Positions 1-64,000 of a DNA stretch of 64,000 bases are shown here, piece by piece. The position numbers and the translations under genes are program-made. The first letter of the stretch is position 1, and every line of letters begins with the position of its first letter. The notes beneath the pieces were generated by a model, which saw only the letters and a list, made by a program, of their open reading frames with translations, did not search any database and was not told where the DNA came from. This stretch comes from a candidate division WOR-3 bacterium (GTDB lineage Bacteria; Hydrothermota; 32-111). The stretch is from contig JBDRZU010000001.1 of the NCBI GenBank assembly GCA_039804105.1, positions 1 through 64,000 of the forward strand, read 5' to 3'.

Positions 1-127
1 AGGGGAGAACACTGAGTTTATAGTTGAGTTGATAACGCCGGTTGCTATGGAGAAGGAGTTAAGGTTTGCTATAAGAGAAGGTGGAAGAACTGTTGGTGCC
101 GGTGTTGTAACTGAAATATTAGAATAA
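1..127 (+). CDS. tuf: Elongation factor Tu, C-terminal fragment (runs off window start)
   Basis: Frame from base 2 reads [41 protein letters not shown], the EF-Tu C-terminal signature; tuf-rpmG-secE synteny. Confidence 0.98.
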
Positions 128-137
128 AGAGGAAAAG

Positions 138-287
138 ATGAGAGAGATAATAACAATGGTTTGTTCAGAATGTAAAAGAAAAAACTATATGACAACAAAG
201 AATAAGAAAAAACAGACAGAAAAACTTGAACTAAAAAAATATTGTAAATTTTGTAGAAAACATACTCTTCATAAAGAGGCAAAATAA
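138..287 (+). CDS. rpmG: 50S ribosomal protein L33 (Zn-ribbon, CxxC...CxxC type)
   Basis: Manually translated 49 aa [55 protein letters not shown] upstream; not in ORF track. Confidence 0.98.
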
Positions 288-293
288 ATGTTT

Positions 294-367
294 AGGGCAG
301 TAGCTCCAATTGGTAGAGCGTCGGTCTCCAAAACCGAATGTTGGGGGTTCGAGTCCCTCCTGCCCTG
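294..367 (+). tRNA. tRNA-Trp (anticodon CCA); 3' CCA not encoded
   Basis: Acceptor AGGGCAG/CTGCCCT, anticodon arm TCGGT-CTCCAAA-ACCGA, T-loop GGTTCGAGTCC; usual position between rpmG and secE. Confidence 0.97.
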
Positions 368-383
368 AATAAAAGGAGAATTT

Positions 384-575
384 ATGAAATGGTGGAAAAA
401 TTTTATTGAGTATCTCAGAGAAGTTAAAATTGAATTGAAAAAAGTTGTTTTACCTGATTCAAAATCTCTCTGGGGTTCAACACTTGTTGTTATAGTTGTA
501 TCGATTGTTTTGGGATTTGTTGTAGGAGGATTTGATCTTCTTATATCGAAAATTTTTAGTTTATTTACGAGGTAA
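384..575 (+). CDS. secE: Preprotein translocase subunit SecE
   Basis: ELKKVVLP motif plus single TM helix; upstream of nusG; AAGGAG SD. Confidence 0.95.
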   Translation: MKWWKNFIEYLREVKIELKKVVLPDSKSLWGSTLVVIVVSIVLGFVVGGFDLLISKIFSLFTR

Positions 576-577
576 TT

Positions 578-1111
578 ATGGATTGGTTTATGTTGCAAGT
601 TTATACTGGGTATGAAAAAAGAGCAAAAAAGTTGATTGAAGAAGAGTTGAAAATAAAAAATCTTCAGGATAAAGTTGACCAGATCTTTATACCTGTTGAA
701 AATGTTGTAAGGATAAGAAAAAGTAAAAAAGTGGTTCTTGAAAAGAACCTTTTCCCTGGATATGTTTTTATCCATATGGAGGATTCAAAAGAGATGATCC
801 AGTTTTTAACACAGATATGTGCGCAAACAACGTTCATATCTGGAAGAAAAAAACCTGTAAAGTTGAAAGCAGAAGACGCAAAAAAAATAGATGAACTTTT
901 AAACAATAAGGATAATGTCAGAGAGGTTCTCGAGATTCCTTTCAGAATAGGTGATAATGTAAAAATAATTTCTGGGCCTTTCAGAGATTTTAATGGTGTA
1001 GTTGAAGAAATCGATAAGGATAAAGAGAAGATGAAAGTAACAGTAACAATTTTTGGTAGATCAACACCTGTTGAACTATCATTTACACAAGCCGAATTGA
1101 TAGGCAAATAA
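578..1111 (+). CDS. nusG: Transcription termination/antitermination factor NusG
   Basis: LFPGYVF, KOW motif GDNVKIISGPF, IFGRSTPVEL. Confidence 0.97.
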   Translation: MDWFMLQVYTGYEKRAKKLIEEELKIKNLQDKVDQIFIPVENVVRIRKSKKVVLEKNLFPGYVFIHMEDSKEMIQFLTQICAQTTFISGRKKPVKLKAEDAKKIDELLNNKDNVREVLEIPFRIGDNVKIISGPFRDFNGVVEEIDKDKEKMKVTVTIFGRSTPVELSFTQAELIGK

Positions 1112-1128
1112 AAGCAAGGGGGAGATAA

Positions 1129-1554
1129 ATGGCAAAAAAAGTAGTTGCTATCGTAAAATTACAGGTTCCCGGAGGAGCTGCAACTCCAGCACCACCGGTT
1201 GGACCAATTCTTGGACAACATGGAATAAACCTAATGCAGTTCTGTAAGAATTTTAATGCAAAAACAGAAAAGCAAAAAGGTTTGATAATTCCTGTTGTTG
1301 TAACGGTTTATCAGGACAAATCTTTCACATTTATCACTAAGACCCCTCCAGCTTCTGTGCTTCTTTTGAAAGCAGCTGGACTTGAAAAAGGTTCAGGTGT
1401 TCCTAACAAACAGAAAGTTGGAAAGGTTAAACTTGAAGATGTGAAAAAAATTGCTGAGTTGAAAATGCCCGATCTTAATGCAAAGGATCTTGAAGGCGCT
1501 ATAAAAATGATCAAAGGAACAGCTCGTAGTATGGGCATCACAGTGGAGGAATAA
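1129..1554 (+). CDS. rplK: 50S ribosomal protein L11
   Basis: [23 protein letters not shown]. Confidence 0.99.
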
Positions 1555-2252
1555 TGAAAAGAGGAAAGAGAGTTATTGAAAACAAAAAACTTGTTGATAA
1601 AACGAAAAGGTATTCTATAGACGAAGCTATAGATATTTTGAAAAATAGCAAAAAAGCAAAATTTGATGAAACTGTTGAACTCGCAATACTTCTTGGAGTT
1701 GATCCAAAAAAATCTGATCAGATGGTGAGAGGTGCTACAACTCTTCCTCATGGAACAGGGAAAAAAGTAAAAGTGCTTGTTTTTGCTAACGGTGATAAAG
1801 CAAAAGAAGCGGTTGAAGCAGGTGCTGATTATGTTGGGGAAGATGATCTCATAGAGAAAATATCCAACGGATTTATGGATTTTGATCTTGTGATCTCAAC
1901 TCCTGATCTTATGAAAAAGATCGGAAAACTTGGAAAAATACTTGGAGTAAAAGGCCTTATGCCAAACCCAAAGGTTGGAACCGTAACAAACGATATCTCA
2001 AAAGTTGTTACTGAAGCAAAGAAAGGAAGAGTTCAATACAAAATCGATAAGAATGCAAACATTCATACGATCGTTGGAAAAATTTCTTTCAATAAAGAAC
2101 AATTAAAAGAAAATATAATCCATCTCCTGACTGAGATAAAACGCGCAAAACCTCAGTCAGCCAAAGGCACTTATTTTAAAAGTGTCACATTGTCAACAAC
2201 TATGGGTGTAGGAGTTCCTCTCGATACAGGGGAAATAAATTCAATCAAGTAA
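1554..2252 (+). CDS. rplA: 50S ribosomal protein L1
   Basis: KFDETVE, LPHGTGK, GLMPNPKVGTV, STTMG. Confidence 0.99.
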   Translation: MKRGKRVIENKKLVDKTKRYSIDEAIDILKNSKKAKFDETVELAILLGVDPKKSDQMVRGATTLPHGTGKKVKVLVFANGDKAKEAVEAGADYVGEDDLIEKISNGFMDFDLVISTPDLMKKIGKLGKILGVKGLMPNPKVGTVTNDISKVVTEAKKGRVQYKIDKNANIHTIVGKISFNKEQLKENIIHLLTEIKRAKPQSAKGTYFKSVTLSTTMGVGVPLDTGEINSIK

Positions 2253-2261
2253 GGAGTAAAA

Positions 2262-2801
2262 ATGGGCAATCCTAAAAAATTAGAACTCAAAAAAGAAACC
2301 GTAAAAACGATTGCTCAAAAATTGAAAGATGCAAAAGGGGTCTATCTTTCGGATTTTAAAGGTATGACCGTTGAACAGGTGAATGAGTTGAGAAGAACTT
2401 TTGATAAAGATAAAATAGAGTACAAAGTTATAAAAAACAGTACTCTATATTTTGCTTTCAAAGAGGTTTTTCCAGAGGAAAACATTGATATCGCTCTAAA
2501 AGGAAACACATCTGTTGCTTTTTCTTATGGAGATCCTGTTACACCTGCTAAAACGATAAAAGAATTTTTCAAAAAATACAAAAATCCGAAAGCTAAAATG
2601 GCAATTGTTGATGGGAAATTGTTTGATCAGAAAGCTGTTGATAAACTTGCAGAAATTCCTTCAAAAGAGGAGTTACTTTCCAATCTCGTTGGTTCAATAC
2701 AATCCCCCATCTACAATTTTGTATGGACTCTAAACGGCATCATCAGTGAATTCGTTTATACGGTTGAAGCTATTAAACAAAAAAAAGAGAATAATCAGTA
2801 A
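2262..2801 (+). CDS. rplJ: 50S ribosomal protein L10
   Basis: DFKGMTV..ELR, VIKNST, LAEIPSKEEL; between rplA and rplL. Confidence 0.97.
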   Translation: MGNPKKLELKKETVKTIAQKLKDAKGVYLSDFKGMTVEQVNELRRTFDKDKIEYKVIKNSTLYFAFKEVFPEENIDIALKGNTSVAFSYGDPVTPAKTIKEFFKKYKNPKAKMAIVDGKLFDQKAVDKLAEIPSKEELLSNLVGSIQSPIYNFVWTLNGIISEFVYTVEAIKQKKENNQ

Positions 2802-2810
2802 GGAGGAAAA

Positions 2811-3191
2811 ATGTCTGAAAATAAAGAAAAAATCATAGAGATGATCGAAAAGATGACGGTTCTTGAACTTGCAGAACTTGTTGAAGCTTTAAAGGAAAAA
2901 TTCGGAGTTACAGCAGCAGCACCGGTCGCTGTTGCTCAGGTAGCACAGGGTGGTGGACAGCAGTCAGCGGAAGCTGAAAAAACAACAGCAACAGTAGTTT
3001 TACATTCAGCAGGGCAATCAAAACTTCAGGTTATAAAAGTTGTTAAAGCGATTCTTAACATAGAACTCAAAGAGGCAAAAGAGATCGTTGATGCAGCACC
3101 AAAAGAGATAAAGAAAAATGTTCCAATGGAAGAAGCTGAAAAGATAAAAGAACAACTTGAACAGGCAGGAGCAGTTGTAGAGTTGAAGTAA
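2811..3191 (+). CDS. rplL: 50S ribosomal protein L7/L12
   Basis: [19 protein letters not shown], Ala/Gly hinge, [13 protein letters not shown]. Confidence 0.98.
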
Positions 3192-3199
3192 AACTTTAA

Positions 3200-3222
3200 A
3201 AGGAGGGGAACTACCCCTCCTT
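3200..3222 (+). terminator. Hairpin between rplL and rpoB (probable attenuator or processing site)
   Basis: AAGGAGGGG-AACTA-CCCCTCCTT perfect 9-bp stem; weak U-tract on + strand. Confidence 0.55.
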
Positions 3223-3248
3223 CACAACAAAAAAGGAGTTGTGATTAA

Positions 3249-6200
3249 ATGAAAAGAATATCTTTTGCAAAGTTTAATTCAAATGTAAAATTACCATACC
3301 TTTTGACGATACAAAAGGAGTCCTTTGAACAATTTTTACAAGCAGATGTTCCTGCTGATAAGAGAAAATATCAGGGATTACAAAAGGTTCTTAAAGATGC
3401 GTTTCCAATAGATGATACGAATTCAAGGTTCAGTTTGGATTTTGTTAAATATGAACTCGAAGAACCTTTGTATTCTTTTGAAGAATGCAAATACAAAGGT
3501 CTTACCTATGCTGCACCTTTGAAGGTTACATTGAAAATGATATATAAAAATTTCAATGAAAAAACCGGTGAGCCAACCGGAACCATAAAAGATGTTATCG
3601 AACAGGATGTATTTTTATGTAGTATTCCATTGATGGGTGAAAATGGTACTTTTTTGATAAATGGTATTGAAAGGGTTGTTGTCAGTCAGATTCACAGATC
3701 ACCTGGAATATTTTTTACTATGGATGAGATGGAGGGTGGGAAATACTATTATACAGCACAGATATTACCAAACAAAGGATCTTGGCTTGAATTCAATGTT
3801 GATACAAACGAGATAATGTATGCAAATCTTGATCGAAAGAAAAGGTTTCCTGCGACGATTCTTTTAAAAGCATTTGGTTATGATAGTGTTGAAAAAATTT
3901 TTGGGCTATTGTTTTCAAAAGAAGAGTTGTCTTTTACAGAAAAAGATGTAAAAAATTTTGGACAGGAATTCAATTCGAAAATTTTATTTTCAAATATAAT
4001 TGATAAGAAAACTGGTGAAGTTCTTTTTGAAGCTGGAACAGTTATCACTCCAGCAGTTTTAAACTCATTACTTGAAAGAGAGATTTCCAAAATAAAAGTT
4101 GTAAAAACTGAAAATGAAACAGCGTTAAATGTTGTTTTGAATACTCTTAAAAAGGATCCAACAACTGGGATGGAAGATGCTCTTGAAAAAATCTTCTTTT
4201 ATCTTAAAGGTACAAATCCGGCAACAACTGAAATAGCACAAAAATTTTTTGAAGCAGCATTTTTCACAGCTGAAAGGTATGAACTTGGAAAAGTTGGAAG
4301 ATTGAAATTGAACGAGAAACTCGAACATAAGATTGACCCAAACAATTTTGCATTGACAAAAGAGGATCTGATACATTCGATCAAAAAACTTCTGTTTGCT
4401 GTTGACCCAAAAAATCAGTTCGATTTTGATGATATAGATCATCTTGGAAGTAGAAGGATTAGAAGGGTTGGTGAACTACTCGAAAACCAATTCGAACAGG
4501 CATTTGCAAAGATGGCTAAAAATATTAGGGAAAGAATGATGATGAAGGAACAGGTCACACCAAAAGAACTTATAAATGCAAGACTTGTATCTTCAACTAT
4601 TCTTTCATTCTTCTCAACAAGTCAATTGTCACAATTCTTGGAACAAACAAACCCACTTGCTGAACTGACACATAAAAGAAGGATCTCAGCGTTAGGTCCA
4701 GGTGGTTTGACAAGAGAAACTGCTGGATTTGAGGTGCGCGATGTTCATCATTCACATTATGGTAGAATATGTCCTATCGAAACACCTGAAGGACAGAACA
4801 TAGGACTTATCACTTCACTTTCAACTTATGCAAGAATCAATGAGTATGGTTTTATTGAAACACCTTACAGAAAGGTTGTTAAAGGAAAAGTAACGAATAC
4901 TGTTGAGTATTTAACAGCAGATCAGGAAGATAAATATTTTATAGCACAGGCAAACTCACCTTTGAATGATGATGGAACATTTAAAAACAAAATGGTTCTT
5001 TGCAGAAAGAAGGGAGAATACCCACTTGTACCTGCTGAAGAAGTTGATTATATAGATGTCTCTCCAAAACAGATAGTCAGTCCATCAACATCACTCATAC
5101 CATTTTTAGAACATGACGATGCGAACAGAGCGTTGATGGGTTCAAACATGCAAAGACAGGCTGTTCCTTTGTTGAAACCATCTTCACCAATAGTGGGAAC
5201 AGGAGTTGAAAAACAGATTGCGATTGATTCCGGTGCTCTTGTTATAGCAAAAAATGATGGTGTTGTTGAAGAGGTAACAGCTGACTATATTAAGATTAAA
5301 CTTGATAACAAAACAACAGAAAATATTTTTGATGAGGAAGCTGGATACGACATATATAGGTTGAAAAATTTTGAAAGAACCAACCAGGATACAACAATAA
5401 TTCAAAGACCACTTGTAAATGTTGGTCAGAAGGTAAAGGCAGGAGATATACTTGCTGATGGACACTCGTGTGAAAAAGGGGAACTCGCTTTAGGTCAGAA
5501 TGTTCTTGTAGCATTTTTACCATGGTATGGTTACAATTTTGAGGATGCTATAGTTGTTTCTGAAAGGTTGTTAACTGAAGATGCTTTCACTTCGATACAT
5601 ATAAAAGAACTCGAAATTGTTTTAAGGGAAACAAAACTTGGACCAGAAGAGTTCACAAGAGAACTTCCAAGTGTGAGCGAAGAAGCTGTTGCAAACCTTG
5701 ATGCTAACGGAATAATAATGATAGGTTCAAAAGTACAACCTGGAGATATCCTTGTTGGTAAAGTTACTCCAAAAGGAGAAATAGAACTCACTCCCGAAGA
5801 AAAACTTTTAAGAGCGATATTTGGAGAAAAAGCGAGTGATGTAAGAGACACATCACTTAAAGTTCCACCGGGAATAAGTGGAGTCGTTGTTGATGTGAGA
5901 GTCCTTTCAAGAGAAAGTAAAAAGAAAGAGATAGTTGAAAAACAACTGATAAAAGAAGTTGAAGAAAAGATTAAAAGAATTATGAAGAAAAGGAATGAAT
6001 ATTTAAAAGAACTTCTCGTTGATAAAAAGTTGAACGAATCTTTGAAAGATATCTATGGTAAAGTCGTCGTTAGAAAAGGCACAAGAATAACACCTGAGAT
6101 GATCAAAAAACTTGATTTCTCAAAGATAATATTTGATAAGGAAGTTTTACCTGATGATTACAAAAAAGTTAACAAAATAATAAGAGATGCAAGTAACGCA

Positions 6201-7046
6201 ATAAATAAGATAAAAAATAGAATAGGAGAGGACTCAATAGATCAGTTACATGGCGATGAGTTACCAAACGGTGTTTTAAAGGTTGTCAAAGTGTTTATCG
6301 CACAGAAAAGAAACATACAGGTTGGAGATAAACTTGCAGGAAGACATGGTAACAAAGGTGTGATAGCTAAAATAGTGCCTGTTGAAGATATGCCATACAT
6401 GGCTGATGGAACTCCAATAGATATAGTGTTAAATCCACTTGGAGTATCAAGCAGAATGAATATTGGACAGGTGCTTGAAACTTTACTTGGCTATGTTGGA
6501 TACAAAAAAGGCGAAAAATATTCCTCACCAGTTTTTGAAGGCGCTACAATTGATGAGATAAAAAAACTTATGAGTGAGGTGGGAAATCCAACTGGGAAAA
6601 TGGTTTTGTACGATGGGAAAACAGGTGAGCCGTTTGATGAACCTGTTACTGTTGGGAACATGTATATGTTGAAACTTTCACATATGGTTGAAGATAAAAT
6701 ACATGCCAGAGCTACTGGCCCTTATTCGTTGATAAGCCAGCAGCCTCTTGGTGGTAAAGCACAGTTTGGAGGTCAGAGGTTTGGTGAAATGGAGGTCTGG
6801 GCTCTTGAGGCATATGGAGCCGCATACACATTACAAGAGATGTTGACCGTCAAATCAGATGATGTTAAAGGAAGAACCGATCTATATGAATCTATAGTAA
6901 AAGGTAAAAATCCACCAGAACCAGGATTACCTGCAGCGTTCAATGTCCTTGTAAAAGAGATGAACGGATTGTGCCTTGATGTTATTTTAGGAAAAGAGGA
7001 AGATCTGAAAGATGAACGTAATGAGAGAAAAGAACCTTTAGAATAA
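3249..7046 (+). CDS. rpoB: RNA polymerase beta subunit
   Basis: [38 protein letters not shown]. Confidence 0.99.
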
Positions 7047-7059
7047 AAAGGAGAAAAAA

Positions 7060-10000
7060 ATGGCTGAAGATAAAATCAAACAGAAAAAAATCCTCAGACC
7101 TATAGATTTTGATTATATACAGTTAAAACTTCTCTCACCTGAAAAAATTCTACAACTTTCAAGTGGTGAAGTTTTAAAAGCTGAAACAATAAATTATAGA
7201 ACTCAAAAACCTGAAAGGGATGGACTTTTCTGTGAAAGGATATTTGGACCTGTAAAGGACTATGAGTGTAACTGTGGTAAATATAAACATGTAAGATATA
7301 GAGGGATCGTTTGCGAAAGATGCGGTGTTGAAGTGACATTGTCGAAAGTTAGAAGAGAAAGGATGGGACACATTGAACTCGCTGTTCCAATAGCACATGT
7401 ATGGTTTTATAAATCAACTCCATGCAGAATAGGTATTCTTCTCAATATGAAAACACAGGATCTTGAAAAGATCTTGTACTATAATGCTTACGCAATTATA
7501 GATCCAGGAAAAACTGGTCTTGCAAAAGGTGATGTTATAACTGAAGAAAAATATCAACAACTTCTTGATGAATACGGTGATACTTTTAAGGCGATGATGG
7601 GCGCTGAAGCGATTTATGAACTTTTAAAAGATTTAAATCTTGATGAACTTTCTTTAGAGTTAAGGATGCAGGTAAGAAACGAGAGTGGGAGTGATAGTTC
7701 CGATAAAAAGAAAAAGATTTTGAAAAGGTTACGACTAGTTGAATCGTTCAGAAAATCTGGAAACAAACCTGAATGGATGATACTTTTTAGATTACCTGTT
7801 ATTCCACCAGATCTGAGACCACTTGTAGCTCTCGATGGTGGAAGATTCGCAACGAGTGATCTTAACGATCTTTACAGAAGAGTTATTTCAAGAAACAATA
7901 GGTTGAAAAATCTTATCCAGACAAACGCCCCAGACATAATTTTGAAAAATGAAAAAAGGATGCTTCAGGAAGCGGTTGACGCTCTTCTTGATAACACAAA
8001 GAGAGGGAAACCGATAAAAGGTAGAGGAAACAGAGCGTTAAAATCTTTGACAGATTCATTAAAAGGTAAAAATGGTAGATTCAGGCAGAATCTTTTAGGA
8101 AAGAGAGTCGACTATTCTGGAAGAAGTGTTATCGTTGTAGGTCCTGAATTAAAAATCTATCAGTGTGGACTTCCGAAAGAGATGGCCCTCGAACTTTTCA
8201 AACCATTCATAATACAGAAACTCGAAGAGAGGAAAATAGCAAGTGGAATCAAAAACGCTAAAAAGATTATAGATGCTGAATCAAAAGAGGTATGGAAAAT
8301 CCTTGAAGAGATAATCGAAGATCACCCTGTTCTTCTCAATAGAGCCCCAACATTGCACAGATTGGGTATTCAGGCGTTTCAGCCAGTTTTGATTGAAGGT
8401 AAGGCGATAAGATTGCATCCTCTTGTTTGTACTGCGTTCAACGCTGATTTCGATGGTGATCAGATGGCTGTTCATATTCCACTTTCTTATGAAGCAAGAG
8501 TTGAAGCACAACTTTTAATGCTTTCTGCAAACAATCTTTTGTCACCAGCACATGGTGGTCCCATTGTGACTCCTACACACGATATGGTTGTAGGAATGTA
8601 CTATTTAACCGCTAAAAAGGATGAATTGAAAAAAGAAATTGGGGAAAAGGTTCTTGATAGTTTTGATGAAGCGTATTATCTTTATGAAAATAAAATTTTG
8701 AAAATCCACACTCCTGTGAAGTTTGTATACAAAAATCAGGTGTTCGAAACGACAATCGGAAGAATTATTTTTAACAGTTTCTTGCCTGAAAAGTTAAGGT
8801 TTATTAACGATACTATCGATAAAAAGAAACTTCAACAACTTCTTTACAACGCTTTCTGGAATGTTTCCAACAGGGAAATGATAGAACTTCTTGATAACAT
8901 AAAAGAGAAAGGGTTTTATTTCTCAACGATCTCAGGATTGACTTTTGGAATAGATGATATGATCGTTCCAAAAGAAAAGGATGAAATAATCGAAAGAACA
9001 CAGAAAGAGGTCGATAGAATTAACAGAGAACACAGCAAGGGGGGGACAACAACTGAAAAGGAAAGATATGAAAGGGTAAAAAGTGCCTGGTTGAAAGCAA
9101 CAGATGACATTCAGAAGATCGTTGAAAAGAGGTTAAAAGAGGATAAAAATGGTTTCAACCCAATATATATGATCGTTGGTTCCGGAGCGAGAGGAAACAT
9201 TGAACAGGTCAGACAGTTGATCGGTATAAGGGGTTTGATGCAAAGACCTCAGAAAAAATTAACCGGTGAAGAGGTTATTGAAACTCCGGTAAAATCAAAT
9301 TTCAAGGAAGGATTACAGGTTGTTGAATATTTTATTTCAACACATGGTTCAAGAAAAGGATTAACCGATACAGCGTTAAAAACAGCTGAAGCAGGTTATC
9401 TTACAAGAAAACTTGTTGATGTTGCACAGGATGTTATAATCACAGAAGAGGACTGCGGAACGATACTCGGTATAGAGGTAACACCGATAAGAGAAAAAGG
9501 TGTAGTAAAAAAATTGAGCGAACTTGTTGAAGGTAGGTTCTCACTTGAAGATGTCTATGGAAAGGATATCGAAAAGGGAATAATCGTTCATGAGAATGAA
9601 GAGATCACTCATGAAAAAGCGTTAAGATTGGATGAGGAAGGAATAGAAAAGATAAAGATAAGATCAGTCCTTACTTGTGAAGCGAAACATGGATTGTGTC
9701 AGAAATGTTATGGAAGAAATCTTGCAACAGGAAGGTTGGTTGAAATAGGTGAAGCTGTTGGAGTCATGGCTGCACAATCGATAGGAGAACCGGGAACACA
9801 GTTGACATTGAAAACCTTCCATATCGGTGGTACTGCTGGAGGATTGGCAGAAGAAACTTCAATCAAAGCGAAAGAGGAAGGAAAAGTAAAATTTGTTCAT
9901 CTAAAGATTTTGAAAAATGAAAAGGGTGAAGACATAAGTGCTGGAAAGGATGCAAAGATCCAGATACTTGATGAAAACAACAAAGTTAAATATGATCTGA

Positions 10001-11154
10001 GTGTTCCCCCTGCCTCACATATCCTTGTAAAAGATGGGCAGATGGTAACAAAGGATACAGAACTTTTCACAAGGGATCCTTATTCGACTGTAGAACTTGC
10101 GAACTATTCTGGAATCGTGAAATTCAAAGATATAAAAGAAGAGTATAATGTTAGAAGTGAAATAATTGGAAGCGATGAAATTTTTGTTGTCATTGGAACA
10201 AAGGATAAAAGTTTAAATCCTCGAGTCGAAATAGTAGATAGAACAAACAACAATGTTTTGAGAAGTATTTCAGTCAAAGTTGGATCATACATAATGGTCA
10301 AAAATGGAACAAAGGTTGAACCTGGAACCATTATTTTGAAAACTCCTAAAGCTAAAGCAACAGCAAGTGATATAACAGGTGGACTTCCAAGAGTGACAGA
10401 ACTGTTTGACGCAAGGGTTCCAAAAGAGAAAGCTGTGATTTCAGAAGTCGATGGAATAGTTGAAATTGGAGAAACCAAGAAAGGAACAGGAGAGCAGATA
10501 GTTTATGTTATAACACCAAATGGTAGTAAAAAGGAGTACAGGATCCCAAGAGGCAAACATATCCTCGTTTATGAAGGAGAAGAGGTTAAAGCGGGTGATA
10601 AACTGTGTGATGGTTCTGTTGATCCACATGATTTGATGAGGATTAAAGATATTGGTGATGTTGCAAACTTTTTGATGAACCAGATACAGGAAGTTTACAG
10701 AGCACAGGGAGTTAACATAGATAACAAACATATATCAGTTATTATACGACAGATGATAAAATATGTTAAAATCACCGATCCAGGTGAAACAGATTTTATC
10801 CAGGGTGAAATAGTTGAAAAGAAAGATGTTGACCTTGAGAATGAAAGGGTAAGAGAAAGAGGTGAAAGACCAGCTCTTTACACAAGGTTGTTGATGGGTA
10901 TCACAAAAGCATCGTTGAATGCAAAATCGTTCATATCAGCAGCATCTTTCCAGGAAACAACAAGAGTATTGACAGATGCAGCAATAAATGGTAGCATAGA
11001 TTATTTGAATGGCTTAAAAGAGAATGTTATAATCGGAAACCTGTTGCCAGCAGGAACCGGTTTTAGAAAATTCAGAAAAATTGAAGAAGAGGATATAGAA
11101 GAAATTTTTACAGATAATGAACTTTATCAACAAACATCTGTAACGGAGGAGTAA
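7060..11154 (+). CDS. rpoC: RNA polymerase beta' subunit
   Basis: [12 protein letters not shown] catalytic motif, N-terminal Zn ribbon, [12 protein letters not shown]. Confidence 0.99.
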
Positions 11155-11159
11155 ATTGT

Positions 11160-11540
11160 ATGCCAACAATTAATCAACTTGTAAGAAACAAAAGGAAAAA
11201 AGTAACTAAAAAGACCAAATCACCGGCTTTGAAAGCAGCACCTCAGAAAAGAGGAATATGTGTTAGAGTTTATACAACCAAACCTAAAAAACCAAATTCA
11301 GCTCTGAGAAAAGTTGCAAGAGTTAGATTGTCAAACGGGTACGAAGTTACAGCGTATATTCCCGGTGAAGGTCATAATCTTCAAGAACACTCTGTTGTTT
11401 TGATAAGAGGTGGAAGGGTTAAAGATCTTCCTGGAGTTAGATACCATGTTATAAGAGGTGTTTACGATTCCGCTGGAGTTGAAAATAGAAGAAGATCAAG
11501 ATCCCTTTACGGTGCAAAAAAACCAAAACAAACTACATAA
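11160..11540 (+). CDS. rpsL: 30S ribosomal protein S12
   Basis: [20 protein letters not shown]. Confidence 0.99.
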
Positions 11541-11555
11541 AGGGGGTTTTAAAAT

Positions 11556-12029
11556 ATGCCAAGAAGAATTAGAGTTCTGCCAAAAAGAGAGTATGCAGAT
11601 CCAAGATACAAGAGTTTAACAGCAGGTAAATTCATCAACAACATCATGAAAAAAGGAAAAAAATCTATAGCACTTAAAATTTTTTATGATGCTTTGGAAA
11701 TCCTTGCAAAGAAGACAGGAGAGGATGGTTATCAGGTTTTTGAAAAAGCGTTAAATAATGTTAAACCTGTTGTTGAAGTTAGACCTAAAAGGATCGGTGG
11801 AGCCACATATCAGGTTCCTATGGAAGTTAAACCTGAAAGAAAACTTGCTCTTGCTATAAGATGGATTCTTGAAGCCGCACATGCAAGAAACGATCATTCG
11901 ATGGCTGAAAAGTTAGCGAATGAACTTTTAGCATGTTATAAGAAAGAGAACAGTGCTGCTTTGAAGAAAAGGGAAGATACTCACAGAATGGCAGAAGCGA
12001 ACAAGGCCTACGCTCATTTCAGATTTTAA
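11556..12029 (+). CDS. rpsG: 30S ribosomal protein S7
   Basis: RIGGATYQVP, HRMAEANKAYAH. Confidence 0.99.
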   Translation: MPRRIRVLPKREYADPRYKSLTAGKFINNIMKKGKKSIALKIFYDALEILAKKTGEDGYQVFEKALNNVKPVVEVRPKRIGGATYQVPMEVKPERKLALAIRWILEAAHARNDHSMAEKLANELLACYKKENSAALKKREDTHRMAEANKAYAHFRF

Positions 12030-12043
12030 TTTTTAATATTTTT

Positions 12044-12075
12044 AAAAAGCCCATTTATCAATGGGCTTTTTTTTT
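12044..12075 (+). terminator. Rho-independent terminator between rpsG and fusA
   Basis: AAAAA-GCCCATT-TATC-AATGGGC-T9, ending 2 nt before the fusA ATG. Confidence 0.85.
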
Positions 12076-12077
12076 AT

Positions 12078-14144
12078 ATGGAACAGAATATTGTAAGAAA
12101 CATTGGAATAATAGCCCATATAGATGCAGGTAAAACTACAACTACCGAAAGGATTCTATTTTATACAGGGAAAATACATAGGATCGGGGAGGTTGATGAT
12201 GCCACAGCCACGATGGATTGGATGGAGCAGGAGAAAGAGAGAGGAATAACAATAACATCCGCTGTCACTTCTGTGAACTGGAAGGATTACAGGATAAATA
12301 TCATAGATACCCCAGGTCATATCGATTTTACCGCAGAAGTTGAAAGATCTTTAAGAGTTCTCGATGGTGCTCTTGTTATTTTCAGTGGTGTTGAAGGTGT
12401 TGAACCCCAATCTGAAACTGTATGGAGACAGGCGGATAGATACAATGTCCCAAGGATATCATATATCAACAAAATGGATAGAAGTGGTGCTGATTTTGAT
12501 AGAGTTGTTGAAAGTATGAGAGAAAAGTTCCCTGTTGAAATAATCCCACTTCAAATCCCCATTGGTAAAGAAGAGGACTTTGTAGGGGTAGTTGATCTTA
12601 TTGAAATGAAAGCATATATATATAATGATTCAGTGGATGAACATAAATATATAGTCACAGATGTTCCTGAAAGCTTGAAAGAAAGAAGTCAAAATGAAAG
12701 AGATTTGTTAATAGAGAAGTTGGCAAATTTTGATAATGAGATTCTTGAAAAAGTTATAGAAGGTAAAACTATATCAAATCAAGAGATCATCAACTCAATC
12801 AGAAAGGGAGTCATAAGTTGTAAGATAGTTCCAGTGTTCGCAGGTTCTTCCAAAAAAAATAAATGTGTTCACATGTTACTCGATGCGATATGTTATTTTT
12901 TGCCTTCTCCTCTTGATAGACCTCCAATAGTGGGAATCAATCCGAAAACTGGAGAAGAGATTATAAGACATCTTGATAAAAAAAGTCCCTTCTGTGGATT
13001 GATATACAAAATTGAAATTGATAAACATTTTGGAAAACTTGGATACATGAGAGTTTATTCTGGAAAACTTGAATTGAAAGATCAGGTGCTCGATACAACT
13101 TTCAACGAGAAAGTGAGGATCACAAAAATCTTCATGATACATTCCAACAAGAGGATCGAGGTTGAAAAATGTGAAGCTGGAGACATCTGTGGTGTTGTAG
13201 GATTGAGAAGTTCAATCACAGGATCAACTATATCGGATCCAAAACATCCTATAGCGCTTGAAAAACCGGTGTTCCCTGAGCCTGTAGTTTCAATATCAGT
13301 TGAACCAAGAAGAAAGGATGAAGAAGAAAAATTAAACGAAGCTTTGAAGAATATGCAGGAGATGGATCCAACATTCAAAGTTTTTATGAACAAAGATACA
13401 GGACAACTTCTAATCTCTGGAATGGGAGAATTACATCTTGAAATAATTGTAGATAGGTTGAAAAGAGAATACAATGTGGATCCAAGAGTCGGAAAACCTA
13501 TAGTCACCTATCGTGAAACGATAAAAGACAGAACAGAAGGTGAATATGAATTAAACAAGATCATTGGACAGAAAACGGTTTTTGCTTATGTTAAATTATT
13601 GATCGAAAAAAATGAAAAAGATTATTTTTCTTTTGAGTCGAAAGTTTCCAAAGATATGTTACCTCTTGAATTCATAAAAGCTGTTGAGGATGGAGTAAAA
13701 TCAACAAGTTCAAGTGGAATAATAGCTGGGTTTCCTGTGGTTAACATAAAAGTAATCCTCGCTGAAGCAAAATATGATATCAATTCGTCAAATGAGCAAT
13801 CCTTCAATTTTGCCGCTTCGATGGCATTTAAGGATGCTTTAAAAAAGGTTCCAAACTATCTCCTTGAACCCATAATGAAAGTTGATATATTCGTTCCAGA
13901 TGAGTTCGTTGGAGTTGTTATCAACGATATAAACTCAAGGTATGCAATGATAAAAGGTATCTCAAAAGAAAATGGAATGACAACGATAGATTGTGAGGTT
14001 CCCCTTTCCGAAATGTTTGGTTATATGAACGATCTTAGAACATTAACTCAGGGAAGGGGTGTTTTCAATATGGAATTTTTGCAGTTTAAAGAGATACCTA
14101 AAGAAAAACTCACCAAGGTTAAAGCCGATTTAGGTATTTTTTAA
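12078..14144 (+). CDS. fusA: Elongation factor G family GTPase, divergent in domain IV (EF-G2-like)
   Basis: [37 protein letters not shown] present; KQSGGRGQYGH and SYHDVDS motifs replaced. Confidence 0.93.
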
Positions 14145-14151
14145 CATTTTG

Positions 14152-14179
14152 TTGACTTAAAAAATCTTAACAATATAAT
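14152..14179 (+). promoter_or_regulatory. sigma70-type promoter, leaderless geometry
   Basis: TTGACT-N16-TATAAT, 7 nt before ATG 14187, no SD. Confidence 0.75.
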
Positions 14180-14186
14180 ATCTTTT

Positions 14187-14849
14187 ATGAAAAATTATTA
14201 TGAAATTTTAAATGTGCCTGAAAATGCTTCAAAAGCCGATATTAAGAAGGCATATTTTGCATTGGCAAAAAAATATCATCCCGATAAACTCGCTCAGGAG
14301 GGAACTAAAAACGAAAATATATTTGCAGATATTGCTGAAGCGTACGATGTTCTCTCGGATGATAAAAAAAGGGAAGAATATGATGAAAAACTTAAAAAAT
14401 TTAAAGAGGGAATAAATTTAGAGGAAAAGAAAAATGATGAAAAGTTTGAAAACTATTATCTGAAAGCAAAAAAGAAAGTTAAAGAAAAAAAATTCAAAGA
14501 AGCAATAGATCTTTTTAAAAAATTGGAAATGCATTATAAATACAAAAACAAAAAACCATCGGATGAATTCTTTTCACTTTATGGTTATTCTCTATTCTTT
14601 TCAGGAATCGATAAAAAGAAGGGTATTGAACTTATGGACAGTTCGTTGACTTCTTCCAATTTTTCTGATCAGGAAATTATTTTAAATCTTGTTGAAGCAT
14701 ATTTTGAAATGGGAAAAGATGAAAAGGCAAAAGAACTTTTTAAATTGGCTATAAACTTAAACCCTAAAAGCAAAAGGGCGTTTCTTATTAAACAAAAATA
14801 TTTTAAAAAGAAAAGAAGTTTACTTGATATAATTTTAGGGAGGAAGTGA
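14187..14849 (+). CDS. J-domain (DnaJ-type) protein with C-terminal TPR-like repeats
   Basis: NYYEILNV...KKYHPDK (HPD motif), AYDVLSD; TPR-like AKELFKLAINLNPKS. Confidence 0.88.
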   Translation: MKNYYEILNVPENASKADIKKAYFALAKKYHPDKLAQEGTKNENIFADIAEAYDVLSDDKKREEYDEKLKKFKEGINLEEKKNDEKFENYYLKAKKKVKEKKFKEAIDLFKKLEMHYKYKNKKPSDEFFSLYGYSLFFSGIDKKKGIELMDSSLTSSNFSDQEIILNLVEAYFEMGKDEKAKELFKLAINLNPKSKRAFLIKQKYFKKKRSLLDIILGRK

Positions 14850-15214
14850 TGGATTTTGATTCGATCCTAAAAGATAGTGGCGAAAAAATAACAGGATGTG
14901 TTGCAGTTTCACTTGTTGGAACTGATGGTATAGCTCTCGCTTCTTACACAAAATATCCTCAAGCAGATCTATCTCTTGCAGATGCAGAACTCGCAACACT
15001 TGCGATAACAGCTGAAAAAATTTCAAAAGAGATAGGTGCTGGTGAAATGGCTGAAATTATACTCATTACAGGAAAAATGACCATTGTTACTGGTATGATA
15101 GGGAAGGATTATTATATCTATTATGCTTTAACTGGAAAAGAGCAGAATGTTGGACTTGCAAGATATGAGATCAAAAGGTTAGCAGGAGAACTTTCCCCTG
15201 TTCTTTATGGTTGA
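14849..15214 (+). CDS. Roadblock/LC7 (MglB-like) domain protein
   Basis: About 120 aa, AVSLVGTDGIALA and NVGLARY motifs; GGAGG SD; overlaps upstream stop. Confidence 0.85.
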   Translation: MDFDSILKDSGEKITGCVAVSLVGTDGIALASYTKYPQADLSLADAELATLAITAEKISKEIGAGEMAEIILITGKMTIVTGMIGKDYYIYYALTGKEQNVGLARYEIKRLAGELSPVLYG

Positions 15215-16563
15215 TGACTCTCTATTTTTTTCTATACATATTTTCTATTTATTTTGGTTATTTTTATAACAAAAACGGTTATTTAATTTTCCCTCTGTCC
15301 ATATTGATATTTAATACTTTACTCAAAAAAAAATTTTTACTTTCGTTATCAATATTGATAGTTTTTTTATCAGGTTATATTCTAAGTTTAAAGGAAAAGA
15401 TTGAGTTAAAGGAAGGTTTTTATGAACTCGAATTATCCGTTAAAAAAGGTTTTAAGTATGGTTATTTAACAAAAAGTGATAGAATTAAAATTTTTTTGAA
15501 CACTGATCTTATTTTTCTTGAAGGTGATAGGATATATGGAAAGTTCAAAATTGAAAAAATAGATTTTAATAAAGATCATGAAAAGTTTCTTGAAAACTAT
15601 GATGTTTTTTTCAAATCTACGATTTTACAGATAGATTCTGTTAACAGTGAAAATTCAATCGATAGATTAAGAACGATCCTTGTTAACAGAGTAAGAGAAA
15701 GGTATCCTGAAGAAAAGATTTCAGGTTTTATAAATTCAATCATCATTGGTTACAGAAAGGATCTTGATTCAAAGTTGAAGAGAGATTTTATAAATTCTGG
15801 AGTCATCCATCTTCTTGCGATAAGTGGTCAACATGTTCTGATAATTTATTCTTCTCTTTTTTTTCTCCTTTATTTTTTTCCAATCAAAAAAAAGTTAAAA
15901 GTTATACTATCAATACTGATTCTAATTTTTTATTCTTTTTTAACATACAATAATCCACCTGTTGTGAGATCTGTTGTCTTTATTACCATTTTTCTTCTGG
16001 GAGAGTTACTGGAAAGAAAGGTTGATAAAGAGAGTTTAATTTTTTTAACATTAATTTTTATGCTGGTTTTCAATGATAGTAATTTCAAAGATAATGGATT
16101 CATTTTATCTTTCCTTGGGGTATACGGTATTTATATTTCAAACGAAGTGTTAAACCTAAAAGGGGGACTTTTTAAAATTTTTTTGACCTCTGTTGTAGTT
16201 TTAATTTTAACTATGCCTTATATGATGTATCAGTTTAAATATGTCTCTGTTGGTTCACCTATTTTCACAACAGTGCTCTATCTTCCTTTTTCATTTTTTA
16301 TACCTTTATCTTTACTTTCACTTTTACCATTATTTGGTTTTCTTCAATATCCTGTAGTTTATATTTTTAAATTTATAGAAAAGGTAGTTTCCTTTTCTGA
16401 AAAAATGTATCTTATGTATGAATTTCAGATAGATCTTTTTATTTTTATATTCTTTGAATTGAGTTTAATCACTTTGTTTTACAAAAAGTATAAAATCTCA
16501 TTTGTTTTTTCTTCGATAATTTTTACATATGTTATTTTAAAAATCAACCATTGTTTTTATTAA
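15214..16563 (+). CDS. comEC: ComEC/Rec2-family competence membrane protein, lacking the C-terminal metallo-beta-lactamase domain
   Basis: F..SGVIHLLAISGQH, PPVVRS, GFILSF motifs; multiple TM helices. Confidence 0.85.
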   Translation: MTLYFFLYIFSIYFGYFYNKNGYLIFPLSILIFNTLLKKKFLLSLSILIVFLSGYILSLKEKIELKEGFYELELSVKKGFKYGYLTKSDRIKIFLNTDLIFLEGDRIYGKFKIEKIDFNKDHEKFLENYDVFFKSTILQIDSVNSENSIDRLRTILVNRVRERYPEEKISGFINSIIIGYRKDLDSKLKRDFINSGVIHLLAISGQHVLIIYSSLFFLLYFFPIKKKLKVILSILILIFYSFLTYNNPPVVRSVVFITIFLLGELLERKVDKESLIFLTLIFMLVFNDSNFKDNGFILSFLGVYGIYISNEVLNLKGGLFKIFLTSVVVLILTMPYMMYQFKYVSVGSPIFTTVLYLPFSFFIPLSLLSLLPLFGFLQYPVVYIFKFIEKVVSFSEKMYLMYEFQIDLFIFIFFELSLITLFYKKYKISFVFSSIIFTYVILKINHCFY

Positions 16564-16840
16564 AACCGATATTTTTCTGTTTGAGATCCTCTTCAATTTT
16601 TATCTCACCAAAATTTTGTTCATACTTTTCAATACTGTCCTTTAAAGATTTATAAAACATTTTCGCATGTGCTGGAGTCATGATTATTCTTGTGTGAATG
16701 TTTGCTTCAGTTATACCAGGTAAGAGTTTTGCAAAATCAAAAATAAATTCTGATGATGAATGAACTGTCAACACGAGGTTTGCATATTCACCTTCTGCGA
16801 CTTCCTTATCGATTTTGATATTTATGTTTTTTTCATTCAT
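16544..16840 (-). CDS. DUF3467-like small protein
   Basis: AEGEYANL...HSSSEFIFDF...RIIMTPAHAK...YEQNFGEI. Confidence 0.85.
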   Translation of the reverse strand: MNEKNINIKIDKEVAEGEYANLVLTVHSSSEFIFDFAKLLPGITEANIHTRIIMTPAHAKMFYKSLKDSIEKYEQNFGEIKIEEDLKQKNIGFNKNNG

Positions 16841-17958
16841 ATTTTAACTCCTTCGATTAAAAATTTTCCATTCTTATAAAACAGTTTGTCATCAGCATAT
16901 ATTTCTCCATATTCTCTCATATCACATAAAAGATCCCAATGGAGTGAAGAAAAGTTTTTCGAACCAGCTTCTTTAAATCCATTACCGAGAGCGAGGTGTA
17001 TTGTTCCTCCAATCTTTTCATCAAAAAGCATATTTTTTATGAATTTTTTTATCCCATAATTCGTTCCTAACGCTGCTTCTCCTACGATTGACGCACCATC
17101 ATCTATTTTTATTAACTCTTTCAAAAGTTCCTCTCCAGTTTTTGCTCTATATTTTACAATCTTTCCATTTTTGAATTCAAGGTATATGTCTTCGATCTCT
17201 TTCCCCATATAAATACCTGGGAAAGTGAATCTTATTTTTCCATTAACACTGGTTTCAACAGGGCTTGTGAACACTTCTCCTGATGGAAAATTGTTATGTC
17301 CATCAGAGTTTATCCATTTTCTTCCTTCTGATGAAAAATGTAAATCCGTATCTTTAGCGATCATTCTGAAATTCTTCTTTTTTGATAGAAATTCTATTAT
17401 TTTATTTTGCTCTCTGTGTATTCTTTTCCATTCTTTTGCTGGATCATCTTTGTTTAAAAAACATGCATCTATTACGAAATCCTCAAGTTCTGATAATGAC
17501 ATATTTGCTTCCTGTGCCCCGGAGTGCGTTGGATAGTATGTTAGTACCCACCTCATATTTCCTTTTGCAACCCTTTCAGAGAAAATTTTGTTCAAATTTT
17601 CTCTTGCTTTCATCGATTTTCTTATTTTTGTTGGATCAATACCTGAAAGTGTTTTAGAATTTTTCTCTCCACCTATGGAAATTAAAACATCAAAATTTTT
17701 GAATATGTATTCATCGATAGGTGAAACGAATTCAATCAACGTTTCACTCGCTTCCTTATAGAATATTTCTGAAAATTCGCTATCAACAATTTTAACTTCA
17801 CAGAAAGCACCTCTTTTTGTTACCTCTCTATATACTTCTTTTAAAAGTGGTATGGTTTCACTTGAACCTCTCAGAAAAACTTTTTCACCTTTTTTTATCC
17901 CTGTTGAATAATCAACAAGTGTTTTTGCCCATTTTTGTATTCTCTTATCCACTATCAT
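16837..17958 (-). CDS. Aminopeptidase, peptidase M29 (AmpS/AmpT) family
   Basis: NFPSGEVFTSP, GEAALG, LFDEKIGGTIHLALG, SSLHWD. Confidence 0.93.
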   Translation of the reverse strand: MIVDKRIQKWAKTLVDYSTGIKKGEKVFLRGSSETIPLLKEVYREVTKRGAFCEVKIVDSEFSEIFYKEASETLIEFVSPIDEYIFKNFDVLISIGGEKNSKTLSGIDPTKIRKSMKARENLNKIFSERVAKGNMRWVLTYYPTHSGAQEANMSLSELEDFVIDACFLNKDDPAKEWKRIHREQNKIIEFLSKKKNFRMIAKDTDLHFSSEGRKWINSDGHNNFPSGEVFTSPVETSVNGKIRFTFPGIYMGKEIEDIYLEFKNGKIVKYRAKTGEELLKELIKIDDGASIVGEAALGTNYGIKKFIKNMLFDEKIGGTIHLALGNGFKEAGSKNFSSLHWDLLCDMREYGEIYADDKLFYKNGKFLIEGVKI

Positions 17959-17973
17959 AAAAACTCCTTATTA

Positions 17974-18002
17974 TTGACTAAATCTTTTTAGAAAGTTATA
18001 AT
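17974..18002 (+). promoter_or_regulatory. sigma70-type promoter, leaderless geometry
   Basis: TTGACT-N17-TATAAT, 8 nt before ATG 18011, no SD. Confidence 0.75.
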
Positions 18003-18010
18003 TCATTAAA

Positions 18011-19831
18011 ATGAAAAAAATTTTTTTCATATTTTTTATTATAATCTTTTTATCATTATTCTCAAGTAGATATGTGAATTATGATGATTATCTTTATTTT
18101 TTTTCTTCCAACATCTTAGAAAATAAAAATATTTTTGAATTCCAAAAAACGGAATTTGTTTTCAATGGTTTAGAGTTGACACCTTCGGATGGAACACATA
18201 CGATACTACCTTATCTTATCTTTCATTTTTTTCATAAAATAAGTTATGGGAACATATTTGTTTTACATCTTTACTATTATTTTTTAGCTGTTTTAATTTT
18301 TATTGTTGTTTCTTTTTATTTAAAGAAATTAAAAATCGACAACCACGATCTTGTTGCTTTTCTTTTCACTTTAAATCCAGCATTTGCTTTGTATTACAAT
18401 TCTTTTATGATGGATAGTTTGTTTTTCCTTTCGTTTCTTGTGTCTTATATTTTACTTGAAAACTTTGTTGAAAAACAGAATATAAAAAGTTTTTTAATTT
18501 TTCTTTTCTTTTTTTCGTTTTCCATTCTTTTATCATATATAAACCTTTTTTTGGTTCTCACATTTTTTTTCCAGTTGAAAAGATTAAGAAAAGGATACTT
18601 TATTGGTTTTTTGATCTTTTTTATTTCTCTCCTATTTTTTATCAAAGTGTTCAATTTAGGCGCTGATATTTTCAGGTCTTTAAAATGGGAAGGGTCAGAA
18701 AGGTTTTTAAACTATCATAAAACCTTTAGAAAGATAATCGGTTACATTATATGGATCGGGTTTTTTTCAATCCCCTTTACATCCTATCGGAATTTGAAAG
18801 ATCCGTTATTTTATCTATCAACAATTATTTCAATAATTTATTTCATCGTTTTGGAACAAAATATGATCAACATCATCATTGGAACAACCTTACTTTCGAT
18901 GGGTCTATTTTCAATTTACAGGGTTATGTTTGAGAGTGATGATAAAAAATTTAAAATATACTTTGCTTTATTTTCATTATCGATCATTTCCTTATCACCA
19001 ATGATAGTAGGGAGATATCTTTACATATCTTACTTTTTTTATTTCGTTATTTTTACAAGATTTTTTTTAAAAAATGTTAATTTAAAATTTTCTTTTTTTT
19101 CTACCTTTATTTTATTATTTTTTCTTTTCTATTCTGATCTTTTGGCAACAAATTCTTACAGAAATTTAAAGTTTAACAAAACTGAAAATGGATACTTTAT
19201 CGGTGAATGGGGTTATAGGTATATAGCGGAAAAGAACGGTTTAAAACCTATGAAAAGGCTGTTTACATCTTTACCCGAATCCTCGATCGTTTATATTTCA
19301 GATATTGAAAGAATGTATAGTCCCGACAAAGATTTCATCGTTCATTTAAAACCTCTTGTTAGTGAATCTTTGAATAATTTTTTCTTTAAAACAATTTCAA
19401 AAATTGATCGCTGTGGTTATTATACAGATCTTTATGGTGTTTTACCATTTTCTTTTGGTAACGATTTCTCAATATCACATACGGAGTACTTATTTTTAAA
19501 AAATGGAAACCCTAATTTTATTGCTAACAAAGGAAGATTGTCTTTTATAGGAAGTGAAGTTGTGATTATTTCAAAAATTAATGATACAGTAAAAGTGTTA
19601 GAAAAAAATTTTGAAAAAGTAAAGATATGTTTTTTTGATGATTATAATGTGTTAAAAAAATCTGATGGAATAAAATTGTTTATTCATTATTCCGATGGTG
19701 AAATTGAAGAGTTTTTGATAAAAACAGATGAGGATGGTTTATTACCAATAAAAAATAAACGAATAGATCTTATAACTTTTGATAAAAACAGAAATGATAA
19801 ATACGATTGGTTTGGAATAACATTTTATTGA
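18011..19831 (+). CDS. Polytopic membrane protein, probable GT-C fold glycosyltransferase (ArnT/PMT-like)
   Basis: Acidic pair (YDD) after first TM, LNPAF...MMD motif, many TM segments, soluble C-terminal domain. Confidence 0.55.
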   Translation: MKKIFFIFFIIIFLSLFSSRYVNYDDYLYFFSSNILENKNIFEFQKTEFVFNGLELTPSDGTHTILPYLIFHFFHKISYGNIFVLHLYYYFLAVLIFIVVSFYLKKLKIDNHDLVAFLFTLNPAFALYYNSFMMDSLFFLSFLVSYILLENFVEKQNIKSFLIFLFFFSFSILLSYINLFLVLTFFFQLKRLRKGYFIGFLIFFISLLFFIKVFNLGADIFRSLKWEGSERFLNYHKTFRKIIGYIIWIGFFSIPFTSYRNLKDPLFYLSTIISIIYFIVLEQNMINIIIGTTLLSMGLFSIYRVMFESDDKKFKIYFALFSLSIISLSPMIVGRYLYISYFFYFVIFTRFFLKNVNLKFSFFSTFILLFFLFYSDLLATNSYRNLKFNKTENGYFIGEWGYRYIAEKNGLKPMKRLFTSLPESSIVYISDIERMYSPDKDFIVHLKPLVSESLNNFFFKTISKIDRCGYYTDLYGVLPFSFGNDFSISHTEYLFLKNGNPNFIANKGRLSFIGSEVVIISKINDTVKVLEKNFEKVKICFFDDYNVLKKSDGIKLFIHYSDGEIEEFLIKTDEDGLLPIKNKRIDLITFDKNRNDKYDWFGITFY

Positions 19832-19847
19832 TTGTGAAATCGATTTA

Positions 19848-19875
19848 TTGACTAATTTCTCTGTAATGTTAAAAT
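19848..19875 (+). promoter_or_regulatory. sigma70-type promoter with extended -10, leaderless geometry
   Basis: TTGACT-N16-TAAAAT with TG extension, 7 nt before ATG 19883. Confidence 0.7.
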
Positions 19876-19882
19876 TAAGATC

Positions 19883-21547
19883 ATGAATATGAATGAAAAT
19901 AAATATATTATCAAGGAAACAATTGCAACAGGAGGAATGGCAACAATATATAAGGGTGTGCAAATTTCTCTCAACAGAGAAGTTGTGATTAAAAAATTGC
20001 ACCCACATTTAAGTCAGGATGCAAATTTTGTAAAAAGATTTAAGAGGGAAGCATCGATTCTTGGGAAATTGAAGCATGAAAACATAGTTTCAATTATCGA
20101 TTTTTATGAAAAAGAAGATGACAAATTCATCGTTCTGGAATATATAAAGGGTAAGTCATTAAAGAGCGTTATAAATGAAAAGAAAACAATACCTTTTGAA
20201 TATGCACTTTTTATTTTAAAAGAGGTCTTAAAGGGGTTATCGTATATCCATTCGCAACAAATTTTACATCGAGATTTGAAACCAGATAATATAATGCTAT
20301 CTGAGGATGGCACAGTAAAAATTACAGATTTTGGGCTCGCGTTTGGAAAAGAACTTATAAATGTCACAAATCCTGGAACGTATATTGGAACCCCTGCATA
20401 TTTTCCTCCAGAGCAACTTGCGGGAAGAGAGATCACAGTTTCGTCCGATATATTTTCCCTTGCAATAACGGTTGTTGAGATGATAACAGGGAAAAATCCT
20501 TTTGAAGGAAAGGATCAATTTGAAACTATAAACAATATTCTTTATTTTAGAAATTTGGATTTTGATTATGATCCAAATAATATCCCACCACTTTTTATTG
20601 AACTCATAAATTCTATGTTGAACAGGGATCCATCCAAAAGACCTGCTTCTTGTGATGAGATAGTTGAGAAAATTGATAAATTTGAAATCTCCATTACAAA
20701 AAATGATTTAAAGGAGTTTGTTTTTTCTCCCAAAGGTGAGGATCAACATCTTAAGTCCTATATAAAAGTCAAAATAAAAAAGAGAGGTAAATATACAGAA
20801 CTTGTGGTCTTTGTTTTTTTATTGTTAGTTCTTATGTCCATTATCTTTTATCAATTCTACTTTTTTACAAAGAATGAAAAAATAAAAACTGTTTATATAA
20901 AGGAACAGCAGGTTGAAAAATTTTCTCTTTTTATAGTAACACAGCCGAAAGATGTTCAGATATCAATAAACGATTCTATAGTTGTTTTAACACCTCAAAA
21001 AATTTCACTCGAAAAAGGTAAATATAGAATTTCATCTTTAAATCCTGAATATGAAAAAATAGATACCATTTTTGATTTAACAAAAAATGATTCAATATTT
21101 TTTGAACTGAAAAAAAAGGAGATAAGGGAAGAATACGGTTATCTTGTGGTAAATGTTGTTCCTTGGGCTGATCTTTATATAGATGGTATTTTTATTGATC
21201 GAACACCTCTTTCGAAAAACATTAAACTGAAAACTGGGAAACATTTGATAAAGTTGAAACATCCAAACAGAAAAGAGTATTCAAAGGAAATTTTTGTTGA
21301 GAAGGATAGAGTTTTAAAAATTGATGTTGAACTCGAAAAAGCGTTCGGTTATTTAAAAATAGTCGTAAGACCATGGGGAAAAGTAACAATAGATGATAAT
21401 TATATTGGACTCACACCTATAGGTGATTCTATCAAACTTTTGATTGGTCCGCATAGAATAAAAATTGAGAATCCAGCATATCAACCGATAGAGGATGAAA
21501 TTTTCATTAAAGAGGAGGAATTATTAAAAAAAATTTATTCCTTTTAA
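19883..21547 (+). CDS. Hanks-type Ser/Thr protein kinase with TM helix and extracytoplasmic PEGA repeats
   Basis: VVIKK, HRDLKPDN, DFG, GTPAY.PPEQ, SDIFSL; TM near aa 305-328; PEGA-like VPWADLYIDG..TPL and RPWGKVTIDD..LTP. Confidence 0.92.
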   Translation: MNMNENKYIIKETIATGGMATIYKGVQISLNREVVIKKLHPHLSQDANFVKRFKREASILGKLKHENIVSIIDFYEKEDDKFIVLEYIKGKSLKSVINEKKTIPFEYALFILKEVLKGLSYIHSQQILHRDLKPDNIMLSEDGTVKITDFGLAFGKELINVTNPGTYIGTPAYFPPEQLAGREITVSSDIFSLAITVVEMITGKNPFEGKDQFETINNILYFRNLDFDYDPNNIPPLFIELINSMLNRDPSKRPASCDEIVEKIDKFEISITKNDLKEFVFSPKGEDQHLKSYIKVKIKKRGKYTELVVFVFLLLVLMSIIFYQFYFFTKNEKIKTVYIKEQQVEKFSLFIVTQPKDVQISINDSIVVLTPQKISLEKGKYRISSLNPEYEKIDTIFDLTKNDSIFFELKKKEIREEYGYLVVNVVPWADLYIDGIFIDRTPLSKNIKLKTGKHLIKLKHPNRKEYSKEIFVEKDRVLKIDVELEKAFGYLKIVVRPWGKVTIDDNYIGLTPIGDSIKLLIGPHRIKIENPAYQPIEDEIFIKEEELLKKIYSF

Positions 21548-21549
21548 TT

Positions 21550-22215
21550 TTGATCATTCCGTTTTTAATTTTTTCAACCACAATAAATGATATAATCATC
21601 TACTATGAAACTGGAGAATATAATAAGGTTGTCTCAGAAGGGGAAAAAATATTTAAAGATTTTAAAGATGATATGGGAAAAGATGATCTTATAAATCTAC
21701 AAACATATATAGCATTTTCATATATTGCTTTAGGTGATACGATAAATGGTCAAAGGTATTTTGAAAATATTTTAACCCTTGATAACAATTATACTTTGAA
21801 CGAAGAATTCGTTTCTCCCAAAATAGTTCAGGTGTTTTTGAAAGCAAAGGAGAGGATAAATTTTTTGATAAAGGAAACACCATCTTATTTTAAAATCGAA
21901 ACTGAAAGCAATTTGAATGTAAACAAAAAAAATATTATCATTAAATCATTAGTTTTCCCTGGATGGGGACAGATGTCCATCGGTGAAAAGAATAAGTCGA
22001 TTGTTTTGGGATCGATTTTTCTTTCTTCAATTATAGGAAGTGTGACTTCTTACATTTTCACTTTGAATATGAAGGATATGTATATGAAATCGACAACCGA
22101 AGAGGACGCTATTAAGAATTATAATCTCTATAACAGTTGGTCGAAAGTTAATCGATTTTTTATAGATGTTTCATTCTCTGTTTATCTTTTTAATATTTTT
22201 GATATTGTATGGTAA
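21550..22215 (+). CDS. Exported/membrane protein with TPR-like N-terminus and DUF5683-like C-terminal region
   Basis: TPR-like IAFSYIALGD...FENILTLD..L....SPKI; SLVFPGWGQ motif followed by hydrophobic segment. Confidence 0.6.
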   Translation: MIIPFLIFSTTINDIIIYYETGEYNKVVSEGEKIFKDFKDDMGKDDLINLQTYIAFSYIALGDTINGQRYFENILTLDNNYTLNEEFVSPKIVQVFLKAKERINFLIKETPSYFKIETESNLNVNKKNIIIKSLVFPGWGQMSIGEKNKSIVLGSIFLSSIIGSVTSYIFTLNMKDMYMKSTTEEDAIKNYNLYNSWSKVNRFFIDVSFSVYLFNIFDIVW

Positions 22216-23162
22216 AATTTTTGAAAATTTTTATATTGTGTCTTTTTTTATATCAGGGTTGTTATATTGATCAACCACATGAAGCGTTACTTGATCCTGA
22301 AAATCGATTTGGTAAGAGTACTGTTAAAATATTATGTTATGATCATTTCCATAATCCACTCCCTGGAGTTGAAGTTAGTATAAACGATACTTTATCAAAG
22401 ATAACAGATGGTAATGGTTATGTTTCTTTCTCAAACGTTTTGAAGGGTAATTTAAAAATAAAGTTTAATAAAGAGGGATATTCAACATTTTTTATTGATA
22501 CTTTTCTCTCTTCTGGTATTCCCCTCGAATTGGTAGAGTATTTGAATTTTGTTCCACAGATTGAAACATCATATGTTTATTCTTCTGTTAAAAGAACTTA
22601 TGACATACTTGATAGTTTAAAATACAATGTAAATTTTATAGTGAAAGTTTTGGAAAAAGATTCAATTGATGATATTTCTCTGGCTTCAATCAAATTCGAT
22701 TTTGGTGAGTTCTCTTTTATCAAAGTTTATGAAGGAAATTTTATAAAATGTTCTTTGAATTTCAACCGGCTGAGTTCACCATTAAACATTTATGATCTGA
22801 TAGGAGAGAACGCTTCCATTAAAATCAAGGATGTTTATGGTGAAAGTTTGATTGTCAAAAATTTGACACTGATAAGGTTTGTTGAATATATACCTACGAT
22901 AGATTATCCCTATGAGGCACAACAAGTAGATTACCCTTATATTTTCAAATTCAGAACAGATAAGCCATATTATTCCTCTTATATCAACTTATCAATAAAT
23001 GATGAAAACGATAGCATAATTTTTTCTGATTCTTTTTCGATTTATGATACTCTGTTTGTTTACGAAAAGATACTTAAAGAAGGAGAGTATAGATTTAATG
23101 TTAGAGTTTATGATCTTTTTGGAAATTTTTCAGAAAATTCTGTAAAATTTTTTTCAAAGTAA
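22209..23162 (+). CDS. Putative lipoprotein with carboxypeptidase-regulatory-like / Ig-like domains
   Basis: Lipobox-like LYQGC; PLPGVEVSI..ITDGNGY..F..V..G..KEGY; C-terminal GEYRFNVRVYD.FGN. Confidence 0.6.
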   Translation: MVKFLKIFILCLFLYQGCYIDQPHEALLDPENRFGKSTVKILCYDHFHNPLPGVEVSINDTLSKITDGNGYVSFSNVLKGNLKIKFNKEGYSTFFIDTFLSSGIPLELVEYLNFVPQIETSYVYSSVKRTYDILDSLKYNVNFIVKVLEKDSIDDISLASIKFDFGEFSFIKVYEGNFIKCSLNFNRLSSPLNIYDLIGENASIKIKDVYGESLIVKNLTLIRFVEYIPTIDYPYEAQQVDYPYIFKFRTDKPYYSSYINLSINDENDSIIFSDSFSIYDTLFVYEKILKEGEYRFNVRVYDLFGNFSENSVKFFSK

Positions 23163-23172
23163 AGGAGTTTTT

Positions 23173-24690
23173 ATGACAAAAAATTTACCTGAAAATGTGA
23201 AAGTTTTAAAATCTCTTTATGAGGCGAGTGAAATTATTAACTCTATAAGGGATTACAATGAACTCCTTGAAAAGATAATGGATATAACCTTGAATGTTCT
23301 CAAAGCTGAAAGAGGATTTTTAATGATACTTGAAGATAAAACTGGTGAGATGAAAGTGGAGGTTGCCAGAAACCTTCATAAAGAAAACATTATCAACTCG
23401 AAAGAGATTTCTATGACATCCGTATATAAAGCTTTGCAGGAAGGAGAAATCGTTTTAACTTCTGATGCGAAAACCGATCCACGTTTTTCACAATCACAAT
23501 CGATAGCACTTTACAATCTCCGCTCGATTTTGGTTGTTCCATTGAAAAGGTTAAACAGGATTATCGGGGTCATATATCTTGATACACAAACCAACAAAAA
23601 AATATTTTCGCAAGAAGAGATAGAGTTTATGAATGCATTTGCAAACCTTGCAGTTCTAAGTATAGAAAATGCGAAATTGACAAACTCTCTTGCGATGGAA
23701 AATTTGAGTTTAAAAAGGGAAATCTCATCTTTATACAATTTTGAGGATATTATAGGAACAAGTAAAAAGATGAGAGATGTTTTAAGGTTGATCGAAAAGG
23801 TTATAAACAGTGATGTCCCTGTCCTGCTTGAGGGTGAAAGTGGGACCGGAAAAGGTCTTATCGCAAGAGCAATACATTTTAATTCTCCACGAAAAGATAA
23901 AAAGTTTATCACACAGTACTGTGGAGCTCTCCCTGAAACTCTGCTCGAAAGTGAACTTTTCGGATATGTGAAAGGAGCATTTACTGGTGCTTTAACTGAT
24001 AAGATTGGGCTCTTTGAAGCTGCAGATGGTGGAACATTTTTTCTTGATGAGGTTGGGGATCTTTCAATTTCCACCCAAACAAAACTATTAAGAGTTTTAC
24101 AGGAACATAAGATCAGACGTCTTGGTGATACGGAGGACAGAAATGTTGATGTAAGAATAATCTCCGCTACGAACAGAGTTCTTGAAGAAGAAGTGAAAAA
24201 AGGCACTTTCAGAGAAGACCTTTTTTATCGGTTAAAGGTAGTAAAAATAGTCATACCTCCTTTACGCGAGAGGATTGAAGATATTCCGATCCTCGTTAAA
24301 TATCTTATCCATAAATTGAGTGGGAAAAATAAAAACATTGAAGGAGTATCGAGTGAAGCGATGGCAGCACTTCTTAAATATGATTGGCCTGGTAACATAA
24401 GAGAACTTGAAAATGTTATACAACATGCGATAGTGATGGCACAGAATGAAATAATCACTATCGATGATATACCTGAAGAAATTTTGAACAAACGAAAAAT
24501 AAAAAGAGAATTCTATTCGAAAAAGTTAAAGGATGTCGAAAGAGAGCATATTTTAAATGTGTTAAGAGAGAACGATTATTCAAGAAAAAAAACAGCAGAG
24601 GTTTTGGGAATAAGTTTAAGAACTTTACATTATAAACTAAAAGAATACAATATTGAAAAAAAGAATGAAAAAATTGAGGAGGAAAAATGA
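23173..24690 (+). CDS. GAF-domain sigma54-dependent transcriptional activator (bEBP, Fis-type HTH)
   Basis: N-terminal GAF; GESGTGK, ESELFG, GAFTGA, FLDEVG, RIISATN, WPGNIRELEN, C-terminal HTH. Confidence 0.95.
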   Translation: MTKNLPENVKVLKSLYEASEIINSIRDYNELLEKIMDITLNVLKAERGFLMILEDKTGEMKVEVARNLHKENIINSKEISMTSVYKALQEGEIVLTSDAKTDPRFSQSQSIALYNLRSILVVPLKRLNRIIGVIYLDTQTNKKIFSQEEIEFMNAFANLAVLSIENAKLTNSLAMENLSLKREISSLYNFEDIIGTSKKMRDVLRLIEKVINSDVPVLLEGESGTGKGLIARAIHFNSPRKDKKFITQYCGALPETLLESELFGYVKGAFTGALTDKIGLFEAADGGTFFLDEVGDLSISTQTKLLRVLQEHKIRRLGDTEDRNVDVRIISATNRVLEEEVKKGTFREDLFYRLKVVKIVIPPLRERIEDIPILVKYLIHKLSGKNKNIEGVSSEAMAALLKYDWPGNIRELENVIQHAIVMAQNEIITIDDIPEEILNKRKIKREFYSKKLKDVEREHILNVLRENDYSRKKTAEVLGISLRTLHYKLKEYNIEKKNEKIEEEK

Positions 24691-26363
24691 AATTAGTTGA
24701 ATGTGTCCCAAACTTTTCTGAAGGTAAAGATATGAATGTTATTAAACAGATAACTGATGCTATAGAATCAGTAAATGGAACAATTCTTCTTGATGTTGAT
24801 CCTGGAGCAGCCACCAATAGAACGGTTATAACTTTTATTGGGACTCCTGAAGCTGTCCTCGAATCAGCATTTCTTGCTATAAAAAAAGGTTCAGAACTTA
24901 TAGATATGACAAAACATAAAGGTGAACACCCCAGAATGGGAGCATGTGATGTTTGTCCATTTGTTCCTGTTAGTGAAATCAGTGTTGAAGAATGTGTTCA
25001 ACTTGCTAGAGAACTTGGAGAAAGAGTTGCAAACGAGTTGAATATTCCGGTTTACCTTTATGAATATGCTGCAACTGAACCAAAAAGAAAATCTTTAGCA
25101 AATATAAGAGAAGGAGAGTATGAGGGACTTAAAGATAAAATAAAAGATCCAAACTGGAAACCAGATTTTGGTAAAGCGGAATTCAATCCAAAAAGTGGTG
25201 CTACCGTCATAGGTGTTAGAGATTTTCTGATCGCATACAATATAAACCTTAACACAAAGGATGCTAAACTTGCAACACAGATTGCAAATGTTATAAGAGA
25301 GAAAGGATATCCTAAAAAAGATGAGAATGGGAAAATCGTAAAAGATGAAAATGGAAACACGGTTTATATCCCCGGACTCTTAAAAGAATGTAGAGCCATC
25401 GGATGGTTTGTTGATGATTATAATATTGCACAGATATCAATAAATCTTACGAACTGGAAAGTAACTCCTCCTCATATTGCTTATGAAAAAGCAACAGAGG
25501 AGGCAAATAAAATCGGAGTTAAAGTAACCGGTTCAGAACTTGTTGGTTTGATTCCAAAAGATGCTTTAATAGAGGCAGGTAAGTTTTATCTGAAAAAACA
25601 GGGTAAATGTACAGGAATTCCTGAAAAGGAGATCCTTTATATAGCGATTAAATCATTGGGACTTGATACTCTTTATTCTTTTGATGTTAACAAAAAAGTT
25701 ATAGAGTATGCGTATGAGAGTAAGATGAAAAAGAAAAAACTTATAGATATGAATCTGAAAGATTTTTGTGACGAACTTTCCACTGATTCTCCAGCGCCGG
25801 GTGGTGGTAGTGTCGCTGCATTGTCTGGCTCAATTGCTGCATCACTTGTTTCAATGGTTGCTAATTTGACTTTTGGAAAAAAAGGATATGAAAAATATAA
25901 TGATGATACTGAAGAGATCTCTTCAAAAGCACAAAAGGTAAAAGATTTGATGCTTGAACTTGTCGATCTTGATACTGAAGCCTTCAACTATTATATGGAA
26001 GTTTTTAAAATGCCCAAAAAAACTGAAGAGGAAAAAAGAACAAGAGATGAAAAATTAAAGGACGCAACGAAAAAAGCTATTTATGTTCCAATGAAGACAT
26101 TGGAAACCATAAATGAACTTTTACCATATCTTGAAAGTATAACCAAAATCGGAAATGTAAACTCCATCTCTGATGCGGGTGTAGCATCTTTGAATCTTAT
26201 CTCTTGTGCTGAAGGTGCATATATGAACATTCTTATCAATTTAAAAAATCTAGATGATGCAGAGTATAAAAAGAATACAAAGACAAAGGCAAAAAATATT
26301 CTTGACCAGATAAAAGAAAGATGTGAAAAAGTAAAAAATGATGTTTATAAAATTATTGAATAG
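24687..26363 (+). CDS. ftcD: Glutamate formiminotransferase / formiminotetrahydrofolate cyclodeaminase (bifunctional)
   Basis: LVECVPNFSEG, HKGEHPRMGA.DV.PFVP, SELVGL; cyclodeaminase domain SPAPGGGSVAA. Confidence 0.95.
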   Translation: MKLVECVPNFSEGKDMNVIKQITDAIESVNGTILLDVDPGAATNRTVITFIGTPEAVLESAFLAIKKGSELIDMTKHKGEHPRMGACDVCPFVPVSEISVEECVQLARELGERVANELNIPVYLYEYAATEPKRKSLANIREGEYEGLKDKIKDPNWKPDFGKAEFNPKSGATVIGVRDFLIAYNINLNTKDAKLATQIANVIREKGYPKKDENGKIVKDENGNTVYIPGLLKECRAIGWFVDDYNIAQISINLTNWKVTPPHIAYEKATEEANKIGVKVTGSELVGLIPKDALIEAGKFYLKKQGKCTGIPEKEILYIAIKSLGLDTLYSFDVNKKVIEYAYESKMKKKKLIDMNLKDFCDELSTDSPAPGGGSVAALSGSIAASLVSMVANLTFGKKGYEKYNDDTEEISSKAQKVKDLMLELVDLDTEAFNYYMEVFKMPKKTEEEKRTRDEKLKDATKKAIYVPMKTLETINELLPYLESITKIGNVNSISDAGVASLNLISCAEGAYMNILINLKNLDDAEYKKNTKTKAKNILDQIKERCEKVKNDVYKIIE

Positions 26364-27414
26364 AGAGGTATCTGAATTTATCTTTTGTTTTTGAATATAT
26401 AAATGAAGGTTTTTTGTCTATAAATTTTATGTAGAGATCATCTATTTTATATATATTATTTAAATCAATTTTACCATTGTTCAATTTTTCACAGTCATGC
26501 ATTGCTACAAATTTGTTTTTAATTACTTTGATCGACGGGATCAGAAGAGAGAAAATTATTGCAACCATTGTTAATATAGCGATGTATTCACTTACACCAA
26601 ACCCTTTTTTCATTCTTTTGTTTAAAAAGTATTCTTTTATGATTGAAATGAAAACCAAAAATAAGAGAATAATGTTTGTAATGTTCAAAAATATAATGAA
26701 TGTAAAAATAAGGGCACCAAAGAAGAAAAAATCCTTATTTATTTTTTTTAAATCCAAACTTTCATATTTGATCATAAATAATGAAAGTAAAAAATTTGTT
26801 ACAAAAACGTAAATGGATAAAAATATTTGATTCAATTGATTTATTTCAGGAGTTTGTTCAGGTTTATTGAAAAAATATAATGTGGTTAATATTATTGCTC
26901 CAGAAAGATATGGATAAAATATTTTTTCCACAGAGGATATATTGAACTTTTGAGTTTTTTTCAACAATTTAAAAAGAATAACCTGAATAAAAATAAATAT
27001 AAAAAAGAAAACGAAAAGTTTTAAATCTGTGTAAAGTTTGTTCAAAAATATAAAAATTACCAACATGATTAAAACAGAAAAAATTTCATATTTTTTTGTT
27101 ATAAATTGTTCAGATGAGATTTTATAGGATAAGAAAAAGATAAAGATTATTATGAATGGGTCAAAAAAATTCAACTGGAACAAGAATGAAATGTAAAAAC
27201 CAATCATCGGGATTGATATTAAAAGACCTGTCTTAAAATTATTTTTAAAACCTAAAATTATTTTCTTTTCAAACAAGAGAAAAATAATAGATGCTGTAAA
27301 TACAAACCCCATCATGCCTGGAATGAAAGAACCTGTAATTGGGATGAGTTTGTAGAGTATAAAAAGTGAAAAAGATAATGATATAGAAGTGATCAAATAA
27401 AATATATATTCCAT
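26353..27414 (-). CDS. Polytopic membrane protein with a C-terminal prepilin-like segment
   Basis: Many TM segments; internal KKG/FGVSEYIAILTMVAIIFSLLIP; own TTGACT-N17-TAAAAT promoter (27435-27463) and AAGGA SD. Confidence 0.6.
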   Translation of the reverse strand: MEYIFYLITSISLSFSLFILYKLIPITGSFIPGMMGFVFTASIIFLLFEKKIILGFKNNFKTGLLISIPMIGFYISFLFQLNFFDPFIIIFIFFLSYKISSEQFITKKYEIFSVLIMLVIFIFLNKLYTDLKLFVFFFIFIFIQVILFKLLKKTQKFNISSVEKIFYPYLSGAIILTTLYFFNKPEQTPEINQLNQIFLSIYVFVTNFLLSLFMIKYESLDLKKINKDFFFFGALIFTFIIFLNITNIILLFLVFISIIKEYFLNKRMKKGFGVSEYIAILTMVAIIFSLLIPSIKVIKNKFVAMHDCEKLNNGKIDLNNIYKIDDLYIKFIDKKPSFIYSKTKDKFRYLSIQ

Positions 27415-27489
27415 AATAATAAATCCTTTTGGTTATTTTATATTTGTATTAAATCTAAGTCAATAGAAAATGTAAAGATTCTATTACGG

Positions 27490-27505
27490 TGTAATTTATA
27501 AAACA
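27490..27505 (+). promoter_or_regulatory. Putative bEBP upstream activator sequence (TGT-N10-ACA)
   Basis: TGTAATTTATAAAACA about 50 bp upstream of a -24/-12 element. Confidence 0.4.
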
Positions 27506-27556
27506 ATATTTTTTCATAAGTGTTATTTTTAAATTAAAATAAATAATAAGTAACAT

Positions 27557-27573
27557 TTGGCACAATTTATGTT
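27557..27573 (+). promoter_or_regulatory. Putative sigma54 (-24/-12) promoter for the pilin operon
   Basis: TTGGCACAATTTATGTT: consensus TGGCAC -24 box, GG-N10-GT (GT instead of GC); followed by AAGGAGG SD. Confidence 0.6.
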
Positions 27574-27597
27574 ATCTCCTATCAAAAAGGAGGTGTT

Positions 27598-28101
27598 ATG
27601 GTTTATGAAAAGAAATCCAAATTGGAAAGCGAAGTGACTGAAAGCGATTACAAAAGTTTAATAGAGGAAGTCGAAAAGAAAGCGGATGAGTTTGAAAACC
27701 CAAAGGAAATGTATAAGAAAAAAAAGCGATTCTCGTTCGCTTATATTTTCATTTTTGTAAGTGTTCCCATAATTCTTTTTGAAATTTTCATATTATTTTT
27801 CTATAAGGGAACCCATAAAGAACAATTTTCAAACCAGATTGAAAAAGTAGCTCTTCTTCAAATGGATTCTTTAAATCCTTATCAAGAATTGATACTTTTC
27901 AATAGGTTGATACTCGATTATGGAAAGAATAAAAAAGTTTTTCCTGAAAATTTAGAGGAAGTTTCTAAAAGTTATAATGTTTCTAAACCAAGATATCTCT
28001 ATTATACTAAAGATGAAAATTTTGGATTTATTTTGAAAATAAATGATGATTCTATAAAATCTCCGACATTTTCTGCTAAAGGAATAATTGTCCAGAAATA
28101 A
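27598..28101 (+). CDS. Hypothetical single-TM protein, cotranscribed with pilin
   Basis: Strong SD AAGGAGGTG; charged N-terminus, one TM, pseudopilin-like FPENLEEV segment. Confidence 0.7.
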   Translation: MVYEKKSKLESEVTESDYKSLIEEVEKKADEFENPKEMYKKKKRFSFAYIFIFVSVPIILFEIFILFFYKGTHKEQFSNQIEKVALLQMDSLNPYQELILFNRLILDYGKNKKVFPENLEEVSKSYNVSKPRYLYYTKDENFGFILKINDDSIKSPTFSAKGIIVQK

Positions 28102-28112
28102 AGGGAGGAATT

Positions 28113-28607
28113 ATGTTAAAAGAAAAGAAAGGTTTCACACTCGTTGAGTTAACAGTTGTTATCGCGATACTTGGTATTCTGGTTTCCTTATCTGTCCCAT
28201 CTTTTATAAAGATTAGAGGCGTTGTCAGACAAACGATTATGAAACATGCGATCAAAACGGTTTACAATTATGAAAGGCTGAATTTTTTTGAAACAGGTCT
28301 TTATGTTCCAGATAATGGTAATTATTGGGGGTACCTTGTTGTTAATCCTGATAACAGTTACTATCCTGAGGATATCGATCTTGAAAAACTTCCTTTCAAG
28401 TTTCCACAAAAATCAAGATACATATACTATGTTTTTTGGTACAAGTGGTATACTTTTGATTACATTTGTGTTTACGGTATAGCGTCAGTTTGGGATGGCA
28501 ACGATCTTGATGGGGATTGGGGATACGATTTCTGGTATGTTGATAATTACCAAGAAGAACCTTATCCGATTTCGAATGATCTTGCAAACGAAAATTACTA
28601 CTGGTAA
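28113..28607 (+). CDS. Type IV pilin (class III signal peptide), aromatic-rich
   Basis: KKG/FTLVELTVVIAILGILVSLSVP with E+5 and P+22; C-terminal GNDLDGD..YDFW...ND. Confidence 0.9.
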   Translation: MLKEKKGFTLVELTVVIAILGILVSLSVPSFIKIRGVVRQTIMKHAIKTVYNYERLNFFETGLYVPDNGNYWGYLVVNPDNSYYPEDIDLEKLPFKFPQKSRYIYYVFWYKWYTFDYICVYGIASVWDGNDLDGDWGYDFWYVDNYQEEPYPISNDLANENYYW

Positions 28608-28620
28608 ATTTTATTTTTAG

Positions 28621-28629
28621 TGTTAAAAT
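28621..28629 (+). promoter_or_regulatory. Extended -10 promoter, leaderless geometry
   Basis: TGT-TAAAAT, 6 nt before ATG 28636, no SD. Confidence 0.55.
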
Positions 28630-28635
28630 TAAAAT

Positions 28636-29166
28636 ATGGAAAATGTTGAAATAATAAAGGGTGATATAACCGAAATGGATGTTGATTGTATAGTGAACGC
28701 AGCAAACATAACACTTCTCGGTGGAGGTGGTGTTGACGGTGCTATTCATAGAAAAGCAGGTCCTGATCTTTTAGAAGAATGTAAAAAGTTGAATGGGTGT
28801 AAAACAGGTGAAGCAAAAATCACAAAAGGTTACAGATTGAAAGCAAAATATGTAATACATACCGTTGGTCCTATCTATTCAGATGGGAAAAGGGGAGAGG
28901 ATAAACTTCTTTATAATGCCTTTTATAATTCTTTAAAATTAGCTAAAGAATATAATCTAAAGACAATTGCGTTCCCTGCCATCTCAACAGGAGCATATGG
29001 ATATCCGAAGGATGAAGCAGCAAAAATCGCTTTTAAATCCATTTTTGATTTCATCGAAGATTATGGTGAGGTTTTTGAAAAAATCTATCTCGTTTTATAC
29101 GATAATATGACTTTTGAAATCTTTAAAAAGATTTTTGAAAGTTATTCTAAAAGGAGCGATCTATGA
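28636..29166 (+). CDS. Macro domain protein (O-acetyl-ADP-ribose deacetylase, YmdB-like)
   Basis: [39 protein letters not shown]. Confidence 0.95.
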
Positions 29167-29633
29167 AAATTTTGATCGTTTACTATTCTCTATCTGGAAT
29201 AACAAAAAAAGTTACTGAAATTTTTAAAGAAACACTTGTGAAAAAATATTCAGTTGAAGTTTTTGAAATAAATACTGAACCGGAACTTTCGGAAAAGAAT
29301 ATAAGAAAAGAGTTTAAAATAGTCTCTTATCCATCCGTTGAAAATTTTGACTTGATAATAGTTGGTGGTCCTGTTTGGGCTTTTGGATTAAACTACCCGC
29401 TATTAACTTTTCTAAAAGGTCTAAAAAATATTCAAGGAAAAAATTTTATTCTATTTGTAACGATGGGTTTCCCTTTTGGTTGGATGGGAGGAAACAGAGC
29501 GATCGGAATCATGAAAAAAATAATAGAAGAGAAAAATGGTAAAATAAAATACACCTTCTGTTTAAACCGAATGTTCAAAAATATACTGAAAGAAGCACAA
29601 AAAATTGATTTTGATAGATTCATTAAAACATAG
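29163..29633 (+). CDS. Flavodoxin-like protein
   Basis: [27 protein letters not shown]. Confidence 0.85.
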
Positions 29634-30522
29634 ATTTGTTTTCACATTTGTTTGTTTCAAACTGTATTGTTGTGTGAGTTATTCCATATTTTTCTTTTAA
29701 GAGTGTTTCAATCTTTTCCATAATTTTACATGTCTGAGATAACATCATATCCTCAAGTTCTACATGTGCTTCAAAATAGAATGTTGTTTCATTTGTCATC
29801 CATGTATGAACATGATGAATATTTTTAACTCCATCTATTTTTTCTATATCCTGTTTGATAGAATCGTAATCGAGTTCAACAGAAGATTGCATAAGAATAT
29901 CTATCGATTTTTTGAATATGGAATAAGTTTGAAAAATTATATAAGAAGATATTAAGAATGTGAGAACAGAATCAACGGAATAGATTTTATGGAATTTAAT
30001 AAATAATGCTCCGATAATTACAGCTATAGAACTCAATGTATCTGATAACAGATGAAGGTAACTTGATCTTATGTTTAAACTTTTTGAAGAATCTTTGTGC
30101 AAGATAAAAACAGATATCAGGTTGCCTAAAAAACCTATAATTGAAACGAAAAGAAGTATGTTCGTATTTATAATTTCAGGTTTTATAAATCTTTTTACAC
30201 TTTCCCAAATTAGAAAAAAAGAGGTTATCAAAAGAAAAAATGAATTGAATAATGAAACCAGTATTTCAGCCCTTTTGTACCCAAAAGTTTTTCTTTTATT
30301 TTTTTCTTTTGTTGAAATTTTTATAGCAAAAAGGGAAAGTAGAAGAGAAAGAGTATCAGCAAAATTATGTAAACTATCTGACAAAAGCATTAATGATCCT
30401 GATAAAAACCCTCCAACTATTTCAAGGAGGGTTATCAAAAGATTCAAAATTATTGATGCTATGAATTTTAAATTTATACTATCAATTTCTTTTTTATGAT
30501 CATGATGATCATGATGATCCAT
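29623..30522 (-). CDS. czcD: Cation diffusion facilitator (CzcD/ZitB-like Zn/Co/Cd exporter)
   Basis: His-rich N-terminus, SDSLHNFAD, TFGYKRAE, YLHLLSD, HHVHTW, HTTIQFE. Confidence 0.9.
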   Translation of the reverse strand: MDHHDHHDHKKEIDSINLKFIASIILNLLITLLEIVGGFLSGSLMLLSDSLHNFADTLSLLLSLFAIKISTKEKNKRKTFGYKRAEILVSLFNSFFLLITSFFLIWESVKRFIKPEIINTNILLFVSIIGFLGNLISVFILHKDSSKSLNIRSSYLHLLSDTLSSIAVIIGALFIKFHKIYSVDSVLTFLISSYIIFQTYSIFKKSIDILMQSSVELDYDSIKQDIEKIDGVKNIHHVHTWMTNETTFYFEAHVELEDMMLSQTCKIMEKIETLLKEKYGITHTTIQFETNKCENKSMF

Positions 30523-30550
30523 AAGATGTTATGAATGTGTTTAAATTTTC

Positions 30551-30796
30551 TTATATATTCAAATGTTCCTTTAAAAGTTTTTTTATAGCTTCAGGTGATA
30601 GGACATGACCATAAGCAAGAACTTTACCATCGACAGCTATTGCTGGAGTCATTTTAACTCCCATATTAATTATTTTGTTTATGTCATTAACTTTTTCAAT
30701 TTCATATTGAAGTGCCAATTCATCCGCTGCTTTTTTAGCATTCTCTTCAAGTTTTACACATTTTACACATCCCGGACCTAAAATTTGAATTTTCAT
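30551..30796 (-). CDS. Small redox-active disulfide protein (MTH895/Thioredoxin_3 family)
   Basis: MKIQILGPGCVKC...GVKMTPAIAVDG. Confidence 0.92.
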   Translation of the reverse strand: MKIQILGPGCVKCVKLEENAKKAADELALQYEIEKVNDINKIINMGVKMTPAIAVDGKVLAYGHVLSPEAIKKLLKEHLNI

Positions 30797-30808
30797 AAAA
30801 CCTCCTGT

Positions 30809-32113
30809 TTAATTTACTAAACCAAAAATGAATCCTGCGATAGTAGAAAGTATTATAACATAACTAACATAAAAAACTGTTTTCTTTGTTCCAATTATGC
30901 TTCTTATGACAAGCATATTTGGTAATGAAAGTGCAGGTCCCGCTAAGAGTAAAGATAATGCTGGGCCTTTTCCCATGCCAGCATTCATCAGACCTTGAAT
31001 TATTGGGACTTCTGTTAAAGTAGCAAAATACATGAAAGCTCCGACTATCGAAGCGAAGAGGTTTGACAAAATAGAATTCCCACCTACAAATCTTGAAATC
31101 CATGTTTGGGGTATTATTCCAAGTTTTCCATCAGGTGTTCCAAGTAAAAAACCTGCTATAAGTATACCTGAAAAAAGTAATGGTATTATCTGAAAAGCAA
31201 AATCTTTTGTGGTATCAAGCCAAAATCGAGATTTTTCATTACTTTTGAGTAACAGTATTACAAGGATTATTATACCCGTTACAAAAGTTATAATTGGAGA
31301 TTTAAAGGTTAAATAAAAGATTAAAAGAACAAGAGAAGAAATTAAAAGGTATAATGTTTTTATATTCAAAAGTTTTTTTAAAGAAAATCCTAATATCAAT
31401 GTAAAAATGGAAACCAGCAACCATTTTACTTTAAAAACTGAATACCAGAATCCTGTTGCATTATCTGTTTTTGCCCAATTTGAAAAAACAAGTATTCCAA
31501 TCATAGCAAAAAAATAGATTAAATTTAAAATAAAGTAATTTCTTTCATTTTCATTATCATTTTCATTCTCATTTAAAAATCCATTTTCGTCAGTTAACTC
31601 TTTTTTTTCTCTAAAAGTTAAAGCCATCATTATACCTATTATTATAGAAAGAAAGATTGAAAAAATTGCCCTAAAAAGTCCAATCTGAAAACCGAGAACC
31701 TTGGCTGTTAAAATTATCGCAAGAACATTTATTGCAGGTCCAGAATATAAGAAAGCTATAGCTGGTCCCAACCCTGCTCCTTTTTTATATATACCTGCGA
31801 ATAGTGGTAGTACAGTACATGAACAAACTGCAAGTATCGTTCCAGAAACTGAAGCAATAAGGTATGCAATGATTTGATTCGCTTTACTTCCAAGATATTT
31901 TAGAACAGTATCCGATGATATGAAAACACCCATAGCACCTGCTATAAAAAATGCTGGGATAAGGCATAAAATCACATGTTTTTGAGCATAATCCTGTAAA
32001 AGAAAAAAAGAGGATAATATGGCATCTTGAATAGTTTTTGAGTTGATTGGAATAAAATACGCGGTTAGAAAAACACCTAAGATCCAAATAAGTTTTTTTA
32101 GATCATCATTCAT
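30809..32113 (-). CDS. ArsP/DUF318-family permease
   Basis: HVILCLIPAFFIAG, LAVCSCTVLPLF, FLYSGPAIN, MYFATLTEVPI, LLAGPALSLP. Confidence 0.92.
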   Translation of the reverse strand: MNDDLKKLIWILGVFLTAYFIPINSKTIQDAILSSFFLLQDYAQKHVILCLIPAFFIAGAMGVFISSDTVLKYLGSKANQIIAYLIASVSGTILAVCSCTVLPLFAGIYKKGAGLGPAIAFLYSGPAINVLAIILTAKVLGFQIGLFRAIFSIFLSIIIGIMMALTFREKKELTDENGFLNENENDNENERNYFILNLIYFFAMIGILVFSNWAKTDNATGFWYSVFKVKWLLVSIFTLILGFSLKKLLNIKTLYLLISSLVLLIFYLTFKSPIITFVTGIIILVILLLKSNEKSRFWLDTTKDFAFQIIPLLFSGILIAGFLLGTPDGKLGIIPQTWISRFVGGNSILSNLFASIVGAFMYFATLTEVPIIQGLMNAGMGKGPALSLLLAGPALSLPNMLVIRSIIGTKKTVFYVSYVIILSTIAGFIFGLVN

Positions 32114-32829
32114 TTTATAACTCCTTTTACAGTTCTTGCAAAATAATATAAGAATAAAAATAACATTGTTATTCCTATTATTTTTCTAAAAAATTGGATG
32201 GTTCTATTTTTAGAAGCAAAATCAATATATTTTGAAAGTAACTCTGTAAAACCACCACTCAAAATTATGAAAAATATATGACCTAAACCGAATGATAAAA
32301 GAATAAATAAAGATTTTAAAATATTATTCGAACTTTTAAAAACTATAATAAAGATGGGAGCAAAAAAAGCAAAAGTACAAGGCCCTATGCCAGTTCCAAA
32401 AAGTAATCCTATTAAGAAACTTACAACTTTTAAATTTTTTACTTTAAATATTTTATCGAATTTAATATTAAAAAAATCAAAATTCAAAATGTTGAAGAAA
32501 TATAGTGTTAGTAACAAAAAAATTAAGGAAATAATTATATTGTTAAAAATTCCTAAATCCCCAGCGATCCTTCCAAGTAGCAATGAAAGAGTTCCAACGA
32601 GTATTAGAGAGATTAAAATACCAATGGAAAATATAGATGATATTACCAAACCGTTAATTTTTGTGTTTTTCTTTGATTGAATTATGTATCCGATTAACAA
32701 AGGTATACTTGAAAGATGACAGGGACTCAGCATCAAACTCAAAATACCCCATAAGAAACTTCCGATGATCGAAAAGATGAAAGAAGAATAAAGAAGTTTG
32801 TAGACAAAGTTGAATATATCCGCTATCAT
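32110..32829 (-). CDS. CcdA/DsbD transmembrane disulfide electron transporter
   Basis: LSPCHLSSIP and GPCT paired PC motifs, about 6 TMs. Confidence 0.88.
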   Translation of the reverse strand: MIADIFNFVYKLLYSSFIFSIIGSFLWGILSLMLSPCHLSSIPLLIGYIIQSKKNTKINGLVISSIFSIGILISLILVGTLSLLLGRIAGDLGIFNNIIISLIFLLLTLYFFNILNFDFFNIKFDKIFKVKNLKVVSFLIGLLFGTGIGPCTFAFFAPIFIIVFKSSNNILKSLFILLSFGLGHIFFIILSGGFTELLSKYIDFASKNRTIQFFRKIIGITMLFLFLYYFARTVKGVIK

Positions 32830-33233
32830 TTTTTAACACCTTTACTTTTTAAAAACTCAAATATCTCGTCTTTTGGGAAGAAACCTTGATGTTTAAAAAT
32901 AATCTCTCCTTTGTTATCGATAAAAATTTGGGTTGGAATGACTCTAACAGAATATTTTTGTGCATATTTAAGATTTTCTCTATTATTTAGATCATAAAAA
33001 ACCACCTGAACATCGTTCGGGAAGGAATCCTTTATTTCCTTCATTATGGGTTGCATCATCTGACAGGGGATACAAGTTGTTGATCCTATCTCTATAAATG
33101 TTATTTTGTAATTGCCAAAGCTCAATTTTTCAGGAACACTTTCAGTTGAAGACCTTACATTCTCATTCGGTGTGCAGGAAAAAAATGAAATTATTATTAT
33201 GAAAGAAATAAAATTAATGATTAAACTCTTCAT
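32826..33233 (-). CDS. Thioredoxin-family lipoprotein
   Basis: Lipobox-like FFSC, CIPC active site, VIPTQIF; AGGAG SD favours ATG at 33233. Confidence 0.88.
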   Translation of the reverse strand: MKSLIINFISFIIIISFFSCTPNENVRSSTESVPEKLSFGNYKITFIEIGSTTCIPCQMMQPIMKEIKDSFPNDVQVVFYDLNNRENLKYAQKYSVRVIPTQIFIDNKGEIIFKHQGFFPKDEIFEFLKSKGVKK

Positions 33234-33621
33234 CAACTATCTCCTGAATTTTACTTTTAATAAATTCTCTCATTTCTCGAATTTTTTCAATCGGATGGTT
33301 TTTTATATCTTCTAGTTCCCAGTTTAAACTTTTTTTTGAAGGAAATATTGGGCAGACCTCTTTACAACCCATTGTCACAAGGTAATCAAACTCAATGTCA
33401 GGGAGATCAAAAAAACCTTTTGGTTTAAGATCTGTAGTATCAATACCGATTTCCTCAAGTACGATTTTTGCATTAAGATTTATCTTTTCAACAGGTCTCG
33501 ATCCAGCAGAGTAAGCTTCAATATAATCAGAAAAAAATTTTTTTGCAACACCTTCGGCTATCTGACTTCTAAAACTATTTTCTACACAAGCAAATAGGAC
33601 TTTTAGTTTTTCTTTTTTCAT
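33214..33621 (-). CDS. arsC: Arsenate reductase, LMW-PTPase (thioredoxin-coupled) family
   Basis: CVENSFRSQIAE (CX5R), SAGS, TMGCKEVCP. Confidence 0.88.
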   Translation of the reverse strand: MKKEKLKVLFACVENSFRSQIAEGVAKKFFSDYIEAYSAGSRPVEKINLNAKIVLEEIGIDTTDLKPKGFFDLPDIEFDYLVTMGCKEVCPIFPSKKSLNWELEDIKNHPIEKIREMREFIKSKIQEIVDEEFNH

Positions 33622-33895
33622 ATGACTCCCTTTCTAACATATTTAGGATCAATTTGTTTGTTTTATCTTTTGTATTTATATTGTAAAAAACTTTTTGTGC
33701 TACCTTTTCATATTTTAATATACCACTTTCGGTTAAAATTCTTAAATGTCTTGATATTCTCGGTTGAGACATTTTTAGAAGTTCGGACAATTCGCAAACA
33801 CACATTTCTTTATCTATCAACAACATCACTATCTCTAACCTTGTTTTATCTGAAAGTGCTTTCATTTTTTTTAAGATCTCGTTGTTTTTTTTCAT
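33575..33895 (-). CDS. arsR: ArsR/SmtB-family transcriptional repressor
   Basis: KALSDKTRLEI, EMCVCEL, SQPRISRHL. Confidence 0.92.
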   Translation of the reverse strand: MKKNNEILKKMKALSDKTRLEIVMLLIDKEMCVCELSELLKMSQPRISRHLRILTESGILKYEKVAQKVFYNINTKDKTNKLILNMLERESYEKRKTKSPICLCRK

Positions 33896-33939
33896 CGATA
33901 TACCTCCACTCTCGATAGCCTATGTTTATAAGTTTTTCC

Positions 33940-33963
33940 TTATATAAAAAAAACTTTATATAA
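33940..33963. promoter_or_regulatory. Inverted repeat, candidate ArsR operator
   Basis: TTATATAAA-N6-TTTATATAA just downstream of the predicted arsR promoter. Confidence 0.5.
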
Positions 33964-33974
33964 ACTTTTGTTTA

Positions 33975-34002
33975 AATATAATCCAAAAAATAATCCTGTC
34001 AA
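33975..34002 (-). promoter_or_regulatory. sigma70-type promoter of the ars operon
   Basis: TTGACA-N16-TATATT on minus strand. Confidence 0.6.
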
Positions 34003-34017
34003 GATATTTTTTGTTTG

Positions 34018-34046
34018 TTGACTGAAAACTTTTTATTTTTTATAAT
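34018..34046 (+). promoter_or_regulatory. sigma70-type promoter, leaderless geometry
   Basis: TTGACT-N17-TATAAT, 6 nt before ATG 34053, no SD. Confidence 0.75.
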
Positions 34047-34052
34047 TTATCT

Positions 34053-35651
34053 ATGAAAAGATTAACTTTCATTCTGTTGTTGGTACTTTTTTTTATTATA
34101 CCTTTTCTTTTGATATTTCAGTACGATATATATTCATACCATGTATGGACATACAACTCCCTAAAATTTGGACTCGATGAAATTTATAACAGAAACAACT
34201 ATTTTGACAGGTTCTGTGATTATCTTCCGTTTGGTTCTTATATAGCGATTTTTCAAGGAAAGATTATCTCTTTGTTTATACCTTTGAAACTTCTGTCGGT
34301 TCCATATTTGAATTTTTATAAAATTTTCCCTCTCCTTGTACTTTTTTCTCTCTTTATTTTTCTTTATAAAGAAAAAATACCTTTATTCAAGATTGTACTT
34401 TTGATCATTCCATTCTATATTTCTATCGTCTCAAATGGTCAATTTGATATAGTTATTCTGTTTTTGATTTTTGTTTCTATCTTTCTCTTTGAAAAAAAAG
34501 ATTTTGTTTGTGGAACTTTTATATTAACTTTACTTTTTTTCAGTAAACAAACTGCACCCTTTTTTGTGTTGCTTATATTTCTTCATTATTTGAAAGAAAA
34601 TTTTAATAAAGTTTTTTTCTTTAAAACCCTTTTAACATTTTTGGGAACAACATTTTTAATGTTTTTTCCATTTATTATTACAGGAAAGCTTTTTGCAACT
34701 TTGAGGTTGATATATGAAAATTCAACATACATGTTGCCATTTTCAGGTTATTCCTTTAACCTTCTTTCAATTCTTTCCTACAATCATAACCTGGATCCAA
34801 CGAAAAACTATTTTAACCTATCTTTAACTTCGTATTCCTTACTTTTAATGATTACAGGGTTAACCATTATAGGACTTTTTGTAACGGGAAATGTTTTTAA
34901 AAAATTATCTTTATTCTCTTTAATCTGGTTCAATCTACTTGTAGGATTGCGAGAGAACCACATACTTTATCCATTATTCTTTTTGTTTTTTTCGATTGAT
35001 GGAAAAAGCAAAGGATTTAAACTTTTATTTTTACTGTTCTACTTTATGTCTATATTCAATATAATTTTTTTCTTTTTTAATTTTCTTAGTAAAACCATTT
35101 TTTTAATTTTTTCATTTATATCAGTTTTTTCATCATTTATACTTTTTGTTTTGATATTCAGAAAAAATTCCCAACATTTATCAATCACACGTATAAATTT
35201 TTTGAAAGATTTTTCATTTATTTTCGTATCGTTTATTTTTCTTGTTGTGTTTATGCCTTTAAAAAATTATGATAGAACGGAAAAAAATTTTTTTGAACAC
35301 GTGATAAAGTCAAACGATATTGTTGAATTTTCTAAGGATAGGTTCATAGATCTTAATGTTAAAACTTATTCCCCATTTTCACATTTTCTATCTTTAAGGA
35401 TGTCGGATCTTTCTTACATAAAATTTAAAAACTTTAACTCAAAATACAAAAATTTGAAGATCTTTCTTGATGTTGAAGGGAATGATTTCGCTGAATTGAT
35501 AATAAATGATTCTTTAAAAATAATAGTTAAAAAGGGTAAAAATCAGTTTGTAAAATTTAATGATATATTGATTTTAAATGATACAATATTTTTAAAATCA
35601 AAAACATTTAGAAAAAGAGCAAATCTTTTAATCTATAATGTGACATTTTAA
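34053..35651 (+). CDS. Polytopic membrane protein, probable GT-C glycosyltransferase (GT87/mannosyltransferase-like)
   Basis: YDIYSY..W, CDYLP, NGQFD, SKQ, RENHILYP motifs; many TMs. Confidence 0.6.
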   Translation: MKRLTFILLLVLFFIIPFLLIFQYDIYSYHVWTYNSLKFGLDEIYNRNNYFDRFCDYLPFGSYIAIFQGKIISLFIPLKLLSVPYLNFYKIFPLLVLFSLFIFLYKEKIPLFKIVLLIIPFYISIVSNGQFDIVILFLIFVSIFLFEKKDFVCGTFILTLLFFSKQTAPFFVLLIFLHYLKENFNKVFFFKTLLTFLGTTFLMFFPFIITGKLFATLRLIYENSTYMLPFSGYSFNLLSILSYNHNLDPTKNYFNLSLTSYSLLLMITGLTIIGLFVTGNVFKKLSLFSLIWFNLLVGLRENHILYPLFFLFFSIDGKSKGFKLLFLLFYFMSIFNIIFFFFNFLSKTIFLIFSFISVFSSFILFVLIFRKNSQHLSITRINFLKDFSFIFVSFIFLVVFMPLKNYDRTEKNFFEHVIKSNDIVEFSKDRFIDLNVKTYSPFSHFLSLRMSDLSYIKFKNFNSKYKNLKIFLDVEGNDFAELIINDSLKIIVKKGKNQFVKFNDILILNDTIFLKSKTFRKRANLLIYNVTF

Positions 35652-35654
35652 TTC

Positions 35655-35683
35655 TTGATTATTTAAAGAATCTCAATTATAAT
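35655..35683 (+). promoter_or_regulatory. sigma70-type promoter of hutHUI
   Basis: TTGATT-N17-TATAAT followed by AAGGAG SD. Confidence 0.65.
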
Positions 35684-35710
35684 AAAAATCTAAATAAAAA
35701 AAGGAGAAAA

Positions 35711-37231
35711 ATGGTTTTACTTGATGGTTTCAATCTTGATCTTTTTAAATTCAAAAAAATCGTTTTTGATCTTGAAGAGGTAAAAATATCAGATTCCGCT
35801 TTAGAAAGAGTCAAAGAGTCGTACGACATCATTGAAGGAATTGTGAAAGAGAATAAAAGGGTTTATGGAGTAACAACCGGATTTGGAAAACTTGTTGATG
35901 TAACGATCCCTAAAGATAAAATTGAAGTTTTACAGGAAAATATTTTAAGATCACATTCGGTGGGAGTGGGAGAACCGTTTTCATTTTTTGAAGTCAGAGG
36001 AGCGATCCTTTTGAGAATTAATACTATTATTAGAGGAAACAGTGGAGTTTCACTTGAAACTTTAAATGGGTTGATACAGATTTTAAACAAAAGGATATAT
36101 CCCTATGTTCCTCAAAAAGGTTCTGTTGGAGCAAGTGGTGATCTTGCGCCTTTGGCACATATAGCACTGGTTCTGATAGGTGAAGGTGAATGTATTGAAA
36201 ATGGTAAAAGGGTGAAGAGTATAAAAGTTTTAAATAAAAATAAAATTAAACCTGTTAAATTGAAACCAAAAGAAGGACTCGCCTTAATAAATGGAACTCA
36301 GATGATGACATCAATTGCAGGATATTCTCTTGTGAAAGGTGAAATACTTTTGAAACTTTCAGATATTGTAGCAGCGGCATCGGCAGATGCTTTGCTTTCA
36401 ACTGATGTTCCATTTGAAAAGAGAATTTCAAATATTAGAAACCATCAAGGGCAAATTGATAGTGCTTACAACATTTACAATCTTTTGAAGGGATCAAAGA
36501 TAAGAAAATCTCACAAGAACTGCTCAAAGGTTCAGGATCCATATTCGATCAGGTGTATACCACAGGTTCATGGTGCCGCAAGAGAAGTTTTTTATTTTGC
36601 GAAAGGTGTAATAGAAAAGGAGTTCAACTCTTCAACGGATAACCCTCTCGTATTTACAAAAGAAAAAGAGGTAGTTTCGGGTGGTAATTTCCATGGTCAG
36701 ATAATCGCAACAGTTTTAGATTCGTTGAAAATAGGTTTATGTGAACTTGGTAACATTTCCGATAGAAGATTGTATAGATTACTTGATCCTATACAAACTG
36801 GACTTTATCCCTTTTTAATAAAAGATGTTGGCATCAACAGTGGTTTTATGATGCTACAGGTCACAACGGCGTCACTTGTATCAGAGAACAAAGTCATTGC
36901 TCATCCTGCAAGTGTTGATTCTATACCAACCTCACTTGGACAGGAAGACCATGTTTCAATGGGAACGATTTCAGCAAGAAAACTTAAAGATGTAATTGAA
37001 AATAATTTTTATATACTTTCTATAGAACTTTTTGCTGCGATGACAGCTTTGTATTTAAGAAAACCCCTTACAAGTTCAAAACCTTTGAATGAACTGATGA
37101 ATTGGTTCTTTGAAAATATAAAACCTATAAACGATGATAGAGCTTTCTATCTTGATGTTGAAAAGATTTTTGAGATGACATATTCTGGTAAAGTTGTTGA
37201 AAAGGTTGAAAATTATTTAAAATTAAAATAG
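35711..37231 (+). CDS. hutH: Histidine ammonia-lyase
   Basis: [12 protein letters not shown] motif [36 protein letters not shown]. Confidence 0.97.
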
Positions 37232-37239
37232 GAGTTTTT

Positions 37240-38898
37240 ATGAGAGAATATAAACCTATACATGCCCCAAGAGGAACAAAACTTTCTTGTAAATCCTGGC
37301 AACTTGAGGCACCGATGAGAATGCTTATGAACAATCTTGATCCGGATGTTGCAAAAGATCCTGAAAATCTAATAGTTTATGGTGGAAGGGGAAAAGCGGC
37401 AAGAAACTGGGAATCATATTATAAAATTATTGAGACATTACAGAATATGGATAACGATGAAACATTGATAATGCAATCAGGAAAACCTGTTGCTGTTTTC
37501 AAAACACATGAATGGGCACCAAGAGTTTTGATAACAAACTCTTTACTCGTTCCGAAATGGGCAACACTCGAAGAATTTTTAAGATTGGAATCGATGGGAC
37601 TCACATGTTATGGGCAAATGACTGCTGGTTCATGGATCTATATTGGAACTCAGGGGATACTCCAGGGTACTTATGAAACATTTTATGCTATAGCAAAAAA
37701 ACTTTACGGTGGGACATTAAAAGGGAAATGGGTTTTAACAGCAGGACTTGGAGAAATGGGAGGTGCACAACCACTTGCTGCTGTTATGAACGATGGAGTT
37801 GTTATAGTTGTTGAAGTTGATGAATCACACATAGATCGAAAAATAGCCCAAAGATATTGTGATGTCAAAGCGAAATCGCTTGATGAAGCATTAAAGATGA
37901 AAGATCAAGCACTCAAAGAGAAAAAACCACTTTCGATTGGACTTTTAGGTAATATTGCTGATATTTTACCTGAACTTGTTAAAAGGGAAATATATCCTGA
38001 TGTTTTAACTGATCAAACAGCAGCACACGATCCTTTGTATGGTTATATTCCATCAGGTTATTCTGTTGAAGAAGCTGCTGTTCTTAGAGAAAAGGATAGA
38101 AATGAATATTTGAAAAAAGTTTATGATTCGATAGCAAAACATGTGGAAGCGATGTTAAAAATGCAGGAAAAGGGAGTTAATGTTTTTGAATATGGAAACA
38201 ATTTGAGACAGAGAGCTTTTGATAACGGAGTGAAGGATGCTTTCAAAATAGTTGGTTATATGCCTGCTTATATAAGAGATCTTTTCTCAGAAGGTAGTGG
38301 TCCTTTTAGATGGGTAGCGTTGACAGGTGATGAAAAGGATATTTTTGAAACTGATAAAGCATTACTTGAAACTTTCCCTGAAGATGAACATTTAAGAAAA
38401 TGGATTGAGATGGCAGAAAAACTTGTGAGATTTCAGGGACTACCTGCAAGGATCTGCTGGTTAAAACAAGGGGAACGAGCTAAATTTGGTCTTGTGATAA
38501 ACGATATGGTCAAAAAAGGAAGATTATCTGGTCCCGTTGTTATCGGAAGAGATCATCATGATACAGGTGGTGCAGCATCACCAAATCGAGAAACGGAGGC
38601 GATGAAGGATGGTTCAGATGCTATTGCTGATTGGCCAGTTTTAAACGCTATGCTGAATGTTGCATCTGGAGCAACCTGGGTTTCTTTGCATCATGGTGGT
38701 GGTGTTGGAATAGGTTATTCGATTCATGCTGGACAGGTTATACTTGCTGATGGAACAGAAATTCAGGCAAAAAAGATTGAAAGGGTTTTAACAAACGATC
38801 CTGGACTTGGGGTTGTAAGACATGCTGATGCAGGTTATCAGATAGCTATAGATACGGCAAAAAAAGAAAAAATAAAAATGCCAATGCTTGAAAAATAG
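37240..38898 (+). CDS. hutU: Urocanate hydratase
   Basis: [39 protein letters not shown]. Confidence 0.98.
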
Positions 38899-38901
38899 AT
38901 T

Positions 38902-40134
38902 ATGAAAATGATTTTAAAAAACATTAAACAGATTGTTTCATGTGATGATAAAAAGGGTTTTGTTACGCTGGATGATATCGATTCACCTTTATCTTCAGCA
39001 AATACTATAGTGATAGAGGAAGGAAAAATAAAAAGGATTGGAAAAGATCTTGAAGAAACAGCAGATAAAACAATAGATTGCTCTTTATATATTGTGACTC
39101 CCGGTTTTGTTGAATCACATACACATCTTGTTTTTTCTGGTTCAAGATCTGATGAGTTTTTGATGAGAGCACAGGGGGTTCCTTATAAAGAGATTGCAAA
39201 AAATGGTGGTGGGATAAGAAAAAGTGTAAGGTTCACAAGAGAAGTCAGTTTCGAAAAACTTTTTGAGGAATCAAAAGAACGATTAAAAAAATTTTTAAAG
39301 AAGGGAGTAACGTCGATTGAAATAAAATCTGGATATGGACTTGACAGGGATACAGAGTTAAAACAGTTAAGGGTGATCAAAGAGTTAAAAAAATCTTTTC
39401 CTATGGAGATTAGATCAACATTTTTGGGAGCACATGAGATACCTGATGAGTTTAAAGATAGAAGAGAATACTATATTAAATTTTTAAAAGAAGAGATGAT
39501 CCCTTATGTGGCACAGGAAGGACTTGCTGATTTTATAGATGTTTTCTGTGAAAAGGGAGTTTTTACAAAAGACGAGGCAATTGAAATCCTTGAAAAGGGA
39601 ATCGAATATGGACTAAAAGCAAGAGTTCATGCTGATGAGATAGAGAACTCCGGTGGTTCTTTTGTCGCAAGAGAGGTGAAAGCAAAATCAGTGGATCATT
39701 TCAACTATCCAGACGAAAATGATCTTAAGTATCTTAAAGAAAACAACACTGTTATAACACTTCTGCCTGCTACAAATTTCTTTTTAAAATTAAAAGGTAG
39801 ACCACCAATCGAAAAGATGAGAGAAGTTGGGAATATCGTTGCTATATCAACGGACTTCAATCCCGGGTCTTCTCCATGTTATTCGATGCTTTTTTCAGCA
39901 ACGATCGGTATGATAAATTATGGTTTAACATATGAAGAACTTATTTATGGAATAACTTTGAACCCAGCTTTTTCACTTGATCTAAAAAATAAAGGTTCTA
40001 TTCAAGAGGGTCAGGATGCGGATATTTTGCTGTTTAAAAGAGATGATTACAAAGAACTTTTCTATTTCACTGGAGATGATCAACCTGATCTTGTCATTTT
40101 AAAAGGGGAGATATTGGATTTTGGAAAAATTTAA
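38902..40134 (+). CDS. hutI: Imidazolonepropionase
   Basis: HTHLVF, EIKSGYGL, TFLGAH, DVFCE, HADE, TDFNPGSSP. Confidence 0.96.
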   Translation: MKMILKNIKQIVSCDDKKGFVTLDDIDSPLSSANTIVIEEGKIKRIGKDLEETADKTIDCSLYIVTPGFVESHTHLVFSGSRSDEFLMRAQGVPYKEIAKNGGGIRKSVRFTREVSFEKLFEESKERLKKFLKKGVTSIEIKSGYGLDRDTELKQLRVIKELKKSFPMEIRSTFLGAHEIPDEFKDRREYYIKFLKEEMIPYVAQEGLADFIDVFCEKGVFTKDEAIEILEKGIEYGLKARVHADEIENSGGSFVAREVKAKSVDHFNYPDENDLKYLKENNTVITLLPATNFFLKLKGRPPIEKMREVGNIVAISTDFNPGSSPCYSMLFSATIGMINYGLTYEELIYGITLNPAFSLDLKNKGSIQEGQDADILLFKRDDYKELFYFTGDDQPDLVILKGEILDFGKI

Positions 40135-40924
40135 AGAACTGATTAATGAAGGCAAAAATATTGAATCATTAACACAAAGAAGTGAATTTTTTATCGATCT
40201 TTTCTCTAAGTTAAAATACAAAGATTATTATGGATCGATTATAGTGCTATACAATCTTTTCGATATTTTTGAGGATAGATTTCAGGTTATTTTTCATCTG
40301 TTCAACCATTTTTTATATTTAAAACTTTATACGGAAGGATTGAATTTTGTGAAATACATGGAAGAGAGAAAGAATGATTTTTTTGCACTATCTTTGAAAT
40401 ATCGATTACCCGACAATTTTTCAGATAAAAGTATTGAAGAGTTAAAAAAAAATTTAAATCTTTTAAGTCAAAAAAAAGATGTTATGAGTTCTTCTTACTA
40501 TGAACTTGCAGTCAGATCTAGAGGTTTGATAGATAGTGATATAAATGATGTTTTTTTCAGAAAAGCGATAGATTGTTCATCAGATGATGCTAAAATCAGA
40601 GTGATTTTAAGATATTCTGATATCCTTTTAAAAGAAGGTAAAGAGCAAAAATCGATAGAGATTTTAACCTCTTATATAAATGAACTTGATAGTGATTTCC
40701 TTCAACTTATGTATAAACTCGCTTCAATATATGAGTTACAAGATGGGAGGAAAGCATTAGAGGTTTACGAAAAAATTTTGAAATATGATCCTGATTTTCT
40801 TGATGTTCAAGAAAAAATAAGTAAATTGACAAATCAAATAAAAGGGTATAATATTAAAAATATTGAAGATAATGTTGATCTACAAAGAGAGGATCGAAAT
40901 GAAAATCATATTCACTTTTTATAA
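40121..40924 (+). CDS. TPR-like protein, apparent degenerate paralogue of the C-terminal part of 41796..43916
   Basis: LMYKLASIYE...ALEVYEKILKYDPDFLDV..KI; ends IHFL; TTG start overlapping hutI. Confidence 0.7.
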   Translation: MEKFKELINEGKNIESLTQRSEFFIDLFSKLKYKDYYGSIIVLYNLFDIFEDRFQVIFHLFNHFLYLKLYTEGLNFVKYMEERKNDFFALSLKYRLPDNFSDKSIEELKKNLNLLSQKKDVMSSSYYELAVRSRGLIDSDINDVFFRKAIDCSSDDAKIRVILRYSDILLKEGKEQKSIEILTSYINELDSDFLQLMYKLASIYELQDGRKALEVYEKILKYDPDFLDVQEKISKLTNQIKGYNIKNIEDNVDLQREDRNENHIHFL

Positions 40925-40934
40925 GTGAGGATTT

Positions 40935-41783
40935 ATGAATTATGAGTCATTCTTTCAAATGTCTTTCGAACCTTTTGCAAATATTCCCGATACGAGATTC
41001 TTTTTTGAAACCAATCAACATAGGATGGCTCTTTTAAGGTTGATGCATGCTGCTGACAAAATGAGAGGTTTTGCTCTTTTGGTTGGAGATGTTGGAACAG
41101 GCAAAACTACAGTAGCAAGAAAACTCCTTGCATATCTTACTAGAAATCCAAAATTTCAAACAGGTCTTATTGTGCTCACACATGAAAATTTTTCTGAAGA
41201 ATGGCTTTTCACAAGGATCGCACAGATAATAGGGTTAAAGGATACGACAAACCTTATGAAGGACCCGATGAACATACTCACAAGACAACTTATAAATCTT
41301 GATAGGGAAGGTAAAAAAACTGTAATCCTTATAGATGAAGCGAACAAACTTTCTGATAGTAGAATAGTTGAACAGATCAGAGGTTTTTTGAACCTTGAAC
41401 TGAACGATCGTAGAATCATAACCTTTATACTCATAGGAGTTCCTGAACTTGAAAGACATATACTTCAGAATGAATCTTTACAACAAAGGATTGCGGCAAG
41501 AACCTATCTGAAATCACTCTCAAGAGAAGAAACTTATGGTTATATAAAATACCGATTATCTGTTGTTGGAGCTAACATCTCATCTATTTTTACACCTGAC
41601 AGTATAGATCTTATTCATTCATATTCAAACGGACGTCCGAGGCTGATAAATACTATTTGTGATAATGCTCTTCTGGAAGCAGCTTTTTTGCAGAGGGTTC
41701 CTGTTGACTCGATGATGATCGAAGAGGTGTCTGAATCACTTGGGCTTAAAAAACAATTTGGAAACTTTAAAAGGGAGCTATAA
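40935..41783 (+). CDS. ExeA/GspA-family AAA+ ATPase (stand-alone), copy 1
   Basis: Y..FF....EPF...PD..FF, GDVGTGKT, LIDEAN, LQQRI, GRPRLINTICDNALL. Confidence 0.9.
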   Translation: MNYESFFQMSFEPFANIPDTRFFFETNQHRMALLRLMHAADKMRGFALLVGDVGTGKTTVARKLLAYLTRNPKFQTGLIVLTHENFSEEWLFTRIAQIIGLKDTTNLMKDPMNILTRQLINLDREGKKTVILIDEANKLSDSRIVEQIRGFLNLELNDRRIITFILIGVPELERHILQNESLQQRIAARTYLKSLSREETYGYIKYRLSVVGANISSIFTPDSIDLIHSYSNGRPRLINTICDNALLEAAFLQRVPVDSMMIEEVSESLGLKKQFGNFKREL

Positions 41784-41795
41784 GAGGTAAAACCT

Positions 41796-43916
41796 ATGGC
41801 AACTTTAAGTGAAGCTAAAGAAAAAGCGTTACAACTCGAAAAGAGTGGAAGATTTGAGGATGCTATAAAAATCTATATGAAAATTATTGCGGCGACGAAG
41901 GGACAGCCGGATCCTGCAATCTATAATAAAATTGGTGATCTTTACATTAACAATTTAAAGAAAAAGTCTGAAGCTATTGAAAACTACAGAATGGCAATGA
42001 ACATTTATGTTCAACAGACATGGTTCCCCCTTGCAATAGCGATGGCAAAAAAGATTATCAAACTTGATCCTGATCAACTTGAAATGTATGAAACTGTTGC
42101 TGATCTACAAAAGAGAGCAGGTTCAATTGGAGAGGCGTTGAATTCTTATATTCTTTTTGCAGAAAAAGCGATTCAACAGAAAAACATAACGATGGCCATA
42201 GAGGGTTTCAAAAAAACACTTGAACTTGTTCCAGAGAAGGTGGAGATAAAAGAAAAACTTATAGATCTTTACATTCAGGAAAACAATCTTGAGTTTGCGC
42301 TCGAATACTTAAAAGATGTTGAATCATTTTATTTAAAGAGAGGAGATTTACCTCAAGCATCGATGACGAGGAAAAGAATCTCTCAGATAGAATCGAAACT
42401 TGGAATAAAAAAAGAAGAAATAAAGGAACCAATCAAGGAACCTCCGAAATTTGAGGAGAAAAAGAAAGAGATTATTGAAGAGAATCTTGAAGTGGATCTA
42501 ACTGAACTCACCGAAGATTTAGCAAAGCAACTCGATGAAACATTCTCAGGGGATATTTTTGAAACAAAGTCAGAACAGAAGGAAGAGAAAAAAAATCTTG
42601 AAGAGGAAAAATTTGAAGATATCTCTTCAATATTCAAAGAGGATGCCACAAGTATAGAATCTTATGTTGAACTTGGGAAACTCCAGGAAGATCTCGATAT
42701 AAAGAGCGCTATTGAATACTATTATCAGGGTGCTGAAGCATATTATAACGCTGGGAATTTTAAAAGAGCACTTGAAGTTTATACAAGGATCTTCGAACTC
42801 GATAATGAACAAAAAATCGCTTCTGAAAAAATTATTGAACTTTCAAACAAGACCGGTGATTTTAAAGGTGCTATAATGGTTTTTCTTTATTTTGCTAACA
42901 AGGTTAAAAATGAATCAAAAGAAAAAGCAAAATATTACATAGATACGATTTTGAAAGTTGATCCAACCAATAAAGAAGCTTTAAAAATAAAAGGCGAAAT
43001 CGAGCAGGTAAGTACAGTCTTTGAAAAACCTGTTTTTGAGGAACCCAAAAAACCGGTTGAAAAACCTCAACAGACAGTTGTTCCAAAACAGCAGAAAGAA
43101 GAAAAAGTTGAGGACTTCCTTACGTCCTTCAAAGAGGATGTTTTAAAAGAATCTGAAAGTTTTGATATATTCAAAGAGAGTGAGCATTTAACAGCTGCTG
43201 ATATTCTCAAAGGCAAGAATGAAGGTGGTAAACCAAAGTTTAAAGTTGAGGAGGGACAAAAAGAGGCCAAAGATGAGTCCTTCTGGTCTTTACAGGAATT
43301 GCTCGACGAGTTAAAAGATGGGCTCAATCAAAACATTTCAGAGGAGGATGTATCGAGTCACTATGATCTTGGTTTATCCTTTAAAGAGATGGGGCTGTAT
43401 GATATGGCTATTGAGGAGTTCCAAAAATCTGTAAAGAATAAAGATTTTGAAATGAAATCACTTGAAATGCTCGGGCAATGTTTCCTTGAAAAAGGGGAAC
43501 TTGATCTTGCGGAAGAAAGTTTGATAAAAGCTCTGTCGATGAAAGGAAAAGCGGAGATTGAGTATCTGGGTATAAAATATACTCTTGGAAAACTTTATGA
43601 AAGAAAAAATATGTTCAAAGAAGCCCTAAAACTTTACAATGAAATCTATGCTGTTGATTCGAAGTTTGAAGATGTAGAAAAAAGGATAAACACTCTGAAA
43701 AATTTAACAAAGCAGGTTGAAAAACCTAAAATGGAAGTATCAGGTAAAAAAGAGGAAACGAAAAAGGAAGAGTTCATTGATTTCTCCTCAATTTTAAAAC
43801 AGGAAATAGGAGAAGATTTCAATCTTGATGATTTTAATGTTGATGAATTCAACATCGATTCTTTTGATGATTCAAAAAGTGATAAAGGTAAAAATAACAA
43901 AATAAGTTATATGTGA
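41796..43916 (+). CDS. Large TPR protein with acidic linker (SgmX-like architecture)
   Basis: N-terminal TPR array; C-terminal SHYDLGLSFKEMGLYDMAIEEF TPR block; ends KISYM. Confidence 0.8.
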   Translation: MATLSEAKEKALQLEKSGRFEDAIKIYMKIIAATKGQPDPAIYNKIGDLYINNLKKKSEAIENYRMAMNIYVQQTWFPLAIAMAKKIIKLDPDQLEMYETVADLQKRAGSIGEALNSYILFAEKAIQQKNITMAIEGFKKTLELVPEKVEIKEKLIDLYIQENNLEFALEYLKDVESFYLKRGDLPQASMTRKRISQIESKLGIKKEEIKEPIKEPPKFEEKKKEIIEENLEVDLTELTEDLAKQLDETFSGDIFETKSEQKEEKKNLEEEKFEDISSIFKEDATSIESYVELGKLQEDLDIKSAIEYYYQGAEAYYNAGNFKRALEVYTRIFELDNEQKIASEKIIELSNKTGDFKGAIMVFLYFANKVKNESKEKAKYYIDTILKVDPTNKEALKIKGEIEQVSTVFEKPVFEEPKKPVEKPQQTVVPKQQKEEKVEDFLTSFKEDVLKESESFDIFKESEHLTAADILKGKNEGGKPKFKVEEGQKEAKDESFWSLQELLDELKDGLNQNISEEDVSSHYDLGLSFKEMGLYDMAIEEFQKSVKNKDFEMKSLEMLGQCFLEKGELDLAEESLIKALSMKGKAEIEYLGIKYTLGKLYERKNMFKEALKLYNEIYAVDSKFEDVEKRINTLKNLTKQVEKPKMEVSGKKEETKKEEFIDFSSILKQEIGEDFNLDDFNVDEFNIDSFDDSKSDKGKNNKISYM

Positions 43917-43917
43917 T

Positions 43918-44736
43918 ATGGATTACAACAACTATTTTGGTTTTAATCTGGCCCCATTTTCAAGTTCTCCTGATGAAAGATTCTACTACAATTCTCCTTA
44001 CCATTCGAAAGCTATAATCAAACTTTTACATGTTGTTGAGCAAAGAAGGGGACTTGCTGTTTTGATAGGAGATATCGGTACAGGAAAAACAATGATATCA
44101 AGGAAACTTCTTGACTATTTTTCATCTAAGAGTGATATTTTTGAAGTTTCCCTTCTTGTGATAATACATTCGGAAATAACAGCTGGTTGGCTTTTAAAAA
44201 AAATTGCTATCCAACTTGGCGCTAAAGTTGAAACCGATGACAAGATAGATATAATAGGACATGTTTATAAGCAACTCTCCTATCTTAAAGAGAAGAGAAA
44301 AAGACCTGTTGTTATGATAGATGAGGCGAATATGTTAAAGAGCAAAGAGATAATGGAAGAGTTGAGAGGGCTTTTGAATATAGTTGATAATGATGGACAT
44401 CTGATTACCTTTCTCCTGTTTGGAATGCCTGAAACCGAAGAAAATTTAAAACTTGACCCACCACTTTACGAAAGGATAAGTGTGAAATTGACATTGAATC
44501 CTCTCGATCTTGAATCAACCATAGGATATATAAACCACAGGATCAAAATAGCTGGAAGAGAAGAACCTCTCTTTTCTGCTGGTGCTATGCAACTCATACA
44601 TACATTTTCAAAAGGTAAACCAAGGTTGATCAACACTATCTGTGATAACGCTTTACTTGAAGCGTTTATCGAAAAGAAAAAGTTCATCGATGAGGATATA
44701 ATCAAACAGATATCTTCGGATATGGGCTTGAAATGA
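43918..44736 (+). CDS. ExeA/GspA-family AAA+ ATPase (stand-alone), copy 2
   Basis: YFGF...PFS.SPD..FYY, GDIGTGKT, MIDEAN, GKPRLINTICDNALL. Confidence 0.9.
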   Translation: MDYNNYFGFNLAPFSSSPDERFYYNSPYHSKAIIKLLHVVEQRRGLAVLIGDIGTGKTMISRKLLDYFSSKSDIFEVSLLVIIHSEITAGWLLKKIAIQLGAKVETDDKIDIIGHVYKQLSYLKEKRKRPVVMIDEANMLKSKEIMEELRGLLNIVDNDGHLITFLLFGMPETEENLKLDPPLYERISVKLTLNPLDLESTIGYINHRIKIAGREEPLFSAGAMQLIHTFSKGKPRLINTICDNALLEAFIEKKKFIDEDIIKQISSDMGLK

Positions 44737-45545
44737 ACAATATCATTGCAGATTTACATATACACTCAAATTATTCTGATGGCAACCTTTCTGTTGAAGA
44801 TATATGCAAACTTTTAAAGATAAAAGGGATAAAATATTTTTCGATAACCGATCATGACTCAAATAGATCTTACGAAGATGCGAAGTTTAATTCAAAAAAA
44901 TATGAACTTGAATATTTCCCCGGGATCGAATTCTCAACAGTGCATAAAAAAAGGCAGGTTCATATACTATTTTATGGAAAAAACATGACGGAAATCGGAA
45001 AAGAACTTGAGTTGAGAAAAAATGATAGATTTTCAAGAATATTGAAAATGGTTGAACTTTTGAAAGGATTCAACATAAATATAGAAAAAGAGGATCTTTT
45101 TTTCGAAGCAAAATATTCTGAATCGATCGGGAGACCTCATCTTGCAAGGGTTATGGTGAAAAGAGGTTTTGTATCAAATCTGAAAGAAGCTTTTGAAAAA
45201 TATATAGGTGATGATAAACCTTGTTATGTTCCCAAAAAGGAGTTCTCAGTCAAAGAAACTGTTGATATGATTCATAACTATAAAGGGTTAGCTGTTCTTG
45301 CACATCCTTATGAAAATAATGTTGTTGAATTTATAGATGAGATTATAGATTATGATATAGATGGTATAGAAGTTTTTTCACCAAAAAACAATCAGTTCAA
45401 TATCGAGTTTCTACGAGAAAAAGCGTTTAAAAATTCTTTGTTGATAACCGGTGGTACAGATTTCCATGGTGATGGAGAATACCAAAAGTATGGGTTGAAC
45501 AGTTTGAATTTTGAGGAATTCTATAATGTATGGAGGAATTTATGA
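44733..45545 (+). CDS. PHP-domain metal-dependent phosphoesterase (TrpH/YciV-like)
   Basis: DLHIHS..SDG, ITDHD, GIE, GRPH, LAHP, GGTDFHG. Confidence 0.92.
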   Translation: MNNIIADLHIHSNYSDGNLSVEDICKLLKIKGIKYFSITDHDSNRSYEDAKFNSKKYELEYFPGIEFSTVHKKRQVHILFYGKNMTEIGKELELRKNDRFSRILKMVELLKGFNINIEKEDLFFEAKYSESIGRPHLARVMVKRGFVSNLKEAFEKYIGDDKPCYVPKKEFSVKETVDMIHNYKGLAVLAHPYENNVVEFIDEIIDYDIDGIEVFSPKNNQFNIEFLREKAFKNSLLITGGTDFHGDGEYQKYGLNSLNFEEFYNVWRNL

Positions 45546-46747
45546 ATATAGAACTTTTAAAAAGTTTGATTCAACAGAATGAAAAAAAGATGTTACTTGT
45601 AATACTCGATGGAGTTGGAGGAATACCTGATAGCTCAAAAATGACTGAACTTGAAAAAGCAAATAAGAAAAATATGGATGAACTTGCAAAGAATAATGAT
45701 CTTGGATATATGGTTCCTGTTGATATAGGGATAACACCGGGTAGTGGCCCCGGTCATCTTGCTGTATTTGGCTATGAACCAACGGAATACCCTATTGGTA
45801 GGGGTATACTTGAAGCGTTGGGACTCGATATAAAGATAGATGAAAAAACCGTTACTGCAAGATGCAATTTCGCTACAATGAATACAGAGGGTAAAATAAT
45901 CGATAGAAGAGCTGGAAGGATATCAAGTGAAGAAAATATAAGATTAGTAAAAAAATTGAACGAGAATTTTAAAGATTTTGGGAAATATAAAGTTGAATTC
46001 TATTCAGGGAAAGAACATCGATTTGTCCTTGTGGTGAGAGGTATTGAAAACGATGCCTATGTTAACGATACGGATCCACAGGTTGTGATGGAAAAACCTT
46101 TAAAAGCAAAATCGATCAAAGGGAATAGTGAAGAATGTGCTAATATAATAAATGAAATCTTTGAAAAAAGTTTGAAAATTTTAAAAGATGAACAAAAAGC
46201 TAACTGTATACTTTTTAGAGGTATTTCAAAAATGCCGTCAATAGAACCATTTAAAGATCGTTATGGATTAAACCCGGCATGTATAGCCACCTACCCTATG
46301 TATAAAGGATTAGCATCATTGGTTAAAATGGATATTTTGAAAACAGGAGAAACTTTAAAAGATCAGATAGAAACTTTAAAAGAAAATTATAATAAGTATG
46401 ATTTCTTCTTTTTTCATGTTAAAAAGACAGATTCCTATGGAGAGGATGGTGATTTCGAAAATAAGACTAAAGTGATAGAAGAGTTTGATAAACTTCTTCC
46501 AGAAATACTCTCTCTTGATTTTGAAGTTGTTGCGATAACTTCAGATCATTCAACCCCATCGGTAATGAAAGCACACTCATACCATTATGTTCCTTTACTT
46601 TTCATCAACAAATACCCAAGACCTGTTGATGTTAAAGGTTTTTCAGAAAGAGAGTGTTTGAAAGGATCGATTGGAAAAATCTATTCAAAAGAACTTATAG
46701 TTTTGATGCTAGCTGCTTCATCCAAATTGAAGAAGTTTGGTGCATGA
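45542..46747 (+). CDS. apgM: Cofactor-independent phosphoglycerate mutase, ApgM type
   Basis: ILDGVG, TPGSGPGHL, GRGILEALG, HVKKTDSYGEDG, TSDHSTP; GGAGG SD favours ATG 45542. Confidence 0.93.
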   Translation: MNIELLKSLIQQNEKKMLLVILDGVGGIPDSSKMTELEKANKKNMDELAKNNDLGYMVPVDIGITPGSGPGHLAVFGYEPTEYPIGRGILEALGLDIKIDEKTVTARCNFATMNTEGKIIDRRAGRISSEENIRLVKKLNENFKDFGKYKVEFYSGKEHRFVLVVRGIENDAYVNDTDPQVVMEKPLKAKSIKGNSEECANIINEIFEKSLKILKDEQKANCILFRGISKMPSIEPFKDRYGLNPACIATYPMYKGLASLVKMDILKTGETLKDQIETLKENYNKYDFFFFHVKKTDSYGEDGDFENKTKVIEEFDKLLPEILSLDFEVVAITSDHSTPSVMKAHSYHYVPLLFINKYPRPVDVKGFSERECLKGSIGKIYSKELIVLMLAASSKLKKFGA

Positions 46748-47616
46748 TGAAAAAGTCAGGATATGTTTCTATAATTGGTAAACCAAATACAGGTAAATCA
46801 ACACTTTTGAACAGAATTTTAAAAGTTAATATTTCTGCTGTAAGTAAAAAAGCTCAGACAACAAGAGCTGCTGTTCTTGGTATATATAACGATGAATCTT
46901 CCCAGATAATCTTTTATGATACTCCAGGAATAATAAAGAGTAAAAATCTATTAGAAGAAGAAATGATGAACGATATTGAAAGGGTACTCAAGGGATCAGA
47001 TATAATAATCTATATCCATGATAACAAAAACTGGGTGGATGATAAAATAGAGTTTAAAAAAAAGAAGGATACTGTTGAACTTGTTGTTTTGAATAAAATC
47101 GATCTGATAACCCAGGAAGAAGCAAACATGATTTTAAATAATCTAAAAGAAAAATATTCTCTTGAAGTCATACCTGTTTCAGCTTTAACGGGATATAACA
47201 TCGATAAGTTAATAGAAGAGATAAAATCTAAACTTCCCCACGATATCTTATTTTACCCTGAGGATATGATAAGTGAAAAACCCGAAAGATTTTTTGTCGC
47301 TGAATTTGTAAGACAGATTGTTTTTGAAACATACGGACAGGAAATTCCATATTCAACTGGTGTTATAATTGATGAGTTCAAAGAAAGGGGAGATGGAAAG
47401 GATTATATAAAAATCATTCTTCTTGTCGAAAGAGAATCACAAAAGAAAATTCTTATTGGTGAGAAAGGAAAGATGATAAAAAAGGTTGGAATAGAATCAA
47501 GAAAACTTATAGAAGATTTTTTGGAAAGGCCTGTTTTTCTCGAACTTGTTGTAAAAGTTTCACCCGATTGGAAAAATAAAAAAAATATTATAAGAAAAAT
47601 GTGGGAACAGATATAG
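46744..47616 (+). CDS. era: GTPase Era
   Basis: GKPNTGKST, QTTR, DTPG, NKID, QEIPY, KH domain; start re-set to the ATGA overlap with apgM. Confidence 0.96.
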   Translation: MMKKSGYVSIIGKPNTGKSTLLNRILKVNISAVSKKAQTTRAAVLGIYNDESSQIIFYDTPGIIKSKNLLEEEMMNDIERVLKGSDIIIYIHDNKNWVDDKIEFKKKKDTVELVVLNKIDLITQEEANMILNNLKEKYSLEVIPVSALTGYNIDKLIEEIKSKLPHDILFYPEDMISEKPERFFVAEFVRQIVFETYGQEIPYSTGVIIDEFKERGDGKDYIKIILLVERESQKKILIGEKGKMIKKVGIESRKLIEDFLERPVFLELVVKVSPDWKNKKNIIRKMWEQI

Positions 47617-47639
47617 AGAGGTTTTTACCTCTCTATATC
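47610..47639. terminator. Hairpin between convergent genes (probable terminator)
   Basis: GATATAGAGAGGT-TTTT-ACCTCTCTATATC, 13-bp perfect stem overlapping the era stop. Confidence 0.7.
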
Positions 47640-47655
47640 ATTATTGGGAATATAA

Positions 47656-48870
47656 TTATTTTACATAATCCGAAATAACATCAGCAAGTCTTTTGACACC
47701 TTCAACTATCTCTTCTTTTGTTGGATATGAAAAGTTGACTCTGAAAGAGTTCTTTTTGTTTCCATGCGCATAAAAAGCACTTCCCACAACGTATGCTACA
47801 TTTTTTTCTATTGCAAATTTAAACATTTCATCACAATCATAACCCTCAGGTAAAGAAACCCACAAAAACAATCCACCATCAGGTTTTGTCCATTTTATCC
47901 CTTTGTTTTTTGGCATGTATTTTTCAAGTGATTCAAGCATAAGTTCATTCTTTTCCTTATAAATTGATATAGTCCTTTCAACTGTTTTTTTCAGAAGTCC
48001 TCTGTTTAAGAATAATGCTGCTATGAACTGATTAAATGGAGGTGTGCAGAGATCTGTTGCCTGTTTTGCTACTATGAATTTATCGATTATCTCTTTCGGA
48101 GCAACAGCCCAACCCAATCTGAATCCTGGAACAAATATTTTACTAAATGTAAACAAGGCGATAACAAGGTTATTTTTGTCAAGTGAAAGAAGTGAAGGAA
48201 TATTTTCGTTTCTGTATCTTATCATTCTGTACGGAGAGTCCTCTATTATCATAATTTTTTCTCTTGTGGCTATTTCAAGTAACTCTTTCCTTCTTTTTAA
48301 TGACATCGTTACACCTGCTGGATTATGAAAATCAGGGATAACATATATGAATTTTGGTTTTATTTTTTCTTTTTTTAACCTGTTTATCGTCAAGTCAAGA
48401 AGATCTGTTTTGATACCCTCTTCATCGAGTTCAACATCGACCATTCTGCTTCTATAACTGTTGAAAGCACTGATGGCACCAACATAGGTCGGAGATTCTA
48501 CAATGCAGGTATCCTGTGGATTCAAGAAGATTTTTCCGACAAGGTCAAGTCCCTGCTGACTTGCAATAGTTATACTGATATTCTCCTCTTTTACAGATAC
48601 ATTTTCACTCTCTTTCATAAGTTTTATCAGTTCTGAAAGAAGCATTGGAAGTCCTTCTGTTGAACCATATTGCAAGGCCTTTGCTCCATATTTGTCATAA
48701 ACTTCCTGTGTTATTGTTTTTAGCTCTTCAACAGGAAACGACTCTGTTGATGGGAGCCCTCCAGCAAAAGATATTATCCCTTCTTTTTGGGTTAATTTTA
48801 ATAGTTCTCTTATGACCGATCTTTTCATCGATTTAATGTTATCTGAAAAAAGTTCTTCATAATTTATCAT
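47656..48870 (-). CDS. PLP-dependent class I/II aminotransferase (LysN/ARO8-like)
   Basis: ISFAGGLP, FHNPAG, EDSPY, TFSKIFVPGFRLGW; promoter TTGATA-N17-TAAAAT at 48900-48928. Confidence 0.93.
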   Translation of the reverse strand: MINYEELFSDNIKSMKRSVIRELLKLTQKEGIISFAGGLPSTESFPVEELKTITQEVYDKYGAKALQYGSTEGLPMLLSELIKLMKESENVSVKEENISITIASQQGLDLVGKIFLNPQDTCIVESPTYVGAISAFNSYRSRMVDVELDEEGIKTDLLDLTINRLKKEKIKPKFIYVIPDFHNPAGVTMSLKRRKELLEIATREKIMIIEDSPYRMIRYRNENIPSLLSLDKNNLVIALFTFSKIFVPGFRLGWAVAPKEIIDKFIVAKQATDLCTPPFNQFIAALFLNRGLLKKTVERTISIYKEKNELMLESLEKYMPKNKGIKWTKPDGGLFLWVSLPEGYDCDEMFKFAIEKNVAYVVGSAFYAHGNKKNSFRVNFSYPTKEEIVEGVKRLADVISDYVK

Positions 48871-48933
48871 AAATAACTCCTTTTATTGTAATATTCAAAA
48901 TTTTACCTTAAATCTTCTTAAATATCAAGAATT

Positions 48934-50247
48934 TTATTTTAGAAGATTTTGTAAAGAATCATATAAAAGTTCAGAAATGAGTTCAAATCCCAAATAGTTG
49001 TTGTGACAGTCATCAACAAAATATTTGCTTTTATCATCTTTCTCGTTAAAAAATTTCTCAAGATCTATTAGTTTTATTCGATATTCTTTTGAAATTTTTC
49101 TCAAAATCTCATTATAAATCGCAACATTTTTTCTAAAATCTTTTTCACTTTTGTATTGTTTTATGTTATAAGGTCTTGTCAGTAGAACAATTTCAAATTT
49201 CTTCTTTTGAGATAAATTTACAAATTCAAGAATATTATTTTCATAGTCCTGAAGGGATACTCTTGGAAGATCATCGAGCCCTTTTTTTGAAGATAATTTT
49301 ATTTTTTGTGATACGATAAATTTTACAAAATAATAGTTTTTTAAGTGACCATAAAAATGTAACAAAACGGTTGGAAATTTTCTGTATTTATCGTATCCAT
49401 AAAAAAATGTTGAAGCATCATTCCATCCAAAGGAAACGACTAAAATATCTGGAGAAAATTTTAATATGTAATGTTTAAACCTTAAAAGTCCCTGATAGGA
49501 AGTGTAACCTGTGACTCCAGCATTTATAACTTTAATATTATTCCTCCCTACATTTTCAAATCTTTTCTGAAGAAGATAAGGAAAAGAATGGATATCTTCA
49601 CCTTCAGTGTTGGAATCACCTATGCAAAAGATTCTAAACTCACCCTTAACTTTCTTTGTATTTTGGAGTTCTCCTTTAAAACCAAACCTGTTATATGGAT
49701 ATTCACCCCTTATCGGTTCCCAGAAAAAAATTGGGTTGAATATCAAATGTAAATTGTCTGTAACTTTGATCAGAAGATCTATATCGTTTGTTAAAAATTT
49801 TGTATCAATATCTTTAAACCTTTCATTTATAACTGAGATATCCTCAATGTCATCTGAAATTTTAAGAGTGTATATTGGAGAGTAGAGTTTAATTTTATCA
49901 AAATAAATCAACCAGAAAAAAATAAATTCCAATAAACCAAAAAAAATTATAATTGTTGATATAAACTGGGAAATTAGGATAAAATAATTCTTTTTATACA
50001 ATGTTTTTAAAACATTGTAAAACTTTTTTTGTGTGATAAAAACTAAAATCGAAAAAAATATAATAATGATTGTAAAGATTAACTTAAGTTTTCCATTTAA
50101 AAAAGGATTTAAAATGTATCTTAAGAAAAAAAGTGTAACAAGAAAAATTGCTGTTGAGAGTTTATAAAGTTTGTTCTGGTATTTTAAAAAGAGGAAAGGA
50201 GAAATTAAAAAAAAGAATAATATGATGATTTCAACAACATGTATCAT
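48934..50247 (-). CDS. Membrane-anchored SGNH/GDSL hydrolase-family protein
   Basis: GDSNT, NAGVTGY, FGWND, DDCH blocks after N-terminal TMs; start placed at ATG 50247 by promoter geometry. Confidence 0.85.
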   Translation of the reverse strand: MIHVVEIIILFFFLISPFLFLKYQNKLYKLSTAIFLVTLFFLRYILNPFLNGKLKLIFTIIIIFFSILVFITQKKFYNVLKTLYKKNYFILISQFISTIIIFFGLLEFIFFWLIYFDKIKLYSPIYTLKISDDIEDISVINERFKDIDTKFLTNDIDLLIKVTDNLHLIFNPIFFWEPIRGEYPYNRFGFKGELQNTKKVKGEFRIFCIGDSNTEGEDIHSFPYLLQKRFENVGRNNIKVINAGVTGYTSYQGLLRFKHYILKFSPDILVVSFGWNDASTFFYGYDKYRKFPTVLLHFYGHLKNYYFVKFIVSQKIKLSSKKGLDDLPRVSLQDYENNILEFVNLSQKKKFEIVLLTRPYNIKQYKSEKDFRKNVAIYNEILRKISKEYRIKLIDLEKFFNEKDDKSKYFVDDCHNNYLGFELISELLYDSLQNLLK

Positions 50248-50254
50248 TGATTTA

Positions 50255-50283
50255 ATTATATAATGCCTTCCGAAAAAAATCAA
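50255..50283 (-). promoter_or_regulatory. sigma70-type promoter, leaderless geometry
   Basis: TTGATT-N17-TATAAT, 7 nt before ATG 50247. Confidence 0.7.
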
Positions 50284-50288
50284 ATAGA

Positions 50289-50316
50289 TTGAAAAATTTT
50301 TAATTCGATCTAAAAT
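50289..50316 (+). promoter_or_regulatory. sigma70-type promoter, leaderless geometry
   Basis: TTGAAA-N16-TAAAAT, 6 nt before ATG 50323. Confidence 0.6.
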
Positions 50317-50322
50317 ATATTT

Positions 50323-50745
50323 ATGAAGTATATTTTGCTTGATGATACAGGTGATCTTGGTATAGAAGTCAAAGGATACCGGTTTTCAGATCTTTTTGAA
50401 AATCTTGGAAACTCGATTTTTGATCTTATCGTTGAAAACAAAAATGTATACATTTCATTTGTTGAAAGAAATTTTTTGAATGAGGATACTCTCGAAGATC
50501 TGATCATAAAATTTTCAAACAGTTTAATTTTGAGTTTTGAATGTAAAAAAATTGTTGGGAAAATTTTGAAAGTAAATTTTAGTGTTGAAGATAACAAGTA
50601 TAAAATAAATTATAAAATATTTGGTGAAAGATTTGATCCCTCAAAACATTTGGTCAGAAATGTTTTAAAATCAGCCACATACCATAATCTTGAATTTAAA
50701 GATCAAAAAAAGTATAAAAAGATAAGGTTGTATTTTGATCTATGA
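50323..50745 (+). CDS. Archease
   Basis: Y..LDDTGDLGI, GERFD..KH, KSATYH, terminal FDL; directly upstream of rtcB. Confidence 0.88.
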   Translation: MKYILLDDTGDLGIEVKGYRFSDLFENLGNSIFDLIVENKNVYISFVERNFLNEDTLEDLIIKFSNSLILSFECKKIVGKILKVNFSVEDNKYKINYKIFGERFDPSKHLVRNVLKSATYHNLEFKDQKKYKKIRLYFDL

Positions 50746-52190
50746 GTTATAAAGAATTTTTTAAAAGGATTGATGAAAATAAGGTTATTATTCCAAAAGG
50801 GTCCGTTGAAGGAATGAATGTTGATTGTGTAATTTTTGTTAACAGGGAACTCGAAAAAATAATTGAGGATGACTCAATAAAACAGATAATTAATGTTTCA
50901 AAATTACCTGGAATAGTAAAGAAAAGTATCGCTATGCCTGATATACATTCTGGATATGGTTTCCCTATCGGTGGAGTTGCAGCCTTTGATATAAAAGATG
51001 GAATCATTTCTCCAGGTGGAGTTGGATATGATATTAATTGTGGTGTTAGGTGTATTAAAACAAATTTAAAAAAGGATGAGATAAAAGATTCCGTAAAAGA
51101 ACTTTTGACAAAAATTTTTCTTGAAGTCCCATCGGGTGTTGGAAGCGATGGAAATGTTAAATTGAGTAAAGGTGACCTTAAAAAAATAGTTTTAAAAGGG
51201 GCGAAATGGGCTTTAGAAAATGGTTTCGGGGATGGTGAGGAAATAGATAGAATAGAATCTTCTGGATGTATAGATGGTGGAGATTATGAAAGTATAAGTG
51301 AGGAAGCATTTGAAAGAGGAATATCACAACAGGGCACTTTGGGAAGTGGGAACCATTTTCTTGAAATAGATTATGTTTCAAAAATTTTTGACCAAAATGT
51401 TGCTGAAAAATTTGGACTTTTTGAAAATCAAATCGTTATAATGTTGCATACTGGATCAAGAGGTTTTGGACATCAGATATGTACTGATTATGTTCTTTAT
51501 TTTTCAAAGGAGTTCAGAAAAGAAAGTAAAAGTTTACCTGATAAACAACTCGTTTATGCCCCATTCAGTTCAAATTCTGGTACGATGTATTATCAAGCGA
51601 TGGTTGGAGCTGCAAATTATGCATTTTGTAACAGACAGATAATTGGTCATCTGATAAAGAAAACGATTTTAAAATTTTTTAAAAGTTCAGGAAAAGATTT
51701 AAAAGTGGAACTTTTGTATGATATAGCTCACAACATTGCCAAAATCGAGGAGTATGAGATAGATGGTAAGAAGAAAAAACTTATTGTTCACAGAAAAGGT
51801 GCTACAAGATCTTTTCCGAAAGGATATCAACAACTCCCTTCCATTTATAGAGAAACAGGACAACCTGTTCTCATTCCTGGTGATATGATTTCAGGTGGAT
51901 ATATACTTGTTGGTGGAGAAAAGAGTGTTTATGAAAGTTTTTGTTCAACATGCCATGGAGCTGGAAGAACCTTATCGAGAAAACAGGCGATCAGGTTCTC
52001 AAAAAAAACTGATGTTTTTAAAAAGATAAAAGAAAGTGGAGTTTTTGTTTTATCACAGAGCAATCGAACAATTATTGAAGAGATACCTCAGGCTTATAAA
52101 AATGTTGATGATGTTATAGAAACTGTAAAAAACGCGGAACTCTCTTTACCTGTTGTAAAACTTTTACCTCTTGGTGTTATAAAAGGTTAA
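50742..52190 (+). CDS. rtcB: RNA ligase RtcB
   Basis: MPDIHSGYGFPIG, GYDINCG, GSGNHF, HTGSRG, HNIAK, HRKGAT, CHGAGR. Confidence 0.97.
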   Translation: MSYKEFFKRIDENKVIIPKGSVEGMNVDCVIFVNRELEKIIEDDSIKQIINVSKLPGIVKKSIAMPDIHSGYGFPIGGVAAFDIKDGIISPGGVGYDINCGVRCIKTNLKKDEIKDSVKELLTKIFLEVPSGVGSDGNVKLSKGDLKKIVLKGAKWALENGFGDGEEIDRIESSGCIDGGDYESISEEAFERGISQQGTLGSGNHFLEIDYVSKIFDQNVAEKFGLFENQIVIMLHTGSRGFGHQICTDYVLYFSKEFRKESKSLPDKQLVYAPFSSNSGTMYYQAMVGAANYAFCNRQIIGHLIKKTILKFFKSSGKDLKVELLYDIAHNIAKIEEYEIDGKKKKLIVHRKGATRSFPKGYQQLPSIYRETGQPVLIPGDMISGGYILVGGEKSVYESFCSTCHGAGRTLSRKQAIRFSKKTDVFKKIKESGVFVLSQSNRTIIEEIPQAYKNVDDVIETVKNAELSLPVVKLLPLGVIKG

Positions 52191-52256
52191 TTTATTGACA
52201 TAATTATTTTTTTTGATAATATTTAATTCTAATTATAAATTGAGAAAGGAGTTAAA

Positions 52257-53807
52257 ATGACTCTTGAAGAAAAATTGTTAAATCTTAAAAATAAAAGGGA
52301 AAAAGCTTTACTTGGTGGTGGTGAGGAAAGAATAAAAAAACAACATGAGAAAGGTAAACTCACTGCAAGAGAAAGGATCAATATTTTACTTGATGAAGGA
52401 TCGTTTGAAGAGTTTGATATGTTCGTTGAGCACAGATGTACAAATTTTGGAATTGATAAAACGAAGATACCAGGTGATGGAGTTGTTACAGGGTATGGCA
52501 CTATAGATGGAAGGCCTGTTTTCGTTTTTTCTCAGGATTTTACTGTTTTTGGTGGTTCTCTATCAGAAACTTTTGCAGAAAAGATCTGTAAAATTATGGA
52601 CATGGCTGCAAAAAATGGGGTTCCTGTTATCGGACTTAACGATTCAGGTGGAGCGAGGATCCAGGAGGGAATTGAATCTTTAGCAGGTTATGCGGAAATA
52701 TTTTTGAGAAATGTTATGTATTCCGGTGTGATTCCGCAGATATCAGCTATAATGGGCCCCTGTGCTGGCGGTGCAGTTTATTCTCCTGCTATAACAGATT
52801 TTATCTTTATGGTTAAAAAAACTTCCTATATGTTTTTAACTGGTCCCAAGGTTGTAAAAACAGTAACGAATGAGGATGTTGATGAGGAATCACTTGGGGG
52901 TGCTTCAATACATTCAACGAAATCTGGTGTCGCACATTTTGTTTTTGATTCTGACGAAGAAGTTTTAAAGAATATTAGAAAACTTTTCTCTTTTCTCCCT
53001 TTGAATAATAAAGAAAATCCACCCGTGATAAAAAATGATGATCCGATTAACAGAGAAGATATAAGGTTGAATACGATTGTTCCAGACAATCCGAATAAAC
53101 CTTATGATATAAAAGAGATCATTAACATCATAGTTGATAATGGAGATTTCTTTGAAGTACAGCCATATTTTGCTACAAACCTTGTGATAGGTTTTGCAAG
53201 ATTTAACGGAAGACCTGTTGGGATAGTTGCAAACCAACCGAAATCACTTGCAGGAGTTCTTGATATCAATGCATCTGAAAAAGGGGCAAGATTTGTCAGG
53301 TTCTGTGACGCTTTTAACATACCACTTGTAATACTTGAAGATGTTCCGGGATTTTTACCTGGTACTCAACAGGAATATGGAGGAATAATAAAAAGTGGAG
53401 CAAAACTCCTTTATGCTTTTGCAGAAGCAACGGTTCCAAAGATCACAATAATTTTAAGAAAGGCGTACGGTGGTGCCTATTGTGTTATGTCCTCAAAACA
53501 CATAAGAGGTGACATAAATTATGCCTGGCCAACAGCTGAGATTGCTGTTATGGGGCCTAAAGGTGCAGTTGAAATAATTTTTGCAAAAGAGATAATGAAG
53601 GCCGAAAACAAAGAGGAAGCTGAAGAAAAATTTGAAGCGGAATACAGAGAAAAATTCGCTAATCCTTATTCAGCTGCGGTTAGAGGTTATATAGAAGATG
53701 TTATAGAACCAAAAACGACAAGGTTCAGGATAATAAGAGCATTAGAACTCTGTAAAAACAAGATGGATACAAATCCACCCAGAAAACATGGAAACATACC
53801 ATTATAA
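52257..53807 (+). CDS. mmdA: Carboxyltransferase (alpha) subunit of Na+-translocating methylmalonyl-CoA decarboxylase
   Basis: [51 protein letters not shown]; operon context. Confidence 0.88.
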
Positions 53808-53812
53808 AAATT

Positions 53813-54214
53813 ATGAAAAAGTTTAAACTAAAATTCATCGTTACCCTTTTTGTTTTTAATCTAGTTTTTTTTCTTTCCGGTTCAGAGACAGGGGATATAG
53901 AAGTTAATCCATATTTTCTTCCAGTTGTTGGGATTGTAGCAGTTTTTAGTGGACTTATATTAATACAAATTTTTATAAACATTTTGAAAAAAGCTTTAAA
54001 CCCCCCACAGAAAGGTTTCAAAGATAAAAAGGTGGAAGATTTCAACAAAAGTATTCTTGAAAAGATTGAACTTGATGAAGAGGAGTTGGTTGCGATATCA
54101 ACAGCTCTTGTACTTGAGTACAAACTTCATCATACATTGTCAAAGGATAAATTAACAATAAAATGGGAGGATAAACCTCCATATTGGTTTTATGCAAGGA
54201 GTAAAAATGGGTGA
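53813..54214 (+). CDS. mmdD: OadG/MmdD-family membrane anchor subunit
   Basis: GIVAVFSGLILI TM, EELVAISTAL; between alpha and biotin carrier. Confidence 0.8.
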   Translation: MKKFKLKFIVTLFVFNLVFFLSGSETGDIEVNPYFLPVVGIVAVFSGLILIQIFINILKKALNPPQKGFKDKKVEDFNKSILEKIELDEEELVAISTALVLEYKLHHTLSKDKLTIKWEDKPPYWFYARSKNG

Positions 54215-54638
54215 ATATGTTTTTAATATAAACGGTAAAGATTATAAAGTAAAGGTAAACTCTCTTGAAGAAAATGTTGCAGATATAGAGATTAACGGTA
54301 AAAATTATAAGGTGAATTTCAGGCAGATAGGAAGCGTTGATCAAACTGCAAAAAAGGTCCTACCTTCACAATCACCTGATAAACCTATATTACAAAGTGA
54401 GAAGAAAAGTGAAGGAGAATCTGTGAAAAAAGTTCTTGCTCCGCTTCCTGGGGTTGTTTTGAATGTTTTGGTAAAAGAAGGTGATCATGTTAAAGAAGGT
54501 CAAGATCTTTTGATTATGGAAGCGATGAAAATGGAAAATGCTATACATTCTCCATATTCTGGAAAGATTTTAAAAATCAATGTAAAGAAAGATGATACGA
54601 TATCTGAAGGAGATATACTCGTTGAGATAGGAGAATAA
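54207..54638 (+). CDS. mmdC: Biotin carboxyl carrier subunit
   Basis: APLPG, EAMKMEN; AAGGAG SD favours ATG 54207. Confidence 0.92.
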   Translation: MGEYVFNINGKDYKVKVNSLEENVADIEINGKNYKVNFRQIGSVDQTAKKVLPSQSPDKPILQSEKKSEGESVKKVLAPLPGVVLNVLVKEGDHVKEGQDLLIMEAMKMENAIHSPYSGKILKINVKKDDTISEGDILVEIGE

Positions 54639-54641
54639 AAA

Positions 54642-55778
54642 ATGGCCCATATCTTTAAAACTTTTTTTTCGATGACAGGTTTTGCTAATCTTGATTATAG
54701 ATATCTTGTGATGATTTTTGTAGGAATTTTTTTCATATACCTTGCTGTTACCAAAGAGTATGAACCACTACTACTTCTGCCTATAGGTTTTGGAATACTC
54801 ATTGGTAACATACCTATAATGTTAGGTTTAAAGATCGGGATCTATGAAAGTGGAAGTGTATTGAATTATCTTTATTTTGGAGTTTTACAGGGAATTTATC
54901 CACCATTGATTTTTCTTGGAATAGGAGCGATGACCGATTTTTCAAATCTTTTATCGAATCCAAAAACTCTACTTCTTGGGGCAGCAGCACAACTAGGAAT
55001 TTTTACCACTTTTATAGGAGCTTATCTTTTAGGATTCACCCTTCCAGAGGCAGGTTCTATCGGAATCATCGGTGGTGCTGATGGTCCAACAGCAATATTT
55101 TTAACTTCAAAACTTGCCCCAAAACTTTTAGGACCGATTGCAATAGCAGCATATTCATATATGGCACTCGTTCCAGTTATTCAACCACCAATCATGATGC
55201 TTTTGACAACAAAAAAGGAAAGGTTGATAAGAATGAAGAAACCAAGGCCTGTTAAAAAAACTGAAAAGATAATTTTTCCGATTGCGGGTTTTATCATAAC
55301 AGCAATGATAGTCCCAGCAGCGATACCTCTTTTGGGAATGTTGTTCTTTGGGAATCTTTTGAGAGAGAGTGGAGTAACAACAAGGTTAGCAAAAACCGCA
55401 TCATCTGCTCTTATAGATATATGTACCATTATGATAGGAATATGTGTTGGTGCATCGACACAAGCTGATGTTTTTCTAACATCACAATCGATAAAGATTT
55501 TTATTCTCGGTGCTCTTGCTTTTGCGTTCTCTTCAGCAGGTGGAATACTTTTCGCAAAATTTTTGAATCTGTTTTTAAAACCTGAAGATAAGATAAATCC
55601 CTTAATCGGTTCTGCAGGTGTTTCAGCTGTTCCCGATTCTGCAAGAGTTTCAGAAATGATGGGACTTAAAGATGATCCTGAAAACCATCTCTTGATGCAC
55701 GCAATGGGACCGAATGTCGCAGGTGTTATTGGTTCAGCAATAGCAGCAGGAATCTTATTATCATTCTTTTTAAAATAA
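54642..55778 (+). CDS. mmdB: Na+-transporting decarboxylase beta subunit
   Basis: EPLLLLPIGFG, GIIGGADGPTAI, AAYSYMAL, GVSAVP, AMGPNVAGVIGS. Confidence 0.95.
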   Translation: MAHIFKTFFSMTGFANLDYRYLVMIFVGIFFIYLAVTKEYEPLLLLPIGFGILIGNIPIMLGLKIGIYESGSVLNYLYFGVLQGIYPPLIFLGIGAMTDFSNLLSNPKTLLLGAAAQLGIFTTFIGAYLLGFTLPEAGSIGIIGGADGPTAIFLTSKLAPKLLGPIAIAAYSYMALVPVIQPPIMMLLTTKKERLIRMKKPRPVKKTEKIIFPIAGFIITAMIVPAAIPLLGMLFFGNLLRESGVTTRLAKTASSALIDICTIMIGICVGASTQADVFLTSQSIKIFILGALAFAFSSAGGILFAKFLNLFLKPEDKINPLIGSAGVSAVPDSARVSEMMGLKDDPENHLLMHAMGPNVAGVIGSAIAAGILLSFFLK

Positions 55779-55782
55779 GTTA

Positions 55783-55811
55783 TTGTCAACATCCATAATT
55801 TTTAATATAAT
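55783..55811 (+). promoter_or_regulatory. sigma70-type promoter, leaderless geometry
   Basis: TTGTCA-N17-TATAAT, 6 nt before ATG 55818, no SD. Confidence 0.7.
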
Positions 55812-55817
55812 TAAAAA

Positions 55818-57215
55818 ATGGAATTTAAATCGATTTTAGGGAAAAGGGTCTTTCTTTCAATATTTTTAATTTTTTTGATTCTATCGGATATAATATTTTC
55901 AATCTATCTTAATGTTATTATAAGTTATTATGAAAACGATTATCTAACAGACAATTATAAAAAAATCACCGATTTTAAAAAAAGATATGATAAAGAGTTT
56001 TCCGATTTCAATTCTTTACAAGAATTTCTTTTGAAGAAACAAGATTTTTTTCAAAAGGATTTAAACTCTTTGAATCTCCACTCATATTTTATAACCGATT
56101 CTTCACTTTATCCTTTTATAGTTTCAAAAAATTTTATTTTCAAGGAGAGTCAGATAAGATATTTTTTACTTCCCCTTTTAAAAGAGAATATCAGTATGAG
56201 GTTCTTTTTTAAAGATCTCGATATTTATACCTCTAAAATCACCAATGGAAAGAATAAAGATTTTTTTATGATATTAAATTTTAAAAGTAACAACTATTTT
56301 TTGAAAAGAATCCTTTTTTACTTTTTGATCTATAAATTTATACTTCTGATTTTAACTGTGATAAGTATCGTATCGTTGTTGAAAAGTATAGAAAGACCAA
56401 TAGAAAAAATGAAGGATATAGTTAAACTTGTAGGAATGGATCTTAACTACGATAATCCTGACAGTTTTGTAAAAGTTTTTAAGGACTCACTTGAAAATCT
56501 TGTTGAGACTCAAAGAATTGAAAAGGACGCTAACATAATTTTAAAAAATAAAATAAAAGAATTGGAAGAGAATTACAGTTTAAGAGAAAGTTTATTGAAA
56601 CTGTCAGAGATAACATCAGGAATTGCACACCAGTTAAACAATAACCTTGGCTCCACAATAGGACTTTTGCAAAAAGGTCTCGAAAACAATGATATGGATC
56701 TTGTAAAAACTGTTATTGAAGATTTGAAAAAACTTTCTTTGTTCACAAAAAAATTTATCGAATTTTCAAAGGATGAAAAACCATATTTTGTTGAAGTAGA
56801 TTTAAAGGAAATATTGAAAAATGTTGTTGAAAGATTTCCACTTGAATATGTTGAAGATTTTCCTGAAGAAAGTGTTATGATAAATACAGACCCTGTTCTG
56901 TTTGAACAGGTTCTATTTAACATCTTCGACAACATCGATAAATACTCTCAAGGGAAGAAAGTAGAACTTGTAATAAAGAATCTGATTGAAAAAATTGAAT
57001 TAGAGATAAAAGATTCTGGTCCAGGTTTTCCCAAAAATATTCTTGAAAAACTTTATAGTCCGTTCAATGCTGATGCGAAAGGAACTGGACTTGGAATTCC
57101 TACGATAATAAAGATTTGCACTATACTTGATATAGATTATATTTTTTCAAATTTTAACAATAGAGGCAAAATTGTTCTCATTTTCAAAAATGAAAAAAAG
57201 AATTCTGATCGTTGA
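55818..57215 (+). CDS. Membrane sensor histidine kinase
   Basis: Two TMs, H-box GIAHQLNN, N-box NIFDN, DSGPGF, GTGLG. Confidence 0.9.
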   Translation: MEFKSILGKRVFLSIFLIFLILSDIIFSIYLNVIISYYENDYLTDNYKKITDFKKRYDKEFSDFNSLQEFLLKKQDFFQKDLNSLNLHSYFITDSSLYPFIVSKNFIFKESQIRYFLLPLLKENISMRFFFKDLDIYTSKITNGKNKDFFMILNFKSNNYFLKRILFYFLIYKFILLILTVISIVSLLKSIERPIEKMKDIVKLVGMDLNYDNPDSFVKVFKDSLENLVETQRIEKDANIILKNKIKELEENYSLRESLLKLSEITSGIAHQLNNNLGSTIGLLQKGLENNDMDLVKTVIEDLKKLSLFTKKFIEFSKDEKPYFVEVDLKEILKNVVERFPLEYVEDFPEESVMINTDPVLFEQVLFNIFDNIDKYSQGKKVELVIKNLIEKIELEIKDSGPGFPKNILEKLYSPFNADAKGTGLGIPTIIKICTILDIDYIFSNFNNRGKIVLIFKNEKKNSDR

Positions 57216-58467
57216 AGACAATACATCGTTTAGAATCTTTCTTAAGGAAAGCTTAAAGGAAGATTATGATATAGATGAAGTAAAATCGGTTGCTGAATTT
57301 GATCATATATTTGCGAAATTCAAGTATTCTCTTGTAATACTTGATATCAAATTACCAGATGGCAGCGGAGTTGATGTGTTGAAAAAGATAAAGAACATAG
57401 ATGATCAGGTTAAAGTGGTTATACTTACTGCTTATGGTGATATTCCTCTTGCAATCGAATGTATAAAAAAAGGAGCAATCGATTTTTGGCAAAAACCTAT
57501 AGATTATGATGTTTTGAAGAAAAAAGTGAAAAATATTTTGAAGGATACTCTTTTTAATGAAATTGAAAAAGAATATGTTGGGATTTCAAAAAATAGTTGT
57601 GAGATAAGAGAAAATATAATGCAGTGTTCTTCAAGTGATGTGAGTGTGATAATCGTTGGACCTGTTGGCTCTGGAAAAACGCTTGTATCTGAACTTATAC
57701 ATAAGTATTCCAACAGAAAAGAGAAAAATCTTATAGAGATAGATCTGGCTTCCTTTAACAGGAATCTTATCGAAAGTGAACTCTTTGGTGTGGCGAAGGG
57801 AGCATTTACAGGTGCTTACATATCAAGAGATGGTCTTTTAAAAAAATCGTATGGGGGAACAATTGTTTTAAAAAATATTGAAGAAGTTGATTTTGTGATA
57901 CAGGGAAAAATTTTGAGATTTCTTGATACAAAATCTTTTTATCCTGTTGGTTCAAACAGAGAAGAAAAAATTGATGTAAGAATAATTTCTGTTTTTTCTG
58001 AAGAACCTGAAAACCTTGTTGAAAAGAACTTGCTAAGAAAAGATCTTTTGTTCAGATTGAATGTTTACAGAATAAAAATTTTACCTTTAAAGGAAAGAAA
58101 AGAGGATATTCCAGTTTTGGCAGATTTTTTGACTGAAAAAGTTAGTAAAAGGTTATCTTTGAGAAAAAGAAGTGATTATGATTCTTTTGTTGAAAAAATA
58201 TTGGGATTTGAGTTTGAAGGGAATGTTAAAGAACTTGAAAACCTTATTGAAAACTATCTTTTAAAAAAGGATTTTGAATTGAACCTTAATGAAACAAAAT
58301 TTGGATTAAAAGATCTTGTAAAAGAAAAAACGGAGGAATTTGAAAAAGAAGAAATTTTGAAAACTCTAAAATTGGTCAACTGGAATAAAATGAAAGCAGC
58401 AAAAGTTTTAAAGATAAGTTATAGAAGTTTACTTGACAAAATCAAGGAGTATAAAATTGAGAAATAA
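57190..58467 (+). CDS. NtrC-family response regulator (REC-AAA-HTH) with degenerate ATPase motifs
   Basis: REC ILIVED/LDIKLPDG/KP; GPVGSGKT; ESELFG..KGAFTGA; Walker B reads LKNIEE; C-terminal HTH. Confidence 0.9.
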   Translation: MKKRILIVEDNTSFRIFLKESLKEDYDIDEVKSVAEFDHIFAKFKYSLVILDIKLPDGSGVDVLKKIKNIDDQVKVVILTAYGDIPLAIECIKKGAIDFWQKPIDYDVLKKKVKNILKDTLFNEIEKEYVGISKNSCEIRENIMQCSSSDVSVIIVGPVGSGKTLVSELIHKYSNRKEKNLIEIDLASFNRNLIESELFGVAKGAFTGAYISRDGLLKKSYGGTIVLKNIEEVDFVIQGKILRFLDTKSFYPVGSNREEKIDVRIISVFSEEPENLVEKNLLRKDLLFRLNVYRIKILPLKERKEDIPVLADFLTEKVSKRLSLRKRSDYDSFVEKILGFEFEGNVKELENLIENYLLKKDFELNLNETKFGLKDLVKEKTEEFEKEEILKTLKLVNWNKMKAAKVLKISYRSLLDKIKEYKIEK

Positions 58468-59767
58468 AAATTTTATACTTAAAAATGTAAGATATCACGA
58501 TACATTAAGAAATTCAATTGTTTTCAGAGAGAAGATTTATATAAAGGATGGGAAATTTTCATTTGATGTTGATGAAGGAGAATGTAAAGGTTTCATACTT
58601 TTTGATTGTTCAAAGTTTTTACTTTTCCCATCGTTTGTGCAAATACACACCCATATCTGTCAAAATCTTGCAAAAGGTTTTGCAGAAGAGATGGGACTAT
58701 ATGAATGGTTACAGAAGAGGATAATCCCTTATGAAAGAAAATTAAAGAAGGATATATTATCATTATCTTGTAAACTTTCCCTTTATGAACTTATAGATTC
58801 AGGAACAACAACTATATTAGATATGGGAACTTTTGAAAATCAGGAAACGGTTTTTGATGAGATAGAAAATTCAAATATAAGGGGATTTTCAGGTAATGTC
58901 TTTATGGATAGAAAGTTTGGAGGTTTTAAAACTGAGGTAGAAAGATATGAAGGTTATACGAAAGATTTGTTTGAAAGAATAAAGGATTACAAAAATGTAA
59001 AGTATGTGTTATGCCCAAGATTTGTTCCAGGTGTTACAAAGGAAGGAATAAAAACACTTTTAAAATTGAGAGATAAATATGATCTTTTTATCCATACACA
59101 TTCTTCTGAAACTTTACAGGAGAATCTTTTTACATTAAACCGGTACAATATGTCAAATGTGGAATTCTTTGATGGATCAGGACTCTTTGAAGGTAATGTT
59201 ATTCTTGCACACTGTATTTTTTTAAACAAAAATGATATCGAAATTTTAAAGAAAAAAAAGGTTAACATTGCACATTGTCCTTCTGCGAATGGAAAATTGA
59301 AAAATGGGATCGCTGATATTACAAGTTTTTGTGAACAAAAGATAAATGTTGGTTTAGGATCGGATGGTGCTCCATGTAACAACAATATGAATCAAATATT
59401 TGAAATGAGATTAGCAAAACTTTTTCAAAACATTAAGTATGGAGAAAAAGGGATATCATCCGCAAAAATTTTTCAAATGGCAACGATAAATGGTGCTAAG
59501 GCGCTTAAACTCGAAAATAATCTTGGATTCATTAAAGATGGGTTTGATGCTGATTTTATTTTGGTAGAAGATGATGTAAATGTTTCTTCTTTTGTTGTGG
59601 ATCCAGCTTCATCGTTTATGTTTTCAATCTATCCTGAAAATATCAAATATGTTTTTTCAAAAGGGAAACCTTTAAAGTATAATGGTAAAGTTCTTGCATA
59701 CGATAAAGATGATCTTTTAAAAGAAAGAAAAAAAATTTTAAAATACCTTTTTTCTAACAGGTTTTGA
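58457..59767 (+). CDS. Amidohydrolase (5'-deoxyadenosine / MTA-SAH deaminase-like)
   Basis: HTHICQ, SGTTT..DM, HTHSSET, LAHC, HCPSAN.KL..G, GSDGAPCNN; AAGGAG SD favours TTG 58457. Confidence 0.85.
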   Translation: MRNKNFILKNVRYHDTLRNSIVFREKIYIKDGKFSFDVDEGECKGFILFDCSKFLLFPSFVQIHTHICQNLAKGFAEEMGLYEWLQKRIIPYERKLKKDILSLSCKLSLYELIDSGTTTILDMGTFENQETVFDEIENSNIRGFSGNVFMDRKFGGFKTEVERYEGYTKDLFERIKDYKNVKYVLCPRFVPGVTKEGIKTLLKLRDKYDLFIHTHSSETLQENLFTLNRYNMSNVEFFDGSGLFEGNVILAHCIFLNKNDIEILKKKKVNIAHCPSANGKLKNGIADITSFCEQKINVGLGSDGAPCNNNMNQIFEMRLAKLFQNIKYGEKGISSAKIFQMATINGAKALKLENNLGFIKDGFDADFILVEDDVNVSSFVVDPASSFMFSIYPENIKYVFSKGKPLKYNGKVLAYDKDDLLKERKKILKYLFSNRF

Positions 59768-61696
59768 TTCTTGAATTATTCCAAAATCAACTGTGAAATC
59801 CGATTTGAGTTTATCAACGTTTATATACATTATTAGATTTGGAAAAACGAATTGGTATCCTTTGGGTAATTGTGGAATCTCAACTATGTAAGCACCCATT
59901 GGGAGATTTGAGATGGTGTAAAATCCGTTCATATCAGTATAGGTATACTTATCTGAATCTTTTATCCTTACTATTATTCCTGGAATACCCTCCTCATTCT
60001 CATCCTTTACACCATCCTTGTTTAAATCTATAAAAACATATCCAGATATTGAGCCCAATTTGATAAGAGGTATATCAACACTTTTTTTTGTGAAATTTTC
60101 GACCTGAACAAAATAGTACTCTTTTATATCAAAATATGCTGGCAACTTTTTTTTATCGATTGAAATTTTATATCTACCTGGTTTTAAAAATTTAAAAGTG
60201 TAAAAACCATTCTTATCACTTTTTGACACTATTGAATCGTTTAAAACGATTGTTAAATTGTTTATTGGCTTATCATCACCATCGAATATCTCGTTGCTGT
60301 TTTTGTCATAAAAAACTCTTCCATTTAAAATTCCAGTATAAATGTTGTCAAGAACACCAGTGACTTCCAGTTTTGTCTGTATTTCAAATTGAACTCTTTC
60401 AAAATATCTGATATTTAGTTTGTTGCTAAAATTATAGTTTTTATAATCAATTGAAAAATCGAAATGGTTTCCAAGATATGATATTCTATGTATGTTCCCA
60501 AAGTCAACTCCATATTCGAATGAAAAAATTTTTTCTAACTTCCACCTTACATAGTTTGTTATAAAATAATCATTTATGCTATCTTTTTTTGTTAATTTGA
60601 ATGTTGAACCAATGTTTGTTCCGTTGTAAAAATTATAAGAAATGTTTGAATAAAAATTCAAAGTTTTGTAATTTACAAAATCATTTTTTGAAACATTTGA
60701 ATTGAAATAAAAATTTCTATACCATCTTGATATGTTTAAGGATGCAACTTGCCCGAATGGATTTTTCTGACTCAGGTTTCTGTATATGTCATAGGAAATA
60801 TCGATCTTTGGTAAGAACGATAAACTCAAAGAATTCTTTACCCCAAATCTTTCATAAGAGGAATTGTCAGAAGTGCTTATGTTGTATCTTGTATAGTTTA
60901 AAAAGAGTGATGTGAAATTTAAGATTCTTATTGACTGGAAAAAGTTGAAGTGTGTTCTTTTATTTTCTCTGTAAAATATTGAAAAATCAGAAAATTTTTC
61001 TGGATCATTTTGAAAGGATAACGATGTTGAAAAATATTTTGTTAAGAAATAAGTTTTTAGTGAGTACGATATGTTTGAAGTGGTAGAGTCGAGTATTGTA
61101 TGGTTAATATGATTTTTGAATGTGACATCAAAATTCAACCTATCGAAAAATTTTAAAAACTGGTTTACTCCGATTATGTTTTGTGATATAAAAGGTGAGT
61201 AAAAAGAATTATCCTCTCTTGAAAAAACAAAAATTTTTGTGGTATCATTTTTTGTAATAGACAATGGTAATAAAGTTCCGATTAAAATCCTATTTAAGTT
61301 ATTATTACCAAAATTTTGATTTAAAAAACTATTATCTTTACCTATTAAAAATTCAAACCCTGTAAATTTAAACCTTGATGAGAATTTGAAACCTCGAAAA
61401 TCAAAATATAAGAACCTATAAGGTAAAATATCTCCTGCTTCAAATAAAATAAAACCATTTTTATTATCAAAATAATTTATTGTGGAAAAATAAAGATTTA
61501 AAGGGAAATATTTATAGAGTTGAATATAAAAATCTTTTTTTGAGTTTTCCTCATCAGAAAAATATCGAACATTTATATACGGAGAATAATATTCAGAATT
61601 GGAGTATAGATAATTATCAATCGAAATATTGTAATAGTTTTCAGCGAAAACTATTACGAAAAGTAAAAATGTAAAAAAAGAAAAAAATTTTTTCAT
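59738..61696 (-). CDS. Exported protein: probable outer-membrane beta-barrel plus two SdrD-B-like domains (usher-like)
   Basis: Signal peptide; about 430 aa of aromatic/Asn/Ser-rich amphipathic strands; GRVFYDKNSN..FD and GYVFIDLNKDG..DENE.GIPG repeats. Confidence 0.65.
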   Translation of the reverse strand: MKKFFSFFTFLLFVIVFAENYYNISIDNYLYSNSEYYSPYINVRYFSDEENSKKDFYIQLYKYFPLNLYFSTINYFDNKNGFILFEAGDILPYRFLYFDFRGFKFSSRFKFTGFEFLIGKDNSFLNQNFGNNNLNRILIGTLLPLSITKNDTTKIFVFSREDNSFYSPFISQNIIGVNQFLKFFDRLNFDVTFKNHINHTILDSTTSNISYSLKTYFLTKYFSTSLSFQNDPEKFSDFSIFYRENKRTHFNFFQSIRILNFTSLFLNYTRYNISTSDNSSYERFGVKNSLSLSFLPKIDISYDIYRNLSQKNPFGQVASLNISRWYRNFYFNSNVSKNDFVNYKTLNFYSNISYNFYNGTNIGSTFKLTKKDSINDYFITNYVRWKLEKIFSFEYGVDFGNIHRISYLGNHFDFSIDYKNYNFSNKLNIRYFERVQFEIQTKLEVTGVLDNIYTGILNGRVFYDKNSNEIFDGDDKPINNLTIVLNDSIVSKSDKNGFYTFKFLKPGRYKISIDKKKLPAYFDIKEYYFVQVENFTKKSVDIPLIKLGSISGYVFIDLNKDGVKDENEEGIPGIIVRIKDSDKYTYTDMNGFYTISNLPMGAYIVEIPQLPKGYQFVFPNLIMYINVDKLKSDFTVDFGIIQESKPVRKKVF

Positions 61697-61699
61697 TCC

Positions 61700-62464
61700 C
61701 TAATTTATCGTAATCTTCTTTTCACCTTCAAGAAGTTCATTCCCCCCATAATCTATATTGACTTTTATCGTATAATCACCTTTTAAAAGTTGAGTTTCAA
61801 CTGGAAAAGAAATTGTGGTTCTTATTTCTGGAAGAGACACTTGTTCAGGGATCTCCAATTGATAAACCATTTTTTCATCTTTAAAAATTTTCATCGATGC
61901 TTTAACTCTCAAATGAACATTCCCAGTATTTTCAAAGATCGCTTTAACTTTGTATTCTTTTTTATCAAATTCAAGCCCTGTGATATCACCATTTTTTACT
62001 GTTGTTCCTGCGATCGTCGAGTATATCGTGCAACCAACTCTTCCAGCAACAAGTAGCATGCTTGATCCTGTTGGATTGAAAGGCGTTGATTCGAAAAATA
62101 TCATCGACCAGTAATCACCAAAAACGTTTTTGGGGACAGAGAGTGTAAATCTGATATCCTCAGAAGAGTTAGGATTTATGTTGAACTCTTGTGGATTAAC
62201 ATAGATCCAATTTGAACAGGAGTTTTTCAATTTACCTGCTGTAAAATACTTAACGTTGTTATCAATATCAAGACTCCAATCAACAGCGTATATTTTAACA
62301 TGAAGGGTAGAGTCTGTTGTATTTTGAACATTGATCGTAAAATTTTTGATCTCCTCAGGTCTCACTGTAAATTCATATTTGGGAGGTGAGATGTTAAAAC
62401 CGATCTGGGGGAAAATGTTTATAAATAAACTTAAAATCAAAATTGTTTTAACAAGTTTTAGCAT
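61700..62464 (-). CDS. Secreted two-domain Ig-like protein, DUF916/PapD chaperone-like
   Basis: ISPPKYEF, SCSNWI.V.P..F, GDYWSMIFFE, ENTGNVH motifs. Confidence 0.7.
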   Translation of the reverse strand: MLKLVKTILILSLFINIFPQIGFNISPPKYEFTVRPEEIKNFTINVQNTTDSTLHVKIYAVDWSLDIDNNVKYFTAGKLKNSCSNWIYVNPQEFNINPNSSEDIRFTLSVPKNVFGDYWSMIFFESTPFNPTGSSMLLVAGRVGCTIYSTIAGTTVKNGDITGLEFDKKEYKVKAIFENTGNVHLRVKASMKIFKDEKMVYQLEIPEQVSLPEIRTTISFPVETQLLKGDYTIKVNIDYGGNELLEGEKKITIN

Positions 62465-62480
62465 CCCACCTCCACAAATT

Positions 62481-63023
62481 TTATAAACTTGTTATAGTGT
62501 AAGTTAAAGTGACTGTTGCAGCAGGATCAATTTCAGGATCAGAATCTTCCCATTTGAACTCTATTGCCTGATTTTTGGTAACCCAGCCGTTAAGTTTTGG
62601 ACCAGATTCAACATTTATAAGTGATGTTGAAAATGGTGTCCATGGTGATGCTGGGTTTGCTGTTCCATCTGCTGTTTTGGGTGTCCCTGCTGGTGCAAAA
62701 TAAAGTTGTGAAACTGGGATTTCTGGGTCAAAATCACCTGATGCCTGAACCTCTAAATTGTAACCATTTTTAGCATTGCAAAAAATGTCCATAAGTATCT
62801 GTGTTTCTGTTCCATTTGGGAAATAGTATGCAGGAAAACTTGTTGGAATGGTAACTGAAGTCAGATCGAATATCAATGCACCTGTATTGTTTATGTTTAT
62901 ACCAACTCTTGCTGGAATCAGAATTTGAACATCAATGTTGTCTGATGCTGTTGCAGCAAAAATCGGTACAACAAGAAGAGAAAGCACAAAAAGTGCTGTT
63001 AAGGTTGTTAGAAGTTTTTTCAT
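62481..63023 (-). CDS. Secreted subunit, WxL/fimbrial-pilin-like beta sandwich (probable major subunit)
   Basis: Sec signal, GGAGG SD, CNAKNGYNLEV, C-terminal strand TVTLTYTI. Confidence 0.6.
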   Translation of the reverse strand: MKKLLTTLTALFVLSLLVVPIFAATASDNIDVQILIPARVGININNTGALIFDLTSVTIPTSFPAYYFPNGTETQILMDIFCNAKNGYNLEVQASGDFDPEIPVSQLYFAPAGTPKTADGTANPASPWTPFSTSLINVESGPKLNGWVTKNQAIEFKWEDSDPEIDPAATVTLTYTITSL

Positions 63024-63032
63024 AATACCTCC

Positions 63033-63503
63033 TTAGTATATTGAGTTTAATGTGAATCTCAATTTTGTGTTGTATCTTCCAGATGGATCATCCCATTTTA
63101 TTTTCATTCTAAAGTCAAGATCGATATCATGACCATTATCTCCAGTTCTATCTCCGGATCCTATAGTTACAGGTTTTGAAAGCGATAGAGGAGTAAAGTT
63201 CCCTTTTTTCGCTCTTATTTCAAGTCGTTCAATATCTATGATATCTCCATCAGTTGAAACAAGATTTTCGAGAGGTTCAACTGTTAAAACCCATTTGACA
63301 TTGCTTTTTACTTTTACAGTTATACCTTTGAGTTTAACAACCTCCTTCATATCAGGTTTTATCTCACCCAGATCAATACTTGAAGAAGAAAGTTCAAGAA
63401 GTAAAATCTCCTGGTTTTCGAAATTAACATCGGTTTCAACACTGTAACCGGAAAATAATAAAATAGGCAAAAAGATAAAAATCCAAAAAACCAATCTATT
63501 CAT
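63033..63503 (-). CDS. Secreted subunit, WxL/fimbrial-pilin-like beta sandwich
   Basis: Sec signal, IDLGEI.P, VKSNVKWVLTV, C-terminal PSGRYNTKLRFTL. Confidence 0.6.
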   Translation of the reverse strand: MNRLVFWIFIFLPILLFSGYSVETDVNFENQEILLLELSSSSIDLGEIKPDMKEVVKLKGITVKVKSNVKWVLTVEPLENLVSTDGDIIDIERLEIRAKKGNFTPLSLSKPVTIGSGDRTGDNGHDIDLDFRMKIKWDDPSGRYNTKLRFTLNSIY

Positions 63504-63879
63504 ATTCTAACCCCACTTTTTGGTCATCTTTAACCATGTTTTCAATTATCTCACATATCTGTAAAAATTCTGAAGGGTAATTGAAAGAATAAAATATGTT
63601 ATTGTTTTTACGTAACATCTTTAAAAACTCAATATCATCAGCATTTCTCAAAAGTACCATAATTTTTGATTGTGGAATTATTTCATTTAAACATTTTATG
63701 ATTTTGTTTTCATTCATATATGGAAGATCTGATGTATCTAAAATTATGATATCCGGTTTGTTCACAAGAGCGAATGTCAGAAGAGATATTGAATCAACAA
63801 AATGGTTGAAAGTTTCAACCCTCTTTTTCATCTGCTCTATGAAAGATTTATCAGACGAAAGTACTGTTATTTTCTTCAT
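63496..63879 (-). CDS. Stand-alone receiver-like (pseudo-receiver) protein
   Basis: KPDIIILD, PQSKIMVL; lacks acidic pocket and the KP lysine; start moved to ATG 63879 because the ORF-track start lies inside the sigma54 promoter. Confidence 0.6.
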   Translation of the reverse strand: MKKITVLSSDKSFIEQMKKRVETFNHFVDSISLLTFALVNKPDIIILDTSDLPYMNENKIIKCLNEIIPQSKIMVLLRNADDIEFLKMLRKNNNIFYSFNYPSEFLQICEIIENMVKDDQKVGLEYE

Positions 63880-63894
63880 ACAGGACCATGAAAT

Positions 63895-63912
63895 AAGCAA
63901 TTATTATGCCAG
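63895..63912 (-). promoter_or_regulatory. sigma54 (-24/-12) promoter
   Basis: Minus strand CTGGCATAATAATTGCTT = TGGCA-N6-TTGC, exact GG-N10-GC spacing. Confidence 0.85.
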
Positions 63913-63982
63913 AATTTATAATCTTATAAACATATTTATTATCTTAACTTAAACTTCATATAAAAATATAAGATATAAAAAG

Positions 63983-63999
63983 TGTGGCAAAATGGGACA
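63983..63999. promoter_or_regulatory. Putative bEBP upstream activator sequence
   Basis: Dyad TGT..CA-N3-TG..ACA (TGTGGCAAAATGGGACA) about 100 bp upstream of predicted +1, separated by an AT-rich spacer. Confidence 0.5.
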
Positions 64000-64000
64000 A

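Follow-up and report, generated by a model that had tools for sequence, protein, structure and literature searches.

A 64,000-nt stretch of DNA from a candidate division WOR-3 bacterium (the window) contains a region, positions 40121..44736, in which a conserved two-gene module is present twice, the copies having diverged long ago. The first gene of the module codes for a cytoplasmic TPR scaffold of the SgmX family with a three-TPR C-terminal domain, a flexible, non-conserved linker and a conserved C-terminal peptide, and the second for an ExeA-like AAA+ ATPase of the stand-alone kind, whose fold is of the TnsC/MuB/ORC type and whose Walker motifs are intact. The canonical pair is that of module 2, TPR-B and ATPase-2. 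Module 1, TPR-A and ATPase-1, is a diverged paralogue that occurs only in WOR-3/TA06-like lineages, and its TPR-A is a lineage-specific scaffold shrunk to 267 aa, with an invariant I-H-F tail of its own. In Myxococcus, SgmX has the central role in activating type IV pili. Taken as a whole, we give a slightly better than even chance to the explanation that, in this duplicated scaffold-ATPase module, the tail hooks onto the ATPase and the scaffolds tie MglA/MglB to a polar machine.

The region contains four same-strand ORFs, in the order noted before, TPR-A, ATPase-1, TPR-B and ATPase-2, separated by intergenic gaps of 10, 12 and 1 nt (Table 1). Upstream neighbours are hutH, hutU and hutI, and downstream neighbours are the PHP gene, a phosphoglycerate mutase gene and era; the absence of adjacent T2SS or MSHA genes noted before was borne out, as annotation of the neighbours in the window detected no secretion or pilus genes next to the four genes. 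The hutI-like gene is also adjacent at locus L039 and in 28/45 loci of the family's tail-less branch, considered below. The PHP gene occupies the same downstream position in the related tandem loci L039 and L084, and a PHP-like ORF is present in 4/58 ATPase loci; it is regarded as a context gene only. Scans of positions 35000-49000 detected 70 promoter-like sites, compared with 54.4 ± 6.7 in shuffled sequence, and 3 terminator-like sites, compared with 6.1 expected, counts from which the operon limits are not readable.

Table 1. Features of the duplicated module and flanking genes, in window coordinates.
Feature	Position	Strand	Basis
hutI-like amidohydrolase	38902..40134	+	Adjoins 5' side of TPR-A; 3' end overlaps TPR-A start; context only
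TPR-A, 267 aa, TTG start	40121..40924	+	ORF call; aligns with TPR-B C-terminus
TPR-A residues 105-241, homologous to TPR-B C-terminal TPR domain	40433..40843	+	Pairwise alignment, hhalign
TPR-A C-terminal tail, I-H-F-L	40910..40921	+	ORF call; family alignment
ATPase-1, 282 aa, stand-alone ExeA-like AAA+	40935..41783	+	AAA_22 3.8e-18; divergent module-1 clade
TPR-B, SgmX-family scaffold, 706 aa	41796..43916	+	NF052243 match; multiple TPR families matched
TPR-B N-terminal TPRs	41820..42347	+	SgmX model positions 8-179, E 4.2e-14
TPR-B C-terminal three-TPR domain and capping helix	43263..43748	+	SgmX model positions 866-1030, E 1.4e-17
TPR-B low-complexity, mainly acidic linker	43704..43898	+	Composition; pLDDT 52-74; not conserved
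TPR-B C-terminal tail, K-I-S-Y-M	43899..43913	+	Canonical [KR]-[IV]-[STG]-[YF]-[ILVM] end
ATPase-2, 272 aa, stand-alone ExeA-like AAA+	43918..44736	+	AAA_22 1.1e-18; canonical SgmX-linked clade
PHP-domain phosphoesterase	44733..45545	+	4-nt overlap with ATPase-2; context only

ATPase-1 and ATPase-2 are clear paralogues, as had been proposed, with 107/273 residues identical (39%, E 7e-76). AAA_22 is the sole domain detected in each by Pfam search, with no match to a peptidoglycan-binding domain, and the best 19-residue Kyte-Doolittle windows of 0.99 and 1.51 reveal no transmembrane segment, in agreement with the absence of such extensions claimed earlier. The alignment shows no variation in the Walker A, Walker B and conserved Arg columns, ATPase-1 included. 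Scores of 182.2 and 181.7 bits against TIGR03015 (XrtA/PEP-CTERM system-associated ATPase) fall below its 324.5 cut-off. The AF2 model of ATPase-2 (pLDDT 94) has TnsC, ORC/Cdc6 and MuB as best folds, with Foldseek TM scores of 0.69-0.70 for TnsC, 0.66 for MuB and 0.59-0.71 for ORC/Cdc6, and the ATPase profile matches TnsC with E 4e-9. The AAA+ core and lid are thereby modelled as the initiator-clade (TnsC/MuB/ORC-Cdc6) fold. The AAA_22 P-loop domain and P-R-L-I-N...C-D lid motif are common to ExeA/GspA of Aeromonas type II secretion and to the COG3267 'ExeA-like' ATPases, but the transmembrane segment and the peptidoglycan-binding or SPOR domain of ExeA/GspA are absent here, as is an ExeB/GspB or secretin neighbour, and forms with such domains are just 27-37% identical to these ATPases. 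Close homologues of the ATPases are named 'predicted ATPase ExeA' or 'general secretion pathway protein A'.

TPR-B matches the NCBIfam SgmX model NF052243 (type IV pili formation protein) with E 9.5e-32 and 110.2 bits, far below the curated cut-off of 1800 bits, whereas genuine SgmX proteins score 1840-2092 bits. By sequence, TPR-B is best described as a short SgmX-family protein. The original assignment to SgmX therefore holds at the family level, both ends of TPR-B matching the model, but not for the full-length protein, which reaches 110 of 1800 bits. In Myxococcus, the N-terminal part of SgmX is the pilus-activating part and the C-terminal 'M domain' binds MglA-GTP, according to the accessible text of PMC9811614 and PMC11580455. 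The C-terminal domain of TPR-B is modelled by AF2 with pLDDT of 95-99, Foldseek returns three-TPR peptide-binding modules among its matches, and by sequence and fold only it qualifies as a putative MglA-GTP-binding-type domain. The middle TPRs of SgmX, which bind the FrzS receiver domain (model positions 180-865), are without a match in TPR-B or TPR-A. The TPR-B linker (18 acidic versus 10 basic residues in 62) lies in a stretch without consensus in the homologue alignment, and TPR-B is the only one of the genome's 1945 ORFs of at least 100 aa to end with the strict tail motif.

TPR-A consists of a lineage-specific N-terminal domain, the last SgmX-type C-terminal TPR repeats, a short linker and the I-H-F-L tail, without the SgmX-type N-terminal TPR block. 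NF052243 does not match TPR-A, and the domain search yielded a sub-threshold TPR_6 match only. Residues 105-241 align with TPR-B residues 503-639 (41/144 identical, E 2e-6), a likeness which exceeds chance, though TPR repeats inflate such scores, and which upholds the claim that the two TPR proteins share a last repeat. By hhalign, the TPR-A family matches the module-1 TPR of locus L039 with a probability of 94% over residues 158-237. TPR-A thus keeps the last part of the SgmX C-terminal domain only. The acidic linker described for both proteins is evident in TPR-B but only mildly so in TPR-A (5 acidic versus 4 basic in 24), while both end in the described terminal I-x-[FY]-[LM], as IHFL and ISYM, respectively. 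I264, H265 and F266 are invariant in 12/12 TPR-A family proteins; 3/12 orthologues end at F and that of locus L025 ends Q-F-S, module-1 tails being degenerate. Homology of the N-terminal 100 residues to module-1 TPRs was considered and rejected, as hhalign against L084 and L039 matches the last repeats only. In the protein atlas these residues match generic TPR clusters only; the top cluster has the EccA1 N-terminal TPR family (score 0.95), a lead only.

Association of the tail with the ATPase was surveyed across many phyla, in 79 genome loci with 79 called ATPases, 76 of which have a called upstream ORF. This ORF is an SgmX-like TPR gene in 69/76 cases, and 67 of the 69 TPR proteins carry the tail [IV]-x-[YF]-[ILVM], the strict five-residue motif [KR]-[IV]-[STG]-[YF]-[ILVM] being present in 64/69. 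The tail is thus conserved in TPR genes upstream of ExeA-like genes, as anticipated, with a scaffold consensus of K-K-[DN]-R-[IV]-S-[YF]-[LIV]-COOH. Just 6/722 other ORFs possess the motif, and all six are SgmX-like or upstream of an ATPase. Synonymous variation in the tail codons, together with a spacing to the ATPase start of anywhere between -47 and 294 nt, indicates that selection acts on the peptide and rules out the idea that the tail is conserved because it contains the ribosome-binding site of the ATPase gene. The gene preceding two of the ATPases (L030, L031) is unrelated, a divergent extra ATPase copy at L090 has no TPR neighbour, and in one fusion (P0295) an SgmX-like protein is joined directly to the ATPase, without linker or tail. 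Divergent scaffolds retain the tail together with the ATPase, as observed in the TPR-A family (12/12) and in a 346-aa protein at L033 which has a different N-terminus, ends K-R-I-S-F-L and occurs with an ATPase.

In 10/10 myxobacterial loci, genuine SgmX (above the cut-off) ends K-A-R-K-V-G-Y-[LV] and is directly followed by such an ATPase, which matches ATPase-1 with E about 1e-67. Both features emerged from this analysis and lie outside the published definition of SgmX; TPR-B shares the two, and TPR-A has the ATPase and a variant tail. Within six genomes of one phylum, a tailed protein is followed by an ATPase in 6/6 cases, and 0/21 other TPR matches have a tail or ATPase. The tail-less branch was sampled in 80 metagenome loci; the tail is present in 0/59 complete proteins, a downstream ATPase in 0/56, and no ATPase was detected anywhere in the 80 loci, a contrast which may reflect very few evolutionary events: a tree of 131 C-terminal domains requires no more than 3 changes of tail state, and only 1 is forced by well-supported branches. 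Weak SgmX-model matches in three myxobacterial genomes (1077-1165 aa, Lys-rich tails, no ATPase nearby) were rejected as tail-less relatives because the homology is too weak (E about 1e-5). Neither the tail nor the pairing across phyla was found described in the literature searched, which included accessible text on SgmX and Bd2492.

We suggest that the tail would act as a flexibly tethered 'hook' docking on the neighbouring ATPase, through which the ATPase might load, release or recycle the scaffold in a nucleotide-dependent manner, by analogy with TnsB-TnsC and MuA-MuB. The two tail flavours would keep the two scaffold-ATPase pairs separate, potentially creating two parallel switches, and the MglA-binding-type domain would likely link the MglA/MglB pair to the type IV pilus or other polar machine. 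In TnsB, the hook that binds TnsC comprises 15 C-terminal residues borne on a flexible linker that is not conserved, and MuB is stimulated by the C-terminus of MuA, as described in the accessible text of PMC9371665. The likeness extends to both components, the ATPase fold being closest to TnsC, MuB and ORC/Cdc6 and the partner consisting of a folded body from which a flexible linker, itself not conserved, leads to a short and conserved peptide at the C-terminus. However, sequence identity is just 12-20%, docking is observed for TnsB-TnsC and proposed here, and, unlike TnsC/MuB, no transposase, mobile-element or origin context occurs in the neighbourhood. Complex prediction for ATPase-2 and the last 40 TPR-B residues, both entered as alignments and run without controls, scored 0.31 and 0.29 (mark 0.32), which is neither for nor against docking. 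A more general form of this reading, held tentatively and at clearly less than even chance, is that K-K-D-R-[IV]-S-[YF]-[LIV] is a universal hook of SgmX-family polar scaffolds for a dedicated TnsC/MuB-like AAA+ partner, which assembles or strips the scaffold at the pole, WOR-3/TA06-like lineages possessing two orthogonal pairs (I-H-F/ATPase-1 and K-I-S-Y-x/ATPase-2).

Alternatively, the tail may bind a TPR groove, either in its own C-terminal three-TPR domain (autoinhibition) or in that of another copy (self-assembly), the ATPase acting otherwise, which we consider unlikely. EEVD-type C-terminal peptides bind the TPR modules of Hop, CHIP or SGT. The closest solved folds include Hop TPR1/TPR2A, CHIP, SGT/Sgt2 and RPAP3, all with C-terminal peptides bound, but consensus TPR proteins outrank the peptide binders in Foldseek, and the resemblance is thus generic. 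The last five TPR-B residues have a pLDDT of 69 compared with 52-55 for the linker in the monomer model, and SgmX self-interacts, according to the accessible part of PMC11580455. Against groove binding, the C-terminal domain remains highly conserved in the tail-less branch, and therefore does not need the tail, and tail presence tracks the ATPase, not the C-terminal domain.

The genome contains a pilB-pilB-pilT-pilC-pilS-pilR cluster with two pilins and an mglB-mglA-like pair, the sole secretin being on contig 2. The original prediction depended on alignment of the two TPR C-termini, conservation of the tail and presence of pilus and MglA machinery, and all three were found. The proposed role of the ATPase as a pilus-control component fared less well, as inactivated mxan_5765 left S-motility unchanged in Myxococcus (accessible text of PMC7668184). 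Transposon insertions in MXAN_5765-5761 caused no developmental defect in the available part of a preprint (bioRxiv 10.64898/2026.08.28.747804), and the Myxococcus ATPase knock-outs are, in these sources, without motility or developmental phenotype. SgmX C-terminal GFP/mCherry fusions, which bury the free tail, are described in accessible text as 'mostly functional', and the mimB truncation, which is without the C-terminal domain, restores motility without MglA, again in the accessible part of PMC7668184. Combined, these results indicate that the tail and the ATPase are dispensable for pilus activation itself.

The lack of a phenotype in the Myxococcus ATPase knock-outs also favours a pair that has no pilus or polarity role here and serves another envelope or polar process, the SgmX likeness reflecting shared scaffold architecture, a reading we regard as distinctly improbable. 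In Myxococcota the pair sits before TamB/TamA-like genes (cf. the accessible text of PMC3983030), elsewhere its neighbours are unrelated (mutL-miaA-hfq, patatin, PHP), the window lacks an adjacent pilus gene and TPR-B scores far under the SgmX cut-off. Vibrio MshM/MshN similarly place an ExeA-like ATPase gene beside a TPR gene in a type IV pilus context, at MSHA, but there the ATPase precedes the TPR gene within a pilus operon; deletion of mshM or mshN left pilus production unchanged (PMC4624765), such that both are dispensable for it. Conversely, the best-conserved parts of TPR-B are the SgmX pilus-activating and MglA-binding parts, the genome combines genes like those for MglA/MglB with a complete set of pilus genes, and the membrane and peptidoglycan-binding parts used by ExeA for secretin assembly are absent from the ATPases.

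In the ATPase tree, ATPase-1 belongs to a 7-row clade (SH-aLRT 90) and ATPase-2 to a separate 7-row clade (SH-aLRT 95) nesting with the main clade, both clades being common to other tandem loci (L026, L039, L084, L093). The duplication therefore stands as two TPR + ATPase modules but not as a recent event, since the ATPase clades are separate; it is ancient and common to WOR-3/TA06-like lineages. A recent local tandem duplication with chance C-terminal resemblance and no functional tail, although the four genes are arranged head to tail and nearly abut, is scarcely credible; the low ATPase identity counts against it, and it is refuted by the tree, in which each clade is common to lineages with the same tandem order, and by retention of the tail in homologues and TPR-A orthologues alike.

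The sgmX operon of Myxococcus xanthus consists of MXAN_5766 (SgmX) and MXAN_5765 (ATPase), then TamB/TamA-like genes. As in that operon, an ExeA-like ATPase gene lies directly downstream of TPR-B, ATPase-2 being the counterpart of MXAN_5765; the N-terminal part and the C-terminal MglA-binding-type domain are homologous, and the tails are alike (K-V-G-Y-[LV] in SgmX, K-I-S-Y-M in TPR-B). In contrast, TPR-B has 706 aa compared with about 1060, two modules are present here rather than one and are not followed by TamAB genes, and the myxobacterial ATPases are longer (312-323 aa), with their own conserved C-terminal helix. Bdellovibrio Bd2492, reported in the accessible text of PMC3983030 as an MglA-binding homologue of SgmX located before TamAB-like genes, differs from TPR-B in its length of 353 aa and, in the same text, in having no intervening ATPase. 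In the accessible literature the ATPase gene after SgmX is mentioned in passing only, without a phenotype.

The analysis thus shows a scaffold-ATPase pair conserved in many phyla, in which the scaffold bears a sharply conserved C-terminal peptide, found in the sampled loci only where the ATPase is present. This provides grounds to seek less obvious phenotypes, for example in reversal timing, in the turnover of the scaffold or in polar residence time. Pair specificity has a natural test in the duplicated module, and the TPR-A mini-scaffold is a minimal construct for structural work. If true, the universal-hook reading would provide the MXAN_5765 family, which is widespread but has so far shown no phenotype, with a function and would add an ATP-driven step to bacterial front-rear polarity, and two orthogonal hook-ATPase pairs would provide two separately controlled MglA-responsive scaffolds.

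Two TPR scaffold-ATPase pairs, TPR-A with ATPase-1 (module 1) and TPR-B with ATPase-2 (module 2), are encoded by consecutive ORFs separated by gaps of 10, 12 and 1 nt, with hutH, hutU and hutI upstream of TPR-A and genes for a PHP-domain protein, phosphoglycerate mutase and era downstream of ATPase-2. ORF order, ATPase paralogy, alignment of the TPR C-termini and the C-terminal tails are all as described in the original prediction, which had also placed the scaffolds with SgmX, the Myxococcus type IV pilus activator that binds MglA-GTP. This family assignment is confirmed, as TPR-B matches the NCBIfam SgmX model NF052243 at its two ends, positions 8-179 and 866-1030 (E 9.5e-32, but scoring only 110 bits where the cut-off is 1800), and genuine SgmX has the same downstream ATPase. 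The matched parts are reported to correspond to the pilus-activating N-terminal TPRs and to the MglA-GTP-binding TPRs 12-14, respectively (PMC9811614, PMC7668184, PMC11580455); in the same model comparison, no match to the middle, FrzS-binding part of SgmX was found in TPR-B.

Features of the window discussed in the text
Feature	Position	Strand	Description
Roadblock/LC7 match	14894-15097	+	weak, sub-threshold (E 1.3e-4, 22 bits), within 128-aa open frame
hut genes	35711-40134		
TPR-A	40121-40924	+	ORF call, 267 aa
TPR-A N-terminal 100 residues	40121-40420		conserved in orthologues
ATPase-1	40935-41783	+	ORF call, 282 aa
TPR-B	41796-43916	+	ORF call, 706 aa
ATPase-2	43918-44736	+	ORF call, 272 aa
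PHP-domain phosphoesterase gene	44733-45545		overlaps ATPase-2 stop by 4 nt

Flanking genes recur in part. hut genes directly precede the SgmX-like gene in lineages that are widely separated, including the compared loci L039, L084, L093, L127 and L128. The ORF immediately 5' encodes a hutI-like amidohydrolase in the window, in L039 and in 28/45 metagenome loci of an SgmX-like branch lacking the tail, and 20 of these 45 contain hutU or hutH. The PHP-domain gene also follows the second ATPase in L039 and L084, related tandem loci tested by Pfam; the product of the window gene gives sub-threshold NCBIfam matches to 3',5'-nucleoside bisphosphate phosphatase and RNase RNM.

In the AlphaFold2 model of TPR-B residues 492-706, a domain of three TPRs and a capping helix is predicted with confidence (pLDDT 95-99), followed by a poorly defined linker and tail (pLDDT 52-74), and Foldseek matched this domain to consensus TPR proteins and to peptide-binding three-TPR modules, Hop, CHIP and SGT among them. 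Residues 105-241 of TPR-A can be aligned to residues 503-639 of TPR-B (41/144 identical, E 2e-6), after which both proteins continue into a low-complexity linker and terminate with I-H-F-L and I-S-Y-M, respectively. The TPR-A family comprises only 12 proteins, the nearest named members being labelled candidate division WOR-3 and TA06. All 12 retain the I-H-F ending, extended by L or I in nine and stopping at F in three, together with the conserved N-terminal 100 residues, whose invariant positions include H59, F61, N62 and H63 and for which no relatives were detectable by Pfam, NCBIfam or profile comparison.

The scaffold-ATPase pair extends well beyond this genome. In a search of one myxobacterial class, SgmX was detected above the family cut-off in 22/61 genomes, and in all ten loci returned the SgmX C-terminus was K-A-R-K-V-G-Y-[LV] and the gene was followed directly 3' by a 312-323-aa ATPase (E about 1e-67 to ATPase-1). 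When an ATPase alignment was scanned more broadly against one genome per species, 547 stretches were confirmed and 79 loci retained; these belong to Nitrospirota, Thermodesulfobacteriota, Myxococcota, Bdellovibrionota, Methylomirabilota, Goldiibacteriota, FCPU426, Omnitrophota, TA06 and unnamed lineages. ORF calling by the simple rule of longest non-overlapping frames of at least 70 aa gave 79 ATPases, and a same-strand SgmX-like TPR protein was the upstream ORF in 69 of the 76 that had one. The seven exceptions comprise a TPR gene cut by the contig start (L026), two loci in which the caller picked an antisense ORF (L035, L044), two ATPases that come after an unrelated 395-398-aa gene (L030, L031), a divergent second ATPase copy (L090) and L033, whose 346-aa upstream protein was unrecognised as SgmX-like by phmmer and ends K-R-I-S-F-L. 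This Omnitrophota protein (L033 3217-4257) combines the canonical tail with a TPR-like C-terminus and an acidic linker, and by eye its Cys/His-rich N-terminus looks like a zinc ribbon. Other neighbours vary (TamB/TamA-like genes, mutL-miaA-hfq, patatin, PHP), the TPR-ATPase pair being the only constant element across the sampled loci. The window pair is the conserved sgmX unit. In the literature cited here the ATPase after sgmX is mentioned merely in passing; its inactivation is reported to be without effect on S-motility (PMC7668184) and insertions to cause no developmental defect (bioRxiv 10.64898/2026.08.28.747804). The Bdellovibrio bd2492 operon is reported to contain no such ATPase gene.

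ATPase-1 and ATPase-2 are 39% identical (107/273, E 7e-76), each with AAA_22 as sole domain and neither with a stretch sufficiently hydrophobic for a membrane helix. Both copies and 18 relatives share invariant Walker A, Walker B and conserved arginine columns. Source databases name close homologues 'predicted ATPase ExeA' or 'general secretion pathway protein A'; the window ATPases score 182 bits against TIGR03015, below its 324.5 cut-off, and classical ExeA-type long forms with SPOR, PG_binding or BON domains are only 27-37% identical. By profile, the closest solved relatives are TnsC (E 4e-9), MuB and Cdc6/ORC, and the nearest folds of the predicted ATPase-2 structure (pLDDT 94) are TnsC (TM 0.69-0.70), ORC/Cdc6 and MuB (0.66). 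Among longer homologues, P0287-P0289 and P0291, 47-48% identical to ATPase-2, carry an N-terminal response-regulator receiver domain (confirmed in P0288), which hints at phosphorylation control in some lineages. The myxobacterial-type ATPases (downstream in L112-L121; P0290, P0292-P0294) have a low-complexity C-terminal extension ending in a conserved helix-like motif, D-L-A-E-I-D-R-Y-L-E-G-L-G-K-L, which is absent in the window's ATPases.

The tail motif noticed in the two window scaffolds proved far more general than originally proposed, as 67/69 upstream TPR proteins end in [IV]-x-[YF]-[ILVM] and 64/69 in the strict form [KR]-[IV]-[STG]-[YF]-[ILVM], with the consensus K-K-[DN]-R-[IV]-S-Y-[LIV]; the L025 TPR-A orthologue, ending Q-F-S, and the L061 protein lack both forms. 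Only 6/722 other ORFs of these loci carry the motif, four being SgmX-like genes (L045, L049, L083, L089) whose ATPase was missed by the caller and lies directly downstream in the alignment scan, and the remaining two the TPR-B orthologue of L025, located where its contig ends, and the L033 protein. Of the 1945 ORFs of at least 100 aa in the genome that contains the window, TPR-B alone has the strict motif, and eight have the loose motif, TPR-A and TPR-B included. Synonymous sites of the tail codons vary freely (Ser as TCT, TCC, TCG, TCA or AGT; Arg as six codons) and the spacing between tail and ATPase start is anywhere between -47 and 294 nt (median 20); thus, the constraint acts on the peptide. 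Tails of module 2 (7/7) have Y at position -2, S or T at -3 and K or R at -5, whereas those of module 1 have mostly F at -2, a variable residue at -3 and often no basic residue at -5.

In the loci sampled, tail and ATPase are also absent together. TPR-B residues 490-706, used as query in an exhaustive profile-free search, matched 12,159 proteins at E <= 0.001; the tail is present in 44 of the best 150 matches, and many others stop right after the last TPR. An alignment of 22 tail-less proteins, scanned against metagenome contigs, gave 513 confirmed stretches, of which 80 loci were kept. In these GC-rich loci, where the ORF caller sometimes takes antisense ORFs, the tail was found in 0/59 SgmX-like proteins with a complete C-terminus, an ATPase followed 0/56 SgmX-like genes having a downstream ORF, and no ATPase homologue was detected anywhere. 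In six genomes of one phylum a single tailed protein precedes an ATPase in 6/6, and 21 other, weaker TPR matches of the same genomes have neither tail nor adjacent ATPase. These counts are of sequences, not evolutionary events: in a FastTree phylogeny of 131 C-terminal domains, three changes account for the tail state, well-supported branches force only one, and the contrast could stem from a single gain or loss. Some further support for the association comes from very different scaffolds that retain tail and ATPase, the TPR-A family and the L033 protein, and from P0295, a natural 1019-aa fusion (one of 42 longer forms) whose SgmX-like portion leads directly into the ATPase, without linker or tail.

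A maximum likelihood tree built from 83 ATPases (quick search, LG+G4) places ATPase-1 in a clade with the first ATPases of L025, L026, L039, L084, L093 and L027 (seven rows, SH-aLRT 90), and ATPase-2 with the second ATPases of L026, L039, L084 and L093 plus L095 and L101 (seven rows, SH-aLRT 95), the latter clade nesting with the main SgmX-linked clade. Because the two separate clades are common to other tandem loci, the tandem arrangement is old, and it occurs in a set of uncultured lineages, with module 2 as the canonical pair. L084 and L093 retain a first scaffold of 607-613 aa that has both SgmX-like ends, compared with the 267-aa TPR-A of the window lineage.

The absence of pilus and MglA machinery was to count against the original prediction, but the window's genome (1.81 Mb, 85% complete by the tool's estimate) encodes a pilB-pilB-pilT-pilC-pilS-pilR cluster with two prepilins, a secretin gene and a Roadblock gene adjoining a small Ras/Arf-like GTPase gene in mglB-mglA order, the Roadblock protein scoring 81 bits against the MglB model, below its cut-off of 200. 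Six T2SSE-family ATPases are above cut-off. Elsewhere on contig 1 (L022, about 759,000-771,000), a chemotaxis cluster (MCP, CheW, CheY, CheA, CheC/X) precedes, in the same orientation, genes for a TPR protein of 902 aa, a DUF4388-TPR protein, three proteins with Roadblock domains (one of them TPR-like in its N-terminal part) and a further TPR protein, possibly a second polarity module linked to a Che pathway.

By analogy, it is plausible that the tail would act as a tethered hook docking on the neighbouring ATPase. TnsB is described as binding TnsC filaments by a C-terminal hook of 15 residues, carried on a disordered linker that is not conserved, and the MuA C-terminus as stimulating MuB (PMC9371665), TnsC and MuB being the nearest solved relatives of the window ATPases. 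As the main alternative, the tail would occupy a TPR groove, either in cis or in trans. The C-terminal domain's generic resemblance to EEVD-binding TPR modules would fit this, but the domain is well conserved in the tail-less branch too. For Myxococcus, ATPase mutants are reported as normal, C-terminal fluorescent fusions of SgmX as mostly functional and a truncation without the C-terminal domain as a gain-of-function allele, each of which argues against a role in pilus activation itself. Therefore, any role is more likely to be regulatory (turnover, timing, release) or tied to another scaffold function. Overall, the region represents a variant, duplicated and reduced in part, of a gene pair that is known but has hardly been studied.
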